Source: Gammaproteobacteria bacterium (GTDB lineage Bacteria > Pseudomonadota > Gammaproteobacteria > JADZEE01). From it: a stretch of DNA of 64,000 nucleotides. The DNA lies in contig CBDDBH010000022.1 of NCBI GenBank assembly GCA_965225625.1, positions 66,103-130,102 of the forward strand, read 5' to 3'. The translations under genes were made by a program, and so were the position numbers. Position 1 is the first letter of the stretch. Every line of letters begins with the position of its first letter. Of the stretch, positions 1 to 64,000 are shown piece after piece. A model generated the notes under the pieces. It did not search any database. It saw only the letters and a list, made by a program, of their open reading frames with translations, and had not been told where the DNA came from.

Positions 1-1708
1 AGAGCACCATCGCCAGTACCCACCCTTTATCCTCCTGCGGCAGAAACTCGCGTTCCAATTGAGTGAAGAAATAGGCCGATAAACCCAGCGTCGCAACCGC
101 CAGGGCGACGATCCACACACGATGGTTCAGCGACCAGTACAGCGACCGTTCGTAAAAATTGCTCAAACGAGCGAAAGAGCGTTCGAAAAAATTGAACACC
201 CATCCATGATTCTGATCGTTGATGGGTTTCAGCAGCCGGGCGGCCGCGGTTGGGGACAGCGTCAGGGCGACGAATGCCGAGACTATGACGGACACGGTGA
301 GTGCCGCGGCAAATTCGATGAGCAAGCGTCCGGTGATGCCGCCGATAAAGGCAAGCGGCAGGAACACCGCAATCAGCGACAGCGTAATCGTGATGATCGC
401 GAAGGATATCTCGTGCATGGTCACGATCGCTGCGTCGAACGGGCTCATGCCGTTTTCGATGTGTCTATGGATATTCTCCAGTACCACAATGGCGTCATCC
501 ACGACGATACCGATGGCCAGCACCAAGGCGAGCAGGGTAAACAGATTGATGGAATAGCCGAGCAGATACAGAACGCCAAAGGTGGCACACACGGAGATAG
601 GGATCGATAGTACCGGCAGGATGGTTGAGCGCACGTTGCGCAGAAACATGAAGATGGTGATTACTACCAGGGTAAAAGCAATACCTAGGGTCTGGAACAC
701 TTCGCGCACGGCTTTTTCGATATAAATGGACTTATCGTAATCAGTCCGTATTTCGATATCTGCAGGCAAATTCTTGTGCATCTCGGCGATGCGTCGTTTG
801 ACGGTTTTTGCGACCTCGACGGTATTGGCACGAGACTGGCGCACGACGCCCAGACCAATGGAAGGCACACCATTGAAGCGCGCAATCCCCCGTTCGTCCT
901 CGACGCCTTCCTCGGCATAACCGATATCGAGCAGGCGGATTGCGTTGGCGCCCTCCTGGCGGATGATGAGTCGATTGAACTGCTCGACGGACTTGAGCTG
1001 GCCACGCACCTGGATAGTCAGTTCGCGCTCCAGATTTTCAACCCGCCCGCTGGGCAGCTCCACGTTTTGCTCCTGCAACGCCCGCTCGACATCGCCTACC
1101 GTAATACCGCGGGCCGCCATGCGTTCCGCGTCGAGGCGAATGCGAATAGCAAATTTCTTCTCGCCTGCAATGATCACTGAACTTACGCCAGGCACGGTCT
1201 GCAAGCGATCCTTGATGATGTCGTCGGCGATACGGGCGACTTCCGTCAGCGGCAAGGTCTTGCTTGCCACGGAGGCCCACAAAATGATGCCGCCTTCGCC
1301 CTGCTGTTTGCGCACGACCGGTTCATCGATGTCGTCCGGTAGCTGGCCTCGTACTCCGGCGACCCGATCGCGCACATCCTGGGCCGCCAGATCAATGTCG
1401 CGACCCTGAATGAACTCGACATCGATACTACTGACTTCTTCGCGGCTGGTACTCGACAGGATCTTAATTGCCTCAGCGCTACTGATACCTTCCTCGAGCA
1501 CCTCGGTAACCTCGGATTCGACGATCTCGGCGCTGGCGCCGGGGTAAACAGTCAACACGCTGACGATTGTTGGGTCTACGTCAGGCAATTCACGCACCGG
1601 CAGACGCGTCAAGCCAATAATCCCGAAAATAACGAGCGCGAGGCTCATCATCGAGGTCATGACCGGGCGATGTATGCAGATTTCGAAGAACGAACGCGGT
1701 TCGGCCAT
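1..1708 (-). CDS. RND efflux transporter permease (AcrB/CzcA family), 5' portion; gene runs off window start
   Basis: Minus-strand translation from ATG near 1708 reads MAEPRSFFEICIHRPVMTSMMSLALVIFGI..., a typical RND N-terminus (TM1 then large periplasmic loop). No stop occurs before the window edge, which explains its absence from the ORF track. Plus-strand ORFs over it (122..610 etc.) are antisense artefacts. Confidence 0.8.
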   Translation of the reverse strand, partial: MAEPRSFFEICIHRPVMTSMMSLALVIFGIIGLTRLPVRELPDVDPTIVSVLTVYPGASAEIVESEVTEVLEEGISSAEAIKILSSTSREEVSSIDVEFIQGRDIDLAAQDVRDRVAGVRGQLPDDIDEPVVRKQQGEGGIILWASVASKTLPLTEVARIADDIIKDRLQTVPGVSSVIIAGEKKFAIRIRLDAERMAARGITVGDVERALQEQNVELPSGRVENLERELTIQVRGQLKSVEQFNRLIIRQEGANAIRLLDIGYAEEGVEDERGIARFNGVPSIGLGVVRQSRANTVEVAKTVKRRIAEMHKNLPADIEIRTDYDKSIYIEKAVREVFQTLGIAFTLVVITIFMFLRNVRSTILPVLSIPISVCATFGVLYLLGYSINLFTLLALVLAIGIVVDDAIVVLENIHRHIENGMSPFDAAIVTMHEISFAIITITLSLIAVFLPLAFIGGITGRLLIEFAAALTVSVIVSAFVALTLSPTAAARLLKPINDQNHGWVFNFFERSFARLSNFYERSLYWSLNHRVWIVALAVATLGLSAYFFTQLEREFLPQEDKGWVLAMVL

Positions 1709-1747
1709 ACTACCCTGCAGTCTAGATGACGGTGCTCACGAACACGG

Positions 1748-2830
1748 TCAGCCAGGCTGATCCGCGGCATCGGGAACCGCGATTCCATAGCGCTGGGATC
1801 TGGGCGAGATGAGGATCTGACTACCTGGGCCCATTTTCTGCGAGCCCTCGACGACGATGCGCTCGCCCACTTCAAGACCGGTCAGAATCTCGGCGAACCC
1901 GGATAAACGCAAACCCACTTCGACTGGGCGAAACTCCGCGCGTGCATCGGGGTTCATTACCACCACCGAGGCCTGGTCGCCCTGATAGGCGATTGCCTGC
2001 TCGGGTATGACGATGGCCTTGTCACGGGCGCGGAAAACCAGGTCCAGGTTCGCGAACATGCCGGGCTTCAAGCGTCGGTCGGAATTATCGACATAAGCCT
2101 TGACCAGAACGGTACGGCTGCGCTCGTCCAACTGCGGTGACACGAAGAACACCTTCCCGACAAAGTCGTCATCGTAGGCAACAGTGCGAATGGCTATGTT
2201 CTGGTCAACGTCCAGCTGTCCGAGATACCGCTCGGGGACGTTGAACTCAACGTCCAGCGGATGGATCTGCACCAGCGACGACAGCAATTGCCCTACGTCA
2301 ACGAATTGGCCAAGGCTGACCACGCGCTCGCCCATTTGTCCAACAAACGGCGCAACGATGACAGCGTCGTCCATACGCTCATTGGCTAGCCGCAATGACG
2401 CGCGGTTCGCGTCCAAGGTCGAACGGAACTGATCGAATTGTTGCTGCGAGATGGTTTTCTTGGCGAGTAGAGATTTGCCGCGCTCGAAATCATTTTTCGC
2501 CAGCTCAAAGCGTGCTTTGGCCTCTGCAACCTGCGCCTGCAACTTGGCATCGTCAATGCGGAATAGCACCTGTCCAGCTTCAACCGACGCGCCTTCAGTA
2601 AATCCGATATATGCGATCTTGGCTTCGATTTCACTGCGGATATTGATGAACTCTTTCGCCGCCAGATTGCCCACGAGCGCCAGCGTCTCTTCCAGGGGTT
2701 CGTGTTTGACCAGCGCAACGACGGCCTGCACCGGGAACTCACCCCCTGGCCCCTCCTGTGCGGGCGGCTTGCCGCAACCAGCGGTGGCGAGCGCTGTAAT
2801 GAACAGCCATCTCAGGTATTTTGACTTCAT
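1748..2830 (-). CDS. RND efflux periplasmic adaptor (membrane fusion protein, HlyD family) lipoprotein
   Basis: Lipoprotein signal MKSKYLRWLFITALATAGC, coiled-coil and beta-barrel MFP architecture. Sits directly upstream of the RND permease with a 40 bp gap; the likely start is the internal Met at 2830. Confidence 0.8.
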   Translation of the reverse strand: MKSKYLRWLFITALATAGCGKPPAQEGPGGEFPVQAVVALVKHEPLEETLALVGNLAAKEFINIRSEIEAKIAYIGFTEGASVEAGQVLFRIDDAKLQAQVAEAKARFELAKNDFERGKSLLAKKTISQQQFDQFRSTLDANRASLRLANERMDDAVIVAPFVGQMGERVVSLGQFVDVGQLLSSLVQIHPLDVEFNVPERYLGQLDVDQNIAIRTVAYDDDFVGKVFFVSPQLDERSRTVLVKAYVDNSDRRLKPGMFANLDLVFRARDKAIVIPEQAIAYQGDQASVVVMNPDARAEFRPVEVGLRLSGFAEILTGLEVGERIVVEGSQKMGPGSQILISPRSQRYGIAVPDAADQPG

Positions 2831-2963
2831 GCCGGAACGTGCTGCGGGTGGGAGCAAGGGCACCGTATTCTACGCCGTTTTGTGCGCCGCAGCGATTTCT
2901 AGCCCGCGGGCACGGCGTTTCCAATGATCACCGTTGATCGAAGCTGTCTTTGGCTCTTGAAAC

Positions 2964-3019
2964 TACCCCTCACTCCAAACCCCTCGCCCCTTGCGGGCGA
3001 GGGGTTTGGAGTGAGGGGT
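2964..3019. terminator. 24-bp perfect-stem hairpin (CCCCTCACTCCAAACCCCTCGCCC ... GGGCGAGGGGTTTGGAGTGAGGGG) after the epimerase gene
   Basis: Perfect inverted repeat read directly in the sequence between two co-directional minus-strand genes. Confidence 0.5.
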
Positions 3020-3023
3020 CCTT

Positions 3024-3428
3024 CTAAGCCTGTTCAATCTCTATCAAGGTGCCGCAGAAGTCCTTGGGATGCAGGAACAGCACTGGTTTGTCGTGCGCGC
3101 CAGTCGCCGGCTCGCCGCTGCCGAGAACTCGGGCGCCGGTGGCCAGAAGTTGATCGCGGGCCTGGAATATGTCGTCAACTTCGTAGCATAGATGATGTAC
3201 CCCACCGGCCGGATTGCGTTCAAGAAAGCTCGCAATCGGCGAGCCCGTGCCGAGTGGATGCAGCAGTTCGATTTTGCTGTTCGGTAATTCGACGAACACG
3301 GTGGTGACGCCATGCGCCGGCAGCGCCAGCGGCGCCGATACTGACGCACCCAGGGTTCCCCGGTAAAGTTCCGCCGCCGCGGCCAGATCCGGCACTGCAA
3401 TGGCAACGTGATTGAGGCGTCCGATCAT
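3024..3428 (-). CDS. mce: methylmalonyl-CoA epimerase (VOC/glyoxalase fold)
   Basis: MIGRLNHVAIAVPDL ... HHLCYEVDDI motifs typical of methylmalonyl-CoA epimerase; 134 aa. Confidence 0.7.
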   Translation of the reverse strand: MIGRLNHVAIAVPDLAAAAELYRGTLGASVSAPLALPAHGVTTVFVELPNSKIELLHPLGTGSPIASFLERNPAGGVHHLCYEVDDIFQARDQLLATGARVLGSGEPATGAHDKPVLFLHPKDFCGTLIEIEQA

Positions 3429-3570
3429 TGTCGTGTGCTGCTATGCGGTTTAGTTTCCGCACCGATCGTAATCAGCACCAGGCATCTTGTCATTGGGAAC
3501 TGCATATTTATTTCTCTCGCCCGTTGCTCGATGCTATCGTACTCCAACGCTGTTTCGAGATCTCGACACG

Positions 3571-4662
3571 ATGACCATCCGATATTTACCGCTGCGAGGC
3601 GGAGCGCGCGAACGCGGACAGCTGCATGGTACGGCCATGCGTGAACCGATCGCGGCCTTGCTGCAGCGTTGGGACGCGCATGTGCGCAAGACGGTTGGTC
3701 TCTCTCTCGACCATTATGTCCGGCGTTTCCTGCAGGATTGTGACTATCTGACCGCGACCGAACAGCAGGCGCCGCATCTCGTCGAAGAAGTGCGGGGCAT
3801 CGCCGACGGCGCACACGTCGCCTTTGATACCGCGTTCGCATTGCAAATTTCCCTCGATGAACACTGGCATCACTTACGTGCCTTGGAGATGGAGCGGCCG
3901 CTTGCCGTTGCTGAGCGCTGCAGCGCGTTTGCCGTGCAGCAGCCCGGTCGTTCAACGATCATCGGCCAGAATCAGGATCTGCCGGATTATCTCGACGGTG
4001 CGCAGGTGTTGCTCGATGTTGACGATCGCGACCACGATGTCCGCACATTGCTGCCGTCATTCGCGGGCTTCATCGGTTTGCACGGTGTCAATGATAAAGG
4101 CGTAGCCGTTTGCGTAAATACCATGTCACAGCTGGCCCGCCGGACGCAGGGTATGGCGAGTACGTTCGTGATCCGCGCGCTGCTTGAGCGCCACAGTTTT
4201 GATGATGCCGTGCAGTTCGTAAAATCTGTGCCCGGCACGGTCGGACTAAATTACGTCATTGCCGATGCTGACGCGGTCATTGATTTAGAAGTGTCCGCGA
4301 ATCAAGTCGTAGAAACGAGGCCACATCCCCGGCGCGTCTTTCACACCAATCATCCGCTGGCGAACGCGGATCTGCACGTACCCGAGGACGTTGAGCAGGA
4401 TCGCGCAATCGACGTTGCCGGTACCACCCGGCAACGCCTGCAGGTGTTGGACCGGGAGCTGAATAACGACGTATCTTTTGATGTGAAACGTGGCAAAGAG
4501 TTGCTGGCCTGCCGGGACGCTTTTGTCTGTCGCCATCACGAGGACCCGATCCCGGCTTTCACATTTACCAGCGCTGTGATGGAACTGGATGCGCCGCCGG
4601 TGATGCATATCGCCGCGGGCCCGCCGACGCACAATGCGTTTGAACGGTTCACTTTCAATTAA
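3571..4662 (+). CDS. C45-family Ntn-hydrolase (acyl-CoA:6-APA acyltransferase-like peptidase/acyltransferase)
   Basis: Contains a CSAFAV-type Ntn nucleophile motif and has C45 family size. The start is ambiguous; the ORF opens at 3487 and the first plausible Met is at 3571. Confidence 0.5.
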   Translation: MTIRYLPLRGGARERGQLHGTAMREPIAALLQRWDAHVRKTVGLSLDHYVRRFLQDCDYLTATEQQAPHLVEEVRGIADGAHVAFDTAFALQISLDEHWHHLRALEMERPLAVAERCSAFAVQQPGRSTIIGQNQDLPDYLDGAQVLLDVDDRDHDVRTLLPSFAGFIGLHGVNDKGVAVCVNTMSQLARRTQGMASTFVIRALLERHSFDDAVQFVKSVPGTVGLNYVIADADAVIDLEVSANQVVETRPHPRRVFHTNHPLANADLHVPEDVEQDRAIDVAGTTRQRLQVLDRELNNDVSFDVKRGKELLACRDAFVCRHHEDPIPAFTFTSAVMELDAPPVMHIAAGPPTHNAFERFTFN

Positions 4663-4676
4663 CCTATGGTGATTAC

Positions 4677-5372
4677 ATGATCCGACTGCACCTTTTTCCG
4701 CCTTGGAATGGCGTTCAACCGTCGCCGCCGTGTGGCAAAGTCGAGGCTTACTTGACGCTCGCCGGACTGCCGTTCGAGCGCGTCGAGAGCTGGGACATGG
4801 AGTCGGCACCCAAGGGGAAGCTGCCGTATATCGAGGACGGTGAAACCGTGGTGCCGGATAGCTGGTTCATAGTCAACTATCTCAAAGCCACGTACGGTGA
4901 CCCGTTGGACGGGGGTTTGACGCCCGAGCAGCAGATGTTGAGTCACGCTTTGGGTCGGGTGCTCGACGAAAGTCTTTACTTCGCGATTGGATATTGGCGG
5001 TGGCTGGACGATGAGGGTTATGAAATTGCCAAGCAGGCTATGTTTGGCGCACTGCCCAGCGCGGAGCGCGATGCGGCAGCCAACGGCGTGCGCGAAAAAG
5101 CACACAACATGATGCACTACCAGGGGTACGGTCGACATAGCGCAGATGAATTGCTGGAGCTGGTCGAGGCCGACATGCAGGCTCTGGAAACTGCGCTGGG
5201 TGATAAGAAATTCCTGCTCGCCGATACACCCACAAGCGTGGACTGCGGCGGATTCGCGATCATCGAAAATACACTGAATAGCCCCGTATCGCCGCGATTG
5301 GGCCAGGTTACGCGAAAGCACCCGACGCTGCTCGCCTACCTGGAGCGCATGCGGAACCGGCTAACTGGCTAG
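4677..5372 (+). CDS. glutathione S-transferase-like protein (metaxin/GST N+C domains)
   Basis: Thioredoxin-like N-terminus with a C-terminal helical GST domain; 231 aa. Confidence 0.55.
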   Translation: MIRLHLFPPWNGVQPSPPCGKVEAYLTLAGLPFERVESWDMESAPKGKLPYIEDGETVVPDSWFIVNYLKATYGDPLDGGLTPEQQMLSHALGRVLDESLYFAIGYWRWLDDEGYEIAKQAMFGALPSAERDAAANGVREKAHNMMHYQGYGRHSADELLELVEADMQALETALGDKKFLLADTPTSVDCGGFAIIENTLNSPVSPRLGQVTRKHPTLLAYLERMRNRLTG

Positions 5373-5508
5373 CCCGTAACCGGGATTGCGTATTGCCGTT
5401 GCACTACTGGGGTGCGTTGTTAGAATAGGCGCCCAAGAACAGTGCGCCGCCTAGCCCGCTTCTTTTCTTAAATCGTTGTAAAACCAACTCGGTGTCCGTA
5501 TCAGGGCA

Positions 5509-5524
5509 TGGCACGGGTTGTGCA
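5509..5524 (+). promoter_or_regulatory. sigma54 (-24/-12) promoter candidate TGGCACGGGTTGTGCA upstream of glnA, with NtrC-like half-sites TGCAC-N7-GTGCG near 5399-5415
   Basis: GG and GC elements fall at canonical spacing ~120 bp upstream of the glnA start. glnAp2-type promoters are sigma54/NtrC dependent. Confidence 0.4.
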
Positions 5525-5642
5525 ACGGCATTGGGTTCGGCGAAGCTATACATGACATTGGCAACCGCGCAAACCCGACGGTGGGTGCGTGCCGGAGCTT
5601 GGTAATTGAGAGGATGAAACTCTAGTAGAGGAGGTGTGCAGC

Positions 5643-7055
5643 ATGTCGTTAGCCAAACTTAAAGACCTGATAAAGAAAAACAATATAAAAATGGTCGACT
5701 TCCGGTTTGTCGATCTTCCCGGTTTGTGGCAGCACTTTTCGACCACAACGGATGAGATCAATAAAGGGCTGTTTGATGAAGGCATCGGCTTCGATGGTTC
5801 ATCGATACGTGGCTTTAAGGAGATCCAGGAATCCGACATGGTGCTGCTCCCGGATGTCGATACGGCGTTTGTCGATCCGTTCTTCGATCACCCGACGCTG
5901 GTGCTTCAGTGTGATGTTATGGAGCCAGGCTTGAAGCCCTATGCACGCAGCCCTCGTCAGGTCGCGAAAAATGCCGAGAATTATTTGAAGTCCACCGGGA
6001 TTGCGGACACTTGCTACATCGGTCCTGAACCCGAGTTCTTTGTGTTTGATGATGTTCGTTTCGAGCAAAATGCCAGCACGGGTTTTTACGCCATTGACTC
6101 TTACGAGGCGGCGTGGAATTCGGGTCGTGACGAAGAACCGAATCTGGGATATAAGCCGCGACATAAGCAGGGCTACTTCCCGGTTCCACCGCACGACACA
6201 TTGCAGGACCTGCGTACCGAAATGGTACTCAACATGGTGGCCGCGGGGATCCAGACCGAGGTTCATCATCACGAAGTTGCGACTGCCGGCCAGTGCGAGA
6301 TCGACATGCGCTACGACTCGTTGCTTAAGATGGCCGACAAATTGATGATCTTCAAGTACATGGTGAAGAACACCGCGCGCCGTTACGGTCAGGTTGCGAC
6401 GTTCATGCCCAAGCCGATTTTTGGTGATAACGGCAGCGGTATGCACGTTCATCAGTCGCTATTCAAAGGCGGTAAGAACCTGTTTTTCGCGAAGTCAGGT
6501 TATTCCTTGACGTCGAAAGTGTGCCAGTGGTACATCGGCGGGTTGTTAAAGCACGCGGGCGCCCTCATGGCCTTCGCCGCACCGAGTACCAACTCCTATA
6601 AACGACTGGTCCCTGGATTCGAAGCGCCGGTCAATCTTGCGTACTCTGCTCGAAACCGCAGTGCCGCGGTGCGCATTCCGGTCTACAGCGAGGCGCCGAA
6701 TGCCAAGCGCATCGAGTTCCGCCCGCCGGATCCATCTGCCAATCCGTTCTTGTTATTTCCGGCATTACTGATGGCTGGCCTTGATGGTATTGCCAACAAG
6801 ATCGATCCGGGCGATCCCATCGATCAGAACATGTACGATTTACCGGCGAGTATCCGGCGTAAAATCAAGACAGTTCCGGAGTCGCTCGGAGCGTCCTTGG
6901 ATGCGCTGGGAAACGACCATGAGTTTCTGATGTCCGGTGATGTGTTCTCGCAGGATCTGATCGATACGTGGATCAGCTACAAGCGGGACAACGAAGTTCA
7001 GGAAGTGAATCAGCGCCCGCATCCCTGGGAGTTCTATTTGTATTTCGACTGCTGA
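5643..7055 (+). CDS. glnA: glutamine synthetase type I (adenylylatable GSI-beta)
   Basis: MSLAKLKDLIKKNNIKMVDFRFVDLPG N-terminus and GS catalytic motifs; the adenylylation tyrosine context NMYDLP is present. GGAGG RBS lies 9 nt upstream of ATG 5643. Confidence 0.92.
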   Translation: MSLAKLKDLIKKNNIKMVDFRFVDLPGLWQHFSTTTDEINKGLFDEGIGFDGSSIRGFKEIQESDMVLLPDVDTAFVDPFFDHPTLVLQCDVMEPGLKPYARSPRQVAKNAENYLKSTGIADTCYIGPEPEFFVFDDVRFEQNASTGFYAIDSYEAAWNSGRDEEPNLGYKPRHKQGYFPVPPHDTLQDLRTEMVLNMVAAGIQTEVHHHEVATAGQCEIDMRYDSLLKMADKLMIFKYMVKNTARRYGQVATFMPKPIFGDNGSGMHVHQSLFKGGKNLFFAKSGYSLTSKVCQWYIGGLLKHAGALMAFAAPSTNSYKRLVPGFEAPVNLAYSARNRSAAVRIPVYSEAPNAKRIEFRPPDPSANPFLLFPALLMAGLDGIANKIDPGDPIDQNMYDLPASIRRKIKTVPESLGASLDALGNDHEFLMSGDVFSQDLIDTWISYKRDNEVQEVNQRPHPWEFYLYFDC

Positions 7056-7062
7056 TCTGTAG

Positions 7063-7098
7063 CTGGCGGCGGCGCGGTAGCGTCGCCGCCGCCTTTTT
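7063..7098 (+). terminator. Rho-independent terminator of glnA (GGCGGCGGCGCGGTAGCGTCGCCGCCGCC + TTTTTCT)
   Basis: GC stem followed by a T-tract immediately after the glnA stop. Confidence 0.75.
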
Positions 7099-7120
7099 CT
7101 GCGCCGCCTGATGCTATCCT

Positions 7121-8440
7121 GTGAAGGTGGTTGACTCTCTGAAACGCTGCATTGCCGGTGCGCCTGATCCGGAAAAGGCGGCCAACGCCGTTGACAGTCT
7201 GAATGCAGATCCAATCGCCCGTCGGCGCCTGCAGAAACTTTCCGCTGAAGCCCGCAAGACACTTGTTCAGGTACTCGGTCTATCCAATTTCCTGTTGAAT
7301 TTTCTGTGCCGACATCCCGAGGCGGTATCGCTGGTGGGAAAACGTCCCAGCAAGAGTTTCCGGGGAAAACCGGGCGCAACCACGCTCGCAGCGCTGTATC
7401 GCTACAAGTATCGTGAACTGTTCAAAATCACCTGTCTGGATTTCGCTGGCGGCGACGACTACGAAAGCGTATTGGCGGCGTTGAGCGACACCGCAATAAG
7501 CGTGATGCAGGCAGCACATACGCTGGTCGGCGGCGAGGACGATCACGCGCTCACTAAACACGTTGTTGCCAATCTTTGTTGCCTGGGCATGGGTAAGCTG
7601 GGTGCGCACGAGCTCAACTACAGCTCGGATGTTGACCTGATGTTCATCTACCCAAACGAAGCGGAGATCCCTTTTGACTTCGAGGATTTTCATGTTGCAA
7701 GCGTACGCCATATTCGAAAGTTCTCGCAGGTGCTCGAACAAACGACCGAGGAAGGGTTTCTTTACCGGGTCGATCTGAAGCTCAGACCGTGGGGCATAGA
7801 CGGACCGCTGGCGATGTCTATCGACGACATGGAGCGCTATTACGAGGAAAGCGCCGATCACTGGGAGCGCATTGCCTGGATCCGCGGCAAACCGGTTGCC
7901 GGTGATCTGGCGTTGGGCGAGCAGTTGGTGCAACGACTGCAGCCATTCATTTACAGGCGCGCGCTGGGATTTGATGACATCGACCGCTTGTTGGATATAA
8001 AGAGTCAAATGGCGCGTATGCGCGAACGCGCGGATCGATGGAACGTCAAACTGGGTCCGGGCGGGATCAGGGACGTGGAGTTCTTTGCGCAGATACTGCA
8101 ACTGCTGCACGGCGGCAGCGAGCCGTCATTGCGAACGCGTAACACGGTAGATACGCTGGCCAATCTGTCGGAACTGGGATTGATCGAAGACGCTGATGCG
8201 CAGCAGTTGCGGGTGACGTACCTGTTTCTTCGTCGGCTTGAACATCGTGTGCAGATCCGCGATGAACGTCAGACCCACGACTTACCTACCAAGCGCCAAG
8301 AACGATTGGTCTTGGCGCGGTCATTAGGTAATCCCGAAGAGTCCGATGACGTCGTGCTTGATAAGTTCGAGGAAGAACTTGCGTTTCATCAAATGGTCGC
8401 TCGCTCGTTTTTCGAGCGTGTACTTCCGGCACAGAGCTGA
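7121..8440 (+). CDS. glnE: glutamine synthetase adenylyltransferase, N-terminal (deadenylylating, AR) nucleotidyltransferase domain; separate ORF
   Basis: GMGKLGAHELNYSSDVDLMFIYP nucleotidyltransferase motif; GTG start after the glnA terminator. The ORF ends in the AR/AT interdomain linker region. Confidence 0.8.
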   Translation: MKVVDSLKRCIAGAPDPEKAANAVDSLNADPIARRRLQKLSAEARKTLVQVLGLSNFLLNFLCRHPEAVSLVGKRPSKSFRGKPGATTLAALYRYKYRELFKITCLDFAGGDDYESVLAALSDTAISVMQAAHTLVGGEDDHALTKHVVANLCCLGMGKLGAHELNYSSDVDLMFIYPNEAEIPFDFEDFHVASVRHIRKFSQVLEQTTEEGFLYRVDLKLRPWGIDGPLAMSIDDMERYYEESADHWERIAWIRGKPVAGDLALGEQLVQRLQPFIYRRALGFDDIDRLLDIKSQMARMRERADRWNVKLGPGGIRDVEFFAQILQLLHGGSEPSLRTRNTVDTLANLSELGLIEDADAQQLRVTYLFLRRLEHRVQIRDERQTHDLPTKRQERLVLARSLGNPEESDDVVLDKFEEELAFHQMVARSFFERVLPAQS

Positions 8441-9782
8441 GCAGGACGCAGGCAGCGTGATCGCAAACAGTTTAGAGGATGCAATTCGCGCGGCCTGGCG
8501 ACCGGATGTTGCACGGGCGAGCATCGAGCGCTGGCAAACCGTGTGTGAGCAGGAAGGTTGGACGAGTTGTCCTCGGAATCTGCCGTTGTTAGCTACTGTG
8601 TTTGGTGCGAGTTGGTATTTCACACGCTACATATTCTTTCGCGGACGCGCCGTGGCACGGCTTTTCGATCGCAAGCGCATGCCCAGTTTTACCGAAGCCG
8701 CCATAGGTCAACGTCTGCGCCGGCTCGCCGGCAAGGGTCGCTACGATGATCCGATGGATCCGCTGCGGGCTGCTAAAAACGAAATCATGCTGGAGATTTT
8801 GATCGCGGATCTTCAAGGTCAGCTCGATCAAGAGAGGATGGAACGCGCGGTGACTAACCTTGCCGAGAGCGCGCTGAGATTGGCGGCAGAGATTGTTGCC
8901 AGCGCTGGCAACAAACGGGCAGCTAGCGATCTGGCGGTGCTGGGCATGGGGCGCCTTGCTGGTTTCGAAATGAATTATGGCTCAGATCTGGATCTCATCT
9001 TCCTGGCACTGAGCGAATCGGACGCGCGCTTTGCCGGCATCTCCCGTAACGGCCGGCAGCTGCTGCACGCGGTGAGCGAAGTTACAGCGCTGGGGCAGCT
9101 TTATCCGATAGATATGCGTCTGCGCCCGCACGGTACGGCGGGTATTCTGGTGACCGAGTTGTCGGCGTTGGTCGCGCATCATTGCGATGAGCGCGATATC
9201 TGGGAGCGACAGATGATGACCCGATGTCGGGTCTTATTGGATCCCGGACAGCGTGTGGGAAAAGGCCTGCAGAAAATTCGTTCGGCGGTATACGGACACT
9301 ATCCACGGGGCGGCCTGGCACTGGCGATTCGGGAGATGCGCGCACGGGTTGAACGCGAATTGGGCAGCCCCACCGGAAAATACGATCTCAAGAAAGGTTA
9401 TGGCGGTATTATGGACATTGATTTCCTCACTCATTATCTACAGCTTGCTAACGGTGAGGAGTTACCCGAACTACAAACCGCCAGTACCCGTCAGGCGCTG
9501 CGTACAGCGAGCGCCTGCGGATTGATCGACGAACTTTTGGCGGTTCGCCTGTTGCAGGCCTACGATTTTTTGAAAACGACTGAAGGGCGTCTGCGTGTAT
9601 TTGATATGAAGCCCGAGCACATGTTTGCCCGCGAGGGAAAAGAACTGGTGCCACTGGCGCGTTCGATGGATTCCTCGCCGGTAGAGGAGGACGACGCAAC
9701 TGCCGCGATAGAGCGCTTTATCGAAAAGTATCGACGCACCACAGGATTTGTCCGCGAGAGCTTTGACGAAGTCGTCCAGTGA
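8346..9782 (+). CDS. glnE: glutamine synthetase adenylyltransferase, C-terminal (adenylylating, AT) domain; ORF in a different frame
   Basis: Second GlnE-type NT motif LGMGRLAGFEMNYGSDLDLIFL. Homologous sequence begins about 8440; a possible GTG restart at 8457 follows AGGA. The overlap 8346-8440 in this frame looks non-coding. Confidence 0.75.
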   Translation: MTSCLISSRKNLRFIKWSLARFSSVYFRHRAEQDAGSVIANSLEDAIRAAWRPDVARASIERWQTVCEQEGWTSCPRNLPLLATVFGASWYFTRYIFFRGRAVARLFDRKRMPSFTEAAIGQRLRRLAGKGRYDDPMDPLRAAKNEIMLEILIADLQGQLDQERMERAVTNLAESALRLAAEIVASAGNKRAASDLAVLGMGRLAGFEMNYGSDLDLIFLALSESDARFAGISRNGRQLLHAVSEVTALGQLYPIDMRLRPHGTAGILVTELSALVAHHCDERDIWERQMMTRCRVLLDPGQRVGKGLQKIRSAVYGHYPRGGLALAIREMRARVERELGSPTGKYDLKKGYGGIMDIDFLTHYLQLANGEELPELQTASTRQALRTASACGLIDELLAVRLLQAYDFLKTTEGRLRVFDMKPEHMFAREGKELVPLARSMDSSPVEEDDATAAIERFIEKYRRTTGFVRESFDEVVQ

Positions 9783-9842
9783 CGTCGCCGGACAGATTTT
9801 CAGCGGTACTGGTTGGTTGGTAGGCCCGGGTCACCAACGGCT

Positions 9843-11168
9843 ATGATGAATTCGACTCGGCTGAAGCACATTTTCGCAATATCCCTGCCGATTATGGCCG
9901 GGATGGCGTCGCAGAATGTACTGAACCTCGTAGACACGGCCATGGTCGGTGTTCTTGGCAACACTGCGCTGGCCGCCGTGGGCGTGGGTGGTTTCGCCGC
10001 ATTTTTGTGTCAAGGTTTAGTCATGGGTGTTTCCACTGGCGTGCTAGCGATCGCAGCACGCTGGAAGGGCGAAGGTCGCGCCGAGGGCACGGCCCTGATC
10101 CTTAACGCTGCGTTGGTCTGTGTACTGGTATTTGCGCCGCCGTTATCACTGGTCATGTTCCTGTGCGCGCCAGTATTGTTTCCGTACCTAAATGTAGATC
10201 CCGCAGTGGTTGCCGCCGGCGTACCGTATTTGCAGATCCGCATATTGGCCACGGTTTTTGTCGGAATTAATTACGCCTTTCGTGGTTATTGGAACGCGGT
10301 TGATTTATCCAAGTTGTATATGAAAACGCTGGTGATCATGCATGGGGTCAACATCGTGCTCAATTACATTCTGATATTTGGAAAGCTGGGATTCCCTGCA
10401 CTCGGCGTAACCGGGGCTGGGCTTGCCACTGCTATATCTACGGCGGTAGGCAGCGCGATCTACGTTTGGCTGGCGCTGCGCCACGCAAGGCCGCAGGGTT
10501 TTCTGCGCGAGTTGCCGCGACTCGCCGATCTCGGCTTGCTGATCCGACTCTCGGTCCCAAGCAGTATTCAAAATACCTTGTTTGCCGCTGGGTTTACCGC
10601 AACCTACTGGATTATCGGCCTGGTCGGCACGGCTGAACTCGCGGCTGCCAACGTCCTCATGAATTTGCTGCTCGTTGCGATCCTTCCGACTTTCGGTCTC
10701 GGCCTTGCCGCGTCAGCTTTGGTGGGGCAGGCCCTGGGCCGGGCGGATCCCGATGACGCGCATCAATGGGCTTGGGATGTACTGCGGGTTGCGGTCGTGA
10801 TGATCGCCTTCATTGCCGTGCCTATGTTGTTATTACCCGATCTAATTCTCAAGGCGTTTTTGCACGATGCCACGACGCGGGATTTGGCGCGCTTGCCCAT
10901 GCGCATCACCGGCGCCAGTTTACTGTTCGAGGCCGTCGGCATCGTGTTCATGAACGCTCTGCAGGGTGCGGGAGATACTAAACGCACGATGCAGATCTCC
11001 GTCGCATCGCAGTGGGTGCTGTTCCTGCCACTGGCCTTTTTGGTTGGGCCGCTATTGGGTTACGGGCTGCTCGGGATCTGGTTGACGCAGGCGTTTTACA
11101 GGACGCTGCAGGCAGCGGTGTTCTGGTGGTTCTGGGAACGGCGAGGCTGGGTGCAGATTAAGTTGTAA
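9843..11168 (+). CDS. MATE family multidrug/sodium efflux transporter
   Basis: 12-TM MATE signature (ISLPIMAGMASQNVLNLVDTAMVG...). Confidence 0.8.
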   Translation: MMNSTRLKHIFAISLPIMAGMASQNVLNLVDTAMVGVLGNTALAAVGVGGFAAFLCQGLVMGVSTGVLAIAARWKGEGRAEGTALILNAALVCVLVFAPPLSLVMFLCAPVLFPYLNVDPAVVAAGVPYLQIRILATVFVGINYAFRGYWNAVDLSKLYMKTLVIMHGVNIVLNYILIFGKLGFPALGVTGAGLATAISTAVGSAIYVWLALRHARPQGFLRELPRLADLGLLIRLSVPSSIQNTLFAAGFTATYWIIGLVGTAELAAANVLMNLLLVAILPTFGLGLAASALVGQALGRADPDDAHQWAWDVLRVAVVMIAFIAVPMLLLPDLILKAFLHDATTRDLARLPMRITGASLLFEAVGIVFMNALQGAGDTKRTMQISVASQWVLFLPLAFLVGPLLGYGLLGIWLTQAFYRTLQAAVFWWFWERRGWVQIKL

Positions 11169-11213
11169 AAAAATCCAAGAAACATGGTTCAGCGCCTTCA
11201 TGCAGAACGCGGG

Positions 11214-12857
11214 TCAGCGAAAACAAACATCGAATCCAGCCGCCTGCATCTCGGTGCGAAGTTTGGTCTTCAGCATTTTGCCGGTACCCGTCAGTGCGAT
11301 GGCATCGACAAACGCAACTTCTTCGGGCAACCACCAACGCGCGACTTTGTCGGCGAGATAATCGAGGATCTCCTGTTTGCCGACAGTGCTGCCTTTTGCG
11401 CGCACACAGATCAGCAGTGGCCGTTCCTGCCATTTCTCATGGGTGATGGCGATTACGGCCGCCTGTGTCAGTTCGGGGTGGCCGACCGCGATGTTCTCCA
11501 GTTCCACTGAACTGATCCATTCTCCGCCGGATTTGATCACATCCTTGGATCGGTCTCGTAGCGTGAGGTAACCATGCTCGTCCATGACCGCCACATCGCC
11601 GGTGTTAAACCAGCCTTCGGCGTCCAGCGGTGAGCCACCTTCGCCTTTGAAATATCCCGATGAGATGGAGTAACCCTTAGTCTGCAGATAGCCCAGTGTT
11701 TCGCCATCGTGCAGGACGGGCTGGCCCGCATCGTCGACGATGCGAATTTGGGTTGACCAGTTGGGACGCCCTGAGCGCGTCATGAATTCAATCTGGCTAT
11801 CCACATCGAGTTCGCCGTGGCCGGGTTTCAGCGTACCGGTAGAGCCACCCAGACACTCCGTCATACCCCAGGTGTCGAGCAGATCAACGTCGTAGTCCCT
11901 TTTAAATTTTTCGACCATCCAACGCGGCGGCGCGGCGCCGGAAGTCAGTACGGTTTTGAGGTGTGTCAACGCCTTGCCGGTTTTTTCCAGATAATCGAGC
12001 AGGATCAACCACAGCGTGGGTACCGCACACATGAAATTGATCTGCTCGCCGTCGAGCAATTCAAACAGGCTCTTTGCGTCATAGCCACGCCCGGGCAGCA
12101 CTAATTTGGAACCGAACGCGGGCGCGGAGTACGGCATCATCCAGGCGTTGCCATGAAACATGGGCGACACCGCGAAACCGATGGAGCGCTCACCGTGAGA
12201 AGACCGGGCAATAAATTCACGCAACCCGCCGGTCAGGGTAGTCAGTACCATTGCCCGATGGGAGTAAACCACGCCTTTGGGATTCCCCGTGGTGCCCGAG
12301 GTGTAGCAAATCGAAGACGCGGCGCGCTCGTCAAAATCGGGCCACTCATAATCACCGTCTTGCGCGTCCAACAACGTCTCGTAACAACACAGATTCGGCA
12401 GAGCCAGGTCCGCCGGCATGTCGCTTGCGGCGCACATCAGACAGTAACCCTGCACTGTGTTTAGTTCCGGGGCGATGTCCTTTACCAGCTCCAAAGTAGC
12501 GAGGTCGAAGAACATCCATTTGTCTTCGCAATGATTGATGATGTAAATGATTTGCGCCCGGTGCAGGCGCGGGTTGACGGTGTGCAGGACTGCGCCGGTT
12601 CCGGATACGCCGTAGAACATCTCGAAATGCCGATGCGTATTCCAGGCAAGCGTGCCGACGCGCTCACCCTGGCTTATGCCTAATTGCTGAATCGTCTGCG
12701 CCAGTTTTAGCGAGCGTAGATGAGCGCTTGTATAGTCGTAGCGAAACAACGAACCATCGATGTCGCGTGCCACGATTTCGGTGTTGCCATGAGCGTGTGC
12801 CGCATGCCGCAAAAACCTCGACAGCATCAGGGGCATGTCCATCATCAGGCCCTGCAT
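11214..12857 (-). CDS. long-chain fatty-acid--CoA ligase (AMP-binding family)
   Basis: AMP-binding motifs [12 protein letters not shown] and GYGMTE-like. The likely start is the internal [12 protein letters not shown] at 12857, 30 nt after the upstream CBS gene stop. Confidence 0.8.
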
Positions 12858-12886
12858 TTCGTTTTCCTTCCGCTGGCTATCGCGAA

Positions 12887-13315
12887 CTATGCTCGGATGT
12901 AGCTTTCGAGTTGCTGGATGGTGAATTGCTGCTCGGCGATGATGGTTTTGACCAGATCGCCGATCGAGACCATTCCCAGTAAATGATCTTGCTCCACGAT
13001 AGGCAGGTGCCGAATACGTTTGTCCGTCACTAAGGCCATGCATTCTTCGATCGTCAGGTCTGGTCGTCCGCAGACCACGTTAGTAGTCATGATCTCGTCG
13101 ACCTGAGTCGATTGCGATGAGCGGCCCTGCAAAATGACTTTTCTCGCATAGTCGCGCTCCGAGATGATGCCAACCATCTTCTCGTCACTCATCACAATCA
13201 ATGCGCCGACGTTTTTGTCGGCCATCAGTTTGATAGCATCAAACACTGAGCTGTCTGGTGCGACGCTCCAAATCTCCGTGCCTTTAGCCGCAAGCAGTTC
13301 TCCCGCTGTTTTCAT
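12887..13315 (-). CDS. CBS-domain pair protein
   Basis: Two CBS motifs (GALIVMSDEKMVGIISERD ...; HLPIVEQDHLLGMVSIGDL). Confidence 0.75.
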   Translation of the reverse strand: MKTAGELLAAKGTEIWSVAPDSSVFDAIKLMADKNVGALIVMSDEKMVGIISERDYARKVILQGRSSQSTQVDEIMTTNVVCGRPDLTIEECMALVTDKRIRHLPIVEQDHLLGMVSIGDLVKTIIAEQQFTIQQLESYIRA

Positions 13316-13331
13316 GGCTATCTCCAGTCAA

Positions 13332-14969
13332 TCAAAATCGTGAAGTTGTTAGTGTAACGTCAGCCCGTGACCAGGCTTGGGTAAACCGTTTCGTGGCCTG
13401 GGCCGCTTCTGCATCACGATGCTGCGCGCGTAGACTTTGCGCCAGGCCATACAGCGAACGCGCGTTTTCCCGATTTATCTCCAGATCCCTGCTGTAGACG
13501 GCCTCGGCCTGAGCAGGCTGCTCGGCGTTCAACAGCGCTACGCCCAGGGATTGTCGGACAGGGTAGTACCAGTAGGGGGGCTCCATGTACGGTAGCGCAT
13601 CTTGCCGCTCGACAGCCATCTTCAGCGCGTTGATCTGCTCGGAGTAAAGCCGCTCGGCGCCGGCAAGCTCCCCATTTAAAATATCTGTAGCAATAAAAAT
13701 GAGGCTTTTGCCCATCAACAAGGGCACCTCCATTGCCTCCAAATCATCGGACTTGCTGATTGTTGTGAGTGCTGCCCCCTCGCCCTTGGCCGCAGCGAAA
13801 TCACCTTGTGCCAGGTAGGCGAGGCCACGTGCGTAATGCCAGATAGCTGTCCAATAAATGAGCTCGCCGGGAGGAGCAGGCTCGGCCAGTATTTCGTCCC
13901 ACTTGCCAAATTGCACCAGACCGAACAACGGCATCGGCAAAAAGAACTCGAGAAACGGCAGTTGCGGGATCTGCTCGATCGGTATGTTTCGCGCAAGTTT
14001 GCGGGCCGCTTCAATTGAGACGGCGCTGCGGCCCTCCATCGCTGAGCTGAACCACAGGAAGTGAATGTTGTGCGGGTAGTACAAGGCCGGATAAAACCCC
14101 TGCGCATTACATTGTGCGATGTAAGACTCATCCGCGCTTGCGGCCAGTTCGTTTGCTACCGAAGCATCGTGATAGCGGCCCACTCGAATGTAGATGTGTG
14201 AGGGCATATGTACGAGATGACCTGCGCCCGGTACCAAATTCCTGAGGCGATCAGCATACGGCTCGGCGCGTTCTGGCGTTGTCGACGCCTCGACGATATG
14301 AATATAGAAATGAATTGCGCCGACATGCGCGGGATCTTCCTTCAATATTCCTTCGAGTGTGGCGATTACTTCGCTAGTCGCGGGCTTGGGCTCCAGATCC
14401 TTGGTCCAATAGTCCCACGGCATGAGGTCCATCTGCGCTTCGGCAAATAGTGCGCGTGCATCAAGATCCTCGCCGTGGCGTTTCACCACGCCGCGCATCG
14501 CTTCGGCATAAGCCCGATCCAACGCCGACCGGTCGGCCACCGGTGCCGGCGCGTAGCGCTGCGCGAGCGCTTCGATATATGCCTGTTCCCGAGCACTGAC
14601 GGTTGCCGACAGCGCAAGCGCTTTTTGCGCCGCCGCATACGCAGCAGCCACGTCGGCGTCATCCATGGGTTTATTGATGTTTGGTCCACGCACGAACGCC
14701 TGACCCCAGAAACACATTGCGCAGTTCGGGTCGAGTTTCGCCGCGGCTTCAAACGAACGCAGTGCTTCGGCGTGGTTGAAGCCATAAGCGAGGATTAAGC
14801 CTTGATCGAAGTAGCGCTGGGCGAGAGGAACATCCGTGCTGATAGCGTGATGGTGAGTGCCCAGGTCATCGAACAAAGGCGCCGAAAGTGGCTGCGTGGG
14901 CGATTTGGTCACTGAAGTGCAAGCCGATAACAATGCAAGAACTACGCATGTGATGGTTATTGTTTTCAT
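13332..14969 (-). CDS. TPR-like repeat lipoprotein, function unknown
   Basis: Lipoprotein signal VVLALLSAC followed by helical-repeat composition; 545 aa. Confidence 0.55.
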   Translation of the reverse strand: MKTITITCVVLALLSACTSVTKSPTQPLSAPLFDDLGTHHHAISTDVPLAQRYFDQGLILAYGFNHAEALRSFEAAAKLDPNCAMCFWGQAFVRGPNINKPMDDADVAAAYAAAQKALALSATVSAREQAYIEALAQRYAPAPVADRSALDRAYAEAMRGVVKRHGEDLDARALFAEAQMDLMPWDYWTKDLEPKPATSEVIATLEGILKEDPAHVGAIHFYIHIVEASTTPERAEPYADRLRNLVPGAGHLVHMPSHIYIRVGRYHDASVANELAASADESYIAQCNAQGFYPALYYPHNIHFLWFSSAMEGRSAVSIEAARKLARNIPIEQIPQLPFLEFFLPMPLFGLVQFGKWDEILAEPAPPGELIYWTAIWHYARGLAYLAQGDFAAAKGEGAALTTISKSDDLEAMEVPLLMGKSLIFIATDILNGELAGAERLYSEQINALKMAVERQDALPYMEPPYWYYPVRQSLGVALLNAEQPAQAEAVYSRDLEINRENARSLYGLAQSLRAQHRDAEAAQATKRFTQAWSRADVTLTTSRF

Positions 14970-15142
14970 TGTTTTGCCTCGCGTTCCTTCCCCCGTGATC
15001 CTACTCTTGAACCGGACCCCCGGGCACCCACGACGACGAAAAGGTTCACGTCCATAAGCATGCCGGGGTCTGTCGTTTCTGAATTGTGCTAGCCTAGCGG
15101 GATAGGCCGAACGCTGGCAACTTTCAAATTGCGGGTAATTTC

Positions 15143-16258
15143 ATGATTTCTTTATCTCACGGCGGAACGTCAATTTACGCCTGTGCCGGTCCAGTACGGA
15201 AAATGCTGGTGGCGACCGTAGACGGTGTAGTTACCTTATCTCGCGACGCAGACGCTGCGCCGTGGCAGGTGAGCGCCGACGGGCTGCAGGGTAGTCATAT
15301 TGTCGGCATTGCGATCGAACCTCAAAGCGGAGCGGTTATCGCAACCAGCCATAATGCCGGTGTCGCTGTGAGTGAGGATGGCGCGGCGACATGGCAGCCG
15401 CGTAATGAAGGACTGGCCCCGTCCAACGTCTACAGCGTTGTCTGCGCCCGTAGCAACGGCCACATGCGCCTGTACGCAGGAACTGAACCGACAGGACTGT
15501 ATGTAAGCGACGATCTCGGCCGGCAGTGGACAGAAATGCCGGCATTGACCAGCGTTCCCGGCAATGAAGAGTGGATGTTTCCGCTGCCGCCTAATGATGC
15601 ACATTTAAAAAACATCACGGTGGACACCCACGATCCGCAGGTGCTGTATGCGTCCGTGGAGCAGGGGGCGTTATTGCGCAGCCGCGACGCAGGCAATAGC
15701 TGGGAGATATTCGATACCGTCGATGCCGACGTTCACCGCGTATTACTGAAATCCGATAAACGCACGATATTCGCGCCCACCGGCATGGGTGTCTATCGCA
15801 GCGACGACAACGGCGCGAACTGGATCAATATCTCACAGCAGAATGATGGACAGTTATCCCAAATCGGGTATCCGGATCCCATCGTCTGTGATCCCAACAA
15901 CGAACAATTGATGTTTGTCGCCGGTGCGGCGTCAGTACCGCCCACATGGATCCCGAACAAGTCAGCGAACTCGAAGATTGCGCGCAGCCGCGACGGCGGA
16001 GAGCACTGGCAGATCGTAAACAATGGATTGCCGCCCGTCATGGACGGTAACTTCGAAGCGATGGCGCTGGCCGCGTGGGATGGCGGCTGTGAGGTCTACC
16101 TCGGCACCACCGCTGGGGAAGTTTTCGCAAGCCACGACGAGGGTGAAAACTGGCACCAGATCGTCAACGGCATCCCTGCCGTATCCAAGAGCCTGCACTA
16201 TGTAATCGCGCACGGCGATATGGAAATGGCGATCGCAACCCCGGACCGCTTTAAATAA
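15143..16258 (+). CDS. BNR/Asp-box repeat beta-propeller protein (sialidase/Ycf48-like fold), no signal peptide
   Basis: Six SxDxGxxW repeats (SEDGAATW, SDDLGRQW, SRDAGNSW, SDDNGANW, SRDGGEHW, SHDEGENW). Confidence 0.65.
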   Translation: MISLSHGGTSIYACAGPVRKMLVATVDGVVTLSRDADAAPWQVSADGLQGSHIVGIAIEPQSGAVIATSHNAGVAVSEDGAATWQPRNEGLAPSNVYSVVCARSNGHMRLYAGTEPTGLYVSDDLGRQWTEMPALTSVPGNEEWMFPLPPNDAHLKNITVDTHDPQVLYASVEQGALLRSRDAGNSWEIFDTVDADVHRVLLKSDKRTIFAPTGMGVYRSDDNGANWINISQQNDGQLSQIGYPDPIVCDPNNEQLMFVAGAASVPPTWIPNKSANSKIARSRDGGEHWQIVNNGLPPVMDGNFEAMALAAWDGGCEVYLGTTAGEVFASHDEGENWHQIVNGIPAVSKSLHYVIAHGDMEMAIATPDRFK

Positions 16259-16280
16259 ATCGAAAATTTAATTGGGGTCT

Positions 16281-16341
16281 AATTTAATTGGGGTCAGATA
16301 CACATTTTTGCAAAAAATGTGTATCTGACCCCAATTAAATT
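16281..16341. repeat. 61-bp perfect palindrome (29-bp arms AATTTAATTGGGGTCAGATACACATTTTT / GC loop) with a third direct copy of AATTTAATTGGGGTC upstream; probable bidirectional terminator between convergent genes
   Basis: Read directly; AT-rich relative to surroundings. The right arm overlaps the stop of the MFS gene. Confidence 0.6.
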
Positions 16342-17540
16342 CGTGGCTTGGCCAGAGGCGCGATGCGGGTAAGTAATAGCAGGCTGATTACGCACGCGAT
16401 CCAGATTGCGATGACCAACAGGAAACCGGTCCGATAACTCTGTGAAGTGTCGTAAATCAGTCCGATCAATACCGGGCCGATAAACCCTGCGAAGCAGATG
16501 GTTGTTTGGAAGTATCCGTATATAGCGCTGAACGCGCGTGTACCGAAACTGCGTGACACAACCATCACCATCATCGTGCTGACCCCACCGTAGGCGATGC
16601 CGAACAGCAGGATGTAACTTACGGCCCACCAGCCAGTGGGGCCGGCAAGTACAAATACTATCGCCAGGGCGCCGCAGCTGCAGGTGCTCGCAGCCAGACG
16701 ATACGAATCGAAGTGATCGCTTGCCCAACCGCAAGACAGTCCCGAGAACATTGAGCAGACCATAATGGCGCTAACTATCAAGGAGGCGTCCTGCAATGAG
16801 TGCCCCGCATCGATAAAGAACGGCAATTGATGGGTGAGCATGGAGAAGATGCCAAACAGCAGGAAGAAGTAAACGCTTAGCAGGAACCAGAAACGGCGCG
16901 TGCGAACGACTTCGCCCGGCGTGGGTCCAATCATGTGCGATGGTCGTGGTGTTCCGTCGGCGTTGGCGACGGCGCCGTCGGGATGCAGTCCGGATTGCTG
17001 AGGGGTATCGCGCATCGCAAAAATTAGCAAAGGCAGCGCCAACGCCATCAACAATGACGCTATCAATAACGCCTCTCGCCAGCCTACGGACTCGACGATT
17101 AGGGACAATAACGGTGTAAACAGCAGGCCGCCGAGCGGCGGGCCGAGCAAGGCTATGCCGGTTGCCCGGCCGCTATAGCGATCGAACCAGTGAGTCAGGA
17201 TAGACGTTACCGGTACGTGCGCCATGCAGGCGAAAGAAACACCCAGTAGAGCGCGCAAAGCGTACAGTTGCCACAGTGCGTTCAAGCGCGACAAGGCAAG
17301 CAGGATCAGAGCGGAGGCCAGCGTCGCCGGGATCATGACGCGGCGCGGTCCGTAGCGAGCGGTCAGACGGCCCGCAAACGGCGCAGTCAAACCGATCGTC
17401 AGCAAGGTTATTGATATGCCGCCGGCAATGGCTGTTCTTGACCAGCCGAACTCGGCGGCAAAGGGTATAAAGAACACCGGAAACGCAAGGTTGCAGATGC
17501 CGCTGGCAAGCGTCATTTGCACCAGGCATACGGCTACCAT
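16335..17540 (-). CDS. MFS transporter
   Basis: 12-TM MFS topology with motif-A-like GRLTARYGPRR. Confidence 0.8.
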   Translation of the reverse strand: MVAVCLVQMTLASGICNLAFPVFFIPFAAEFGWSRTAIAGGISITLLTIGLTAPFAGRLTARYGPRRVMIPATLASALILLALSRLNALWQLYALRALLGVSFACMAHVPVTSILTHWFDRYSGRATGIALLGPPLGGLLFTPLLSLIVESVGWREALLIASLLMALALPLLIFAMRDTPQQSGLHPDGAVANADGTPRPSHMIGPTPGEVVRTRRFWFLLSVYFFLLFGIFSMLTHQLPFFIDAGHSLQDASLIVSAIMVCSMFSGLSCGWASDHFDSYRLAASTCSCGALAIVFVLAGPTGWWAVSYILLFGIAYGGVSTMMVMVVSRSFGTRAFSAIYGYFQTTICFAGFIGPVLIGLIYDTSQSYRTGFLLVIAIWIACVISLLLLTRIAPLAKPRI

Positions 17541-17613
17541 CCACCAGCCGTAAAAAATCCGCGGACGGGGCTGCTTAATGACTACGCTCTACGCTTGACC
17601 CGCCTGCTTCGGC

Positions 17614-18516
17614 TTAACTTCCCGCAAGCTCCCGATACACCATCGCGACAAAATGATCAGGACTGAAAAAGCCGCCGCCCCAGCGGGCGTCAAATTGCGC
17701 CGTGGGTTTCGCGGCAACAACCTGCTCCAAGGTCTTGCCTTGAGAGATCAATGCTTGCACTCGGTTGCGGATAGTTATCAGTAGATCGCGTACGGCGATG
17801 AGTTGGGCTTTGTCGGTGATCTCACCGTGGCCGGGAATGATGCGGGTAGCGGGCCCCGCAATGTCGATCGCCGTTTCAGTGCCTGCAATGATACCGGCGT
17901 AGCGACCGCCGTTGCCGGTATCGACGACGGGATAGCTGGTGGTGCGGAACACATCGCCCAGATGTAACACGTCAGAGCCACGGAAATGGATGAAGGTGTC
18001 GCCGTCAGTGTGTGCGGGGGCGATGCGAAAAGCGTGTACTTCCTCGCCATTGAGATGAAAGGTGATGGTGTCGCTGAAGGTGACGACCGGTAAGGCCGCC
18101 TGTAGTACCGGCGCCATTCGTTCATTGGTGCGCAGGTTCATGATGCCTGCCGCCAGCCGTTCACGTACGGAATCGCGGGCAAAGATCAATGCGCCACGTT
18201 TACCCATGTTCTCGTTGCCGCCGACATGATCGGGATGAATATGGGTGTTGATGAGAAACCGGATCGGCTGCGTCGAGATAGCGCTTACCGCGGCAACGAT
18301 CTTATCGGTCAGCGGCGCGAATTGATCGTCGATAAGGACCACACCGTCATCACCGGCGGAAACGCCGATGTTGCCGCCACGTCCCTCCAGCATATACACG
18401 CTGCCAGCCACATGATGGGTTTTTATGTGTACGCTATCCCAGTCTACTTCCTGAGCACTCACGCCATGCGTGTTGGCAAGCAGAAGTAGTATTGCAATCA
18501 CGGGGGAAATCCGCAT
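17614..18516 (-). CDS. MBL-fold metallo-hydrolase, secreted
   Basis: Signal peptide MRISPVIAILLLLANTHGVSA; HxHxDH motif THIHPDHVGG. Confidence 0.75.
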   Translation of the reverse strand: MRISPVIAILLLLANTHGVSAQEVDWDSVHIKTHHVAGSVYMLEGRGGNIGVSAGDDGVVLIDDQFAPLTDKIVAAVSAISTQPIRFLINTHIHPDHVGGNENMGKRGALIFARDSVRERLAAGIMNLRTNERMAPVLQAALPVVTFSDTITFHLNGEEVHAFRIAPAHTDGDTFIHFRGSDVLHLGDVFRTTSYPVVDTGNGGRYAGIIAGTETAIDIAGPATRIIPGHGEITDKAQLIAVRDLLITIRNRVQALISQGKTLEQVVAAKPTAQFDARWGGGFFSPDHFVAMVYRELAGS

Positions 18517-18552
18517 AGTTGGTCTCCCAGGCTTCGCCGGAGTTTATAAGCT

Positions 18553-19837
18553 GATGTCCAATCATACCGCACCGACCAATGGTGACGAGAGCATGCAGTG
18601 GCCCGCCAGCGATTTTTCGCGCGTGCCCTATTCGGTGTATGTCGATCCCGAGATTTATCAGCGTGAGCAGGCGCGTATTTTCAAGGGTCCGCTGTGGAGT
18701 TATCTGGGGCTGGAAGCGGAACTGCCCGAGGTTGGTTCATTCATCGCTTCCAGCATCGGCGATACCAGTATCATCGTCTCACGCAACAAAGACGGTGAGA
18801 TCCGCGCCTTTGTTAATCGTTGCGCCCATCGAGGCGCTACCGTGTGTAGGGTGCTGCGCGGCAAGACCAAGAATTTTCTCTGCGTGTACCACCAGTGGTC
18901 GTACGACTTAAACGGAGACTTAAAAGGGGTGCCCTATCGAAAGGGGATCCGTGGTGCAGGCGGCATGCCGGCAGACTTCGACATGCAGGAGCACGGACTG
19001 GAGAAAATACGCGTAGCGACCTACAAAGGAGTCATTTTCGGAACGTTCAGCGACGCGGCGGAACCATTAGAGGAATTCCTGGACGCGCCGCTGCGTAAGT
19101 ATCTGGATCGGCTGTTTGATAAAAAAATTACTGTTCTGGGTTATACCCGCCAAGTCGTGTCGGCGAACTGGAAACTGTATGTGGAGAACACCAAAGATCC
19201 GTATCACGCGGCGCTGCTGCATTTGTTTCATGCAACTTTCGGTTTTTACCGCTCGACGCAGCAAGGTGGTGTGACGCTCGACAAAGCAGGCATGCATAGC
19301 GCCATTTACGCGAAGATAGGCACGGACGACAACAGCAGCTTGAGCGAGGCTTTTTCGGAAACCCGATTTACCAAAATCGAGGCCGATGACACCGATTTTA
19401 AACTCAGTGACCCCTCTATTCTGAAAGCGCGCAAAGAGTTTGACGACGGCATCTCTACATTGATCATTCACATATTCCCGAGTGTCGTCATTCAACAGAT
19501 CAGCAACACGCTGGCGACGCGCAAGATCATCACCCATTCCAAGAATAAGTTTGAGTTGTTCTGGACTTATTTTGGCTACGCGGACGATGATGAGGAACTG
19601 CGCAAAATGCGCATCAAGCAGGCAAATCTAATCGGCCCTGCCGGGTTCATCTCCATGGAAGACGGCGAGGCCACGCGCCTGGTTCAGGCCAATGCAGAGC
19701 AGTCGCAACAACATCATTCCGTGATCGAAATGGGCGGGCTGGGCGAGATTGGTTCCGAGGACCATCTCGTTCATGAGACCTCTATCCGTGGCATGTGGCG
19801 ACAGTATTGCAAATTGATGGATATCCACGTTGGATGA
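18553..19837 (+). CDS. Rieske non-haem iron oxygenase alpha subunit (aromatic ring-hydroxylating)
   Basis: Rieske motif CAHRGATVC...CVYHQWSY with a catalytic domain. The start is probably MSNHTAPTNG at 18553, although the ORF opens at 18470. Confidence 0.8.
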
Positions 19838-20300
19838 CGACACGCGAAATCTCATCGAGGATCTAATTTCAGACAGCGCTCGGCTGATCGATGAGGATCG
19901 TCTCGAGGATTGGGTGGGACTGTTCGCCGATGACTGCGTTTATCGGATCACTACGCGTGAGAATTTCGATCATGACCTGCCGATCTCTATCATCGATTGC
20001 GAGGGCATCGGCATGCTGCGCGATCGTATCGTGTCATTGCGTCAGGCCAACATATACAACGTCCATTTTGATCGTCATCTGGTGACGAGTGTGCGCATCC
20101 TCGGGCAAGAAGGGAACCTCTACGAAGTGCATTGTTCCTACAGCGTTTACCAGACGACTCCGGAAGGTGAGTCCAGTCTTTACAGTATCGGTAAATACCT
20201 CGATAAGATCCGTATCGACGAAGGCATCGCGCGGTTCCAACAACGCATCGTCGTCGCCGACACGGCAGCTATACCTAATTTGCTTGCTACTCCCCTGTAG
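19830..20300 (+). CDS. Rieske oxygenase beta subunit (NTF2-like small subunit)
   Basis: Overlaps the alpha-subunit stop, and the ~155 aa size and SnoaL-like sequence fit a beta subunit; TTG start per the ORF track. Confidence 0.65.
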   Translation: MDDDTRNLIEDLISDSARLIDEDRLEDWVGLFADDCVYRITTRENFDHDLPISIIDCEGIGMLRDRIVSLRQANIYNVHFDRHLVTSVRILGQEGNLYEVHCSYSVYQTTPEGESSLYSIGKYLDKIRIDEGIARFQQRIVVADTAAIPNLLATPL

Positions 20301-20311
20301 TTTTCCACAGC

Positions 20312-21367
20312 CTAACTTGCGCCAAACGCGCGCTCGACAATCGCAACAGCCTGCACTTGTTGCGCGTCCAACGAGTGCGCCACCGCAATCTGGCCGGCGG
20401 CGCGTACTTCATTATGTTCGCCGCGGGTGCCGTAGTGATCGGGATCCCAACCAAAGTAACGTTCGTTCAAGGCGTCAGCGCAGAATCTGGCCGCGAGTTC
20501 GATCAGGATCACCTGTGTGGCAGGCACGATCGAGCGCCATTCCTCATCGGTCAGTGCAGCGTTCGACGAGGCATATCCCTGTATGGCCGCTTCGAACAAC
20601 GGCAGTGAGAATTCCGCATCACGTGTATCTTCGCCTTCGGGGTTGCACCAGGATCGAAATGCATCGCCTAATTCCAGTGGCAAAGGCATGTTAGTCAAGG
20701 TGTCGAGATCGATCAGACACAAGGCTTGGCTACCATCGGAGGTGAAGACAACGTTGGAGATTTTTGGATCGCCGTGAACGATCCGATCGTTAACGCTCGG
20801 CAGCGGCGGCAGATGGTCGGCCAATTCGAGTATCTCGCGCGCGAGCGGAGCAACGTTCTGGAAACGCGGGTGGTCGCGTTTGCCTGCTAGCGTTTCTGCG
20901 AGGACGCGTAAATGCCGCGCAGTATCGTGGACCCCGGCCCGGGGATTTTTGAATTCGTGTTTCAGATCGGCAAGCGCGGCGTGAAAACGGGCCAGCAGCG
21001 CGCCAGCGGAATGCGCCTGTTCTTTTGAGGCGAGCGTGTTGTAGCAGGATCCGACGATATACGTGAGCAAGCGCCAAACTCTGCCCTGCGCGCGCACGCT
21101 AAGCTTGTTATCGACGCTCGCAACCAGATGGGGTGTTAACAGATTTTTGTCGGCGAGGTGGCGGGTAACCGCGTCAATGTCCTCATGAACGCTGGGCGGA
21201 AAGATCGGATTTACACGCTGTAGTATCCATTGAATGCCCTCACCGGTTGCAACGGTGAACGTGCGATTGATGAGCCCGCTTGTAACCGGCTCCAGCAGCG
21301 CATCGTCCAGACCATAATGCGCTAGCACCGTCCTCGCCACAGCTAGTTCATCAGGGTTTATCTTCAT
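20312..21367 (-). CDS. phosphotransferase-family protein (APH/homoserine-kinase-II-like kinase fold)
   Basis: Brenner motif VHGDPKISNVVF and DxD (LIDLD). The start MKINPDEL at 21367 overlaps the upstream gene by 17 bp. Confidence 0.65.
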   Translation of the reverse strand: MKINPDELAVARTVLAHYGLDDALLEPVTSGLINRTFTVATGEGIQWILQRVNPIFPPSVHEDIDAVTRHLADKNLLTPHLVASVDNKLSVRAQGRVWRLLTYIVGSCYNTLASKEQAHSAGALLARFHAALADLKHEFKNPRAGVHDTARHLRVLAETLAGKRDHPRFQNVAPLAREILELADHLPPLPSVNDRIVHGDPKISNVVFTSDGSQALCLIDLDTLTNMPLPLELGDAFRSWCNPEGEDTRDAEFSLPLFEAAIQGYASSNAALTDEEWRSIVPATQVILIELAARFCADALNERYFGWDPDHYGTRGEHNEVRAAGQIAVAHSLDAQQVQAVAIVERAFGAS

Positions 21368-23501
21368 CGTGCGCGCGTTTGATGACGTAAGCGTGTATCG
21401 CGTCAGCGTCCTCGGCAGAGAGATAGTCGGCGTAACCGACCATGCCGCGTGCCTGACGCAGTCCACCGAGGACGATGGGGATCCATTGTGCGTGCGTCCC
21501 AGCGGTCATGTAGCGCAGATCCGGCAGTGAGCTGCCGCTGATCGCGGCTTCGCCGTGGCAGCCGAAGCAAAATCGGTGAAAGAGCTTTTTCCCGGTCGCC
21601 ACTGTTTCGGCCGGAGCGCTTGCCGGTGGTTGCTTCGGATTCGTCGACGCAAGTTCCGCAAGCGCTGGTAACGTTTCGGTACCGCCCAGTTTAAAAGTCA
21701 ACACACGGCTGACGTTTGCGACATTCAGGGAGCGTGCCAGACGTCCGGAAATCAACCCGTAGGCAGTGCCCCAGCCGACCATGACCGTTACATATTGCTC
21801 GCCATCCAACGCGTAGGTCACCGGTGCTGCGAGCACACCGGACTGTGCATTCATCGACCACTGTCGCTCCCCGGTATCCGCGCGATAGGCGACGAACTCA
21901 CCTTTCGCCCGACCCTGAAACAGCAGATTGCCGGCGGTCGCCAATATGCCGCCATTCCACGGGCTGCTATGGGGAACCCGCCAGGCTTGTTTCTGGGCAA
22001 TCGGATCCCACGCAATGAGTGAGCCGCTCAAGGTCTCTAACACGGCCTGTTGCACACGCGGGTCCTCCGGCATGGACATTGTCGCGTGATCCAGACCGGT
22101 ATTGGTTACGCCGGGTTTGTACTGGAACCCCGGGTCTTCGAGGTAGGGGAAGGCAAGATCTGCAGCGGGTATATAAACGAGTCCGGTCCCCGGGCTGTAG
22201 GCCATCGGCTGCCAATTGTGTCCGCCCATGGGCGAGGGTTTGGTTAAACGCGGATCCGCGCGCTCGCGTACGCCGGCCGATTCCACCGGACGCCCTTGCG
22301 CGTCTATGTGGGTGGCCCAATCCACCGGTACATACGGTTTAGCGGATATGAACTCGCCAGTGGCGCGATCCAGTACGTAAAAGAAACCATTCTTGGGGGC
22401 CTGCATGATGACCTTGCGGACTTCGCCTTCCATCTGCAGGTCAGCCAGGATCATGTGCTGTGTAGCGGTGTAGTCCCAGGTTTCGCCAGGGGTTGTCTGG
22501 TAGTGCCACACATATTCGCCGGTGTCAGCTTTGAGCGCGACAATCGAGGCCAGGAACAGATTGTCGCCGCCGCCCGGACTGCGCAGCTTACGGTCCCAAG
22601 GCGAACCGTTGCCGACGCCGACGTACAGGAGATCCAGCTCCGGATCGTAGGCCATCGAATCCCAGACTGTGCCGCCACCGCCCATCGTCCACCATTCACC
22701 CGTCCAGGTTTCGGCGGCGCGCTCCATTGCCGCAGATTCGAACGGTAGTGACGGATCGCCGGGCACTGTGTAAAACCGCCACACTAGCTCGCCAGTGTCT
22801 GCGTCATACGCGCTGACGTAGCCGCGAACGCCGTACTCCGCACCGCCGTTGCCGATCACGACCTTGCCTTTCATCACGCGCAGCGCGCCGGTAATCGTAT
22901 AGGGTTGTTGCGGATCGGTGGTTTGTACATCCCAGACCGGTGAGCCGGTAGCCGAATCCAGTGCAATTAAGCGGCCGTCGATCGTGCCGACAAAGAGTTT
23001 GTCTTGCCATAAAGCCACGCCGCGATTGACCACATCACAGCACGCAAACGCGCCGCTGGTGCGTGGAACCTCGGGATCGTATTGCCACAATTGCTCGCCG
23101 GTCCCGGCATCCAGGGCATGTACGACACTCCACGATTCGGTCGTATACATGACGCCATCAGCGACCAGCGGTGTTGCCTCGATGCCGCGCGTGCTCGCAA
23201 GGTCCACGTACCACGCAAGGCCCAGCTCGCCGATGTTTTTGTCGTTTATTTGCGTGAGCGGGCTATAGCGCTGTTCTGAATAAGTACGTCCGTGGCTTAG
23301 CCAATCCTCCGTTTCGGGGTTCAGCAGACGCGCCGCGCTTACCATTGGAGTCGCGGATGTTACGACTGCCGGTGCCGAGGGCGGTGCTACCGGTTGGGCG
23401 GGTGGGGCCGGCGGTGTTGCCGTTGGCGGATCCTTTTCACAGGCGCTTAGAAACAAAAACAGCGTCGCGCAGCACAGCTTTTCCAGCATTGATCGTTCCA
23501 T
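21351..23501 (-). CDS. PQQ-dependent alcohol dehydrogenase, type II quinohaemoprotein (C-terminal cytochrome c domain)
   Basis: Eight-blade PQQ propeller repeats with a C-terminal CFGCH haem-binding motif. N-terminal lipoprotein-like signal LFLFLSAC; probable start MERSMLEK at 23501. Confidence 0.85.
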   Translation of the reverse strand: MERSMLEKLCCATLFLFLSACEKDPPTATPPAPPAQPVAPPSAPAVVTSATPMVSAARLLNPETEDWLSHGRTYSEQRYSPLTQINDKNIGELGLAWYVDLASTRGIEATPLVADGVMYTTESWSVVHALDAGTGEQLWQYDPEVPRTSGAFACCDVVNRGVALWQDKLFVGTIDGRLIALDSATGSPVWDVQTTDPQQPYTITGALRVMKGKVVIGNGGAEYGVRGYVSAYDADTGELVWRFYTVPGDPSLPFESAAMERAAETWTGEWWTMGGGGTVWDSMAYDPELDLLYVGVGNGSPWDRKLRSPGGGDNLFLASIVALKADTGEYVWHYQTTPGETWDYTATQHMILADLQMEGEVRKVIMQAPKNGFFYVLDRATGEFISAKPYVPVDWATHIDAQGRPVESAGVRERADPRLTKPSPMGGHNWQPMAYSPGTGLVYIPAADLAFPYLEDPGFQYKPGVTNTGLDHATMSMPEDPRVQQAVLETLSGSLIAWDPIAQKQAWRVPHSSPWNGGILATAGNLLFQGRAKGEFVAYRADTGERQWSMNAQSGVLAAPVTYALDGEQYVTVMVGWGTAYGLISGRLARSLNVANVSRVLTFKLGGTETLPALAELASTNPKQPPASAPAETVATGKKLFHRFCFGCHGEAAISGSSLPDLRYMTAGTHAQWIPIVLGGLRQARGMVGYADYLSAEDADAIHAYVIKRAHDEDKP

Positions 23502-23562
23502 GGCGGACTCTGTTACAATAATATGCCGAACTCTCGGTAGGCGCGAACGGCAGGCAGGCAAA

Positions 23563-23892
23563 ATGTTTTATATGGTGGCGAGTTTCAATTTCAATCTTGA
23601 AAACTTCGGCGACTTGGAAGAGGCCGAACGACACTATCGCGAGTACCACGTCCCGTTAGCAAGCCGTCTGCCGGGTTTGCGCCATTATGTGATCGGTTTC
23701 CCCGCGGATTTCGGCGTCGCAACGGCAAATCGTCATCGCGCTGCATTACTGGCTTATGACGATGATGCAGCGGCGCGGGCGGCCTATAAATCTGATGTTG
23801 GCCGTGAGTTGCGTGCCGATGAGCAGCGCCTGATTGCGGATCCCGTTGTGTATTTTATGAATGCCGAAGAAGTTGTGTCCTTGACGCGTTAA
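23563..23892 (+). CDS. EthD-domain (Dabb-like) protein
   Basis: MFYMVASFNFNLENFGDLEEAERHYREYHVPLASRLPGLRHYVIGFP matches the EthD family. Confidence 0.6.
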   Translation: MFYMVASFNFNLENFGDLEEAERHYREYHVPLASRLPGLRHYVIGFPADFGVATANRHRAALLAYDDDAAARAAYKSDVGRELRADEQRLIADPVVYFMNAEEVVSLTR

Positions 23893-25331
23893 TGAATAGC
23901 GATAGTGATTTGACCGTCGTGCTGACGGTCTTTATCGCCTACCTGGTCGCGCTGTTCGGCTTTGCAATCTGGGCGCGGACCGAATCGCGCAGCGTGGAAG
24001 GCTATTTCATTGCCGGAAAACGGCTGCCGTACTGGGTGGCTGCCTTCAGCACGAACGCAACGGGCGAGAGCGGCTGGCTGTTGCTGGGACTCACCGGCAT
24101 GGCTTACGTAGTCGGTGTTCACGCCTTGTGGGTGGTGTTGGGTGAGGTTGTCGGTATTGCGCTGAGCTGGACTTATGTTGCGCGTCGGCTCAAGCGCGCC
24201 ACCGATCAATACGATTCGATTACCATTCCGGATTATCTCGAAAGCCGCTTCGACGACCAACGCCATATCCTGCGTCTCATCAGCGTCGTCATCATCCTCA
24301 CCATGGTTGCAACTTATGCGACGGCGCAAATGGTGGCTGCCGGCAAAGCCTTCAGTTCGTTTCTACACATGAGCTACGGCAGTGGTGTGGTGCTCGGTGC
24401 GGTGGTCACGTTACTGTATACGACGGTCGGTGGTTTCAAGGCGGTGGCCTATACTGATTTGCTGCAGGGGATCATGATGCTGTTCGGTTTGTTGCTGATC
24501 CCCATCGTCGGCTTCTCGCTTGCCGGTGGCTCGGACGTTTTCATCCAGTTGCATGGCGTTTCACCGGCCTTGTTGAGTCCCTGGGGTGAACATGGCGCCA
24601 GCATTGCCGGACTCGTCGCGGTGGCGAGTTTCGTCGCCATCGGTTTACCGTTTCTAGGTGTGCCGCAATTGATGGTTCGCTACATTGCGATCCGAGACGA
24701 AACAGAAGTACGCAAGGCGCGCGCGATCTCGGTACTGTGCATGATCGGTTTTGGACTGGGTGCGGTTTTCACCGGCATCGTAGGACGGGTCCTGGTGCCG
24801 GAGCTCAACGATCCGGAAACGATACTACCGGTGCTGGCGCAACAGCTGTTTCCGCCGGTGATAACAGGCTTGCTGGTTGTCGTGGTGTTAGCGGCGATCA
24901 TGTCGACCGTGGATTCGTTGTTGATCCTTGCGGCATCGTCAGTTGTGCGCGATGTGTTGCAGAAGGTTGTACGGCCGGGGCTGAGTGAACGGCAGTTCGC
25001 TATTACTGCCCAAGCTGTCACTGTAGTCGTGGGCCTTTTCGCCATGGCTTTTGCGCTCACCGAGAATCGATTGATCTTCTGGTTCGTTTTGTTCGCCTGG
25101 TCGGGTCTGGGGGCGGCGTTCGGTCCGGTGTTGCTATGCTCGCTGTGGTGGCGAGGTACGACGCTCGCCGGCGCCATCGCCGGGATGGTTGGCGGATTCG
25201 GCACTGCGATGCTGTGGGTAGTGTTTGCGAAAGCGCACACCTATGACTTGTATGAGGCCATTCCCGGGTTTGTTGTCGGGTTAGTGCTTACTGTATCAGT
25301 GAGCGCCGCGGGCGCGTCCCGCTCAAGCTAG
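23892..25331 (+). CDS. sodium:solute symporter (SSS family) transporter
   Basis: 13-TM SSS signature (GYFIAGKRLPYWVAAFSTNATGESGWLLLGLTGMAY). TAATG overlap with the EthD gene. Confidence 0.8.
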   Translation: MNSDSDLTVVLTVFIAYLVALFGFAIWARTESRSVEGYFIAGKRLPYWVAAFSTNATGESGWLLLGLTGMAYVVGVHALWVVLGEVVGIALSWTYVARRLKRATDQYDSITIPDYLESRFDDQRHILRLISVVIILTMVATYATAQMVAAGKAFSSFLHMSYGSGVVLGAVVTLLYTTVGGFKAVAYTDLLQGIMMLFGLLLIPIVGFSLAGGSDVFIQLHGVSPALLSPWGEHGASIAGLVAVASFVAIGLPFLGVPQLMVRYIAIRDETEVRKARAISVLCMIGFGLGAVFTGIVGRVLVPELNDPETILPVLAQQLFPPVITGLLVVVVLAAIMSTVDSLLILAASSVVRDVLQKVVRPGLSERQFAITAQAVTVVVGLFAMAFALTENRLIFWFVLFAWSGLGAAFGPVLLCSLWWRGTTLAGAIAGMVGGFGTAMLWVVFAKAHTYDLYEAIPGFVVGLVLTVSVSAAGASRSS

Positions 25332-25408
25332 GTAACGTTTATTACAGCCACTGAAACATAAACGGCTGACTCGCAGTCTCGTCACGATCCCCTAAGTCCG
25401 GCAGACTG

Positions 25409-26260
25409 CTAGGACATGAATTTATTCACGTCGACGGGATTGATGAGATCCGGGGTCTTCCAGCCGTCGAGGTCATTTTCGTCCATACACTGCTCGGCAA
25501 ACTTGATCAGCTCTTTGTCCAGCCCGGCGCCTTGAGCAGAAAGCAAATTTTCAAGCCGGATGTTCTCGTAGTTACCCGCATAGTTGCGCTCGTAGAGTTC
25601 ATGGCGTGTGCCGAATTCCGTGCCGATAGCGTCCCACAGCAGGCGCATTATTTTCACTCGCTCCTCGGCGTCCATGCCGAAAGATCCGCACAGATATTTG
25701 TCTAAATATGGTCGGATCTCAGGCGTTTTAAAGTCCACAGCATGCGAGTTCACATAAATCAGACCGCTTGCTACAACGTTCTCAATAATCTCCCGAACCC
25801 GAGGGTAAACCACAGTTGACAGCATGCGGCTTGCATTAGCCCCAATGAGGGCGGGCTGACCATTGCCGTTTGTCGATCGACCGGCGGATTGACGATGGCA
25901 TGATTGAGAAACAACACGCGCTCCTGCGCGCGTCGATACCATGCGCGTGCGTCGTCCTCATAAGGCGCATAAAACTGGGGATTCATTCCCAAGGTCCCAA
26001 TGAAGGAGGCCTTGTAATCAGGGGAACGTCCCATCCAGCCGTAGGTTATTCTTGGCCACTCGACGATAGCGTCACGCCCGCGGGCTAATTCTTCTGCGGA
26101 TTTTGGTACGCGGAAGAACGAATGCGTGAATCCGCCGTTGCCGGTATCGGTAGGGCAGGTGAGAGCGCTTTCTTGTCAGGCGCGTGTAAGGCGTCATAAA
26201 GTCGCGCAACCATGCGCGCCCGATTTCGAGACGCCGGGTGAACCGTAACATCTGCAACGC
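25409..26260 (-). pseudogene. 4-hydroxyphenylacetate 3-monooxygenase oxygenase-component (HpaB family) remnant, frameshifted and N-terminally truncated
   Basis: HpaB C-terminal homology (LYERNYAGNYENIR...; [38 protein letters not shown]) is split over three minus-strand ORFs in different frames. Only ~850 bp of an expected ~1.5 kb gene remains. Confidence 0.6.
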
Positions 26261-26406
26261 GCTCGCCGTAGATCCAGACTTCTCGTGGCTGGCGAATACT
26301 CTCTAAATATTCACTTCCGGTGAATGGCAGCGTTGATTGGACGATCTTGCACCTCCTGCGGTTGATGATTTCTAAGTAATTTCGTTGGGCGAAGGTTCGC
26401 CAACCG

Positions 26407-27669
26407 TTATAACGGCTTGTCGGAATCAGAGTTGTTAGCCACCAAATCGTAATTCGGATGCCAGGCTCCAGGGTTCATTTCAGTAAAAAGGCCGGTTTTT
26501 GTTCCCGCGAGTGTCTTCAGCATTTCCGTCTTGAGGTACGGGGTTTTGCACAAAAGCCCAAAACTCGCATCCCGGATCCATGCGGCCAGGTTACTGTCCG
26601 ATTGAAAGAACGGTGTTAGCCAGCGACTGGCGAGTTGATAGAAAGCAATGTGCCGCTTGCGAGTGCTTGTATAGTCCCTCAGTGCGGCGTTTATAGTTTC
26701 GTGCTGTTTCAACACGGTGCTTAAAACCAGTGCGTCGGCTAATGCCAAATTCGCACCCTGACCGAGTTGCGGACTGGTGTTATGTGCTGCGTCGCCGATG
26801 AAGACAAGCCTGTCCTCGTCCCAGCGTTTCATAACAATGTCGCCATAACGTGCGAACGTGAGCGCGTCCGTGCCTGTGAATTGCGCCATAAAGGGCATTA
26901 GTTCCGGCCAATAGGCCAGCACACGATCCTTCCACGGTGCTAACCCCGCCTGTAACCACGTTTCATAGCCCCCCGGCGGTAGGCTCCAGAAAAACGCTGC
27001 TTTGGGCATGGCGCCTCCAGGCTCCGTACCGATCGGTAACATGCCGATCATGATGCGAGCGCCGTCATAGCGTTGTTGCAAATAGTCGGTGCCGAACGTT
27101 TGTCCAGGGTCATCGACGACGCCCCAGATAGCCGCGTAAGGATACGGCTGCTCGAGCTTAATCCGACCGAGTTTGCGCAGTCGCGAACCCATGCCGCTGG
27201 CATCGACAAGTAGATCAAACGGACCGTGTTCTTGAGCATTGCTGTCGGTGAGGAAACGCTGGCCGGCGCGCAGACTGCTGTTGATAATCTCAAACCCGGT
27301 CTTAATGGGGATGTTCAGACGCAGAACTTCTTCATGCAGAATGCTGAACAAAGCTCCCCGGTGAATGCCCAGGCCGAAGTAGCGGGGTTTTAGGTTGCGA
27401 TAAGAAATATCGAAGACGACTCTGCCATTGGCGGACTTTCCAAATAGATTGTTAATCCGCGCTCCGTATTGAAGCGCTTTGTCATCAAGACCCAGTTTGC
27501 CAAGACAGTCAAGTCCAGTGGGTTGAAGCAGCAATCCTGCGCCAAGCGGCCTGGGGTGTTCAAAGCGTTCAAATATCGTAACGTCGAAGTCAGCTCTGCT
27601 TAAGAACGCGGCTGCCGCCAAGCCGGCCGTGCCGCTTCCGACGATCGCGATTTTGAGCGATTTGAGCAT
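26407..27669 (-). CDS. FAD-dependent aromatic monooxygenase (UbiH/salicylate-hydroxylase class A flavoprotein)
   Basis: GxGxxG dinucleotide motif [17 protein letters not shown] with DG and GD motifs; 420 aa. Confidence 0.8.
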
Positions 27670-27749
27670 GATTCAGGTAACGCTAAATCACTCGCTCTAG
27701 ATCTTAACGCGCATATCGCGGCGCCTTTATGCAAAATGTGGTTACGCGT

Positions 27750-28517
27750 CTAGCCGCCGCCATCGATAGAGAACGCGGCTCCGTTGACGTAGGAGGCACG
27801 TGGGGAACTCAACCAGACCACGGCTTCCGCCACTTCCTCTCGTGTGCACACACGACCAATGGCGAGTTGCGCGCCAAAATTCCGCTTCGCCTCCTCGTTG
27901 CCGCCCATCATGCGATCCAGCATCGGTGCGTCAACCGCGCCCGGGCACACAGCGTTGACTCGTATCCCCTGGCTCGCAACCTCAAGCGCTGCCGACTTCG
28001 TCAGACCAAGAACTCCGTGTGCGGCAGCGCAATACGACGAGTGATTGGCGAAGCCGTGGAGTCCGAAGGTGCCGACCATGTTAACGATACTGCCGCTTCC
28101 CTGGCTTTGCATTTGTGCAAGCTGAGCGTGCACTCCGCGCCACACGCCGTTTAGTTTGATGTCGATCATGCGCAGCCAGTTATCCTCGGAGACAACGGCG
28201 GCCGGCTCTCCGGTTCCCTCCCAACCCGCGCAGTTAAACGCACAGTCGAGGCGGCCCCAGGCCTGGACCGTTGCGGTGACTGCGGCCGTGGCGCTATCGC
28301 TGTCGCGAACGTCGGTGACGACAGCGGCGGCGTCGGCACCGGAGTCGCGCAGTTGCTGCGCGGATTGTTCGCACGCTGCCAGATCCAGATCAGCGATCAT
28401 GACGCGCGCGCCTTCCCGCGCGAAGCAGCGCGCCGTGGCAAAGCCGATGCCGCCGGCGCCGCCGATGATGAGCACGCCTGCGTCCTCTACCAAACCGTTA
28501 CCGTTTTGATTGTCCAT
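27750..28517 (-). CDS. SDR family oxidoreductase
   Basis: TGxxxGxG motif (IIGGAGGIGFA) and SDR NAG motif. Likely start MDNQNGNG at 28517. Confidence 0.8.
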   Translation of the reverse strand: MDNQNGNGLVEDAGVLIIGGAGGIGFATARCFAREGARVMIADLDLAACEQSAQQLRDSGADAAAVVTDVRDSDSATAAVTATVQAWGRLDCAFNCAGWEGTGEPAAVVSEDNWLRMIDIKLNGVWRGVHAQLAQMQSQGSGSIVNMVGTFGLHGFANHSSYCAAAHGVLGLTKSAALEVASQGIRVNAVCPGAVDAPMLDRMMGGNEEAKRNFGAQLAIGRVCTREEVAEAVVWLSSPRASYVNGAAFSIDGGG

Positions 28518-28695
28518 GATCGTTTCTCCGTGGTGGTCGCGCACCGCGCCTTGCGAACAAGTCTAAAGTGCTATGAATAAACCAATCAAATTACGACAGA
28601 GCGCTAGCCTAACGGTCTGCGCGAGCGGCGTCACATCTGCAGCTGCCATTGACGGCACAGGCTGGCAACGCATAATGTCTCGACCCGACACGGGA

Positions 28696-30084
28696 ATGGA
28701 GCACACGATGATAGAAATCGGCATCTTGCACAATGGCGCGTCCGACTTGCCCGGTATCACGACCGCTGAGGGCGTAGTGGTTAACGACGGATCGCTGGAG
28801 GAGGTGCACCAGAGTACTCAGCGTGTGTTGGTCAGCCAGGTGCGGCAAGGGATCCTGGCGGAACGTCTCGGCTTCGACTACTACTTCATGACCGAACATC
28901 ACTTTGAACAGGAAGGGGCCGAGTTCAGCCCCAGCCCGATGCTGGCAGAGACAGCCATTGCTGCCCAGACCAAGCGCATTCGCCTGGGCCAGATGGCCAA
29001 CATCATTTCCTGGTGGCATCCCATCCGCATTGCCGAACAAGCGGCGATGCTGGACGTGATCAGCGGTGGACGGCTCGAGTTCGGTATTGGCCGAGGTACC
29101 CAGCCGCGCGAGGCTGAGCTCTTCGGTGCTACCTACGGCTCCAGCGTCCAGGACCAGGAGCGCAATCGAGCTTATTTTCAAGAAGCCTTTGAGATCATCA
29201 TGAAGTCGTGGACGGAGCCCTCTTTCTCACATCACGGTCAGTTTTTCACATTGCCTCCCACGTATACCAAGTGGCACCACAAGTCGACGATGGCCTATTT
29301 CGACTTGCCCAAAGCCGGCCGCAAGACAGAGGATATCCTGCAGATCGGCAAACCGGATCTGTACTCCTCGGGCCCGCCCGTCATGGCGGCGACGACAACG
29401 TTGAAAGAGATCAGCGTCTTTCCGCAACCACTGCAGAAGCCGCATCCGCAAGTGTGGATCCCCGTGACCAGCGAACGCACTATCCGTTGGGCAGCGCGCA
29501 ACAGGATGAATGTATACACCGTGCCCGAACCGATCTCGCGCCTGAAGCGCAATATCGATATTTTTTATGAAGAATCCGAGAAAAGCGGCTGGCCGGATCG
29601 TCTCGATCGCGGTCCATGGAAATTCGGATGGGACGCCGAAAAGCACCGCGGCTTCGGCACCTGCCGCTACGTCCACGTGATACCCCCCGGCAAGGATGAG
29701 AAACAGCGCATAGATCGTTACAAGAGTTCACTTGAACAGGTGTGGGACTACCTTGCGCCGTTCGGGTTCGCGATCGTGCTGTCGGATTTAGACGAGCCAA
29801 TGTATGACATGGGCATGAAGGTCACTGCCGATCTGCTCATCGACAAACGCATCGCTATCGTCGGCACCCCGGAACAGGTCACCGAGCAAATCATGCATAT
29901 CAAGCAAAGCTGCGGCTACGATGATTTTTTTATAAACGCATGGTTCGAAGGTCCGGGGTACAGCACGCAGGAGACTGAGGAGACCATGCGACTGTTTTCC
30001 GAAGAAGTCATGCCCGAGTTGCGCAGCGCCTGCGGCGGTGGCCCATCACTACCGGAATCTAAAGCGCAGTTGGTGCCTGCATAA
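28696..30084 (+). CDS. LLM-class (luciferase-like) flavin-dependent oxidoreductase
   Basis: TIM-barrel LLM signature (YYFMTEHHFEQEG ... GRLEFGIGRG). The start is ambiguous: the ORF opens at 28573, and the probable start is MEHTMIEIGI at about 28696. Confidence 0.75.
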   Translation: MEHTMIEIGILHNGASDLPGITTAEGVVVNDGSLEEVHQSTQRVLVSQVRQGILAERLGFDYYFMTEHHFEQEGAEFSPSPMLAETAIAAQTKRIRLGQMANIISWWHPIRIAEQAAMLDVISGGRLEFGIGRGTQPREAELFGATYGSSVQDQERNRAYFQEAFEIIMKSWTEPSFSHHGQFFTLPPTYTKWHHKSTMAYFDLPKAGRKTEDILQIGKPDLYSSGPPVMAATTTLKEISVFPQPLQKPHPQVWIPVTSERTIRWAARNRMNVYTVPEPISRLKRNIDIFYEESEKSGWPDRLDRGPWKFGWDAEKHRGFGTCRYVHVIPPGKDEKQRIDRYKSSLEQVWDYLAPFGFAIVLSDLDEPMYDMGMKVTADLLIDKRIAIVGTPEQVTEQIMHIKQSCGYDDFFINAWFEGPGYSTQETEETMRLFSEEVMPELRSACGGGPSLPESKAQLVPA

Positions 30085-30455
30085 AGCGCATCGGCCACTA
30101 TTGGCGATGCTATCGGTGGTAAGCGGTCTGACCGTGACTGTCTGAGATCGGACAGGAGCCGATAATCTCAAATGCAAATGATGCTCGTTAAAAAAGCGTT
30201 TCCGCGGAGAGATTGAACGGCCGGACCCGGCCAACTCCGGTCGCACAGCACTATCTTACGAACGGCTGGTTTATCCGCGAAAGCAGTCATACAGCGTTGG
30301 GGGTTGCTTACTAGAGGGTCCGTATATGCTATCCAAAACCCGCTGGCAATGTATCGCCGTCGGAGTTCACATAATTGTAGAGAGCACACCTGCCGACGAT
30401 AAAGCCTTAGCGTACCGTGGGGGCTGATGCTTTTTCGCTTGTTGCGCGTTTTAAC

Positions 30456-30677
30456 TTACGCTGCGGATACCTTGGAGTGCTGCTGCAGCCTTTCCGGAAG
30501 TATCTGCGTTGCGAAGACGTCTTCGATCGTTTCACGTCGCCGGATGAGATCCGGTTTGCCGTCGTGCACCAGAACAGCGGCCGGTTTGGGCATGGAGTTG
30601 AAATGGATCGCCATCTGCTCGGCGTACATGCCCATGTCCAGCACGGCCCCCAGATCTCCGGGTTTCACATGCGGCAT
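30456..30677 (-). pseudogene. C-terminal ~70 aa remnant of a type-III PLP-dependent (Orn/DAP/Arg) decarboxylase
   Basis: KPGDLGAVLDMGMYAEQMAIHFNSMPKPAAVLVHDG matches the conserved C-terminal GDxLxxxxxGAYxxxMxxxYNxxPRPAEVLV motif of this fold; no upstream body is present. Confidence 0.5.
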
Positions 30678-30986
30678 ATCGAAGTCGACCTTTATTCGCC
30701 TGTCTTACCAACTTTTGCAGTGGGTCGAGGGCTATACTTTCAGCATAAGAGAAAGTTCTTACGTAAATAGATACTGGCTCATAAGATGACTAGTTTCGTT
30801 TATATCCTTATCAGCCCAAGTATGCCGGGCTTGGTAAAGATTGGCCGGATAACGAAAAGGCCATCTAAACGCGCTGCCGAGTTCAACTACCGGGGTGTCC
30901 ACATGAGATTAGCGCACCGAACTGGCTTCACTTAAGCACTTGCAACGGTCCAAGTTGATGCGGGCGCCTATAGGCACGTTCGATCC

Positions 30987-31448
30987 ATGCCGCGCATAAC
31001 CAGAACAATCCTGCGCGAACCACTGGTTCACTTCTTTCTGCTGGCCACGTTGCTGTTTGCCGCCGATTACTACTGGTGGGCTAAGCAGAAAGAAAAAATC
31101 ATCGTTGACCAGCGGACTGCCGAATTCCTGGTGAAACAACGAGAAGATATCGCGCTGCGGGAACTGTCGCCCGAGGAACGCCGCCAGGTCATCGAATCTT
31201 ACGTCGAAGATGAGATCCTCTACCGGGAGGCTTACAAGCGTGGCATGGATAAGGGGGACACCCGTATGCGCCGGAACATGATCCTGAAGATGCGCGGCCT
31301 GTTAGTGGGCGAGGTCAGGGAACCGAGCGAACAGCAACTGCGCGCTTTTTTCGACGAGAACACCGACCGGTATAGGCGGCTGGCCACCATAACCGTGGAA
31401 CACTTTTACTATGCCCGACCCGACCGAGGTACCCGAGGGCGTTCTTGA
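30987..31448 (+). CDS. parvulin-type PPIase-like protein, N-terminal membrane-anchored chaperone part; frame breaks before the parvulin domain
   Basis: TM anchor LVHFFLLATLLFAADYYW, then a SurA/PpiD-like helical region ending ...LATITVEHFYY at the parvulin start. Confidence 0.45.
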   Translation: MPRITRTILREPLVHFFLLATLLFAADYYWWAKQKEKIIVDQRTAEFLVKQREDIALRELSPEERRQVIESYVEDEILYREAYKRGMDKGDTRMRRNMILKMRGLLVGEVREPSEQQLRAFFDENTDRYRRLATITVEHFYYARPDRGTRGRS

Positions 31449-31806
31449 GCAGCTTCAAGTGGCGGTAAGCTCTGATGGTTTCGGCGAAGTGCTGCTCGGC
31501 TACGATACCATGCTCCGGGACCTGTCGAACCGGGACCTGAGCGGCATCTTCGGGCCGGACACGGCGCGGCGGATCCTGGAGCTTGGCGACAACGATTGGC
31601 ACGGACCCTTCGATTTTCCCCGCGGCGTGGTGTTCGTACGCGTTGTCGACCGCCAAGCTGCGAAACCCGCCCGTTCCGACTATGTCTGGCAGTATATTGC
31701 GGACGATTGGCGCTTGGCCAAGAGCCGGCAGGCTATCGAAGCGGAAGTCGAGCGGCTCAGCGATCAATATGACGTACAGATTGACGCAGAGGGTCTGTAC
31801 CCTTGA
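31411..31806 (+). CDS. parvulin-like domain continuation (degenerate PpiC rotamase), +1 frame relative to the preceding ORF
   Basis: GPFDFPRGVVFVRVVDRQ resembles the parvulin C-terminus. The ORF overlaps the previous one by 38 nt. Confidence 0.4.
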   Translation: MPDPTEVPEGVLEQLQVAVSSDGFGEVLLGYDTMLRDLSNRDLSGIFGPDTARRILELGDNDWHGPFDFPRGVVFVRVVDRQAAKPARSDYVWQYIADDWRLAKSRQAIEAEVERLSDQYDVQIDAEGLYP

Positions 31807-31815
31807 GGGGTTTCG

Positions 31816-32805
31816 TTGCCATTGTTCGTGCTGGCGGCATTGACGGCAGCGCAGCCGGCCAAGGCCCATGACATCGGCGTGTCGCAAGCCGAGTTGGTCG
31901 AACATGGTGCCAGCCGATATTCACTGCGGGTGCAGGTGGCCCCGTCTTTAGCATTCATGTTCGGCCCACCGCGGTTGCCCGCTCAGTGCCAACCGGACGG
32001 TAACCCACGAGGCATTCAGGGTATCGGCTGGCGCAGTTTCGACTTCCAATGTAACGAGCCATTGACTGCTAATGATGCACTCGTGCTGCCTTGGCAGCGC
32101 GACGGCATTATGCTGACGGCCCGCTGGCTTCACGGTTACGAGTCACGCCAACTGTTCAGCAATAAGGCGGGCGTCATCACCGTGCCGCTGGCGCAACTAC
32201 ACGCCGGCTCCGGTTCCGGGTTCGACTCGGCCCGTCGTTACACCGGGCTGGGTATCGAACACATTCTGCTGGGTATCGACCACTTGCTGTTCGTGTTGGT
32301 ACTGCTCATCATGGTGCAGGGGCTCTGGCCACTCGTTAAAACCATTACGGGTTTCACCGTTGCCCACAGCATTACCTTGGGTCTGGCCACGCTGGGGTTT
32401 ATCAATGTGCCATCCCGGCCGGTCGAAGCCGCCATTGCGCTGAGCATCGCCTTCGTTTGCGCTGAGATCATCTATGCGTACCGGGGTAAGGCCGGATTAA
32501 CCTACCGCCATCCCTGGCTGGTCGCGTTTGCTTTCGGACTGTTGCACGGGCTCGGATTCGCAGGTGCCCTTGCTAAAATTGGCGTGCCTCCCAATGAGAT
32601 ACCGATGGTATTGCTGTTCTTTAATATCGGCGTCGAGATTGGTCAACTCTTATTCGTGGCAGCGGTGTTGGCCGTGATCGGTTTGCGGAACCGCCTGCGA
32701 CTGGATCGATGGCGCCCGGCGCGACTTGTGACGGCTTACGTCATCGGCGTATTAGCGACTTTCTGGTTCGTGGAACGCACGGTAGCTATTTTTCACTCGA
32801 GCTGA
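31816..32805 (+). CDS. HupE/UreJ-family metal (Ni/Co) transporter with N-terminal periplasmic extension
   Basis: Signature HILLGIDHLLFVLVLLI and a second HGLGFAG motif, with 6 TM helices after a ~150 aa N-terminal domain carrying a signal peptide. Confidence 0.7.
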   Translation: MPLFVLAALTAAQPAKAHDIGVSQAELVEHGASRYSLRVQVAPSLAFMFGPPRLPAQCQPDGNPRGIQGIGWRSFDFQCNEPLTANDALVLPWQRDGIMLTARWLHGYESRQLFSNKAGVITVPLAQLHAGSGSGFDSARRYTGLGIEHILLGIDHLLFVLVLLIMVQGLWPLVKTITGFTVAHSITLGLATLGFINVPSRPVEAAIALSIAFVCAEIIYAYRGKAGLTYRHPWLVAFAFGLLHGLGFAGALAKIGVPPNEIPMVLLFFNIGVEIGQLLFVAAVLAVIGLRNRLRLDRWRPARLVTAYVIGVLATFWFVERTVAIFHSS

Positions 32806-33256
32806 CAGCAAGTAACGACAAGTGGCGCGGTGCCCCGCCACTTTTGTTGCTGTTCGGTCTGCTTACCGTACCCCGTGATCCAGAGATTCGGGGTGTATGT
32901 AGTAAGGGTCCGTGATCCCCTTCTTGCGTGCGGCAATACCAGCGAGAGCTGTGCGCATCAACCGGTCCACCAGAATGCCCGTGCTCATATGACGATTCAT
33001 CAAACAGTGGGCTGTACTCAGTGAACTCGATGGCCACGACCTCGTTCTGTATGGGTACGCTGCGCAAAATGCGCATGGCCTGGATACTCGTCAGGCCGCC
33101 AATATCCTGGGACGCGACTGCCGGCGCGTAGGCTGGATCGATACCGTCGATGTCGAATGAGATGAACACCTTCTTGCCTTTGAGTTCCTTTAAGACCCGC
33201 TTGAGAACCTTGTCAAAACCGTCACGCTCGATCTCCGGCATCATGTGATAGCGCAC
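32786..33256 (-). CDS. arginase-family hydrolase, C-terminal third (continuation in another frame)
   Basis: VFISFDIDGIDPAYAP (SxDxDxxDP motif). The corrected frame upstream reads IIKGEDVVQIGLRG, the arginase IQIGIR motif. Confidence 0.6.
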   Translation of the reverse strand: MRYHMMPEIERDGFDKVLKRVLKELKGKKVFISFDIDGIDPAYAPAVASQDIGGLTSIQAMRILRSVPIQNEVVAIEFTEYSPLFDESSYEHGHSGGPVDAHSSRWYCRTQEGDHGPLLHTPRISGSRGTVSRPNSNKSGGAPRHLSLLAVSSSEK

Positions 33257-33281
33257 TTTGTTGTCGCGTATCCATTGAAGG

Positions 33282-34142
33282 TCATATGCAGAAGGGACTA
33301 AACCCCGCAGACCGATCTGGACGACGTCCTCGCCCTTGATGATTCCCCTTTTCTATGGCGCCGCGGACCATGCTGCCGCTGTGGACATAGTTGCCTTGAA
33401 AGGACGGCCAGGCGTCGAAGTGCGCGTCAACGTGCAGCATCGCGAAGTTGCCGGGACCGTATTTGTCTGCGAGCGCCATCAGCACCCCGTACATCTGTAT
33501 GTGCGTGCCGCCCACCGTCATCGGGACCGCATCCGCTGCCAGAATCTCGCCCAGTACGGTACGGATCTCTTCCAGAGTACGCTGATGGTTAGTGTAGTGT
33601 GCGGCGATGTTGCCGTAATCGGCAATCACGAGGTCGACCAGGTATTCCGTGCGTAAGTACTGGTCGGTGCCGAAGCTGTCGGCACCAAATGTCATCCAGT
33701 CCGGTAGAGTCCGCATGACGTTAGCGGCTAGTCGTGCGCCCGGAATAATATGATTTTCAGCGGCCATGCCGACCACGGCCACGTCAACCTTGCCGGCCTT
33801 CAAATCGTCGGTGGTGAACGCCATTGGCGCACCGAAGTAGGTTGGAAATCCGTACAAGGATTGAAAGCCGGTTTGATAACGTTGTGGATTGACCAACCCC
33901 GGTTCGCGCTGCGGATCTTTCGCTGTGTCCCGGCGAGCATTCCAACCAGCGTTGGTCGGATCGTCAGGATCCATGCGATGCACGCCGACGGGGTCATTGG
34001 GATCCTTCCACGGCATCCAGGGATCCGCCTTCTGCTCTTGCGAAAAGGCGCCTGTGCTGGCCAAAAAGCTGAGCGCTGCAGCGAGAGCAGCAAGGCGTAC
34101 TCGAACGGATGACTTAGTTGCGGAGTTTCTTGCTAACGTCAC
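33282..34142 (-). CDS. secreted arginase/agmatinase-family hydrolase, N-terminal two-thirds (frameshifted)
   Basis: Signal peptide, then arginase motifs VPMTVGGTHIQ (GGDHS-like) and HVDAHFD (DAHxD). The reading frame is lost after GAIEKG. Confidence 0.6.
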   Translation of the reverse strand: MTLARNSATKSSVRVRLAALAAALSFLASTGAFSQEQKADPWMPWKDPNDPVGVHRMDPDDPTNAGWNARRDTAKDPQREPGLVNPQRYQTGFQSLYGFPTYFGAPMAFTTDDLKAGKVDVAVVGMAAENHIIPGARLAANVMRTLPDWMTFGADSFGTDQYLRTEYLVDLVIADYGNIAAHYTNHQRTLEEIRTVLGEILAADAVPMTVGGTHIQMYGVLMALADKYGPGNFAMLHVDAHFDAWPSFQGNYVHSGSMVRGAIEKGNHQGRGRRPDRSAGFSPFCI

Positions 34143-34272
34143 GATACATTCTCCTTTTTCGATTTTGGATTTTCGGAAGGTGAATTTTGAGGCGTTGCAC
34201 GGTCATCGTGAACACATAGCGATCAGACCTGCGTGATTAGTGATGTATGTAAGAATGGACAAACCGATGAGT

Positions 34273-34917
34273 TCAGTCTGCCAGCACGAGCGCGAGTGCC
34301 TGCTGACGGAACTGTTCATTAAATTTCTTTTTGTTTGTTGGCCTTGTTTTCTCATTGCCGAAAAGTACGTATAGCCCTTCAATCAGGGCCATCAACAGAT
34401 AGGCCCGCTGGTTAAGCACATTAGGAATCAGCTTTGGATTAACATCGGCGCAGAGTTGCCGGGTAATGTCATAAAACTGGGCGTAAGCATTCTCCCTGCA
34501 CTGAGCGACAAAGGGGTCATGCACGGAGATGGCCCAGACCTGATAAGAGAACTGCCGCGATTCCGCATTGCGAATATCAATCAGTTGGTAGTCCATGCAG
34601 GTCAGGAAACGGGCCTGTGGGTCGGTTGGCGCCTTGCTCAGCGGTTCTCGCCAGACCGTTCGATACGCCTCTAACATATCATCCAGCATCGAGCGGAACA
34701 GGTCATCTTTCGACTCGAAGTAGTAGCTGAGATTACCCAGGCTGATGCCGGCCGCCTGCGCCACATTGCGCAGGGAGAAACTAGGGTAGCCCCGCGTAAT
34801 CAGCAGCTTTCGCGCGACTTTCAGTATCTTTTTCACTCGATGGCGGCCGCGGCTGCGCAGGGCAGTGCCAGTGCGAACGCGGGAGGGGGTGATATCGGTA
34901 TTTGAAGCAGTCTTCAT
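34273..34917 (-). CDS. TetR/AcrR family transcriptional regulator
   Basis: HTH region LRNVAQAAGISLGNLSYYF. Confidence 0.8.
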   Translation of the reverse strand: MKTASNTDITPSRVRTGTALRSRGRHRVKKILKVARKLLITRGYPSFSLRNVAQAAGISLGNLSYYFESKDDLFRSMLDDMLEAYRTVWREPLSKAPTDPQARFLTCMDYQLIDIRNAESRQFSYQVWAISVHDPFVAQCRENAYAQFYDITRQLCADVNPKLIPNVLNQRAYLLMALIEGLYVLFGNEKTRPTNKKKFNEQFRQQALALVLAD

Positions 34918-34990
34918 GTCAAGCGCTAGGCCGTGTTGGTTCAGTTCCTCACGTTATCGCACGAAAAAATTGGCAATTTAGTAACAAATG

Positions 34991-35013
34991 TCCTATAAAT
35001 ATATCATAGGACG
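34991..35013. promoter_or_regulatory. Palindromic operator candidate GTCCTAT-N9-ATAGGAC in the AT-rich divergent TetR/CMD promoter region
   Basis: 7-bp perfect inverted repeat ~75 bp upstream of the TetR start in a ~33% GC intergenic region. TetR regulators bind such palindromes. Confidence 0.4.
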
Positions 35014-35165
35014 TATGTATCTAATAGCAAGACAGGTTGATTTTGGCAATACCGATACATCTTTCCGCGTCTTACGTAGTTTTGCATTGTCTCTAATTAG
35101 AATGTATTTGCACCGAGATATAGTTATTTTGCTATTTCTCGCAAAAAAGTTATCAGAGGGAAGCC

Positions 35166-35768
35166 ATGTCAAATCGAATCAACCCTTTGCCAAGGGAAAC
35201 CAAGCCTGAATGTGAAACTGCTTTTCAAACCTTTGAAAAACGAATGGGCTTTGTGCCAAATAGTGTTTTAACCATGCAGCGCAAGCCCATGTTAGTAAAT
35301 GCCTTGATGGCATTGAGTAACTCGGTTTACGCAGATCCTGAAGCATTGCTACCAAACAGCCTTAAGGCCTGCATGGCACAGATTGCCAGTACGGCAACTG
35401 GATGTCTTTATTGCCAGGCGCACTTTGGCGGTATAGCGGAACTCATGGATACACCTGTAGAAAAGGTTGAAGCCCTATGGGAGTACCAGACCAGCCCGCT
35501 ATTTTCAGAGGCCGAAAGGGCCGCATTCGACTTCGCGGTTGCAGCAGTCCAGATCCCAAATGCAGTCACTGATGAGGATTTTCAGCGATTGCGGCAATTT
35601 TACAGTGAAGATGAAATTGTCGAACTAATGACACCTCTGATGCACACGGCTTTCTTAAACCGGTGGAATGACACAATGGGCACGCCAATAGAAGAATTTG
35701 CCGTTAGTTTTGGGGAGAAGCATCTGCAAAATGCTAAATGGGAAGCTGGCAAACATTCGAGTTTATGA
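35166..35768 (+). CDS. carboxymuconolactone decarboxylase-family (AhpD-like) protein
   Basis: CxxxH motif GCLYCQAH within a CMD fold. Lower GC (about 47%) than its neighbours. Confidence 0.65.
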   Translation: MSNRINPLPRETKPECETAFQTFEKRMGFVPNSVLTMQRKPMLVNALMALSNSVYADPEALLPNSLKACMAQIASTATGCLYCQAHFGGIAELMDTPVEKVEALWEYQTSPLFSEAERAAFDFAVAAVQIPNAVTDEDFQRLRQFYSEDEIVELMTPLMHTAFLNRWNDTMGTPIEEFAVSFGEKHLQNAKWEAGKHSSL

Positions 35769-35917
35769 ATTTTTGAATTGAAAACACTTAGCCAGAAAGC
35801 TTCGAACTGGGCACGAATTACTTTGGTTCTTCAAGTATCCGTTGGCACGCTCTTTCGTCAATTCGCTGCAGCCGTGGAGCCGCTGGTAAGACAGGATTAG
35901 ATTGCCACAACTACAAC

Positions 35918-36970
35918 TTGACAATGGAGGCGAGCATGGCGGCCCATCGCGACGTACTATTCTGCGGCAGCATCGGACTTGAAGACGCCGAGGCGGTATT
36001 TTGCGCCCTTGCGCAAACGGTCGGCGATCGCGCGAAACGCTACCCGGACGGCGAAACTGGCGTCAGGCATTACTGGATATTGTGGCAGCAGCCCGTATTC
36101 GCGGATCACCCGAATTGCGAACTCGGTATGGAGGTTCCCATTACCCGGTGGGGGAACAAGTTCGAAAATCGGCCTTACTATAAGATGCGCGACGGTTTCG
36201 ATCCTGGTGAGCTCGAATTTCCTGCCATTGGCTACGCCAGAGAGGCGATTGCCTCTTACGAAACATTCAAGCGTCTACGCGATGCGGGAACGATCCCTGA
36301 CGGTGTCCGCTTCCAGGTGGCATTGCCGACGCCGACGGCCGTCATCATCTGTTTCATCGTCGAAGAGCAACGGGCGGCATTCGAATCCGCTTACGAGAGG
36401 GCGCTGCAAAAAGAGGTTGCAGCGATGGTGGCGGCCATTCCGCACAAAGACCTCGCTATCCAGTTGGACGTGTGTCATGAAATCCTGGGATACGATGGTG
36501 GGCCGGAGCCGGTGTTCTACGACGACATTCTGGGTGGCACGGTGGAACGTATCGCTCGGATCTCCAGCTGGGTTCCGAACCCGGTCGAGTTCGGGATCCA
36601 TCTTTGCTACGGCGATCCGGGTCACAAGCACATCAAAGAACCAACCGACACCGGCAGTGCGGTACGTTTTTCCAATGCTATCTGCGAAGGTGTAGACCGC
36701 GTGGTGAATTGGATCCATTTACCCGTACCGCGCGAGCGCAATGATGATGACTACTTCGCGCCGTTAGCGGATCTGCGCGTGCCGGCTGAAACCGAGCTGT
36801 ATCTCGGGCTTGTACATTTGACGGGTGGACTCGCCGGGATCCAGGGTCGCATTGCCACAGCGGAGCGCCACACCGGGCAATTCGGTATCGCAACGGAATG
36901 CGGCTTTGGACGCCGCGACTCGGCGACTATTCCTGCGCTGTTGCAATTGCACACGGATGCCGCCGGATGA
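35918..36970 (+). CDS. MetE/UROD-superfamily (cobalamin-independent methionine-synthase C-terminal-like) zinc methyltransferase-fold protein, function unknown
   Basis: Putative Zn ligands in MetE-like order: H-x-C (IHLCYGD), Glu, and a C-terminal Cys in ATECGFGRR, in a 350 aa barrel-sized protein. Confidence 0.45.
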   Translation: MTMEASMAAHRDVLFCGSIGLEDAEAVFCALAQTVGDRAKRYPDGETGVRHYWILWQQPVFADHPNCELGMEVPITRWGNKFENRPYYKMRDGFDPGELEFPAIGYAREAIASYETFKRLRDAGTIPDGVRFQVALPTPTAVIICFIVEEQRAAFESAYERALQKEVAAMVAAIPHKDLAIQLDVCHEILGYDGGPEPVFYDDILGGTVERIARISSWVPNPVEFGIHLCYGDPGHKHIKEPTDTGSAVRFSNAICEGVDRVVNWIHLPVPRERNDDDYFAPLADLRVPAETELYLGLVHLTGGLAGIQGRIATAERHTGQFGIATECGFGRRDSATIPALLQLHTDAAG

Positions 36971-37067
36971 GCACCGGTAGGCGCTGACCCGCTCACCGGC
37001 GATATCGGCTTGAAGCGGGTAAGGGCGAGAGCGAGCATGGCACTAGAACCTAGGGAGACAGATAACG

Positions 37068-37889
37068 ATGCTTGAGGTTTACTATCATGAAGAGGGTGAC
37101 TCGATTTGTTCGAATCGAGTCATGATGACTTTAGTAGACAAGGAGATCGAAGATTGGATACCGCGCAAGATCGTCCTCATGAACCGCGATCAGTTCAAAC
37201 CCGAATACCTGGCACTCAATCCCAAGGCGCAGGTGCCGACGCTGGTTCATGATGGCAAGGTGGTCAGGGAATCCTCGATTATTTGTAATTACCTCGACGA
37301 TTTGAAACCGACGCCGGCGCTTAAACCAACAGATCCGGTTGAACGAGCGCATATGCAGGAATGGATCAAGGATTTAGATGAGTCGGGATATCAGGCAATC
37401 GCGTCCATCAATTTCGTAACTAAGTTCAGACTGGCGATCCCAATAGACAAAATGGAGGAGCGCTGGAAGGAAGTGACCGACATCGACCGTCTGCATCGCC
37501 AGCAATCCTGTGTGCGAGAAGGACTCGACTCGCCTTACGTGCTTCGTGGTATCGGTGCCTGCGACCGGATCCTGGCCAAGGCGGAGAAGACGTTGGTAGA
37601 TGGGCGCCCCTGGATCATGGGAGATCAGTACACATTGGTTGAACCCAACCTCGCGCCGTTCTTCAAAGTTCTGGAGATGCTCCGGCTGCTACCTCTGTGG
37701 TTGGAGGGGCGGCCCCACGTGCAAGCGTGGTGGTCTCGGTTGACGAGCAGAGCGAGCTACGAGGCGCTGGAAGAGTACCCAGGTCAAAGGGAGGACGATG
37801 ATGCACCGCATGCCAAAGCCGGGAGTGCGGTCGCGGATAAGTTCGAAGAGCTTCTGAACCGCTACAGAACCACTATTCCTCAGCTGTAA
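37068..37889 (+). CDS. glutathione S-transferase family protein
   Basis: Thioredoxin-like N-domain (PKAQVPTLVHDGKVVRESSIICNYL) and GST C-domain. Confidence 0.7.
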   Translation: MLEVYYHEEGDSICSNRVMMTLVDKEIEDWIPRKIVLMNRDQFKPEYLALNPKAQVPTLVHDGKVVRESSIICNYLDDLKPTPALKPTDPVERAHMQEWIKDLDESGYQAIASINFVTKFRLAIPIDKMEERWKEVTDIDRLHRQQSCVREGLDSPYVLRGIGACDRILAKAEKTLVDGRPWIMGDQYTLVEPNLAPFFKVLEMLRLLPLWLEGRPHVQAWWSRLTSRASYEALEEYPGQREDDDAPHAKAGSAVADKFEELLNRYRTTIPQL

Positions 37890-38004
37890 AATGTCGAAGT
37901 CGGCACCACCTGCTGCTGCCAAGCTCGTGACCGGCGCCTGACAGGAACCAATACGGTAAGACTCGATTGAACGACCTTCTCTTTTAGTTGGTACGGAGAT
38001 CTAC

Positions 38005-38808
38005 GTGACCTACAAACTTCATCAAACAGACCTCGATGCATTTAGCGATGCTGGCGCCGTTGCGCTTCGGCAGGTAGTTGGCGAGGGGGATTTAACAAAA
38101 CTTGCCGAAGCTATCGAAGACGATATTCGTAACCCGGGTCCTTTCTATCACGGTTATGATTCCGATGAAGGGCGATTCCACGGCAATCTTAGATTGTGGG
38201 AGACTCACGATACGTTTCGTGAAATCTGCTGCAATTCAAATCTACCGGAAATCGCGTCGGCATTTCTTCGGTCAACGAAGATAAACATGTTTTACGACCA
38301 GCTCTTCGTAAAAGAGGCGTCCATGAGTCAACGCACACGCTGGCATAACGATCAGCCGTATTGGCCTGTTCGAGGTTGGCAATTCATGTCGATATGGATT
38401 GCCCTAGACCGCACTACTGCAGACAACGGTCGGGTCGAATTCATACGCGGTTCGCATCGGTGGGATCGCTGGTTCCAACCAGAAGTGTTTGGCAAGACTG
38501 CGGCGATCGACCAGTACGAACGCAATCCGGAGTTCGAAGATATTCCAGATATCGAAGCGGACCGCGACAGCTATGACATCCTATCGTGGGATCTGGAGCC
38601 CGGTGATGTTTACGTGTTCCACGCGTTGACGGTGCATGGCGCGGGTGGCAATGCTCTGACGAATCGCAGACGACGTGGATACACGGTCCGTTACACCGGT
38701 GACGATGTGGTTTACGAGGCGCGGCCGGGTGTCTCCCAGTCGTTGCTATTTGACGAGCTAGAGTCGGGAAGCCCGCTGGACTCGGAGCGCTATCCGGTTG
38801 TGCTGTAG
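38005..38808 (+). CDS. phytanoyl-CoA dioxygenase (PhyH) family Fe(II)/2-oxoglutarate oxygenase
   Basis: HxD...H facial triad (WHNDQPYW ... HALTVHGAG) in a PhyH-like sequence. Confidence 0.75.
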   Translation: MTYKLHQTDLDAFSDAGAVALRQVVGEGDLTKLAEAIEDDIRNPGPFYHGYDSDEGRFHGNLRLWETHDTFREICCNSNLPEIASAFLRSTKINMFYDQLFVKEASMSQRTRWHNDQPYWPVRGWQFMSIWIALDRTTADNGRVEFIRGSHRWDRWFQPEVFGKTAAIDQYERNPEFEDIPDIEADRDSYDILSWDLEPGDVYVFHALTVHGAGGNALTNRRRRGYTVRYTGDDVVYEARPGVSQSLLFDELESGSPLDSERYPVVL

Positions 38809-39864
38809 GCTCGAAGCGTTAGTAAATCGGGGCCGGTGTGCGGCGCCGCTTCGAAAGCGAGCAAGCCGATGAGGTTGAAGGTGGTGGCAAGATAGAGGGC
38901 AGCCTCCGGCCGGGGGTCGGCTAGTTCTCGCTAGCACACGTATGCCATCGCCTGGGCCACCTTTCAGTTTTTCATGCCGATCATGCTCCAGCGAGCAGCC
39001 CTTTTTTTGTTCGATGACATCGGCGATGAATGCACGAAACGTACGTAGCCGCGCTGCGTCTCTAAGGTCCGGATGCGACAACATCCAGATGTCAAAGTTG
39101 TAGTACGGCTTGCACTTCGGGATCCGTGTCACGCCTTCGACGCTATCGCCTAGAAAGCACGGGAGTGCCGCGAGCCCCATTCCACAGCGGGTGGCTTCCG
39201 CCTGTAGTAGGACATTGTTCAACCTAACGTAGACAGGAAATTGGGGAAACGGGGATTCCCTAACCCACTCCGGAAATCGCTCATCATCGTCCCAGCCGAT
39301 CCATCTGGCGTCGCAATCGGCACTCCAAAGATCGTTCTTTGCCAGATAACTGTCGCTTGCGTAATAGCAACTGCCCATCGTCGCGAGCTTCCGGCCAATC
39401 AGATCCTCTGGTGGATTGGATCCTACGCGCATGAAGCGAAGCGCTACATCCGCCTCGCGCCGGCTCAGGTTGAACGGGTCATCGGAGATGAGGACGTTTA
39501 AGTCGATGTCCCGGTAGCTTGCGCTAAATTCCACCAAGTGTGGCATCAGCAAATGTGTGGCGATGACGTCTGACATAGTCAATCGAATTTCGCCGGACAG
39601 TTGTGCATCACGACCCTGCAGCTGTCGTCGCGCAGTCAACAGCGCATCTTCAGCTCGTAAAGTGGACACGAGCATGGTCTCGCCAGCGGTGGTCAAACGA
39701 TAACCACGCACGTCGCGATCAAACAACTTCACACCGAGATCTGATTCCAGCAGGTCAACTCGCCGAGTTACGGTCGAGTGACTCATTCCTTCTTTGGCAG
39801 CGGTCGCGCGGGCAGACCCGCTGCGGGCCAGGGCCAAAAATAGTCGGATGTCTTCCCAATTCAT
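38758..39864 (-). CDS. LysR family transcriptional regulator (C-terminus probably artefactually extended)
   Basis: N-terminal HTH MNWEDIRLFLALARSGSARATAAKEGMSHSTVTRRV with a LysR substrate-binding domain. The last ~70 aa look non-coding and overlap the PhyH gene; an A7 homopolymer sits at the junction. Confidence 0.75.
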   Translation of the reverse strand: MNWEDIRLFLALARSGSARATAAKEGMSHSTVTRRVDLLESDLGVKLFDRDVRGYRLTTAGETMLVSTLRAEDALLTARRQLQGRDAQLSGEIRLTMSDVIATHLLMPHLVEFSASYRDIDLNVLISDDPFNLSRREADVALRFMRVGSNPPEDLIGRKLATMGSCYYASDSYLAKNDLWSADCDARWIGWDDDERFPEWVRESPFPQFPVYVRLNNVLLQAEATRCGMGLAALPCFLGDSVEGVTRIPKCKPYYNFDIWMLSHPDLRDAARLRTFRAFIADVIEQKKGCSLEHDRHEKLKGGPGDGIRVLARTSRPPAGGCPLSCHHLQPHRLARFRSGAAHRPRFTNASSLQHNRIALRVQRASRL

Positions 39865-39962
39865 GGTCTATTCATGCAACACACCGGTCATATTATAGCT
39901 ATATCGGTTCGTAGCTGGTCCACCTAGACTGACCGCCAGTCAATTAGGAGGAGGTGAGCGAT

Positions 39963-40136
39963 ATGACAACAAACATAGGCCGTGCACCTGGGTTCCTGAA
40001 TCATCCCAATCTCACAGTGCGTATTTCGCCCAGTGCTCGGCGGTGGATCGGCGGCGTCGGGGAAGCCGTCTTTGCGACAAGCGAGAGAGCACTCGTCCTC
40101 GTTGAACTCGTAGAAGAGTCATCAAGCATCGAATAA
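39963..40136 (+). CDS. small hypothetical protein (57 aa) with strong SD AGGAGGAGGTGA
   Basis: ORF MTTNIGRAPGFLNHPNLTVRISP... has an excellent RBS and lies divergent from the LysR gene. No recognisable family. Confidence 0.3.
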   Translation: MTTNIGRAPGFLNHPNLTVRISPSARRWIGGVGEAVFATSERALVLVELVEESSSIE

Positions 40137-40211
40137 TCGGTGTGTTGTCCACTAACAGCCGACCGTACGACGAAACGATTAAGCCTGAATTTAAATTGAT
40201 TGGAGAAAATC

Positions 40212-41192
40212 ATGCACAACGTAACAGTGAAACGCGCCACTATAAAAAGCCTATATCTAATATTTTTAGGTCTTATATCTACGCTGCACGTTGGCTCTGC
40301 CTATGCTACCGAACAAACGATCGACGATCCGGTCATTGGCCCGAAAGGCTACTACGTGGACAGCTATGGTGGTGGCGCTTACTGGATCACTGACGGTCTC
40401 TACAACTCGATGTTTGTCGTCACCAATGATGGGGTTGTCGTCGTCGATGCGCCGCCGTCCTACGCCGATCAACTGCCTGCCGCCATTCGTGAAGTCACTG
40501 ACAAGCCGGTGAAGTACTTTGTTTACAGTCACCATCACAACGATCACACGGGTGGTTCTGCGGTGTTTGGCGACGATGTGATCCGGGTGGGACACGAGCT
40601 TACGGCCCAGGAGCTGCGTCGAAAAGGCGATCCCAATCGACCGGTGCCGACGGTTACCTTCAGTGATTCCTACACCCTGAAACTCGGTAATCAGCAGGTC
40701 GAGCTTCGCTACCCAGGCTTACAACATTCGCCAGGAAACATATTCATATATCTGCCGACGCAAAAAGTGCTGATGCTGGTGGATGTGCTCTATCCGGGTT
40801 CGGTGCCATTCAAGGACTTCGCCGTCGCCGCAAGCGTTTCTGGATACTTTCATGCTTTCGATCAAGCGAGAGAATATGATTTTGAATATTTTCAAGGCGG
40901 TCACGTAGGCAGGCCGGGAACGCGTCGGGATTTCGAGGATGCGTACGGGTATATCGTCGATGTTCAGGCAAACGCCGTTAAGGCGATGCAAATCACAAAT
41001 CCCGCGCTTTCCTTTACCAGCGAGGATAATCCGATCAAAGAGCCTTACTTCCTTATCAACACCTATCTGGAAGCGGCTAGTGAGGTGTGCGCCCAGATGA
41101 CATTGGAAAAATGGAGACAACAATTGAATGCTGGGGATTTGTATACCAAGGGGCATTGTTGGACCACGGTCCTCGACCTGATTATAGACTGA
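40212..41192 (+). CDS. MBL-fold metallo-hydrolase, secreted
   Basis: Signal peptide, then HxHxDH motif SHHHNDHTGG. Confidence 0.75.
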   Translation: MHNVTVKRATIKSLYLIFLGLISTLHVGSAYATEQTIDDPVIGPKGYYVDSYGGGAYWITDGLYNSMFVVTNDGVVVVDAPPSYADQLPAAIREVTDKPVKYFVYSHHHNDHTGGSAVFGDDVIRVGHELTAQELRRKGDPNRPVPTVTFSDSYTLKLGNQQVELRYPGLQHSPGNIFIYLPTQKVLMLVDVLYPGSVPFKDFAVAASVSGYFHAFDQAREYDFEYFQGGHVGRPGTRRDFEDAYGYIVDVQANAVKAMQITNPALSFTSEDNPIKEPYFLINTYLEAASEVCAQMTLEKWRQQLNAGDLYTKGHCWTTVLDLIID

Positions 41193-41315
41193 TGGACGTT
41201 GCGAAATATTCTACTGTGCAGGAGCTATTGCACACACAATCGCTGCGCTTCGACAAACCCAGACCACAGCGTTAGGCGATTTCTCGACGACAATTATCAA
41301 AAGGAATAAAGGTAG

Positions 41316-41726
41316 ATGGACTTTAAGGAATTTAACAAATCGATTATCAATGAATTTCGCGCAAATGGTGGTGTCGTTGGCGGTTATTTCGCCGATGTAA
41401 CACTACTATTGCTAACCACTATCGGAGCCAAGACTGGGTTAACCCGGGTAAACCCATTGGCATGCCAAATCGATGGAGAGCGCTGTATCATCATTGCGTC
41501 TTACGGCGGTGCGTCTACGAACCCACCTTGGTACCACAACCTTCTCTCAAATCCCGAGGTCAGCATAGAGTTAGGTAGTGAGCAATTCACAGCTAGGGCG
41601 GACGTGTTAGACGAACCCGAACGCACCGATTTCTACGCAAAGATGATTGAGATAAAGCCCGTATTCTCTGAATATCGGAGTAAGACCACGCGCGTGATTC
41701 CGGTTGTTGCGCTAACGCGCTTGTAA
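41316..41726 (+). CDS. nitroreductase-family deazaflavin-dependent oxidoreductase-like protein (DUF385, split-barrel PNPOx fold)
   Basis: Characteristic IIASYGGASTNPPWYHNLLSNPEVSIELG segment; 136 aa. Confidence 0.7.
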   Translation: MDFKEFNKSIINEFRANGGVVGGYFADVTLLLLTTIGAKTGLTRVNPLACQIDGERCIIIASYGGASTNPPWYHNLLSNPEVSIELGSEQFTARADVLDEPERTDFYAKMIEIKPVFSEYRSKTTRVIPVVALTRL

Positions 41727-41758
41727 GCTCGCCCAAGATTTAGAGAACGCAGGTCATC

Positions 41759-42376
41759 ATGAAAATATATCAAGCCGTCACTTCGCCCTTTGCCGTACGT
41801 GTACGCATCGCCCTCTATGCCAAGGGAGTGACACCGGAGTTCGCCGCCCCGCCAGATGGCATGGGCTCAGAGGCGTACCGCAAGATCACGCCATTGGGTA
41901 AGGTTCCGACCCTGGTTTGCGACGACGGCGCCGTGATCGCGGAGTCAGCCGTTATCAACGAGTATCTGGATGAGCAATTTCCCGATCCGGCGTTGCTGCC
42001 TGCCGCCCCGCATGGGCGGGCCCGTGTACGCATGGTGGTGCAGATGACCGACGCTTATGTGTTTGCCCGCTATCTGCCCTTATTCACGACCGCCAGAGCC
42101 GAAGGCAAGGAGTCGCCCGCTGTCGCCGGCGGTATCGATGGGGTGAAAGAGGGCCTAGGGGCGGTGGAGCGGGTCGTCGATGACGGGACCTATGCGGTGG
42201 GCGACAGTTTATCGCTGGCTGACTGCGCGCTGGCCCCGGCCCTCTACTACGTTATGGAATACGCAGAGGAATATTTTGGCGCTGGCGATGCGTTGGGGCA
42301 CTGCCCGAAGCTCAAAAGCTACTGGACGCGCATCCAAGCCAACCCGCACGTTGCTCGGGCACTCGCAGATAGATAA
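41759..42376 (+). CDS. glutathione S-transferase
   Basis: PLGKVPTLVCDDGAVIAESAVINEYL N-domain with a C-terminal GST helical domain. Confidence 0.75.
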   Translation: MKIYQAVTSPFAVRVRIALYAKGVTPEFAAPPDGMGSEAYRKITPLGKVPTLVCDDGAVIAESAVINEYLDEQFPDPALLPAAPHGRARVRMVVQMTDAYVFARYLPLFTTARAEGKESPAVAGGIDGVKEGLGAVERVVDDGTYAVGDSLSLADCALAPALYYVMEYAEEYFGAGDALGHCPKLKSYWTRIQANPHVARALADR

Positions 42377-42557
42377 GCACGCGGGACGTACAAATATTCT
42401 ACCGCGCAGAAGCTATACATAATTTGGGGCCGACCGCATTTGGAAGCCGCGCGAAAGGTGTTCGCGTACGCGGACAGGCTTGAGAAGGGCTGTCTAATAG
42501 TCAACGAAGATTCGATCGTCAACTTGTTCAATGCTTGCCGACTCTCGGCGGGCAGTG

Positions 42558-42989
42558 TTACCTCTGCTGGTGTTCTTCCATTAATTTATCCAGATATTTG
42601 TAATTGAGTTGATAGAGTGGTGTTTTTTTGTCTTCTTCATAAAAAGTTACGCCACCATAGCTGTGAAATAATATGGTTACCTCGGTCATGAACTTCGTCG
42701 CATGATGGTACGCGGCAGGCGGCTCAAAAAAGTAATCTCCAGGTCCAGCTTCTCCATCAGGAAATTTACTGATCCCTTCAACAACCCAAACAATCGAAGG
42801 TGCGTGATGTAGGTGATATGGCAAAACAGTTCCTGCTTTTGCTCTTTGCAGGATTGACCAGTGTCCCGATTCCGGGTTTGTATAAAGTACTTTGCAATCG
42901 ACGCCCTCTTGAATCTGTACCCAGGGGAGTTCAGCAGATTTAATCTGAATGGGATGACCGTCGTGAATCAGTTTTTCGATTTCGCGCAT
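42558..42989 (-). CDS. cupin-domain protein (ChrR/2,4'-dihydroxyacetophenone dioxygenase-like)
   Basis: Cupin His-rich motifs (YHLHHAPS ... AYHHAT); ~43% GC. Confidence 0.6.
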   Translation of the reverse strand: MREIEKLIHDGHPIQIKSAELPWVQIQEGVDCKVLYTNPESGHWSILQRAKAGTVLPYHLHHAPSIVWVVEGISKFPDGEAGPGDYFFEPPAAYHHATKFMTEVTILFHSYGGVTFYEEDKKTPLYQLNYKYLDKLMEEHQQR

Positions 42990-43164
42990 TGTATGTCTCC
43001 TAACAAAGTTTTTCGTTAATGCGGCAGTCGAGGGGTAATCAGCTCTATTTCAAAGACTTGATATTACACCTTTTGCCTATTTTGCCTTATCGCGAGTGTC
43101 CGCATCCCTGATGCTGACCCTCGCTTATCCAACTATGAAGATGGCTCTTCCCTGGTCATCCGGA

Positions 43165-43479
43165 TTAGTAAAAGAATCGGTTGCAATCATCCTGTCCAGA
43201 TCCAACACAAAGGAAACATGCCAGAGTCCGGCGAAAAACGTCGTAGTGGTTTCCGCCGTTGACTCCGGCTCGGACCCACGTAAGCAGATATATGTTTTCC
43301 GCGATTTCGAACGCCACGTAGGGGTTTGTAAACACGGTAACCACAGGTTTAAAACTCACGTTCCCGGAGTCCGCAGCGTTACGATCGTGTGTTGAATCGT
43401 TTGTCGGCGTGGAGCGTGAATGCTGTGGGTTTCTGAACTTCACGATTTCGCTGGATTGCGTGACACGTCCTTCATTCAA
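43165..43479 (-). CDS. hypothetical protein, possibly translationally coupled to the upstream SDR gene
   Basis: Start overlaps the SDR stop (ATGA); no family recognised; partly low complexity. Confidence 0.25.
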   Translation of the reverse strand: MNEGRVTQSSEIVKFRNPQHSRSTPTNDSTHDRNAADSGNVSFKPVVTVFTNPYVAFEIAENIYLLTWVRAGVNGGNHYDVFRRTLACFLCVGSGQDDCNRFFY

Positions 43480-44292
43480 CTACTCGCGATCAATCTTGAC
43501 CGGATTAGTACTGTTCCACCACGGCATATCAGAATAGGCGCGAATATCAATTTCGTGCGTCCAGGTCGAACGATGTTGCTGCGCGAGATGAAAATAAGTA
43601 TCGGCAACCCGCTCCGGCAAAATCAAGCCGTCGTTCTGCCCCTGACTCTCGCGAAGCGCCTGAAACCGCTCGGATCCGAGCAGCTTGCCCAGTGTGTCGG
43701 GCGCATCTACGGCACCGTCGATAACAATGTGCACGATGTGCACGCCCTTTGACGACAGCTCTGCATTCAGCGACTGACACAGCATTCGTCGACCTCCCAT
43801 GGCAGCGGCATGTGAGTGTTGGCCGGCATTACCCCGCACCGCCGCCGTCGATGAGGTAACAAGTATCGTTCCTTTGCTACGCTCAACCATGTGCGGCGCG
43901 ACCGCATGAGCCAGACGATACAGACCAAAGGTACCGAGCCGCCAACCGACTTCGAACGTTTTGTGCGGCGTATCAGCAAGCGTGCGATTACCGATTTGCG
44001 CGCCGAGGTTATAGACCGCAACCTCAATAGGCCCAATGTCAGACTCGATCGATGCAACGAGCTCCTCGATAGTGTCGTCCTCGACCGCATTCACCAACGT
44101 TCCCGAAGCGGACCCATCTGCAGCTTCAATCTCCGCGACCAGTTTATCCAGACCTGCTTGATCACTGCGGCGGCACAAACAGGCGTGATAGCCGGCGCTT
44201 GCAAATCGTTTGGCAAACGTGCCGCCGATACCGGCGCCGGCGCCTATGACTAGGCATACCGGTTTCAAGTTCTCAGCTCCAAAGGAAAGCAA
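43480..44292 (-). CDS. SDR family oxidoreductase
   Basis: Dinucleotide-binding motif VIGAGAGIGGTFA in an SDR-like sequence. Confidence 0.75.
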   Translation of the reverse strand: MLSFGAENLKPVCLVIGAGAGIGGTFAKRFASAGYHACLCRRSDQAGLDKLVAEIEAADGSASGTLVNAVEDDTIEELVASIESDIGPIEVAVYNLGAQIGNRTLADTPHKTFEVGWRLGTFGLYRLAHAVAPHMVERSKGTILVTSSTAAVRGNAGQHSHAAAMGGRRMLCQSLNAELSSKGVHIVHIVIDGAVDAPDTLGKLLGSERFQALRESQGQNDGLILPERVADTYFHLAQQHRSTWTHEIDIRAYSDMPWWNSTNPVKIDRE

Positions 44293-44332
44293 CCATCAGC
44301 AAGTATTGACCGTAGTTTGTCCTCCATTTCCT

Positions 44333-46465
44333 CTACCCCAAATCCCTGGATATATTGTCCTTCCATTCCTTCGAAAAAACGAGAGCGTCTTTTTCGTACA
44401 CAATTAAGTCGGTCTTGATACAGAAAGTTTTCTTATCTGATGTTAATTCAAAATTAGAAATCGTTTTGATATCCCAGTCATCTCTTTTCAATACGATCGA
44501 GTAGTAACCACTCCAGGATGCGCTATTCGGGTCCGTTTTCTCTATCGTCGAGATCCAGTCGTATTGCACCCGCGTTTCGGTGCCGGTTTGATTAATTAGT
44601 GCGCCGCCCGAGTCACTGAAAGTCCGCACCTGAATTTGTCCTGTTTCATCGGGCCCAGTTATCTCCTGTCTATAGTTACTGGGAGACTTACGTGTGACTG
44701 ATAGTTGATCTGTCGGAACTGGCTGTGTAAACACCAGATCTTCCAGATCGTTTGTCCCAATGGGTCTTTCGGGTAGCACCAACTGGCTCGCACCAGTGTG
44801 TATTGTTAATTCGACAGGCTCTGGTGATGGCCACATGATTGGCCAGTAACTTTCTGATATCGAAATCCTGATTTTGTGTCCCTTCTTAAACCGATACGCG
44901 ACGATATTTAGCGGCAATTCAATTTTGTAGATCTGACCGGGTACTAGCGCTTCCGGCTCTGCATGTCCGTCTCTATGTGTCAAATTGAGATAACCGGATG
45001 TCACATACCAGGAGGTACCGTCGGGCTGTAGTTCATTCAATCGTATCGCGATTTTTGCAACCGGTTTATTCACAGACAATGAGAGTTTGACTGTTGGGTG
45101 GCCACAAATTTCAATATCCTTTTCAAGCTCCGCAGAGTCGAAAGTCAGAGACTTACTGTCATCCTCTGATTGATCTCGTGGGAGCTCTGTTTCCATTGCA
45201 AAGGGAAGCCATGCAGTATTGGACAGCCCAACAGTTTGATCCGGCGCTAGCGTAACGGGTTTTTCGCTAGCTGACGTTTTAGCTAAACCCGCAGGATTCA
45301 AAAAATAGTTATTATCCTTGATACGATCAGAGGGCCAGCTTCGCTCTCCTACCCAACGACCTGGGACGTCCTGCGGATAAACCTGCCCAGGTGCTTTTTC
45401 CTGCATGTACACCTGTAGCATCGGTTCTTCCATCATGCCGGTGTCTATACCTTTTAACCAATGGTCCCACCAGCGGACTTCTTCATAGTAGAAACCAATC
45501 GCAGGACCAGGGTTTGCGCTGTCTGGAAAATCATGTCCCTGGGGTCCGATCAATCCTTTTTTAGGTGAATCAAGATGCGCTAACAGGCGTGAAATTGAAT
45601 TCGTATAAGCGTCAATAAAACCACCAACTGCAAAAACGGGGCATCGGATCTGACTGTAGTCTTCACAGACAGATCCATGTTGCCAATAGCCATCCCTTCG
45701 TTGATGTCGCATCCACTTATGTGTTACAGGCCCAACTGCTTCGAGGCGTTTCAGCCATTCAATGTTCCAGTCGGGGCCGAACAATTGCGGGTCAGGCGGG
45801 AGGGACAAGACATTCATGAATAATTGCCCCCATTCGAAATTGGGTCGACTTAATGAACCACCCACATAGTGGGCATCATCCGCGTAACGATCATCGGTGC
45901 TGCCGTGAGTGATAATCGCCTTTAGTTCGGGTGGATTGAGAGCTGCAATCTGAAGTGAATTAAAACCGCCCCAGGAAATACCGCGCATACCGACAGAACC
46001 ACTACACCATGGCTGAGCAGCCAGCCATTTTATAATTTCAATGCCGTCGAGCTGTTCCTGTTTTTCATACTCATCATTGATTATGCCGTCAGATTCTCCG
46101 GTACCACGGATATCTACCCTTACACCTGCATAACCACATGCCGCAGCGTAAACATGCGCAGGTTCATGGCTGTTGCGAGCCAGGTCACGCTTACGATAAG
46201 GCAGATATTCCAGGATGGCGGGTACCGGCGATGCTTGTGCATTTGTTGGTAACCAGATTCTTGCTGCCAGTCGTCTGCCATCCGGCAGTGGTATCCAGAG
46301 GTGTTCGATATTGCGTATGGCCAACTTTTTCTTGAGCGACACCGCACGCGCGGTATCAATCGCTCTAGGGATTTTGCCGCAAACACTCAACGCGCTGACA
46401 GAAGCCAGCGCCAACGCAGACTTCAAAACAGCCCGTCTTGAACGAAGATGTTTGTTTGTGGACAT
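44333..46465 (-). CDS. CocE/NonD-family (S15 X-Pro dipeptidyl-peptidase-like) alpha/beta hydrolase, Tat-exported
   Basis: Twin-arginine signal RSRRAVLKSALALASVSA, nucleophile elbow GISWGG, and a C-terminal beta-sandwich domain; ~45% GC. Confidence 0.8.
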   Translation of the reverse strand: MSTNKHLRSRRAVLKSALALASVSALSVCGKIPRAIDTARAVSLKKKLAIRNIEHLWIPLPDGRRLAARIWLPTNAQASPVPAILEYLPYRKRDLARNSHEPAHVYAAACGYAGVRVDIRGTGESDGIINDEYEKQEQLDGIEIIKWLAAQPWCSGSVGMRGISWGGFNSLQIAALNPPELKAIITHGSTDDRYADDAHYVGGSLSRPNFEWGQLFMNVLSLPPDPQLFGPDWNIEWLKRLEAVGPVTHKWMRHQRRDGYWQHGSVCEDYSQIRCPVFAVGGFIDAYTNSISRLLAHLDSPKKGLIGPQGHDFPDSANPGPAIGFYYEEVRWWDHWLKGIDTGMMEEPMLQVYMQEKAPGQVYPQDVPGRWVGERSWPSDRIKDNNYFLNPAGLAKTSASEKPVTLAPDQTVGLSNTAWLPFAMETELPRDQSEDDSKSLTFDSAELEKDIEICGHPTVKLSLSVNKPVAKIAIRLNELQPDGTSWYVTSGYLNLTHRDGHAEPEALVPGQIYKIELPLNIVAYRFKKGHKIRISISESYWPIMWPSPEPVELTIHTGASQLVLPERPIGTNDLEDLVFTQPVPTDQLSVTRKSPSNYRQEITGPDETGQIQVRTFSDSGGALINQTGTETRVQYDWISTIEKTDPNSASWSGYYSIVLKRDDWDIKTISNFELTSDKKTFCIKTDLIVYEKDALVFSKEWKDNISRDLG

Positions 46466-46483
46466 CGCAAGAAGAATTCTTTT

Positions 46484-48277
46484 TTAAAGGCGCGATGAAT
46501 TTCTCTGGTCGCGCTCGGCGCGCGTTCGCGCCGTTTGTACCTCATCCACGATCAGAGTGCTCGGATCCAGCACCACACCATATAGCCGCTCAGCGGCATC
46601 CAGCGAGACCTTTTCCTCGATTACGTCGCGTCTTACCGCTGCCGAGTCGCGCTCCAGGGGATTACCGACACCACAACCACCCTGGGTTATCACCTGCAGG
46701 TGATCGCCGTTTTGCCATGGATAACTGATCAATTCGTTGGCGTTGATCACTTTGCCTGCCGCCGTTGTAATGGACCGTCTGGCGGGTTCCGGTTGGGAAC
46801 CGCCGGCGATGACGGGGACGGGTCTGGCGGCAGGCGAAAAACCCTGACCGCCGCTGTGCAACCAGCCGTCACCGCCCAAATTGGTGATCTCGGTGCGCAT
46901 TGCTGTGCCGCCGCGCCAGCGTCCCGCGGCGCCGGTGTCCGGTTCGATTTCCCAGCAATCCCAGCGGTTCGGCGTAAAGTCTTCGTAGGCTTCAACGTCC
47001 GGATAACGAATGGAGCCGCTACATACCTCCGGCGCACCGGTCGACCAGCCATCGGTTCCCCATATGGCGCCGGTGCCGCTCGCCGCGTTAAAGAAATCGA
47101 TCGCCGAATACTCCATGTTTTTGCGGGGATCGAAGCCGGTAAGCACCTCGAAAGGTATCGAGCCCCAACCGGACGGCGTTTGCTCTGGCACGACCTTCGC
47201 GAGCGCGTCCCAAACACAATTGATAATCTGCTTGGCGGCGAAATTGGTCGCCGAACTCACCGGCGCCGGCAGTACCGGCTCGGTGACGGTGCCGGGTTTG
47301 GTGACAATGGTTACGGCTCGCTCGAGGCCTTGTGAGATGTGCTCGATGTTGCGTGCGAATGTGGTCAACAGCGCAATCCATGTGGCCCCCGCGGTGTTGG
47401 TGAGTGGACTGTTGATGTAACTCGGCACTTGCGGATCCGACTCGCTGAAATCGATAGTAATGTCGCTGCCTTTGATGGTCACGTCGCTGCGCACGGTAAA
47501 CGTTGGACAGCGGGGACCGCCTTCGCCGACAGACTCACCGTGATACGTGCCGTCCGGAATTTTTTCAATCTCCAGGCGAATAAGCCGTTCGGTATAGTCG
47601 AACAAATCGTCGAAATAATCCTTGATGGTCGGGACGCTAAAACGATCGACGATCTGCTGGATCTCCCGCACAGCGATCCGGTTAGTGCCGAACATCGCAG
47701 CGAGATCACCTTTCTGCACTTCGGGATAACGCATGTTGGCAAGGATCATGTTGAACACGTCCTTACAGATCTCGTCGTTGCTGATCACCCGTAGCGGCGG
47801 ATAGCGCACCCCCTCCGTGTAGATATCCGTTGCCGCGGCGTTGTAGCCGCCAGCCATCGACCCACCCACATCCATCTGGTGGGCGCGGTTGCCGGCCCAA
47901 AACAGCAGTTCACCGTCACGGAATACAGGCACCAGAATATTAAAGTCAGGAAGGTGTCCGCTGGCGCCGCCGGAGTAGGGATCGTTGGTCAAGAACTGGT
48001 CGCCGGGGTGAATGTCGTCCCCGAAAAAATCGATGATCGCGCGCACCGAATACGGGATCCCGTAAACATGTATCGGGATGCCTTCGTAGATGGCAACGGT
48101 ATTGCCCGCACCGTCGAACAACCCCACGGAGTAATCACGTGCTGCGAAATACGTCGGTGAGCGCGCAGTACGTTCCATGGTTGCCGTCATGCGTTCGGTC
48201 ACTGAGCGGAGCAGACAATTAATGATCTCGAAATCGAGCGGGTCTGTTCGCGTGCTGAAAATCGATTTACTGCTCAT
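46484..48277 (-). CDS. hydantoinase B/oxoprolinase-family protein (HyuB-like)
   Basis: Characteristic N-terminus DPLDFEIINCLLRSVTERMTATMERTARSPTYFAARDYSVGLFD; 597 aa. Confidence 0.85.
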   Translation of the reverse strand: MSSKSIFSTRTDPLDFEIINCLLRSVTERMTATMERTARSPTYFAARDYSVGLFDGAGNTVAIYEGIPIHVYGIPYSVRAIIDFFGDDIHPGDQFLTNDPYSGGASGHLPDFNILVPVFRDGELLFWAGNRAHQMDVGGSMAGGYNAAATDIYTEGVRYPPLRVISNDEICKDVFNMILANMRYPEVQKGDLAAMFGTNRIAVREIQQIVDRFSVPTIKDYFDDLFDYTERLIRLEIEKIPDGTYHGESVGEGGPRCPTFTVRSDVTIKGSDITIDFSESDPQVPSYINSPLTNTAGATWIALLTTFARNIEHISQGLERAVTIVTKPGTVTEPVLPAPVSSATNFAAKQIINCVWDALAKVVPEQTPSGWGSIPFEVLTGFDPRKNMEYSAIDFFNAASGTGAIWGTDGWSTGAPEVCSGSIRYPDVEAYEDFTPNRWDCWEIEPDTGAAGRWRGGTAMRTEITNLGGDGWLHSGGQGFSPAARPVPVIAGGSQPEPARRSITTAAGKVINANELISYPWQNGDHLQVITQGGCGVGNPLERDSAAVRRDVIEEKVSLDAAERLYGVVLDPSTLIVDEVQTARTRAERDQRNSSRL

Positions 48278-50364
48278 ACTTTGCTTGCCTCAATGAAAAA
48301 GTCGCCCAAGTGAGTGACTTTAAGGGACCACCCGGGCGGCACAACGACGGTGGTTGTTTCCTGCTCAACCACACACGGACCTTGCACCTGTGCGCCGGCG
48401 GGAATGGCATCACCGTCACAGACACGCGCATCCGTGAACCCGCTTTCCTCAAACCATACCTGGCGGCTACTGCGTAGATATTCGCGAGCCCCGCCGCCGT
48501 CAGCGGGCCATTGCTGAGACTTTACACTCGCCACCTTACCGAACGCGGTCAGCTTGAGATTAGCCACGAACGTTGGTTCAGTTTTGTCGTGATGCGCATA
48601 CAGCGTTTCATGACGCTCGTGGAAGCGTCCGGTGATCGTCCGCAGATCTTTTTCTGAATACCCCTGGCCATTGACCGGTGGCCAGGGGATGTCGATCTGC
48701 TGATATTGACTAACATATTTCATTTCGGCCGAGAGACTGTGCTGGCGCGCCGCCGGCTCAACCTTCTCGGCGTCGAGCATCGACTCGGCGGCTCCGAGCA
48801 TTTCCCGGTACATCTCATTTATTCGTGTCCAATCAAGCTGATCCGTCGGTGTCTCCACGCTGAATACCTGATCGTGCCGGATGTCTGATATCAGGCACCC
48901 CAAGGCACACAATATACCCGACGCGCGCGGGATCAAGACCGTGTCGATGTTCATCATTTTGGCGAGCTCGACCGCATGCCCGGCACCCGCGCCGCCGCCT
49001 GCCATCAACGTATAGTCTTTGGGATTCTCGCCGCGGCGCACGCTTATTACGCCAATCGCGTCCGCCATCTTTACCATGGTCAGCGTGACTATCGCCCGCG
49101 CCATTTCTTCTATGCTCATACCCTTGGGTTCGGCGATCTTGGCAATCGCCTCGCGCGAAGCCTCAACTCCGAGTTGGATCCCGCCGGCAATGGCACTCGC
49201 GGGATTGAGCCGTCCCAGCACCAGGTTCGCGTCTGTGACGGTGGGTTCAGTGCCGCCCTTCATGTAGCACGCGGGACCGGGCGCCGCCCCGGCGCTTTGC
49301 GGCCCGACGTGCAGGCCGCCGGCCTGGTCCAGCCAGGCAATGGTGCCGCCACCGGCGCCGATTGCATGAACGTCTACCGACGGCAGGCCGACATGGTAGA
49401 CACCGGCGACTGTCTGTTCCGAGCGGACCGAGATCTGCCTGTTCTTCACCAGTGAGGCATCGAAACTGGTACCGCCCATGTCGATCGTAATGAGATTGTC
49501 GATGCCGTATTCGTTGCCAAGCCAGATTGCGGCAACGGGACCGGATGCGGGCCCCGACGCAAGTGTGCTGACCGCCTTGGTGACAATGGCATGCGGACTC
49601 ATGACGCCGCCGCTGGAGCTTACGATTAACAGTGCACCTGCATACCCCGCCGCGTGGAGCTTGGCTTCGATGCGGCTCATGTAGGTGCTGATAATCGGCC
49701 CGATATAAGCATTGACGGTGGTGCTTTGAAACCGCAGATACTCGCCCAGCGTTGGCGAGATTTGATGGGAGAGGCTCAGGTACGCTTCGGGATACTCCTC
49801 GCGGCAGATCTCAGCAGCCCGCAGTTCGTGCGCCGGGTTGCGTAACGACCAGAGAAAACAAATTGCGATAGCCGCGACATCCTCTTTAGCGAAGCGCTTT
49901 AACGCGGCGCGAACGTCCTCCTCGTTTAGCGGAGTGAGGACAGAGCCGTCCGCTTGAATGCGTTCGGTAATCGGCCGACGCAGGTTTCGCGGACATAGCG
50001 GCCGCGGCTGCGGATAGGTGTAGTCGTAGAGATATTCCAGCTCGCGCATGCCGCGCCTGACTTCGATGGTATCGCGCACACCTTTGGTGGTGAGCATGCC
50101 GACCTTGGCACCGGCGCGTTCGATAACTGCATTGGTCGTCACCGTAGTGCCATGACAGATCCGGCTGACGTTGCCGAGGAACTCGCGCAGCGTCAGCTCG
50201 TTCGCGGTTGCGGCCTGCTCCAACGCATCGGTAAACCCGATTGATTGATCTGCCGGCGTGGTCGGTGTTTTGACGAGAGTGCGATTACCGTGTCCGTCGA
50301 TCGCGACGAGATCGGTGTAGGTGCCGCCGATATCAATACCGACGTCGAAGCGTTGATCGGTCAT
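48274..50364 (-). CDS. hydantoinase A/oxoprolinase-family protein (HyuA-like)
   Basis: FDVGIDIGGTYTDLV N-terminal ASKHA fold. 4-bp overlap with the HyuB-like gene. Confidence 0.85.
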   Translation of the reverse strand: MTDQRFDVGIDIGGTYTDLVAIDGHGNRTLVKTPTTPADQSIGFTDALEQAATANELTLREFLGNVSRICHGTTVTTNAVIERAGAKVGMLTTKGVRDTIEVRRGMRELEYLYDYTYPQPRPLCPRNLRRPITERIQADGSVLTPLNEEDVRAALKRFAKEDVAAIAICFLWSLRNPAHELRAAEICREEYPEAYLSLSHQISPTLGEYLRFQSTTVNAYIGPIISTYMSRIEAKLHAAGYAGALLIVSSSGGVMSPHAIVTKAVSTLASGPASGPVAAIWLGNEYGIDNLITIDMGGTSFDASLVKNRQISVRSEQTVAGVYHVGLPSVDVHAIGAGGGTIAWLDQAGGLHVGPQSAGAAPGPACYMKGGTEPTVTDANLVLGRLNPASAIAGGIQLGVEASREAIAKIAEPKGMSIEEMARAIVTLTMVKMADAIGVISVRRGENPKDYTLMAGGGAGAGHAVELAKMMNIDTVLIPRASGILCALGCLISDIRHDQVFSVETPTDQLDWTRINEMYREMLGAAESMLDAEKVEPAARQHSLSAEMKYVSQYQQIDIPWPPVNGQGYSEKDLRTITGRFHERHETLYAHHDKTEPTFVANLKLTAFGKVASVKSQQWPADGGGAREYLRSSRQVWFEESGFTDARVCDGDAIPAGAQVQGPCVVEQETTTVVVPPGWSLKVTHLGDFFIEASKV

Positions 50365-50432
50365 CGGCCCATTCTACCGAAATAGAAGGCCTACTCACCA
50401 TTACGATTGAGCATTGGTCAGTTGATGATCAC

Positions 50433-52058
50433 TCACATATTTGCGCTCACTTCCCCTTTCTCCCACATCTGGCGTAACGCGAACTTCTGAACTTTGCCGG
50501 ATCCGGTGAGCGGAAACGCGTCCACGCGTATCCATATTTTGGGTACTTTATGGGCGGCAATCTGTTCCCGTACAAAACCGCTTAACGCTTCGCCGTTGAC
50601 GCTGGAACCCGATTTAATACGCAAAAAGGCTGCGACTTGCTCGCCCCATTTATCATCGGGTATGCCAACCACGGCGACATCGATTACGTCTGGATGACTG
50701 AATAGAAGTTCCTCGATTTCGCGCGGATAAATATTCTCCCCGCCGCGCACAATCATATCTTTTAGCCTGCCTGTCACGCGGCAGTAGCCACGCTCGTCCA
50801 TGCTGCATAAATCTCCCGTATGCAACCAACCATCCGCATCGACGGCTTCGGCCGTCTCGTCAGGCATGTCGTAATACTCTTTCATCACACCGTATCCGCG
50901 CGCACACAGCTCACCGGATCGGCCGACGGGCAGAGTGCTGCCGTTGTGTGGATCGACAATCTTCACTTCGGTTTGCGGCAAGGGGTAGCCAATGGTTTCG
51001 GATTTGTCCTGTGGTGTATCTTCGAGGCTGGTCTGGGTAATGATCGGTGAGCATTCGGTCAAACCGTAGACGTTAGTGAACCCTTCAGTTACTAATTCCT
51101 CGTAGCGGCGCACGAGTTCGGCGGGCGCGATGGATCCACCGGTCAGTACTGTACGCAGCGACGTAAGATCCCGGGTTATAAAGTCAGGATGTTCCTCGAT
51201 GCTCACAAGCATCGTCGGTACGCCGCTCACAACGTCCGCGTGCTCGCTTTCGATAAGCTCCAGTACCAGCCCGGGATCGAAATGCTCCACCAGTACCAGA
51301 GTCGCCAACGACTGATGCGCACCCAGCGTACTGCCGACACATCCGGAAGCGTGAAACTGTGGTAGCGGTGAGACGAGAACCGAGCCGGCGCGCATACGCC
51401 AGCGTTGGGCCACGAAGCGGGAATTGTTGGTGATCCCGTGATGCCGCAGTACCACCCCTTTGGGGAACCCGGTGGTGCCGGAGGTGTACTGGATCAGTGC
51501 AGCGTCATCCGTGCTGACCGTGGGTAAGGTTTGCGCGGAGTCGCCGCTTCGTAGGAATTCGGCCCAATCTGCGAAATCGAAGGTTTCGCGTAGTGCTGGT
51601 AATTTGGCTCGCACCGCCGCTACGGTCTGCGTCATTTGATTGCCGCGAAATTCACTGACATGGAATAGACCTGCGGCGCGCGATTGACGCAGTACGTATT
51701 CCAGTTCCTTTGGTTTATACGTTGGGTTCGCCGTGACCAGCACGATTCCGGCCAGACCGGCGCCATATTCCACAAACACCCACTCCGGAACGTTGTTGGC
51801 CCACACTGCGATGTGCTCACCGGGTTTGAAATGAGCGAGTAAGGCGCGGGCAACCTGTTCGGATATCTCGAACAGCTCTGGAAATGTCCAGCGATGCCGC
51901 AGCGCCACAGTCGTCGCTCCGGCAACCAGCGCGGTACGCTGTGGCGCAGCAGCCGCGGCGTCACGTAATACGCTGCCAATGGTAGTTTCGAAGACCGGTT
52001 CCGATGTGTCCGCCGGCCAGTGGGACTCGGTTAAATTCATGCGCCGGCGTATGTCCAC
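50433..52058 (-). CDS. AMP-dependent acyl-CoA synthetase/ligase
   Basis: YTSGTTGFPKGV and GYGLTE motifs. Alternative start MNLTESHW at 52040. Confidence 0.8.
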   Translation of the reverse strand: MDIRRRMNLTESHWPADTSEPVFETTIGSVLRDAAAAAPQRTALVAGATTVALRHRWTFPELFEISEQVARALLAHFKPGEHIAVWANNVPEWVFVEYGAGLAGIVLVTANPTYKPKELEYVLRQSRAAGLFHVSEFRGNQMTQTVAAVRAKLPALRETFDFADWAEFLRSGDSAQTLPTVSTDDAALIQYTSGTTGFPKGVVLRHHGITNNSRFVAQRWRMRAGSVLVSPLPQFHASGCVGSTLGAHQSLATLVLVEHFDPGLVLELIESEHADVVSGVPTMLVSIEEHPDFITRDLTSLRTVLTGGSIAPAELVRRYEELVTEGFTNVYGLTECSPIITQTSLEDTPQDKSETIGYPLPQTEVKIVDPHNGSTLPVGRSGELCARGYGVMKEYYDMPDETAEAVDADGWLHTGDLCSMDERGYCRVTGRLKDMIVRGGENIYPREIEELLFSHPDVIDVAVVGIPDDKWGEQVAAFLRIKSGSSVNGEALSGFVREQIAAHKVPKIWIRVDAFPLTGSGKVQKFALRQMWEKGEVSANM

Positions 52059-52232
52059 AAAGAAATGATTAAGCTTGGATCATTGCCGCTCCCATCGTCA
52101 AGCACAGCGACAGCCTGTGCAAGTAACGAAGCGTTCAACCTGCGTAAATGCGGTATGCGTAAATGGCGGATCTGAATTAGTTTTCAAGGCAACGGTTTGT
52201 GAAATTTTTAATTACTCGGGCATACTTCGCAG

Positions 52233-52892
52233 ATGATCACGAGTGAATTGAAGGGCGAGGTCGAGGTTCTCACGCTGGATCGGTCGCCAGTCAACGCGTT
52301 TAATTTTGGGATGCTGGAGCGCGTTACAGAAGCGATTTTCTTGGCGCCCCAGCGCGCTGCGGCCGTGTTGCTTACCGGCTCGGGCAATTGCTTTACTGCC
52401 GGTCTGGATATCAAGATGTTTAACAAACTTAGTGCCAGTGAACGCGATGAACTACAGAGCAAATTGGACGAGATTGTTGATGCATTCGCGCTGTGCCCAA
52501 TCCCCATTGCGGCAGCCATCAACGGCCATGCGATAGGACTTGGCGCGATATTAATCGCGTTGGCCGACTATCGGGTTGCGAGTCAGGGAGAGTTGCAGAT
52601 ATTTTTACCCGAGGTCAAAGTAGGGCTGGTACTGCCGCAGCGGGTCCATAACATTATTAGCCGTCTGGTTGGTAGCAGGCGCGCCGACCGCCTAATTGTT
52701 GAAGGTTTTACGCTGTCGTCCGAACAGGCTTTAGCGTGGGGATACCTCGATGAGCTGTTACCAGCCGAAGGGCTGATGCAGGCTGCGGATGCCTGGTGCC
52801 GGAACATCTTGGCGCTGCCTCGGGAAATTATGCTGGAAACACGCGCGCAGGCACGTGCCGACATCCGAGCCATTGTTGAAAAGACAGTGTGA
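52233..52892 (+). CDS. enoyl-CoA hydratase/isomerase (crotonase) family protein
   Basis: Crotonase fold with oxyanion-hole region GSGNCFTAGLDIK. Confidence 0.7.
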   Translation: MITSELKGEVEVLTLDRSPVNAFNFGMLERVTEAIFLAPQRAAAVLLTGSGNCFTAGLDIKMFNKLSASERDELQSKLDEIVDAFALCPIPIAAAINGHAIGLGAILIALADYRVASQGELQIFLPEVKVGLVLPQRVHNIISRLVGSRRADRLIVEGFTLSSEQALAWGYLDELLPAEGLMQAADAWCRNILALPREIMLETRAQARADIRAIVEKTV

Positions 52893-53123
52893 CCGCTCGC
52901 GCATTGGGACGCGGCGGAACGGTTTGTTAGCACGGGGACCGATGGAGGACCGAGAGCTGGCGGATATCATTCTGAGAGGGTTGGAGGACACAAGAGTATT
53001 GTCTCCACCGGAAAAAATCGCTGCTTATGCGTGGATTTATCTCCTGCTGAAAACGGGTGAGCTCGCCTATATGCGTTATCGTAAGACCAGAAAGCTTGGA
53101 CCCGCGGCGTCTGTTTCGAACCG

Positions 53124-54395
53124 TCACAACGGTTCAAAATTCTCCCTTGGAACCTCGACCAGACTTTTCTGGTCTGCGATAACCGACGCCGCCCGTACGG
53201 CCTGGGAATGTGCTTGCAGACCTGGCATGTCGCCTCCGGTCTGGTTCGCCTTTGCGGCTCTTAACAGGCGCCGTCGGGTGACAATGATGCCGTCATCACT
53301 GGATACCAGATTCTCAGCACTGCGATCCGCAACTCGCCCCTGACTTTCCTGCACCGCCGTATCCTGCATCGCAAAACTTGGAATGCCGGTGAAGCTCACC
53401 CCGGCGCGCTGTGCTTGCCGATCTTGAAGGTAGTCGTTGTTACGATTTGCGTTGCCCTGGTGAGTCCCGGGGACGAACTCCACATGCAATCCGCCGCCGT
53501 TGCGCATTGCCTCACGCTCCATCGTGCTGAACGGTCTATCAATGTAGTAATTGACCGCCCAACTCCAGCACGAGTAATCATCAACCGGTACCCATGCCTG
53601 AGCGTTGAGACTGAGATCTCCCAGGGGAGCAATGATGTTAAAGCAGGGGAAAATAAACTGGGTGACGCGCCAGTAATATTGACCTTCGCCGGCGTCACGA
53701 CGCGCACCAAGCATCAGGCCACCATCGGTTTCAAGCGTTTCGTAGCGCGGATTGTGATCGCTTGCGAGGATATCGAGGATGCGCGAATCCTTGCCTAATC
53801 CTCCAGTCCCCATCACCGGATCGTCGCTCAATGTACCGCGGTGGAGAAAAGAAAGATGACTGGAGTCGAGCCCACCTTCCATTACCTGCAGATAGTTACA
53901 CTCCTGAAGTCGCTTGGACACGAACAGGTTGTCGACGGGTAAGCCGGCCCATTCCAATGCGGGTGGCGACGGTCGTAACGCTGGCGCACCCATGTATACC
54001 CAGATAACACCGCCGCGTTCGAGCGTCGGATATGCGGTCAGGCGTATCTTGTCTCTAAACTTGTTCTCGGCCGGTTCCGACGGGACATCCAAACAGCGCC
54101 CGTTAACGTCGAAGTGCCAACCGTGGTAGGCGCAACGGATCCCGCAATCTTCGACCCGGCCAAAGTATAGAGACGCTTGCCGGTGCGCACAGGCCTCCGC
54201 GATGATACCGACATTGCCCGCAGAGTCGCGAAAGGCCAGCAGTTGTTCGCCGAGCAAGGGTATGCGTACCGGCGGGCAATCCGGGGTCGGTAGTTCCTCT
54301 ACCGTCAGCGCGGGCAACCAATAACGCCGAAACAGCGCACCCATCGGTGTGCCTGCATTGGTGCGCGTTAAGGTGTCGTTGTTTTCGTGCTTCAT
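53124..54395 (-). CDS. alpha-only Rieske oxygenase (phthalate-dioxygenase/VanA/GbcA-like class)
   Basis: Rieske motif CAHRQASLYFG...CAYHGWHF with the N-terminal GTPMGALFRRYWLPA typical of the PDO-type subfamily. Confidence 0.8.
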   Translation of the reverse strand: MKHENNDTLTRTNAGTPMGALFRRYWLPALTVEELPTPDCPPVRIPLLGEQLLAFRDSAGNVGIIAEACAHRQASLYFGRVEDCGIRCAYHGWHFDVNGRCLDVPSEPAENKFRDKIRLTAYPTLERGGVIWVYMGAPALRPSPPALEWAGLPVDNLFVSKRLQECNYLQVMEGGLDSSHLSFLHRGTLSDDPVMGTGGLGKDSRILDILASDHNPRYETLETDGGLMLGARRDAGEGQYYWRVTQFIFPCFNIIAPLGDLSLNAQAWVPVDDYSCWSWAVNYYIDRPFSTMEREAMRNGGGLHVEFVPGTHQGNANRNNDYLQDRQAQRAGVSFTGIPSFAMQDTAVQESQGRVADRSAENLVSSDDGIIVTRRRLLRAAKANQTGGDMPGLQAHSQAVRAASVIADQKSLVEVPRENFEPL

Positions 54396-54511
54396 TGGCT
54401 TAGGCTGGCGCGCACTGATAAAGGCGAGCGTGTGGAATATGCCAACAGTTGGCGAGCCGCACCCGCGCGCACCGTGCCGATACTAATAAATGTAAACGTA
54501 TCGGCCGTGCT

Positions 54512-55036
54512 TTACCCTGCCTCGACCGATAAACCGATAACAACCGCCGTGGAGCAGTGATACACCGCGCTCTTGGTGCCCAGGCACCAATCGATGTCGT
54601 TGCTCTTCTGGGGACGGTACATCGGCTCTTCACGCTCGTTGCGATTACAGACACAACGGCCACAACTGCTCTTGCCACAACAATCGTTATACGAAATGAC
54701 GTAATCCTTGCCATCCGCGGGGTTGAGGCAGGTCCCTATCCAGGTGATGGGCGAGGGCTCGGTGCCAGGTGGGCATTGCGTTTGTGAACCGCCGCAACAG
54801 GCGCACAGGAAACCATCGATCGCACAATGGCGCCAGTATTCGCAGGTCCCCGGATCACCCGGATCTTCGGCGGGCCCGGGCGCGCGTGACGGCGACTCTG
54901 CGCGTGCGATCGGTAATACAGGAATGGTCGCAGCGCCGACCATGGCGGTGCCGAACTTGGATAGAAAACTGCGTCGGGAAGTCTGCCGTGCAAGGTTGCG
55001 TGAGAAACGTTCGGACCAACGGTCTAACCAGTTCAT
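54512..55036 (-). CDS. mauA: methylamine/aromatic-amine dehydrogenase light (TTQ-bearing) subunit
   Basis: Tat leader TSRRSFLSKFGTAMVGAATIPVLPIAR, near-identical in pattern to known MauA leaders. Mature domain CEYWRHCAIDG...CPPGT...YNDCCG...PMYRP...NDIDWCLG...YHC carries both TTQ tryptophans and a Cys-rich disulfide core. Confidence 0.88.
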   Translation of the reverse strand: MNWLDRWSERFSRNLARQTSRRSFLSKFGTAMVGAATIPVLPIARAESPSRAPGPAEDPGDPGTCEYWRHCAIDGFLCACCGGSQTQCPPGTEPSPITWIGTCLNPADGKDYVISYNDCCGKSSCGRCVCNRNEREEPMYRPQKSNDIDWCLGTKSAVYHCSTAVVIGLSVEAG

Positions 55037-55071
55037 AGTGTGAAGCCTCGTTGCGGTAACAGATTGCAGTC

Positions 55072-56214
55072 TTAGGGAGTTTGGATCACGGTCAGCGTAC
55101 TGGTCGCGCTCAGTTCAACACCGCGCAGACGTTTACCGGTTTTTGCGTCTAACACCTGTAGTTCCGGGCTTTCCAAATTGACGGTATACAGTAGTGGTTT
55201 GTCGTCGCTGCTCACGTTGACCGAGGTCGCATGATGTTCTAGTTCGATACGCTGCACACGCTTCTTTGAGACAAGGTCGTATACCCAGATCTGCTCGGCC
55301 GGTGCTTTGTGTGAGCCGGGCCCGCCCTGATGCATAAGCACGTACATCCTTTTGCTCGCGCTGTGGATGGCGAAGAGCTGATAGCCACCAGGCAGCCAGT
55401 TGTCGGTGCGATCAGCGTCTGTTTGCAGTGACCATGGTTTGGCCAATTTCGGGGTTGCGCCGGCGCCGTCGAATGCGTAGACATCGCCCTGGAAGGATAG
55501 GAAATACCACGTCGAACCGTCTCTTACCGCATCCTCATTGACCAGATCCTTGGACGGGTCGAAAAGCTGTTTGCTCCGCGACTTCTTCGCCGCCTTGCCT
55601 GTATCGTCCAGCGTAATGGTCAGCAGGCTGCCGTCGGCACAAAGCATATGTACGTTGCGCGCATCGCCCGGGTATACGAAAGCGCAGCCGGCCGTGTCGA
55701 TCTCGCCAATGAATTTGCGCGCTTTGGTATCGACTACGGTCACAGTTTGCGCCGGCGTGAAGTTGTAGCTGAGCAGAAAACGGTCGTCGTCGGTTAAACC
55801 CATGTGCACGAGCGTGGGGATACTCAACAGTTGTTTCGGCGGCAAGATTACCTCGCCAACGGCGTCCAGAGTCGTTGGATCGAAGATGCTGAGTACGTCC
55901 GTGCGTACCCCGCGGGTGCCGCGCGAATAAAATGTATCGGTCGAATAGATGACGCTGTAGTCCGAAGGCATCAGCAGCGCATCGTGGAAGCCGCCGGTGG
56001 ACAACATGCCCAGGACGGAGCCATCGTCTGCGTTCACCAGGTAGGCGCGACCGTCGATCATGTTGAAAAAGGCGATGTCGTTAACCCAGACCCAGTGCGG
56101 GTCGAGTTTCGCCGGTAGTTTGGCAACGCTGATCTGTTCAGGTTTCAGTTCCGCCTGTGACACCGATGACCAGAAGATCAAACTTAGCGCGAGGACTGAG
56201 AATAGTCGTGCCAT
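55072..56214 (-). CDS. mauB: amine dehydrogenase heavy subunit (7-bladed beta-propeller)
   Basis: Sec signal MARLFSVLALSLIFWSSVSQA. A 380 aa propeller-sized protein 36 bp upstream of mauA in the same orientation. Confidence 0.7.
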   Translation of the reverse strand: MARLFSVLALSLIFWSSVSQAELKPEQISVAKLPAKLDPHWVWVNDIAFFNMIDGRAYLVNADDGSVLGMLSTGGFHDALLMPSDYSVIYSTDTFYSRGTRGVRTDVLSIFDPTTLDAVGEVILPPKQLLSIPTLVHMGLTDDDRFLLSYNFTPAQTVTVVDTKARKFIGEIDTAGCAFVYPGDARNVHMLCADGSLLTITLDDTGKAAKKSRSKQLFDPSKDLVNEDAVRDGSTWYFLSFQGDVYAFDGAGATPKLAKPWSLQTDADRTDNWLPGGYQLFAIHSASKRMYVLMHQGGPGSHKAPAEQIWVYDLVSKKRVQRIELEHHATSVNVSSDDKPLLYTVNLESPELQVLDAKTGKRLRGVELSATSTLTVIQTP

Positions 56215-56320
56215 AGTGCTATCCGCCTAGTGTGGTGAAGCTGAGAACATGAATTGTCGTGGGTTCACTCGTGCGTATCAAGTGGTTGCCGTACCAGCAG
56301 GCCGGCGGGCCAGATAATCA

Positions 56321-57127
56321 TCAAGCTTGCTCCCACCAACTGATGACCTGCCAGGTATTGCCGTCCACTGCCGGCAACGCCCGTTCGCCGGTTTTGTAGT
56401 CCGCCAGCCAACTCAGGGCAAGCGTTTCACCTTCGCGCCACGGCAACGTTGACAGTCGAATTATGTAGTCGTCGTCTGCAGAATCGCGCTGCGTGTAAGA
56501 GAATTCGCAATCGACCAACGCCCTCACTACATCGAGATCCTCTTTTGCCAGCTCTGCCAATATCGGCAGGGCAACTTCGGCATCGATGGGTTGCACACGA
56601 TCGCGCGCGAACACTGCGTGCGTGTCGGTTACCAACAGGCAGGTCTTCGACGCAGCGTTTTCCAGTACGAGGTGTGCGGCGAATGATTGCGATGCAGATT
56701 CCACTCGCCAGTCTTCTTCGTAGGCACCACTTGGCGCCCACTCGATCATGCAAGCGTTGTTCTCGCACCATTGGAACCAACCCGGCTCTGGAAAATTGAC
56801 GACGGGTTGCAGCGTAAAACCATGCCCACCGGGCGCCCAGTTCGCGGTCGGATACGGCTTCGCGTCCACGTCGCAGGTTGTTATCACACAGGAGCAATCT
56901 TGCGCCGCCAGTGCCAATAATTCGTCATAGTTGCACGCGGCGAGCGCATCACGGTCGGACAAATCTGGACGGTCCGCGGGGATCCGCATGTCGGCGGCTG
57001 CGGACGAGGTTTGCAACCACAGCACGCGCGTGGAGGTGTCTTCGTCACCGTTTTTGTAACGAATGTATCGCCGTCGCCAGCAACCGATCATCTCGGCGGG
57101 GACGGTGGGGGCGGCCTTATTCTGCAT
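56321..57127 (-). CDS. Cys-rich cytoplasmic hypothetical protein at the head of the mauBA transcription unit
   Basis: 268 aa, no signal peptide, Cys clusters (DCSCVITTCD, WCENNACMIEW), no CxxCH; no family recognised. Confidence 0.45.
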   Translation of the reverse strand: MQNKAAPTVPAEMIGCWRRRYIRYKNGDEDTSTRVLWLQTSSAAADMRIPADRPDLSDRDALAACNYDELLALAAQDCSCVITTCDVDAKPYPTANWAPGGHGFTLQPVVNFPEPGWFQWCENNACMIEWAPSGAYEEDWRVESASQSFAAHLVLENAASKTCLLVTDTHAVFARDRVQPIDAEVALPILAELAKEDLDVVRALVDCEFSYTQRDSADDDYIIRLSTLPWREGETLALSWLADYKTGERALPAVDGNTWQVISWWEQA

Positions 57128-57160
57128 TTGATTCTGTTTGATCGAGGGAAGGTTTTATTA

Positions 57161-57423
57161 CCCCTCACCCGACCGCCATGGATGGCGGAAATGCAGGTAA
57201 TGCAGGAGCATTTACCTGCCAGCCCTCTCCCGCCAAGGGAGAGGGAGTTGTATAGGCCTCCCGCAAGGGGAGAAGGGACCCGTGGTTTTAGCCCCTTTCC
57301 CTTTGCGGGAGAGGGGTTGGCAACCGCTTCTCGGCTCTAGCTCCTGCTTCGCTCTAGCTCCTAGGTCCTGTAGTCGTGCGTTGTCTGCATTTCCGCCATC
57401 CATGACGGTCGGGTGAGGGGTCT
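57161..57423. mobile_element. MITE-like element (~265 bp) with 37-bp terminal inverted repeats ACCCCTCACCCGACCGCCATGGATGGCGGAAATGCAG (36/37 match) and internal nested hairpins plus a GCTCTAGCTCCT tandem repeat
   Basis: Read directly. The arms themselves contain the palindrome CCGCCATGGATGGCGG. The element fills the intergenic region between the hypothetical gene start and the agmatinase stop. Confidence 0.55.
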
Positions 57424-57425
57424 AT

Positions 57426-58433
57426 CTATTTTTTCCCAGCAAGATTCTCCGCGGTCAGGCAAAGGATCTCATACATAATTTGTTTCCCGGCTTGCGCGGT
57501 ATTGGTCGTTGCGTCGTATTCTGGTGCGACTTCGACGAGGTCGCCGCCGATGATGTCCAGTCCGCGCAAACCGCGCAGGATCTGTTGTGATTCGCGCGTG
57601 GTCAGACCACCGGTTTCCGGCGTTCCTGTCCCGGGCGCGTACACAGGATCCAGGCCGTCCACGTCAAAGCTGACATAGGTCGGGCCGTCGCCCACTACTT
57701 CGCGTGCTTTGGCGATGGTTGCGTCAACGCCCATTTTTACGAAGTCCTCTATATGAATGACCGTCATGCCCGATTCGTAGGAAAACTCCCAATAGGGTTC
57801 GGCCGCGCCACGAATACCGATCTGGATGGTGCGTTCGGGATCCAGCACGCCAGCGAGTACCGCGTTACGGAACGGACCACCGTGGTGAAATTTGTGATCA
57901 TCAAACCCACCCATGGTGTCGCAGTGCGCGTCGAAATGGACCAGCCCGACCGGTTCGTCGCGGCCCAGCGCCTTGAGAATAGGGAAGGTAATCGAATGGT
58001 CTCCACCGGCGGAAACGCACCTGATGCCTTTGTCCATTACACCGTGGTAATACTCTTCGATGGTGGCGATACCTTTTTCCAGGCTGAAGCCGAACAGCGG
58101 CACATCGCCCGCGTCCGCGATCTTGCACAGCGCGAACGGATTAACGGTCGTCTGGTGGTTGTACGGCCCGACCGACATTGACATGTCACGGATGGCCCTG
58201 GGACCGAAGCGCGCGCCCGGGCGGTGGACGACGCCGCGATCGAAGGGCACGCCGATGAGAGCGATGTCTAATTCGTCGAGGTTCTCGTTGTAGTCGGCGT
58301 CGAGCAGCGTGCGGATACCAACATAAAGCTTGCCGGCAGTTAGCATAGCTGCGGCGAACTCCGGGTTGTCGACCTCGTCTAAAGGACGATCAGCGTATTT
58401 CGCTCTTAATGCTTCCAGTTTCTTTTGATCCAT
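57426..58433 (-). CDS. agmatinase/guanidino-acid hydrolase (arginase family, ureohydrolase)
   Basis: Arginase-family motifs GGDHSITFP, DAHCDT, SFDVDGLDPVYAPGTGTP and IQIGIRG, with no frame breaks. Confidence 0.85.
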   Translation of the reverse strand: MDQKKLEALRAKYADRPLDEVDNPEFAAAMLTAGKLYVGIRTLLDADYNENLDELDIALIGVPFDRGVVHRPGARFGPRAIRDMSMSVGPYNHQTTVNPFALCKIADAGDVPLFGFSLEKGIATIEEYYHGVMDKGIRCVSAGGDHSITFPILKALGRDEPVGLVHFDAHCDTMGGFDDHKFHHGGPFRNAVLAGVLDPERTIQIGIRGAAEPYWEFSYESGMTVIHIEDFVKMGVDATIAKAREVVGDGPTYVSFDVDGLDPVYAPGTGTPETGGLTTRESQQILRGLRGLDIIGGDLVEVAPEYDATTNTAQAGKQIMYEILCLTAENLAGKK

Positions 58434-58517
58434 AGCCTCGTCTCGATTTGTTGCGCATGGTTTGGATGGGTGTCTGCGCCAATATGCGCCAATCGCGATA
58501 CGCCCGCCAGCGACAAA

Positions 58518-59588
58518 CTACCCTTTGTCCGGCGCCTTCCAGATATCGCGCTCCTGCATAAGTGCTATTTGGCGATCGCCGATTTCTTGCTTGTACCAGT
58601 CATGGTTACCCGGGACTTTGTCCAGGTAAAGATTCTTGGGGTAAATCGGCTGTTCGTATATGAGTTGCGCCATCTCGGTCCGTACGTCTTTCATGAAGTT
58701 GGTTATCTGCGCGCTGGCCCGATGATGCCGTAGCGCTTCAATGTTTATCGGGCCTGACACAAACGTCGAGCCGTTGGTATCGCGCTGTTTGCCGACGATA
58801 GTGCCACGGTAATCGACAATCATCGATTGGCCGCCACCAGCGTCAATGCCGGTTTCGCTGTCCGGAAACAAGTGATAACTACCGATGTTCGGCGCGACGA
58901 CATACATGTTGTTATCGAGCGCGCGGGCGCGGTTGGTTATCTCGAACGCATCGTTTTGAGTAAATGGCGCTGGGGTGGATCCTCGATACACGACTTCGGC
59001 GCCGTTCATCGCCAGTCCTCGCCCGTTCTCCGGATAACTGCCCTCAATGGCCATCATGATCCCAAGTCGTCCGATCTCGGTGTCCGCCACCGGCCAGAAG
59101 GCATTGAGAGTGCGGCCGTATTTTTCGACCCACCAGTCGAACAGGTCGTGCGGCGATACCGAGCGTTCGCAAGGTGCCAGTGGCGTGACTTTGTGATGCT
59201 TTAAGATCACCTCGCCGTGGGGATCAATGACGAAGCCGACGTTGAAGAATAAATCTTTCCAGTCCTCGTGCCGGGCTTTCGCCTGGGCCATGATGTAGAC
59301 GTTGTACTCTTTGGCAAGCTCGCCTAGCTGGTCGGTTTCCGGACCTGGAATATCGATGGCGCAGGTTCGAGTGTACTCAGCATGGTCGGCGTCCAGCGCC
59401 TCGTCATTGAAGCCCTGTAGAGCGCCTTCGGGTATGACGAGCAGACGCACCGGGATATCGAGGTTCGACAGCCAGAACGCGGCTTTGGTCAGACTTTGCA
59501 GATGATCTAGGTTCTTTTGAATGTCTTCGCGCTTACGGATCCCCCAGAAGGTGGGGATGAGGCCAACGGCGTTATACGGTTCGATCAT
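58518..59588 (-). CDS. formamidase/aliphatic-amidase homologue (nitrilase superfamily, AmiF-like) with catalytic Cys replaced by Ala
   Basis: Aligns along its length to AmiF-type formamidase (LVIPEGALQGFN Glu motif; VIDPHGEVILKHHK Lys motif). The Cys position in the motif xICHDGxIPE reads MAIEGSYPE (codon GCC). Likely start MIEPYNAV. Confidence 0.6.
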   Translation of the reverse strand: MIEPYNAVGLIPTFWGIRKREDIQKNLDHLQSLTKAAFWLSNLDIPVRLLVIPEGALQGFNDEALDADHAEYTRTCAIDIPGPETDQLGELAKEYNVYIMAQAKARHEDWKDLFFNVGFVIDPHGEVILKHHKVTPLAPCERSVSPHDLFDWWVEKYGRTLNAFWPVADTEIGRLGIMMAIEGSYPENGRGLAMNGAEVVYRGSTPAPFTQNDAFEITNRARALDNNMYVVAPNIGSYHLFPDSETGIDAGGGQSMIVDYRGTIVGKQRDTNGSTFVSGPINIEALRHHRASAQITNFMKDVRTEMAQLIYEQPIYPKNLYLDKVPGNHDWYKQEIGDRQIALMQERDIWKAPDKG

Positions 59589-59714
59589 TGTCAACTCCTC
59601 GAATAATCCTGCACTCTTTATATATATGCTGGCACCCAAGCGCTACCAGCGCGTCTCGCCAGCGAGTATCGCGCCGGTTTACACTTAGCTTTCACGTCCC
59701 AGAGCAGAACAACA

Positions 59715-60062
59715 ATGACCAACCTTTTGCCCTCCGAATTCGCTGATCTGGAGCCCTACCTGGTTTGGGCCCAGTCAACGGAACTGGCTCGCCACCAGGT
59801 TCGCGTTTCCCGATCCATTGAGGAGATCCGCGCATTTTACGACGCCGTGCTCCCCCGCATCGAGGCGATCCTCGAGTATTTGAACGCATTCCCCTTAGAC
59901 GACATGCCAGAGCAGGAGCATCGATTGCTGGAGTTGTCACTGGGTCTGGTCGAGGCCGCGAATGCGGTCGAGATGTTCGAAGAGCCGGGCATGCGTTACG
60001 GCTTCCCTATTGAGCGATTTACACCAAAGCACCACAAGACCGTGCAGGCACGGGGAGATTGA
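59715..60062 (+). CDS. hypothetical protein (115 aa) translationally coupled to the downstream Rieske oxygenase
   Basis: Its stop TGA overlaps or abuts the Rieske gene start; no family recognised. Confidence 0.4.
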   Translation: MTNLLPSEFADLEPYLVWAQSTELARHQVRVSRSIEEIRAFYDAVLPRIEAILEYLNAFPLDDMPEQEHRLLELSLGLVEAANAVEMFEEPGMRYGFPIERFTPKHHKTVQARGD

Positions 60063-60064
60063 AG

Positions 60065-61261
60065 ATGAACGCTGAAACTCACCCTTTTACCAGCGCCTAT
60101 CCGGAACTCGGTACCGGGCCAGTGCCCGTTGAACCTTATATCAGCAAAGACTATTTCGAGCGGGAATGCGCGCAGATATTCGCCCGCACCTGGATCAACG
60201 TCGGCTGCGAAGAACAGATCCCCAATCCAGGTGACTATTTTGTCCGCGAGCTTGCCGTTTGCAACACGTCGGTCATCGTTATGCGTGGCAAGGATAAGCG
60301 CGTGCGCAGCTTCCACAATATGTGTTCGCATCGCGGTAATCCGGTCGCCTGGGAAACGCAAGGGACCTGTAAAGGCTTACTTGTCTGCAACTTCCATGGC
60401 TGGAGTTATGACACCGAGGGAAAGCTTGCATATGTCACCGATGAAGAGCGGTTTTTCAACGTTGATCGCGCCAAAAATGGGCTGACCGCAATAGCCACCG
60501 ATACCTGGGAGGGGTTCATCTTTATTAACCTGGCGCCAGAGCCGCGCGAAAGCCTAGCGGAGTTTTTGGGGCCTGCGGCGGCGGCGATGGATGGCTATCC
60601 TTTTTCGCAATACTCATACACTTACGTGTATGAGGTGGACGACGGGGTTAACTGGAAAGTACTGACCGAGGCGCAGCTCGAAGGTTGGCACGTACCGGTG
60701 CTGCACAAAAAAACGCTGGCGAAATCAGTGGTCAACAAAGGCGAGCTGTTTCGCCACGCGGCGTTGCAGCGTTATGGCCGGCACGCACTGGTTTCCTCGC
60801 ATGCACCTGAGGTTTACACGCCAACGCCAGTTACCGCGGTCAGTATGAAATACGGTGTTGGAACATTCGACGCCTTTTCCGTGGAATCCGAGAACAGCGG
60901 CAATCGCGACATGAAATGGCACGGCGCATTCGACCTTTACCACGTCTTCCCGAACATGTTTCTGGGCCTGCTGCGCGGTACCTATTTCACTTACAACATC
61001 TGGCCGTTAGCAGTTGATCGCAGTATGTGGGAGATCAGGGTTTTCTACCCGCCGGCGGCCAACGCCGGGCAGTTATTCAGTCAGGAATTCGGTAAAGCGG
61101 GGATCCGGGATACCTTACGCGAAGATGCATTTACCCACGAGAAAATCCAATCGGTGCTCAAGTCTGGGGCGAAGCGGCAATTTCATTTGCAGGACGAAGA
61201 ATTGGTGGTAAGACATTTTTTGCGTGTGGTCGACGATTACGTACAGGGAAATTACGAATAA
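60065..61261 (+). CDS. Rieske non-haem iron oxygenase alpha subunit
   Basis: CSHRGNPVAW...CNFHGWSY Rieske motif; mononuclear Fe ligands in EGWHVPVLHKK; GGAG RBS before ATG 60065. Confidence 0.8.
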   Translation: MNAETHPFTSAYPELGTGPVPVEPYISKDYFERECAQIFARTWINVGCEEQIPNPGDYFVRELAVCNTSVIVMRGKDKRVRSFHNMCSHRGNPVAWETQGTCKGLLVCNFHGWSYDTEGKLAYVTDEERFFNVDRAKNGLTAIATDTWEGFIFINLAPEPRESLAEFLGPAAAAMDGYPFSQYSYTYVYEVDDGVNWKVLTEAQLEGWHVPVLHKKTLAKSVVNKGELFRHAALQRYGRHALVSSHAPEVYTPTPVTAVSMKYGVGTFDAFSVESENSGNRDMKWHGAFDLYHVFPNMFLGLLRGTYFTYNIWPLAVDRSMWEIRVFYPPAANAGQLFSQEFGKAGIRDTLREDAFTHEKIQSVLKSGAKRQFHLQDEELVVRHFLRVVDDYVQGNYE

Positions 61262-61279
61262 CGAACAAGAGAGGGTGTT

Positions 61280-62026
61280 ATGGACAAAGAACTACAAGAA
61301 CTGAAAACGCTGTTGCTGGACGTCAAGCAAGGTCTCGATCAGCTGCAGGATGTCGACGCTTTGCAGCGATTGATTGTCAACTACGCGCGCGGCTGTGATC
61401 GCGGCAATGATCCAAGCCTGATCGGTCCGCTGTTTTCGCAAGATGGCACCTGGGAGTGTAAAGGCTTCGGCAAATACATCGGTCGCGACAAAGTCGCAAA
61501 GGGTCTGCACGGCATCGCCGGTGAAAAAATATGGTGGTCGTTGCACTACATGATCTCGCCGCTGATTGACATCGCGCCTTCGGGTGATAGCGCCACGGGG
61601 TTCTGGTATCTGTGGGAGGCCGCCACCATACCGAACGAGGAAACCAACGACGCAGAAGCACACTGGATCGGCGGCACCTATGACACGGAGATGGTAAAGC
61701 GTGACGGCGAATGGTTCTTCAAGAGTATGGAACTGAAGTTGCACATGGCGAGCGGCTACGACCATGGCTGGGTAAAAAAGCGCTTCCCAAATGGGACCCG
61801 CAAACAACCGTATTTCGAAAACCTGGATGCCGGCAGCTACCATTGGTGTGCCTGTGGCCGCTCCAACAACCAACCGTTTTGCGACGGCTCGCACAAAGAG
61901 ACCAAGCGCACGCCGCTGGAATTCAAAGTGGAGGTCCAGGAAAACGTTGTGCTGTGCGGTTGTAAATACTCCAAGACCAAACCGTATTGCGATGGCTCGC
62001 ACTTGAATCTGAACCTAGATGGGTGA
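61280..62026 (+). CDS. NTF2/SnoaL-like domain fused to two CDGSH-type [2Fe-2S] domains
   Basis: N-terminal ~165 aa SnoaL-like region, then CACGRSNNQPFCDGSH and CGCKYSKTKPYCDGSH (two complete CDGSH signatures). Confidence 0.7.
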   Translation: MDKELQELKTLLLDVKQGLDQLQDVDALQRLIVNYARGCDRGNDPSLIGPLFSQDGTWECKGFGKYIGRDKVAKGLHGIAGEKIWWSLHYMISPLIDIAPSGDSATGFWYLWEAATIPNEETNDAEAHWIGGTYDTEMVKRDGEWFFKSMELKLHMASGYDHGWVKKRFPNGTRKQPYFENLDAGSYHWCACGRSNNQPFCDGSHKETKRTPLEFKVEVQENVVLCGCKYSKTKPYCDGSHLNLNLDG

Positions 62027-62035
62027 TCTGCAGCA

Positions 62036-63613
62036 ATGAGAAAAATACTGCCCCCCGGCATTGACCAGACAACCCTGACTAAAGCACTGGACGCCTTCGC
62101 GGACGTGGTTGGCGAACAGTGGGTGTTCGCCGACGAAGCCTCCGGATTAGAGAGTTATCTCGACTCCTACGCCATTGTTGAGCCGGATTACTACGCGCCG
62201 TCCGCGGCCGTTGCGCCAGATAGCGTTGAGCAGGTGCAGGCGATCCTGAAGATCGCAAACGAATACAAAATTCCGATCTGGACGATCTCTACCGGCAAGA
62301 ATCTCACCTACGGCGGGCCGGCGCCGCGTCTGCCCGGCAGTGTCGTTCTGGATCTGAAACGCATGAACCGCATTCTCGAGGTCAATGAGGAATTCGGTTA
62401 CTGCCTGGTCGAACCGGGGGTCAGCTATTTCGACCTGTACGAATACCTGCAAGAGAACAACATCAAACTATGGCTCAGCGTACCCAGCCCGGGTTGGGGC
62501 AGCGTGCTGGCAAACGCGCTCGAGCGTGGCGGCGGTCACACGCCCTATGGCGATCACTTCGGTATGCAATGCGGTATGGAAGTGGTTCTCGCCGACGGTG
62601 AGATCGTGCGTACCGGCATGGGCGCGCTGCCTAACAACAACACCTGGCAGTTATTCAAATATGGCTACGGGCCGTATCTGGACGGCATCTTCACGCAGTC
62701 CAACTACGGCGTGGTAACCAAGATGGGAATGTGGTTGATGCCTGAGCCGCCAGGATACCGCCCGTTTATGCTGACGTTTCCGCGCGAAGACGATATCGAA
62801 CCGCTGGTCGACATCATGCGACCGCTTAAGATTGCCGGTGTCATACCCAATGCGGCAGTGATCGTGAATGTGCTGTTTCAGGCAGCAGTGGACGTTAGCA
62901 AGTCAGAATACTACGACGGTACTGATCCCATTCCCGAGAGCGCCATTAAGAAGATCATGGCGGACAGGGACATCGGCATGTGGAACTTCTTCGGTGCGCT
63001 GTATGGCGATGAACGGATCATGGACGCGCAGTGGCAAACTATTAAAGACGCCTTCTCGGCGATACCTGGTACCAAGTTCTATCTGCGGGAAGACCGCCCG
63101 GACGATCCTGTGATGAAGTATCGCGCCAAAGGTATGTCCGGTGTGCCCAATCTTTCCGAATTCGGTTTCATCAACTGGCGTGGCAACGGCGGTCATATTG
63201 ATTTCTCACCGGTGTCGCCTTCCACCGGCGCCGACGCGCTAAAGCAATACCGAATGATCCGCGATCGCTGTCATGAATATGGTTTCGATTATCTCGGGGT
63301 ATTCGTGCTCGGGTGGCGAGAGATGCACCATATCTCCACGTTGGTATTCGACAAAACCGACGCGGCTGATAAGAAACGCGCGCACGATATGTTTGCAATT
63401 CTTATCGAAGAGGCCGCTGAGCTGGGATACGGCAGTTATCGAACGCACTTGGAGTATATGAATCAGGTTGCGGAAATGTTCAGCTTCAATGATCACTCTC
63501 TAATGCGCTTGAACGAACGACTCAAAGACGCGTTGGATCCGAATGGCATTCTCGCTGCGGGTAAGTCCGGGATCTGGCCTAAATCCTTGCGCGAAAACAG
63601 GGGTCCGCTATGA
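62036..63613 (+). CDS. VAO/PCMH-family FAD-linked oxidase (vanillyl-alcohol oxidase / 4-cresol dehydrogenase flavoprotein-like)
   Basis: PCMH-type FAD-binding domain (PIWTISTGKNLTYGG ... VVLDLKRMNRILEVNEEFGYCLVEPGV) with a VAO-like cap domain; 525 aa. Confidence 0.8.
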   Translation: MRKILPPGIDQTTLTKALDAFADVVGEQWVFADEASGLESYLDSYAIVEPDYYAPSAAVAPDSVEQVQAILKIANEYKIPIWTISTGKNLTYGGPAPRLPGSVVLDLKRMNRILEVNEEFGYCLVEPGVSYFDLYEYLQENNIKLWLSVPSPGWGSVLANALERGGGHTPYGDHFGMQCGMEVVLADGEIVRTGMGALPNNNTWQLFKYGYGPYLDGIFTQSNYGVVTKMGMWLMPEPPGYRPFMLTFPREDDIEPLVDIMRPLKIAGVIPNAAVIVNVLFQAAVDVSKSEYYDGTDPIPESAIKKIMADRDIGMWNFFGALYGDERIMDAQWQTIKDAFSAIPGTKFYLREDRPDDPVMKYRAKGMSGVPNLSEFGFINWRGNGGHIDFSPVSPSTGADALKQYRMIRDRCHEYGFDYLGVFVLGWREMHHISTLVFDKTDAADKKRAHDMFAILIEEAAELGYGSYRTHLEYMNQVAEMFSFNDHSLMRLNERLKDALDPNGILAAGKSGIWPKSLRENRGPL

Positions 63614-64000
63614 CTCAACAAGCACACGTCAGTAACGGCCAATGCCCCATCGCCTTGGAGGAACTCGAACAATCGGCGCAGGATTTCACCACTGCGGTGG
63701 TGCTGCCGTCCGAATGCTATTCGGATCCGGCTTTTTTCGATTTCGAAATGGAGGCGATATACACGCACGAATGGATCTGTGTCGGCCGCGTTGACCAGAT
63801 CCCGGAGCCAGGGGATTTCTACACCATCACGGTAACGGGTGAACCCCTCATCGTCGTGCGCAATCCCGATCGCGAGGTGCGCGTCATGTCAGGTGTGTGC
63901 CGTCACCGCGGTATGGTGATCACGGCGTCGGCGCAGACGACTCCGGAGCATTGGACCGATCCGCCCGCGGAGACCAAGGGCAACTGCCGCAGCTTCCGTT
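63610..64000 (+). CDS. second Rieske oxygenase alpha subunit, 5' part (runs off window end)
   Basis: ATGA overlap with the VAO gene; Rieske CxH motif GVCRHRGMVI; translation continues to the window edge. Confidence 0.7.
   Translation, partial: MTQQAHVSNGQCPIALEELEQSAQDFTTAVVLPSECYSDPAFFDFEMEAIYTHEWICVGRVDQIPEPGDFYTITVTGEPLIVVRNPDREVRVMSGVCRHRGMVITASAQTTPEHWTDPPAETKGNCRSFR

What the first reader, a model, noticed from the sequence alone, without database searches (positions are those of the whole stretch)
59715..64000. Rieske alpha / NTF2-like-CDGSH x2 fusion / VAO-type flavoprotein / second Rieske alpha cluster
Four-plus co-directional, tightly packed genes, with ATGA and 4-bp overlaps at three junctions. 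No canonical Rieske ferredoxin, reductase or beta subunit is encoded. Instead the cluster encodes a protein with a beta-subunit-like NTF2 fold fused to two mitoNEET-type [2Fe-2S] domains. It also encodes a PCMH/VAO flavoprotein of the kind that oxidises 4-alkylphenols. Together these suggest a non-canonical electron-transfer arrangement for an aromatic (cresol, vanillyl or alkylphenol-type) catabolic pathway.
Basis: partly seen in the sequence, partly recalled or inferred. Interest (0 to 1): 0.7.

Follow-up and report, generated by a model that had tools for sequence, protein, structure and literature searches.

The report
NTF2–CDGSH iron-sulfur partner of Rieske oxygenases
A phenol-degradation operon carries an undescribed protein, an enzyme-like NTF2 domain fused to two mitoNEET-type iron-sulfur domains, whose gene sits beside a Rieske oxygenase gene in nearly every genome examined and may replace the usual ferredoxin, which would be the first defined job for a bacterial CDGSH protein.

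Summary
The genes are real, but the description needs correcting. The + strand carries:
- a 115-aa orphan helical protein (p115)
- Rieske alpha1
- a SnoaL_4(NTF2)+2xCDGSH protein
- a VAO/PCMH flavoprotein
- Rieske alpha2, cut by the window end

Only one junction is an ATGA overlap. The extended contig shows a TonB-dependent receptor downstream and no ferredoxin, reductase or beta subunit.

**Linkage.** The NTF2-CDGSH fusion is a conserved, undescribed family. In 27 of 27 non-redundant loci with readable flanks, a Rieske alpha gene lies directly beside it. None of 50 fusion loci holds an FNR-type reductase. In two lineages of CDGSH-less NTF2 relatives, a Rieske ferredoxin gene follows the NTF2 gene directly, where the CDGSH pair sits in the fusion; one of the two adds a reductase.

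**NTF2 domain.** It is not beta-subunit-like. Its nearest relatives are the enzymes LdpA, LinA and BaiE, and LdpA's Tyr/Asp/His/Tyr active-site residues are invariant.

**Flavoprotein.** It is about 68% identical to vanillyl-alcohol dehydrogenase (VAD), whose physiological acceptor is unknown. Unlike its relatives, it lacks an adjacent cytochrome c.

**Best reading (about 0.45).** The fusion is a dedicated electron-transfer and accessory partner of CntA-like Rieske oxygenases in phenolic catabolism. This would be a new variant of a known kind. The mechanism is inferred, not shown.

The parts
59715..60062 (+). p115: 115-aa orphan protein with a four-helix model and no Cys. It is a conserved companion of alpha1-type Rieske subunits.
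60065..61261 (+). Rieske oxygenase alpha subunit 1 (398 aa), directly upstream of the fusion gene.
   Evidence: Pfam Rieske 53.6 bits and Ring_hydroxyl_A 101 bits. Motifs: C87-x-H89, C108-x2-H111, E206-x2-H209-x4-H214, candidate Asp354. Best NCBIfam match is GbcA, far below cut-off. PDB hits include phthalate dioxygenase alpha and CntA at E 1e-24 to 1e-27.
61280..61789 (+). N-terminal SnoaL_4 (NTF2-like) domain of the 248-aa fusion protein (residues 1-170). It has an LdpA/LinA-type Tyr35/Asp40/His89/Tyr134 site.
61847..61894 (+). First CDGSH [2Fe-2S] motif (C190, C192, C201, H205).
   Evidence: The sequence CACGRSNNQPFCDGSH fits the CDGSH consensus. Pfam zf-CDGSH matches in two stretches, 71.6 bits. 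The tandem pair matches the solved bacterial tandem-CDGSH chain 3TBN at E 2.6e-20. The ligands are >=90% conserved in 24 homologues.
61955..62002 (+). Second CDGSH [2Fe-2S] motif (C226, C228, C237, H241).
   Evidence: The sequence is CGCKYSKTKPYCDGSH. All four ligands are invariant in 24 homologues.
62036..63613 (+). VAD-type 4-phenol dehydrogenase (VAO/PCMH family flavoprotein, 525 aa).
   Evidence: phmmer gives E 1e-222 to PDB 8S7P, the Marinicaulis flavus vanillyl-alcohol dehydrogenase. Motifs: VPSPGWGS (Pro at the N5 site), GGHIDFSP (flavin-linking His), YRTH. No adjacent cytochrome c or Tat-signal small protein, unlike its relatives.
63610..64000 (+). Rieske oxygenase alpha subunit 2, first 130 aa. 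The full gene is 406 aa beyond the window end. Its start overlaps the VAD stop (ATGA).
   Evidence: Pfam Rieske. The full gene is in L001 12331-13551. Best PDB hit is carnitine monooxygenase CntA at E 7e-33, with the aligned E-x2-H-x4-H motif.

Best explanation
The operon p115 - Rieske alpha1 - NTF2/2xCDGSH - VAD - Rieske alpha2 - TonB receptor is a catabolic module for phenolic (4-hydroxybenzyl-type, probably lignin- or plant-derived) compounds.

**Proposed role of the fusion.** The NTF2-2xCDGSH protein is a dedicated partner of the CntA/GbcA-like Rieske alpha subunits. Its two NEET-type [2Fe-2S] clusters act as the ferredoxin-like module that hands single electrons to the Rieske cluster. They take the place a Rieske-type ferredoxin gene occupies in related clusters. 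The LdpA/LinA-like NTF2 domain, probably a trimer like LdpA and like the alpha3 oxygenase, docks the module on the oxygenase. It probably also carries out an acid-base step (elimination or lyase type) on a phenolate-bearing intermediate.

**Source of reductant.** It is not encoded in the operon. Candidates are a housekeeping reductase or reduced flavin, which reduces mitoNEET.

**VAD.** It oxidises a 4-hydroxybenzylic position of the same or a related substrate.

**Shown:** gene content, motifs, family relationships, gene linkage, absence of reductase and ferredoxin genes.
**Inferred:** cluster binding, complex formation, direction of electron flow, catalysis by the NTF2 domain, substrate.
For: 1. 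**Linkage.** The 50 fusion loci fall into 34 clusters at 90% identity. All 27 with a readable upstream flank have a Rieske alpha directly adjacent: 26 upstream on the same strand and 1 downstream. Spacers are short or 4-bp overlaps. This holds in Gammaproteobacteria MAGs, Novosphingobium, Binataceae and other contigs with otherwise different neighbours.
2. **Missing electron-transfer genes.** There are no FNR-type reductase homologues in 50 fusion loci, and Rieske ferredoxins in only 3. A Pfam census of 134 ORFs within 5.5 kb in 16 loci lists no reductase, plant-type ferredoxin or Ring_hydroxyl_B among its 25 commonest families. None is found in the window or downstream.
3. **Positional equivalence.** In two lineages of CDGSH-less NTF2 relatives (the L143 group and L154), the gene directly after NTF2 is a Rieske ferredoxin. 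In the L143 group an Fer2/FAD_binding_6/NAD_binding_1 reductase follows.
4. **CDGSH ligands.** Both motifs have canonical 3Cys-1His ligands that are invariant or nearly so. The pair matches the solved tandem-CDGSH chain 3TBN at E 2.6e-20.
5. **Redox behaviour of the fold.** mitoNEET clusters are redox-active and reducible by FMNH2 (PMC9490426).
6. **Model.** The AF2 model of the whole fusion is confident (pLDDT 89.6, pTM 0.84), so the two parts form one compact unit.
7. **NTF2 site.** LdpA's Tyr35/Asp40/His97/Tyr147 equivalents are invariant in 43 fusion and 23-24 NTF2-only sequences.
Against: - No biochemical data exist for any family member.
- NEET clusters sit near 0 to -30 mV. Rieske clusters of oxygenases are about -100 to -150 mV (textbook value, from memory). 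Electron transfer would be uphill unless the bacterial clusters are tuned lower.
- Two fusion loci (L087, L090) still carry a divergent Rieske ferredoxin gene next to the alpha gene, so CDGSH does not always replace it.
- One locus (L169) has the alpha gene two genes away and convergent.
- Rieske reductase and ferredoxin genes are often unlinked in sphingomonads and others, so their absence from a locus is weak evidence.
- The invariant catalytic-type residues suggest the NTF2 part may be an enzyme in its own right, with CDGSH doing something else (sensing or cluster donation).
- The ferredoxin positional equivalence rests on only two lineages.
Confidence: 0.45

Rival explanations
1. The NTF2 domain is the functional core. 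It is an LdpA/LinA/BaiE-type lyase or dehydratase that processes the unstable product of the adjacent Rieske oxygenase, for example by eliminating water or a leaving group through a quinone-methide-like intermediate. The CDGSH pair is a redox- or iron-sensing or structural appendage, and electrons for the oxygenase come from unlinked generic reductase and ferredoxin genes.
For: - The nearest sequence and fold relatives are enzymes, not beta subunits.
- Tyr35, Asp40, His89 and Tyr134 are invariant and correspond to LdpA's mutagenesis-validated dyad and phenolate oxyanion hole.
- CDGSH-less NTF2 homologues persist next to alpha1-type Rieske genes even where a ferredoxin and reductase are encoded. 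The NTF2 role is therefore independent of electron delivery.
Against: - It does not explain why two Fe-S domains were fused and kept invariant across about 110 full-length clusters.
- It does not explain why fusion loci lack reductase and ferredoxin genes while an unfused lineage has them at that position.
- LdpA's Motif II Glu143 is Ile or Val here, so the chemistry is not LdpA's.
Confidence: 0.22
2. The CDGSH pair is a dedicated [2Fe-2S] donor or repair factor for the Rieske cluster of the neighbouring alpha subunits, using the cluster-transfer ability known for NEET proteins. It is not an electron carrier.
For: - Eukaryotic NEET proteins transfer their labile clusters to apo-acceptors when oxidised (abstract of PMC8463382 listed; established knowledge).
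- There is strict genetic linkage to a [2Fe-2S] client protein.
- Uncoupled Rieske oxygenases produce reactive oxygen species that damage clusters (general knowledge).
Against: - Dedicated per-enzyme cluster donors are unusual in bacteria, which have Isc/Suf systems.
- It does not explain the fused, active-site-bearing NTF2 domain.
- It does not explain the positional equivalence with a ferredoxin gene.
Confidence: 0.1
3. In this lineage the CDGSH protein is the physiological electron acceptor of the cytoplasmic VAD-type dehydrogenase, in place of cytochrome c. It passes those electrons to the two Rieske alphas, making the operon self-sufficient with no NAD(P)H reductase.
For: - The window's flavoprotein has the dehydrogenase signature.
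- Its closest characterised relative, VAD, does not use O2 or bovine cytochrome c, and its physiological acceptor is unknown.
- VAD relatives normally have a 4-bp-overlapping cytochrome c gene and a preceding Tat-signal protein. Here both are absent, and the gene is wedged between the CDGSH gene (9-bp spacer) and alpha2 (ATGA overlap).
- No small c-type cytochrome ORF lies near the cluster.
- Flavin-to-NEET-cluster electron transfer is documented.
Against: - The thermodynamics are unfavourable: VAD flavin is +82 mV, NEET clusters are about 0 mV, and Rieske clusters are lower still.
- In most fusion loci the VAD-type gene comes with a cytochrome c and a Tat-signal partner. It is therefore probably periplasmic and separate from a cytoplasmic CDGSH protein.
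- Only 17 of 50 fusion loci have a VAD homologue.
- The nearest VAD homologue (73% identity, L170) lacks cytochrome c and also lacks a CDGSH gene within 8 kb.
- In the 86% relative L004 another gene separates the fusion from VAD.
Confidence: 0.07
4. The genes are merely neighbours in a catabolic island, and the CDGSH fusion has no specific functional tie to the Rieske or VAD proteins.
For: The region is mosaic. IS elements lie near the cluster in relatives, and the neighbours beyond the alpha gene differ widely among loci.
Against: Adjacency to a Rieske alpha in 27 of 27 clusters, across phyla and otherwise unrelated contexts, often with 4-bp overlaps, is far beyond chance.
Confidence: 0.03

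Closest known systems
Multi-component Rieske non-haem iron oxygenases of the alpha3 CntA/GbcA/Stc2 type (oxygenase plus FNR-like reductase)
   Same: Both alphas have the Rieske CxH/CxxH motif, a Ring_hydroxyl_A domain, and the E-x2-H-x4-H motif with a bridging Glu as in CntA. Their size (398 and 406 aa) is typical of beta-less alpha3 enzymes.
   Different: No GbcB/CntB-type reductase gene is present. A NTF2-2xCDGSH gene is the constant neighbour instead, and alpha1 has an extra orphan partner, p115. Scores are far below the equivalog cut-offs (109 bits against 670 for GbcA), so the substrate is different.
LdpA diarylpropane lyase (PDB 8ABT/8ABV) and the LinA/BaiE/scytalone-dehydratase group of SnoaL_4 NTF2 enzymes
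   Same: It is the best sequence and fold match. The long N-terminal helix, NTF2 cone and C-terminal extension are shared. Tyr35, Asp40, His97 and Tyr147 equivalents are invariant.
   Different: Identity is only 22-24%. LdpA's Motif II Glu143 is Ile or Val. LdpA's C-terminal arm is replaced by two CDGSH Fe-S domains. LdpA is not described as a Rieske oxygenase partner.
Tandem-CDGSH (class II NEET) proteins: bacterial 3TBN, human CISD3/MiNT
   Same: Two canonical CDGSH motifs lie in about 70 residues of one chain. E is 2.6e-20 to 3TBN and 1.7e-15 to CISD3.
   Different: Here the pair is the C-terminal tail of an NTF2 enzyme-like domain and is genetically tied to Rieske oxygenases. The surveys read list Fer4_19, Glu_synthase, Ferritin-like and Rieske_2 fusions but not SnoaL or NTF2. 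No paper in the library holds both 'CDGSH' and 'SnoaL'.
Vanillyl-alcohol dehydrogenase (VAD) of Marinicaulis flavus (PDB 8S7P) and PCMH-type flavocytochromes
   Same: About 68% identity over the full length. Pro at the N5 site, the flavin-linking His and the YRTH motif are shared.
   Different: Ser replaces VAD's Asp before the Pro. There is no neighbouring cytochrome c or Tat-signal protein, whereas 79-81% relatives of VAD have both.
Rieske oxygenase beta subunit (Ring_hydroxyl_B, NTF2 clan)
   Same: It has the NTF2 fold and similar size (the unfused relatives are 158-190 aa). Its gene lies directly after the alpha gene, often translationally coupled.

Membership tests
Rieske non-haem iron oxygenase alpha subunit (alpha1 and alpha2) | Rieske [2Fe-2S] motif CxH...CxxH | tested here: met
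   alpha1 has C87-S-H89 and C108-N-F-H111. alpha2 has C97-R-H99 and C131-P-Y-H134, with a longer spacer. Pfam Rieske is above cut-off.
Rieske non-haem iron oxygenase alpha subunit (alpha1 and alpha2) | Catalytic domain with 2-His-1-carboxylate iron site and a bridging acidic residue | tested here: met
   alpha1 matches Ring_hydroxyl_A at 101 bits. Motifs are EGWHVPVLH in alpha1 and EGYHPSRLH in alpha2, aligned to CntA's E205-x2-H-x4-H. The third ligand Asp is assigned by motif only (EDAFTHEKIQ in alpha1).
Canonical two- or three-component Rieske oxygenase system | Cognate reductase (and ferredoxin) encoded with the oxygenase | tested here: not met
   None in the operon, in 10 kb downstream or in window 34-56 kb. 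tblastn with an FNR-type reductase finds nothing in the window. There are none in 50 fusion loci.
Rieske oxygenase beta subunit (PF00866 Ring_hydroxyl_B) | Sequence or profile similarity to known beta subunits | tested here: not met
   [not shown]
Rieske oxygenase beta subunit (PF00866 Ring_hydroxyl_B) | Forms an alpha3beta3 complex with the alpha subunit | not testable with these tools
   Only gene adjacency and frequent 4-bp overlaps are seen.
CDGSH / NEET [2Fe-2S] proteins, class II (tandem) | C-x-C-x2-(S/T)-x3-P-x-C-D-G-(S/A/T)-H motif, twice in one chain | tested here: met
   The motifs are CACGRSNNQPFCDGSH and CGCKYSKTKPYCDGSH. Pfam zf-CDGSH scores 71.6 bits against a 29.5 cut-off, in two stretches. 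The pair matches 3TBN at E 2.6e-20.
CDGSH / NEET [2Fe-2S] proteins, class II (tandem) | Binds redox-active 3Cys-1His [2Fe-2S] clusters | not testable with these tools
   The ligands are conserved. Cluster binding needs spectroscopy.
SnoaL_4 NTF2 enzymes (LinA/BaiE/LdpA group) | SnoaL_4 profile match and a His-Asp catalytic dyad | tested here: met
   SnoaL_4 scores 70.6 bits against a 24 cut-off. Asp40 and His89 align with LdpA Asp40 and His97 and are invariant.
LdpA diarylpropane lyase (orthologue) | Motif II Glu143-Tyr-Gln triad specific to LdpA | tested here: not met
   LdpA Glu143 aligns with Ile130 (Ile or Val in all sequences). Tyr147 is kept as Tyr134. Identity is only 22-24%.
VAO/PCMH 4-phenol-oxidising flavoproteins, VAD clade | FAD_binding_4 plus FAD-oxidase_C and high similarity to characterised members | tested here: met
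   Pfam hits. E is 1e-222 to VAD 8S7P, 1e-175 to EUGO, 1e-165 to VAO and 1e-152 to PCMH.
VAO/PCMH 4-phenol-oxidising flavoproteins, VAD clade | Pro at the flavin N5 site together with a flavin-linking His and a preceding Asp (the VAD clade signature in PMC7617285) | tested here: inconclusive
   Pro152 and the His in GGHIDFSP are present, but the preceding residue is Ser, not Asp (VPSPGW against VAD's VPDPGW). A small residue plus Pro is the classical dehydrogenase pattern.
PCMH-type flavocytochrome | Cognate cytochrome c subunit gene adjacent to the flavoprotein gene | tested here: not met
   The next gene is Rieske alpha2. No CxxCH ORF lies near the cluster. Relatives have cytochrome c with a 4-bp overlap.

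The most novel reading that the evidence does not exclude
The NTF2-2xCDGSH protein is a redox hub. It accepts electrons from the cytoplasmic, cytochrome-less VAD-type dehydrogenase and delivers them to the two Rieske monooxygenases. Oxidation of one phenolic intermediate would then power oxygenation of another without any NAD(P)H reductase. This would also identify a non-cytochrome physiological acceptor for a VAD-type enzyme and give the first enzymatic role to a bacterial NEET-type protein.
Probability: 0.07. Interest if true: 0.9.

Novelty: new variant of a known kind. Interest (0 to 1): 0.62.

Why it matters
- **Bacterial CDGSH proteins.** Bacterial CDGSH/NEET proteins are widespread but have no assigned function. 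Every described Rieske oxygenase draws electrons from a reductase, with or without a Rieske-, plant- or 3Fe-4S-type ferredoxin. A NEET-type module genetically locked to a clade of Rieske oxygenases would add a new class of electron-transfer or accessory component. It would also provide a tractable bacterial system for studying NEET cluster chemistry.
- **Unstudied oxygenase core.** The work uncovers a multi-protein oxygenase core (alpha + p115 + LdpA-like NTF2) that is common in soil and aquatic metagenomes, next to amidases or phenol-catabolic genes.
- **Open question for VAD.** Guerriere et al. 2025 could not identify VAD's physiological electron acceptor. The comparison here shows that close VAD relatives carry a cognate cytochrome c and a Tat-signal partner. 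The enzyme in this window has lost both and sits beside an Fe-S protein. Both observations are directly testable.

Tried and rejected
- **Genome-contig scan.** The scan with the full-length fusion alignment was swamped by CDGSH-only hits, and only 6 of 80 loci were true fusions. I repeated it on metagenome contigs with an NTF2-only alignment, which worked.
- **ORF picking.** My first greedy ORF picker chose wrong-strand ORFs in GC-rich loci. I replaced it with a GC3-weighted picker.
- **M. flavus VAD gene.** It was not among the returned homologues (best 86% identity, on a 2.4-kb contig). I used 79-81% relatives for context instead.
- **Promoter and terminator scan.** It was no better than shuffled sequence.
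- **Taxon lookup.** The listing of cluster members returned no names. The organism is unidentified; the nearest genome hits are Gammaproteobacteria MAGs.
- **AFDB search.** The afdb50 fold library was unavailable.
- **Rejected: NTF2 domain as a Rieske beta subunit homologue**.
- **Rejected: the fusion as an LdpA orthologue.** The Motif II Glu is missing.
- **Rejected: VAD-CDGSH coupling as the general function of the family.** VAD is present in only 17 of 50 loci, and usually with a cytochrome c and a Tat-signal partner.

Full report
**What is in the sequence**

Between 59715 and the window end, the + strand carries five tightly packed genes:
- a 115-aa protein with no Pfam or NCBIfam hit (p115, 59715-60062)
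- Rieske alpha1 (60065-61261; Rieske + Ring_hydroxyl_A)
- a 248-aa protein with a SnoaL_4 NTF2 domain and two zf-CDGSH stretches (61280-62026)
- a 525-aa FAD_binding_4/FAD-oxidase_C flavoprotein (62036-63613)
- the first 130 residues of a second Rieske alpha (63610-64000)

Only the last junction is an ATGA overlap. The alpha1/fusion spacer is 18 bp and the fusion/VAD spacer is 9 bp. The p115/alpha1 junction is a 2-bp spacer if ATG 60065 is the start. That start has GGGGAG 8 nt upstream and is the one the public gene call uses.

The same contig exists in a public assembly (L001; 2 mismatches in 12,721 overlapping bases). It shows that alpha2 is 406 aa. A TonB-dependent receptor follows, and then opposite-strand genes. 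No ferredoxin, reductase or beta subunit follows.

No FNR-type reductase was found elsewhere in the window:
- the gene census of 34-56 kb shows none
- the Pfam census of 1-35 kb lists none among its 25 commonest families
- tblastn with a reductase from a related locus finds nothing

**The fusion protein is a conserved family tied to Rieske alphas**

A homologue search returned 495 hits. The best roughly 113 are full-length proteins with both Pfam domains, at 47-86% identity. They come from Gammaproteobacteria MAGs, Binataceae, Terriglobales, Novosphingobium and Janthinobacterium. Annotations are generic ('CDGSH-type Zn-finger protein', 'nuclear transport factor 2 family protein').

I collected loci from genomes, from exact-protein look-ups and from metagenomes with an NTF2-only alignment. 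I then called ORFs and compared them with the window's proteins.

The 50 fusion loci collapse to 34 clusters at 90% identity. In all 27 clusters where the upstream flank is readable, a Rieske alpha gene is directly adjacent. It is upstream on the same strand in 26 and directly downstream in 1, and often has a 4-bp overlap. One further locus (L169) has the alpha two genes away and convergent.

The adjacency holds in otherwise unrelated neighbourhoods:
- TauD/PfkB/amidase in Novosphingobium
- UbiD/HpaB/extradiol dioxygenase/PCMH-like genes in Binataceae
- MoxR/VWA genes
- a molybdenum hydroxylase and isochorismatases

The partner alpha is alpha1-like (58-64% identity) in some loci and alpha2-like (38-42%) in most. 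The window has one of each. So does L125, where p115, an alpha1-like gene and an alpha2-like gene all precede the fusion.

**Electron-transfer genes**

With a reductase and ferredoxins from related loci as queries, none of 50 fusion loci has an FNR-type reductase homologue. Three have a Rieske ferredoxin, including L087 and L090, where it lies divergent from the alpha gene.

A Pfam census covered 134 ORFs within 5.5 kb of the fusion in 16 non-redundant loci. It lists 22 Rieske proteins (20 of them also matching Ring_hydroxyl_A), 13 FAD_binding_4, 9 UbiD, 5 cytochrome c, and HpaB, molybdenum hydroxylases and amidases. No reductase family, plant-type ferredoxin or Ring_hydroxyl_B is among the 25 commonest families.

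The metagenome scan also returned 24 loci with CDGSH-less NTF2 relatives (41-47% identity, 147-224 aa). These sit in 'alpha1-like Rieske - p115-like - NTF2 - amidase' clusters. In two of their lineages (the L143 group and L154), the gene directly after NTF2 is a Rieske-type ferredoxin. In the L143 group a Fer2/FAD_binding_6/NAD_binding_1 reductase follows.

The CDGSH pair in the fusion therefore occupies the position a ferredoxin gene occupies in unfused relatives. This is the strongest comparative argument for a ferredoxin-like role, but it rests on two lineages.

**The NTF2 domain looks like an enzyme, not a beta subunit**

- A profile of the NTF2 part hits LdpA (E 2e-10), LinA (2e-8) and BaiE (9e-8) in the PDB, and no Rieske beta subunit at E<=10.
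- LdpA chains fill the first seven Foldseek ranks. No beta subunit appears in either list.

LdpA is a trimeric, cofactor-less lyase acting on a lignin beta-1 dimer through a quinone methide. Its His97-Asp40 dyad and its Tyr35/Tyr147 phenolate oxyanion hole are essential. In the HMMER alignment these four residues correspond to His89, Asp40, Tyr35 and Tyr134 of the fusion.

All four are invariant in 24 diverse homologues. They are also invariant in 43 fusion and 23-24 NTF2-only ORFs. His89 lies inside the search pattern used for the metagenome set, but the other three do not. LdpA's Glu143 is Ile or Val here, so this is not an LdpA orthologue.

I conclude that the domain very probably has an active site for a phenolate-type ligand. 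Whether it also docks on the alpha3 trimer, as a beta3 ring does, could not be tested.

**The CDGSH part**

Both motifs fit the consensus, and the pair matches the solved bacterial tandem-CDGSH chain 3TBN (E 2.6e-20) and human CISD3. The second motif's ligands are invariant. The first is lost or degraded in two of 24 homologues, both distant ones.

mitoNEET's cluster has Em about 0 to -30 mV and is reduced by FMNH2.

**The Rieske alphas**

Both have intact Rieske motifs and an E-x2-H-x4-H iron motif. The best PDB match for alpha2 is carnitine monooxygenase CntA (E 7e-33), with the Glu aligned to CntA's bridging Glu. The best NCBIfam model for alpha1 is GbcA, far below cut-off.

They therefore resemble beta-less alpha3 monooxygenases. 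In characterised cases those enzymes perform N- or O-dealkylation-type hydroxylations. The substrate here is unknown.

**The flavoprotein**

It is about 68% identical (E 1e-222) to PDB 8S7P, the vanillyl-alcohol dehydrogenase (VAD) of Marinicaulis flavus. [quoted passage not shown] Its flavin potential is +82 mV. It does not use O2 or bovine cytochrome c, and its physiological acceptor is unknown; the authors suggest an endogenous cytochrome c.

The window protein has Pro at the N5 site preceded by Ser (VPSPGWGS). It also has the His of GGHIDFSP and YRTH. This is a dehydrogenase signature.

Two relatives 79-81% identical to VAD are each followed by a small cytochrome c gene with a 4-bp overlap. 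Each is preceded by a 128-136-aa protein with a twin-arginine signal. The VAD homologues in other fusion loci show the same Tat-protein/flavoprotein/cytochrome c arrangement, usually with UbiD.

This supports the authors' cytochrome c guess for VAD itself. It also suggests, by inference, that those enzymes are exported by hitch-hiking.

The window's gene has neither partner, so it is probably cytoplasmic and needs another acceptor. The CDGSH protein is the only redox protein at hand. Four points argue against it:
- the potentials are unfavourable
- the closest homologue (73% identity, L170) lacks both cytochrome c and a nearby CDGSH gene
- the 86% relative L004 has another gene between the fusion and VAD
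- only 17 of 50 fusion loci have a VAD homologue

I rate this attractive idea at about 7%.

**Literature**

No paper in the searchable library contains both 'CDGSH' and 'SnoaL'. No paper among those listed links CDGSH to Rieske oxygenase catabolic clusters. A phylogenetic survey of CDGSH architectures lists Fer4_19, Glu_synthase, Ferritin-like and Rieske_2 partners but not NTF2 or SnoaL.

**Verdict**

However, the NTF2 domain is enzyme-like rather than beta-like. The flavoprotein is a VAD-type dehydrogenase. The constant partner of the fusion is the Rieske alpha, not the flavoprotein.

My best explanation (0.45) is that the fusion is a dedicated electron-transfer and accessory partner of CntA-like Rieske oxygenases. 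The rivals are:
- an NTF2 enzyme with a sensing Fe-S tail (0.22)
- a cluster donor or repair factor (0.10)
- a VAD-to-CDGSH-to-Rieske chain (0.07)
- coincidence (0.03)

The remaining probability is unassigned. Nothing here is biochemical: cluster binding, complex formation, electron flow and substrate are all inferred.

Noticed in passing
window 53124-59639 (- strand): A divergently transcribed cluster. It holds a LigXa_C-type Rieske oxygenase, TTQ amine dehydrogenase light and heavy chains, a 268-aa protein with no Pfam hit, an agmatinase-family ureohydrolase (275 bits, below the 302-bit cut-off of the NF002564 agmatinase subfamily model, though above the TIGR01230 agmatinase cut-off) and a CN_hydrolase. 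The order is the same in the 86% relative L004. This suggests a linked pathway for aromatic amines or guanidino/amide conjugates.
   Followed up: partly
L007 10752-11312; L088 12313-12918; L166 7598-8008; L167 7599-7985: Small proteins with twin-arginine (RRxF) signals and no Pfam family precede VAD/PCMH-type flavoprotein genes that are followed by cytochrome c. They are candidate Tat 'escort' subunits for export of the signal-less flavoprotein. None lies next to the window's flavoprotein.
   Followed up: partly
L139-L164 (for example L143 4874-11388, L148 5817-12606): CDGSH-less relatives of the NTF2 domain sit in recurrent 'Rieske alpha (alpha1-type) - p115-like - NTF2 - amidase' clusters. 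Some add a cytosine/purine-type permease, a cupin, a Rieske ferredoxin and an FNR-type reductase. This looks like an uncharacterised multi-protein Rieske system.
   Followed up: partly
[not shown]
   Followed up: yes
L001 12331-13551 (alpha2; window 63610 onward): The Rieske domain of alpha2 has a 31-residue spacer between CxH and CxxH. Relative to CntA it carries an insertion of about 12 residues that contains an extra Cys (GNCRSFRCPYH).
   Followed up: no
L004/L005/L006 (for example L004 10794-11464 and 17003-19625): The 86%-identical relative carries an extra 149-aa lipoprotein-like ORF (lipobox LSGC) and a 29-aa ORF between the fusion and the flavoprotein gene. IS110- and IS4-family transposases follow its TonB receptor. 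The locus is therefore being rearranged.
   Followed up: no
window 44333-50364 and L170 904-2664: Hydantoinase A/B genes and an S15 peptidase lie upstream in the window. A hydantoinase B gene is also divergent from the closest homologue (73%) of the window's flavoprotein in L170. This hints at a shared pathway context.
   Followed up: no
window 21351-23561 (- strand): A PQQ-dependent dehydrogenase has a C-terminal CxxCH motif (quinohaemoprotein type). Apart from one small (85-aa) unannotated ORF at 24989-25243, it is the only CxxCH-bearing ORF of 80 aa or more found in the window.
   Followed up: no

What the first reader, a model, noticed from the sequence alone, without database searches (positions are those of the whole stretch)
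61280..62026. Domain fusion of a Rieske-beta-like NTF2 domain to tandem CDGSH iron-sulfur domains
Both CDGSH signatures (C-x-C-x8-P-x-C-D-G-S-H) are complete, so two [2Fe-2S] clusters are expected. Their fusion to a SnoaL/NTF2 scaffold inside a Rieske oxygenase operon is not an arrangement I recognise as described. It could be an electron shuttle docking onto the oxygenase like a beta subunit.
Basis: partly seen in the sequence, partly recalled or inferred. Interest (0 to 1): 0.65.

Follow-up and report, generated by a model that had tools for sequence, protein, structure and literature searches.

The report
Iron-sulfur partner protein of Rieske oxygenases
This is a real, widespread and unstudied bacterial protein that joins an enzyme-like NTF2 barrel to two NEET-type iron-sulfur sites; because its gene almost always sits directly after a Rieske oxygenase gene, it is probably a new built-in electron-carrying subunit of these aromatic-degrading enzymes.

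Summary
ORF 61280-62026 (+) encodes 248 aa with a SnoaL_4 NTF2 domain and two complete CDGSH signatures.

It belongs to one compact family. At least 113 clusters (90% identity) share the architecture, but they collapse to a single representative at 50% identity. Members come from Gammaproteobacteria, Binatia, sphingomonads, and an actinobacterial and a planctomycete MAG.

The link to Rieske oxygenases is strong in both directions:
- 50 of 52 informative genome loci have a Rieske alpha gene directly upstream (median gap 27 nt).
- 11 of 12 metagenomic alphas of the cognate clade are followed by the fusion. None of about 60 more distant alphas is.

The "Rieske-beta-like" label is not supported. 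The NTF2 domain misses Ring_hydroxyl_B, which a genuine beta in the same window hits. Its nearest relatives are LdpA, LinA and BaiE, and it keeps their Tyr/Asp/His/Tyr pocket.

An unfused homologous operon in Novosphingobium sp. EMRT-2 reads alpha, small protein, NTF2, Rieske ferredoxin. The ferredoxin gene sits exactly where the CDGSH module is fused here.

Best reading: an accessory redox subunit whose CDGSH clusters act as a built-in ferredoxin. This is inferred, not shown. I found no description in the searchable literature.

The parts
59715..60062 (+). Small 115-aa ORF ('small115'), the first gene of the operon. It is an uncharacterised helical protein that travels with alpha1-type Rieske alpha genes.
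   Evidence: No Pfam or NCBIfam hit. 29 homologues, all hypothetical. AF2 model is four helices, pLDDT 85, with no PDB fold match at E<3. Homologues sit next to alpha1-type alphas in L007, L014 and L036, L148, L149, and L151 and L152.
60065..61261 (+). Rieske oxygenase alpha subunit 'alpha1' (398 aa), directly upstream of the fusion.
   Evidence: Pfam Rieske plus Ring_hydroxyl_A. Gene call of 398 aa on the same contig. The nearest solved relatives match only in the N-terminal half: phthalate 3,4-dioxygenase alpha, CntA and others. It belongs to a different family from the usual partner alpha, scoring about 80-100 bits against it.
61270..61275 (+). Shine-Dalgarno-like AGAGGG, 4 nt before the ATG of the fusion gene.
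   Evidence: Read directly from the sequence.
61280..62026 (+). NTF2(SnoaL_4)-2xCDGSH fusion protein, 248 aa. This is the finding.
   Evidence: Homologues reach 86% identity and 113 clusters share both domains. AF2 model has pLDDT 95.5 and pTM 0.89.
61340..61729 (+). SnoaL_4 NTF2 domain (residues 21-150; the fold extends to about residue 169, including the conserved GW164V motif). Pocket residues: Y35 (61382-61384), D40 (61397-61399), H89 (61544-61546), Y134 (61679-61681).
   Evidence: Pfam. Closest solved relatives are LdpA 8ABV/8ABT, LinA and BaiE. The residues align with LdpA Tyr35, Asp40, His97 and Tyr147. Conservation is 114, 114, 112 and 114 of 114.
61847..61894 (+). CDGSH signature 1 (C190, C192, C201, H205).
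   Evidence: It departs from the signature only in six sphingomonad loci.
61955..62002 (+). CDGSH signature 2 (C226, C228, C237, H241), essentially invariant in the family.
   Evidence: The two-motif module matches 3TBN (E 5e-24) and CISD3/MiNT 6AVJ (model rmsd 1.4 A over 70 residues, 44% identity).
62036..63613 (+). VAO / p-cresol-methylhydroxylase-type flavoprotein (525 aa), 9 nt after the fusion gene.
   Evidence: Pfam FAD_binding_4 plus FAD-oxidase_C. An orthologue follows the fusion in 25 genome loci, each time with a cytochrome c gene that is missing here.
63610..64000 (+). Rieske oxygenase alpha subunit 'alpha2'. Its start overlaps the VAO stop by 4 nt and it runs off the window; it is 406 aa on the longer contig.
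   Evidence: Sequence. Full gene in L056 with Rieske plus Ring_hydroxyl_A. It is related to the usual partner alpha clade at about 300-360 bits.

Best explanation
The protein is an accessory redox subunit of a particular group of Rieske non-heme-iron oxygenases.

Proposed mechanism:
- The N-terminal SnoaL_4/NTF2 barrel is expected to trimerise like its relatives LdpA, LinA and BaiE. It is the part that associates with the oxygenase alpha subunit.
- The C-terminal MiNT-like module carries two 3Cys-1His [2Fe-2S] clusters. These act as a covalently attached ferredoxin-like relay that takes electrons from a reductase, or from a separate ferredoxin, encoded elsewhere.
- The invariant second cluster passes the electrons to the Rieske cluster of alpha.

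Shown here: the architecture, intact ligands, a high-confidence fold, family-wide conservation, and a near-obligate, bidirectional gene linkage to one alpha clade and to alpha1-type alphas.

Inferred: cluster binding, physical association with alpha, and the direction and role of electron flow.

Open: the NTF2 pocket keeps the Tyr/Asp/His/Tyr set of the LdpA-type enzymes. It may therefore also bind or convert a phenolic intermediate.
For: (1) Linkage from the fusion side. 50 of 53 genome loci (52 informative) from several phyla have a Rieske alpha gene directly upstream on the same strand. The median gap is 27 nt and several pairs overlap.

(2) Linkage from the alpha side. Among 80 metagenomic alphas, 11 of 12 informative members of the cognate clade (scoring at least about 680 bits on the clade profile, plus one end-truncated alpha at 621 bits) are followed by the fusion. 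None of 4 at 620-650 bits is, and none of about 60 at 530 bits or less is.

(3) No canonical beta subunit gene occurs in any annotated locus.

(4) Unfused homologous modules exist in cultured bacteria.
- Novosphingobium sp. EMRT-2 plasmid: alpha1-type alpha, small115, NTF2-only, Rieske ferredoxin. The ferredoxin gene overlaps the NTF2 stop by 4 nt, which is the position the CDGSH module holds in the fusion.
- Acinetobacter sp. YH12138 plasmid: the same alpha, small115, NTF2 trio, followed four genes downstream (after styrene/indole monooxygenase, flavin reductase and SDR genes) by a Rieske ferredoxin and a [2Fe-2S] reductase.

(5) No ferredoxin or oxygenase-reductase gene was found in the 64-kb window or within +/-10 kb in six other contexts. 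The exception is a divergent Rieske ferredoxin in the alphaproteobacterial subclade.

(6) CDGSH site 1 departs from the signature only in that ferredoxin-bearing subclade: 5 of 13 such loci plus one uninformative locus, against 0 of about 38 loci without a ferredoxin gene. Site 2 is invariant.

(7) The CDGSH module matches the two-cluster proteins 3TBN and CISD3/MiNT. The whole model has pTM 0.89, so the module is predicted to be held in a fixed position on the NTF2 barrel.

(8) Relatives form trimers. LdpA is a trimer (PMC9942872), and single chains with three SnoaL_4 repeats exist. Trimers match the threefold symmetry of Rieske oxygenases (established knowledge).
Against: - Nothing here shows a physical contact or electron transfer.
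- The partner alphas are nearest to the GbcA/CntA/Stc2-like group. From my own knowledge, that group works as alpha3 without a beta. Close alpha relatives at about 50% identity lack the fusion (L070, L073, L074, L079, L080). The subunit is therefore an add-on, not a structural necessity.
- Seven of the 13 loci that carry a separate Rieske ferredoxin still keep both CDGSH sites. The module is therefore not simply a replacement for the ferredoxin.
- NEET-type clusters studied so far have midpoint potentials near 0 mV, above those of oxygenase Rieske clusters at roughly -100 to -150 mV (own knowledge). That would make them poor donors unless this family is tuned lower.
- The intact LdpA-type pocket is hard to explain for a purely structural and redox subunit.
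- The distance matrices of alpha and fusion correlate (r 0.93), but no better than either does with the neighbouring VAO gene. That shows co-inheritance only.
Confidence: 0.5

Rival explanations
1. The protein is a bifunctional pathway enzyme. In this reading the NTF2 domain is a working LdpA-like lyase or dehydratase. It acts on a phenolic substrate or product of the neighbouring oxygenase through quinone-methide-type chemistry. The CDGSH clusters have a secondary redox or regulatory role. This rival is not exclusive of the best explanation.
For: - The closest solved relatives by sequence and fold are the enzymes LdpA, LinA and BaiE.
- LdpA's essential Tyr35, Asp40, His97 and Tyr147 align with Y35, D40, H89 and Y134. 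These are conserved in 114, 114, 112 and 114 of 114 members, and also in the stand-alone relatives.
- The neighbourhoods are phenolic and lignin-type catabolism: PCMH-type flavocytochrome, UbiD/EcdD decarboxylases, HpaB, and ring-cleavage dioxygenases. NTF2 deformylases and cresol-dehydrogenase-type enzymes are known to make the same quinone methide intermediates (PMC12997858).
Against: - LdpA's essential acid Glu143 is Ile or Val here (I130).
- A genuine Rieske beta subunit in the same window appears to keep an Asp at the position aligned with D40, and possibly the His at the position aligned with H89 (the His comes from a low-confidence hhalign). The dyad alone therefore does not prove catalysis.
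- An enzyme role does not explain why two Fe-S sites are fused and conserved, nor the near-obligate pairing with one alpha clade.
Confidence: 0.2
2. The gene is co-located with the oxygenase but not physically coupled to it. It would be an independent redox protein or enzyme of the same catabolic pathway, inherited with the alpha gene as a cassette.
For: - The alpha, fusion and VAO distance matrices all correlate equally well (r 0.90-0.96), as expected for simple co-inheritance.
- Two orphan copies exist with no adjacent alpha (L001, L037).
- More distant NTF2-only relatives are not next to Rieske genes.
Against: - The pairing survives changes in every other neighbour across phyla.
- Start and stop codons overlap or lie within about 30 nt.
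- The fusion appears with two different alpha families.
- The same NTF2 family recurs in alpha, small115, NTF2, ferredoxin modules.
Confidence: 0.12
3. The protein is a cluster donor, repair factor or sensor. As proposed for eukaryotic NEET proteins, the labile CDGSH clusters would be transferred to, or used to repair, the alpha Rieske centre, or would sense O2 or redox state.
For: The CDGSH module is 44% identical to CISD3/MiNT in the aligned core. NEET proteins are known for cluster lability and transfer (abstracts, for example PMC6006223 and PMC8463382).
Against: - There is no precedent in bacterial oxygenase operons.
- A stoichiometric donor would not need a rigidly attached, strongly conserved NTF2 barrel.
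- The ferredoxin gene in the equivalent position of the unfused operon points to electron transfer instead.
Confidence: 0.08
4. The protein is the electron acceptor of the adjacent VAO/PCMH-type flavoprotein, standing in for its cytochrome c subunit, and may pass those electrons on to the oxygenases.
For: - The VAO gene directly follows the fusion in the window and in 25 genome loci.
- Unlike all 25 of those loci, the window has no cytochrome c gene after VAO. Instead alpha2 overlaps the VAO stop by 4 nt.
Against: - About half of the loci have the alpha-fusion pair and no VAO.
- Every other locus with VAO has its own cytochrome c.
- The expected potentials run uphill from a PCMH-type flavin to an oxygenase Rieske centre (own knowledge).
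Confidence: 0.07

Closest known systems
LdpA (LsdE) diarylpropane lyase, with LinA and BaiE: trimeric SnoaL_4/NTF2-like enzymes (PDB 8ABT/8ABV, 3A76/3S5C, 4L8P)
   Same: - Best sequence and fold matches for residues 1-169: E about 1e-9 by profile, Foldseek E 2e-10, LinA rmsd 1.8 A over 142 residues.
- The Tyr35/Asp40/His97/Tyr147 equivalents are conserved.
- The conserved GW motif after the barrel aligns with the start of LdpA's C-terminal arm.
   Different: - LdpA's catalytic Glu143 is Ile here.
- LdpA has a C-terminal arm with no metal site, whereas this protein has two CDGSH sites.
- None of the published accounts of LdpA, LinA or BaiE that I read or recall places them beside a Rieske alpha gene (not checked here).
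CISD3/MiNT and the bacterial two-CDGSH protein 3TBN: single chains with two NEET-type [2Fe-2S] clusters
   Same: - Residues 173-242 align end to end with 3TBN (E 5e-24) and with CISD3 (E 5e-18).
- The model superposes on 6AVJ at 1.4 A over 70 residues with 44% identity.
- Both signatures are complete.
   Different: - Those proteins are free-standing (about 90 aa) or membrane- or mitochondrion-targeted.
- Here the module is fused to an NTF2 barrel and encoded inside oxygenase operons.
- A bacterial function for CDGSH proteins is still largely unknown (PMC5859297). That survey lists fusions to Fer4_19, Glu_synthase, Ferritin-like and Rieske_2, but not to SnoaL or NTF2.
Beta (small) subunit of alpha3beta3 Rieske oxygenases (Pfam Ring_hydroxyl_B)
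   Same: - NTF2-type cone fold.
- Gene placed immediately 3' of alpha.
- No other beta gene in these loci.
- The two Pfam families are close: the window's true beta also hits SnoaL_4 weakly.
   Different: - No Ring_hydroxyl_B match even at E<=10.
- hhalign against the window's own beta gives probability 2%.
- That beta scores 1-8 bits on the family HMMs, against 204-287 for the fusion.
- No beta subunit appears in the top 50 fold hits.
- It carries Fe-S sites, which I know of in no canonical beta.
Ferredoxin components of three-component Rieske oxygenases, and the fused Fer2 domain of phthalate-dioxygenase-reductase-type reductases
   Same: - The proposed role is the same: a small [2Fe-2S] carrier feeding the alpha Rieske centre.
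- In the unfused EMRT-2 operon a Rieske-type ferredoxin gene occupies the equivalent position after the NTF2 gene.
   Different: - A different cluster-binding fold and ligand set: 3Cys-1His CDGSH, against 2Cys-2His Rieske or 4Cys plant-type.
- It is attached to an oxygenase-side subunit rather than to the reductase.
alpha1-type alpha, small115, NTF2-only modules (Novosphingobium sp. EMRT-2 pABRDHK22; Acinetobacter sp. YH12138 plasmid; uncharacterised)
   Same: Homologous alpha (276-294 bits to the window alpha1), small115 (68-69 bits) and NTF2 (76-113 bits) genes in one cluster.
   Different: - The NTF2 protein has no CDGSH module.
- A separate Rieske ferredoxin is encoded, and in Acinetobacter a reductase as well.
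- The gene order differs.

Membership tests
CDGSH / NEET iron-sulfur domain (Pfam PF09360) | Signature C-X-C-X2-(S/T)-X3-P-X-C-D-G-(S/A/T)-H, supplying 3 Cys and 1 His | tested here: met
   The signature is present twice and complete: C190...H205 and C226...H241. Ligands are conserved in 108-114 of 114 family members.
CDGSH / NEET iron-sulfur domain (Pfam PF09360) | Profile match above the curated threshold | tested here: met
   71.6 bits against a cut-off of 29.5, in two stretches.
CDGSH / NEET iron-sulfur domain (Pfam PF09360) | NEET fold; for two-motif chains, the pseudo-dimeric MiNT-like module | tested here: met
   The predicted model (pLDDT 95.5) superposes on CISD3 6AVJ at 1.4 A over 70 residues. 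The profile hits 3TBN at E 5e-24. This rests on a prediction, not on a solved structure.
CDGSH / NEET iron-sulfur domain (Pfam PF09360) | Actually binds redox-active [2Fe-2S] clusters | not testable with these tools
   This needs UV-vis and EPR spectroscopy and iron/sulfide analysis of purified protein.
Rieske oxygenase beta subunit (Pfam PF00866 Ring_hydroxyl_B) | Sequence membership in the beta-subunit family | tested here: not met
   No hit at E<=10. As an in-window positive control, the beta at 19830-20300 hits at E 3.8e-11. hhalign between the two gives probability 2%.
Rieske oxygenase beta subunit (Pfam PF00866 Ring_hydroxyl_B) | NTF2-like alpha+beta cone fold | tested here: met
   AF2 model plus Foldseek. 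However, the nearest structures are NTF2 enzymes, and no beta subunit is in the top 50.
Rieske oxygenase beta subunit (Pfam PF00866 Ring_hydroxyl_B) | Gene directly downstream of the alpha gene, co-transcribed | tested here: met
   50 of 52 informative genome loci, median gap 27 nt. 11 of 12 cognate-clade metagenomic alphas.
Rieske oxygenase beta subunit (Pfam PF00866 Ring_hydroxyl_B) | Forms the beta3 base of an alpha3beta3 hexamer | not testable with these tools
   No multimer prediction was available.
SnoaL_4 NTF2-like enzymes (LdpA / LinA / BaiE type) | SnoaL_4 profile match above threshold | tested here: met
   70.6-72.1 bits against a cut-off of 24.
SnoaL_4 NTF2-like enzymes (LdpA / LinA / BaiE type) | His-Asp acid-base dyad | tested here: met
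   H89 and D40 align with LdpA His97 and Asp40. They are conserved in 112 and 114 of 114 members. Caveat: the window's true beta subunit also appears to keep the Asp.
SnoaL_4 NTF2-like enzymes (LdpA / LinA / BaiE type) | Tyrosine oxyanion hole (LdpA Tyr35 and Tyr147) | tested here: met
   Y35 and Y134 are invariant, 114 of 114.
SnoaL_4 NTF2-like enzymes (LdpA / LinA / BaiE type) | LdpA-specific acid Glu143 | tested here: not met
   The aligned position is I130, which is Ile in 104 and Val in 10 of 114 members. The protein is therefore not an LdpA orthologue.
SnoaL_4 NTF2-like enzymes (LdpA / LinA / BaiE type) | Catalytic activity; homotrimer | not testable with these tools
   There are only indirect hints. 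LdpA is a trimer. Single-chain triple-SnoaL_4 relatives exist.

The most novel reading that the evidence does not exclude
The most novel reading concerns the window's own lineage. There the PCMH/VAO-type flavoprotein has lost the cytochrome c gene that accompanies it in all 25 other loci, and it is wedged between the fusion gene and a second Rieske alpha gene.

In that arrangement the CDGSH clusters could collect the electrons the flavoprotein strips from a phenolic substrate and hand them to the Rieske oxygenases. The result would be a self-financing oxygenase system that needs no NAD(P)H reductase.

A milder version is my best explanation: the ferredoxin function is built into an NTF2 subunit on the oxygenase side. 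That alone would add a new class to the electron-transport classification of Rieske oxygenases.
Probability: 0.08. Interest if true: 0.9.

Novelty: new variant of a known kind. Interest (0 to 1): 0.65.

Why it matters
Rieske oxygenases are the main enzymes of aerobic aromatic, lignin and pollutant breakdown. They are classified by their electron-supply components.

A conserved subunit carrying NEET-type clusters would be a component type not in that scheme. It could explain why these operons lack a ferredoxin or reductase.

For the CDGSH/NEET field the gain is different. The function of bacterial CDGSH proteins is essentially unknown, and this family offers a defined partner enzyme and a directly testable redox role.

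The intact LdpA-like pocket also raises the possibility of a subunit that both feeds electrons and handles a phenolic intermediate.

Finally, cultured strains carry the unfused module (Novosphingobium sp. EMRT-2, Acinetobacter sp. YH12138) or the fusion itself (Novosphingobium sp. Rr 2-17, AP12, Leaf2, BL-52-GroH and N. profundi). Experiments are therefore feasible.

Tried and rejected
- **Read-through alpha1+fusion construct.** The two genes are in the same frame. I did not pursue it further, since the tool returns no interface metrics.
- **Reductase next to sister-clade alphas.** I guessed that the roughly 330-aa ORFs after these alphas were reductases. They are VanA-like Rieske oxygenases, so I dropped the idea.
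- **CDGSH plus FNR-type reductase fusions (P0127, P0132, P0137).** These looked like a Rosetta stone for an electron-carrier role. However, P0127 and P0137 lie on sparse, eukaryote-like contigs with no oxygenase genes. I treat them only as weak support.
- **Mirror-tree test.** Alpha against fusion gives r 0.93, but VAO correlates as well. This is uninformative about contact.
- **Promoter and terminator scan of the operon.** Nothing above chance.
- **Plasmid database.** It holds no full-length member. More distant NTF2-only relatives in Rhodococcus, Burkholderia, Paracoccus, Aminobacter and Microbacterium are not linked to a Rieske gene.
- **Indole iif cluster next to the Acinetobacter module.** I checked whether it explains the NTF2 gene. 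IifA is a dienelactone hydrolase, so it does not.
- **Split NTF2-only or CDGSH-only hits in the first search (P0115-P0120).** These are fragments or frameshifted copies, not true split forms.
Full report
**1. The observation**

The window has an ORF at 61280-62026 (+) of 248 aa. An AGAGGG ribosome-binding-like site sits 4 nt before its ATG.

Pfam finds two things:
- a SnoaL_4 NTF2 domain, residues 21-150, E 1.6e-19;
- two zf-CDGSH stretches, E 6.2e-20.

Both matches are far above the curated cut-offs. Both 16-residue signatures are complete: C190-x-C192-x8-C201-DGS-H205 and C226-x-C228-x8-C237-DGS-H241.

The gene lies in a tightly packed unit: a small 115-aa ORF, Rieske alpha1, the fusion, a VAO-type flavoprotein, then Rieske alpha2. 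The gaps are 2, 18, 9 and -4 nt. On the longer contig that carries the identical genes, a TonB-dependent receptor follows. A consensus scan found no internal promoter or terminator above chance.

**2. How common it is**

A search of 5.8 billion proteins gave 495 hits. The top 113 clusters (90% identity) all carry both Pfam domains. Sources name them only "nuclear transport factor 2 family protein" or "CDGSH-type Zn-finger protein".

An exhaustive HMMER scan of 1.84 billion 50%-identity representatives found only one full-length representative. All other strong hits fall into three groups:
- stand-alone NTF2 proteins of about 155-195 aa;
- CDGSH-only proteins;
- unrelated multidomain proteins.

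The fusion is therefore one compact family. It is nevertheless found in Gammaproteobacteria MAGs, Binatia, sphingomonads and other Alphaproteobacteria, and in an actinobacterial and a planctomycete MAG.

In 114 members the site-2 ligands are essentially invariant (113-114 of 114). The site-1 ligands are present in 108-112 of 114.

**3. Link to Rieske oxygenases**

I tested the link in both directions.

Starting from the fusion, 53 genome loci were recovered.
- 50 have a Rieske alpha gene directly upstream on the same strand.
- One further locus is cut by a contig end.
- Two are orphan copies from a single MAG.
- The median alpha-fusion gap is 27 nt, and several pairs overlap.

The usual partner is one coherent alpha clade, which I call type B (alignment A3). 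The window is unusual:
- Its upstream alpha1 belongs to a different family that always travels with the small 115-aa ORF.
- A type-B-like alpha2 follows the flavoprotein instead.

Starting from the alpha, I took 80 metagenomic loci encoding type-B relatives.
- 11 of the 12 informative members of the clade (alphas scoring at least about 680 bits on the clade profile, plus one alpha cut by a contig end at 621 bits) are followed by the fusion.
- None of 4 at 620-650 bits is.
- None of about 60 at 530 bits or less is.

No canonical beta-subunit gene occurs in any annotated locus. That criterion is not met.

**4. What the two halves are**

An AlphaFold2 model built from 114 sequences is confident: pLDDT 95.5 and pTM 0.89. 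This implies a fixed packing of the two halves.

The C-terminal 70 residues match two-cluster CDGSH proteins:
- 3TBN, E 5e-24;
- human CISD3/MiNT, at 1.4 A over 70 residues with 44% identity.

The N-terminal half is not a recognisable Rieske beta subunit.
- Even at E<=10 it hits only SnoaL_4.
- The top 50 Foldseek hits contain no beta subunit.
- The window provides its own positive control. A canonical alpha/beta pair lies at 18470-19837 and 19830-20300, and that beta hits Ring_hydroxyl_B at E 3.8e-11.
- That beta aligns with the fusion family at hhalign probability 2%. It scores 1-8 bits on the family HMMs, against 204-287 for the fusion.

The nearest solved relatives are the NTF2-like enzymes LdpA (diarylpropane lyase), LinA and BaiE.

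Mutagenesis showed that LdpA needs Tyr35, Asp40, His97, Glu143 and Tyr147 (PMC9942872).
- Four of these align with Y35, D40, H89 and Y134, which are conserved in 114, 114, 112 and 114 of 114 members.
- Glu143 is Ile or Val here.
- The same four residues are conserved in the stand-alone NTF2 relatives.

One caveat applies. The window's true beta also appears to keep the Asp, and possibly the His (the His rests on a low-confidence hhalign). The dyad is therefore suggestive of a working pocket, not proof.

**5. Evidence bearing on mechanism**

(a) Unfused homologous modules exist in cultured bacteria.
- The Novosphingobium sp. EMRT-2 plasmid encodes an alpha1-type alpha, a small115 homologue, an NTF2-only homologue and a Rieske-type ferredoxin.
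- The ferredoxin gene overlaps the NTF2 stop codon by 4 nt. That is exactly where the CDGSH module is attached in the fusion.
- An Acinetobacter plasmid has the same alpha, small115, NTF2 trio. Four genes further on (after styrene/indole monooxygenase, flavin reductase and SDR genes) it has a Rieske ferredoxin and a [2Fe-2S] reductase.
- In another metagenomic contig, an NTF2-only protein that ends right where the CDGSH part would begin lies convergent to a small115 plus alpha1 pair.

(b) I found no ferredoxin or oxygenase reductase by Pfam anywhere in the 64-kb window. None lies within +/-10 kb in six other contexts either.

(c) The exception is an alphaproteobacterial/actinobacterial subclade of 13 loci, where a Rieske ferredoxin gene lies divergently next to alpha.
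- Only within this subclade does CDGSH site 1 depart from the signature: five of those loci, plus one where the contig end hides the ferredoxin position.
- None of about 38 loci without the ferredoxin has lost site 1.
- These loci are related, so this may reflect few evolutionary events.

(d) LdpA is a trimer, and relatives exist as single chains with three SnoaL_4 repeats. This fits a threefold assembly compatible with alpha3.

**6. Best explanation and rivals**

Best explanation (confidence about 0.5): the protein is an accessory redox subunit of these oxygenases.
- The NTF2 barrel provides a trimeric docking body.
- The two CDGSH clusters form a covalently attached ferredoxin-like relay.
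- The invariant site 2 is nearest in function to the alpha Rieske centre.
- Site 1 is a plausible entry point that becomes dispensable where a dedicated ferredoxin exists.

What is shown and what is inferred:
- Shown: architecture, ligands, fold, conservation and gene linkage.
- Inferred: cluster binding, contact with alpha, and electron flow.

Points against this explanation:
- The partner alphas are closest to the GbcA/CntA/Stc2-like group, which to my knowledge needs no beta.
- Near relatives of the partner alpha lack the fusion.
- Seven ferredoxin-bearing loci keep both CDGSH sites.
- Known NEET clusters sit near 0 mV, above oxygenase Rieske centres (own knowledge).
- Distance-matrix correlation (r 0.93) is no better than with the neighbouring VAO gene.

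Rivals:
- A bifunctional enzyme whose LdpA-like pocket processes a phenolic intermediate (0.2; compatible with the main reading).
  - The neighbourhoods support it: PCMH-type flavocytochrome, UbiD/EcdD, HpaB and ring-cleavage dioxygenases.
  - So do the known quinone-methide parallels between NTF2 deformylases and cresol-dehydrogenase-type enzymes.
- Mere co-location in a cassette (0.12).
- A NEET-style cluster donor or sensor (0.08).
- The acceptor for the adjacent flavoprotein (0.07).
  - This last idea draws on an oddity. All 25 other loci with that flavoprotein have a cytochrome c gene right after it.
  - The window has alpha2 there instead.

**7. Comparison with what is known, and novelty**

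Surveys of CDGSH architectures list fusions to Fer4_19, Glu_synthase, Ferritin-like and Rieske_2, but not to SnoaL or NTF2. No paper in the searchable library combines CDGSH with SnoaL or NTF2. CDGSH did not appear in any of the 25 top-ranked (listed) papers of the search on Rieske-oxygenase terms. Subscription-only literature could not be searched.

The protein is a true member of the CDGSH and SnoaL_4 families. It is not a member of Ring_hydroxyl_B and not an LdpA orthologue.

I rate it a new variant of a known kind: a Rieske oxygenase system with an unprecedented Fe-S-bearing accessory subunit. The family itself is already present in databases, unnamed.

**8. Verdict**

Interest is 0.65. 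The anatomy and the genetic linkage are solid, and they would surprise specialists in both the Rieske oxygenase and NEET fields. The finding gives bacterial CDGSH proteins a concrete, testable partner. The mechanism remains inferential.

Noticed in passing
window 59715-60062 (+); also L007, L014, L036, L148, L149, L151, L152: A 115-aa protein with no Pfam or NCBIfam family is encoded next to an alpha1-type Rieske alpha in most contexts examined (gammaproteobacterial MAGs, Novosphingobium, Acinetobacter, Nocardia), in either gene order; in the short contig L145 a homologue instead sits directly upstream of a stand-alone NTF2 gene with no alpha visible. Its predicted fold is a four-helix protein (pLDDT 85) with no PDB match. 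It looks like an unrecognised small subunit or assembly factor.
   Followed up: partly
window 62036-63613 and 63610-64000; L002-L031: The VAO/PCMH-type flavoprotein is followed by a cytochrome c gene in all 25 other genome loci that have it. In the window lineage the cytochrome gene is absent, and a second Rieske alpha gene overlaps the flavoprotein stop codon by 4 nt.
   Followed up: partly
L045, L047, L048, L049, L050, L053 (Novosphingobium/Sphingomonadaceae) versus all other loci: The first CDGSH signature is degenerate or shortened only in a sphingomonad subclade, which also carries a divergent Rieske-type ferredoxin gene next to alpha. The second signature is invariant everywhere.
   Followed up: yes
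window 18470-19837 (+) and 19830-20300 (+): The same window holds a canonical Rieske alpha (455 aa) plus beta (156 aa, Ring_hydroxyl_B) pair with overlapping genes. It was useful as an internal control for what a true beta subunit looks like to the same tools.
   Followed up: yes
window 53124-57127 (-): A LigXa-like Rieske oxygenase (53124-54395), methylamine-dehydrogenase-like light and heavy chains (54512-55036, 55072-56214) and a 268-aa protein with no family (56321-57127) lie next to arginase-family and CN-hydrolase genes, divergent from the operon. This is an unusual mix of quinoprotein amine dehydrogenase and Rieske genes.
   Followed up: no
fusion residues C39 and C60 (window 61394-61396, 61457-61459): Two extra cysteines in the NTF2 domain are nearly invariant in the fusion family (110 and 106 of 114). 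Cys60 is rare (5 of 103) and Cys39 less frequent (42 of 103) in stand-alone NTF2 relatives. Their role is unknown; it could be a disulfide, a redox function, or a contact with the CDGSH module.
   Followed up: no
P0157, P0163, P0172, P0182, P0211 (representative library): Single chains of 650-1019 aa carry three tandem SnoaL_4 domains closely related to this NTF2 domain. They are apparent covalent pseudo-trimers, and one is fused to an esterase.
   Followed up: partly
P0127, P0132, P0137 (L146, L147); P0130: Some proteins have 3-5 CDGSH motifs fused to an FNR-type FAD/NAD reductase module. One has 4 CDGSH motifs plus Fer2, a nucleotide cyclase and a Rieske domain. The two contigs inspected look eukaryotic, being gene-sparse and carrying an EnY2 gene.
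   Followed up: partly
L086 4960-5904: A cluster of three tandem Rieske alpha genes holds an NTF2-only (SnoaL_4) gene between the second and third alpha. This is a further, more distant alpha plus NTF2 pairing without CDGSH.
   Followed up: no
window 7121-8440 / 8346-9782 and 25409-25942: GlnE (adenylyltransferase) appears split into two overlapping ORFs, each with a GlnE plus GlnD_UR_UTase pair. This could be a frameshift or an assembly error. Only the C-terminal domain of an HpaB-type hydroxylase is present at 25409-25942, which may be a gene remnant.
   Followed up: no
L149 (Nocardia sp.): The actinobacterial alpha1-type alpha plus small115 pair sits beside an RPE65-family (lignostilbene/carotenoid-type) dioxygenase gene and a Fer2-domain protein gene. 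This hints at stilbene- or lignin-type substrates for this alpha family.
   Followed up: no
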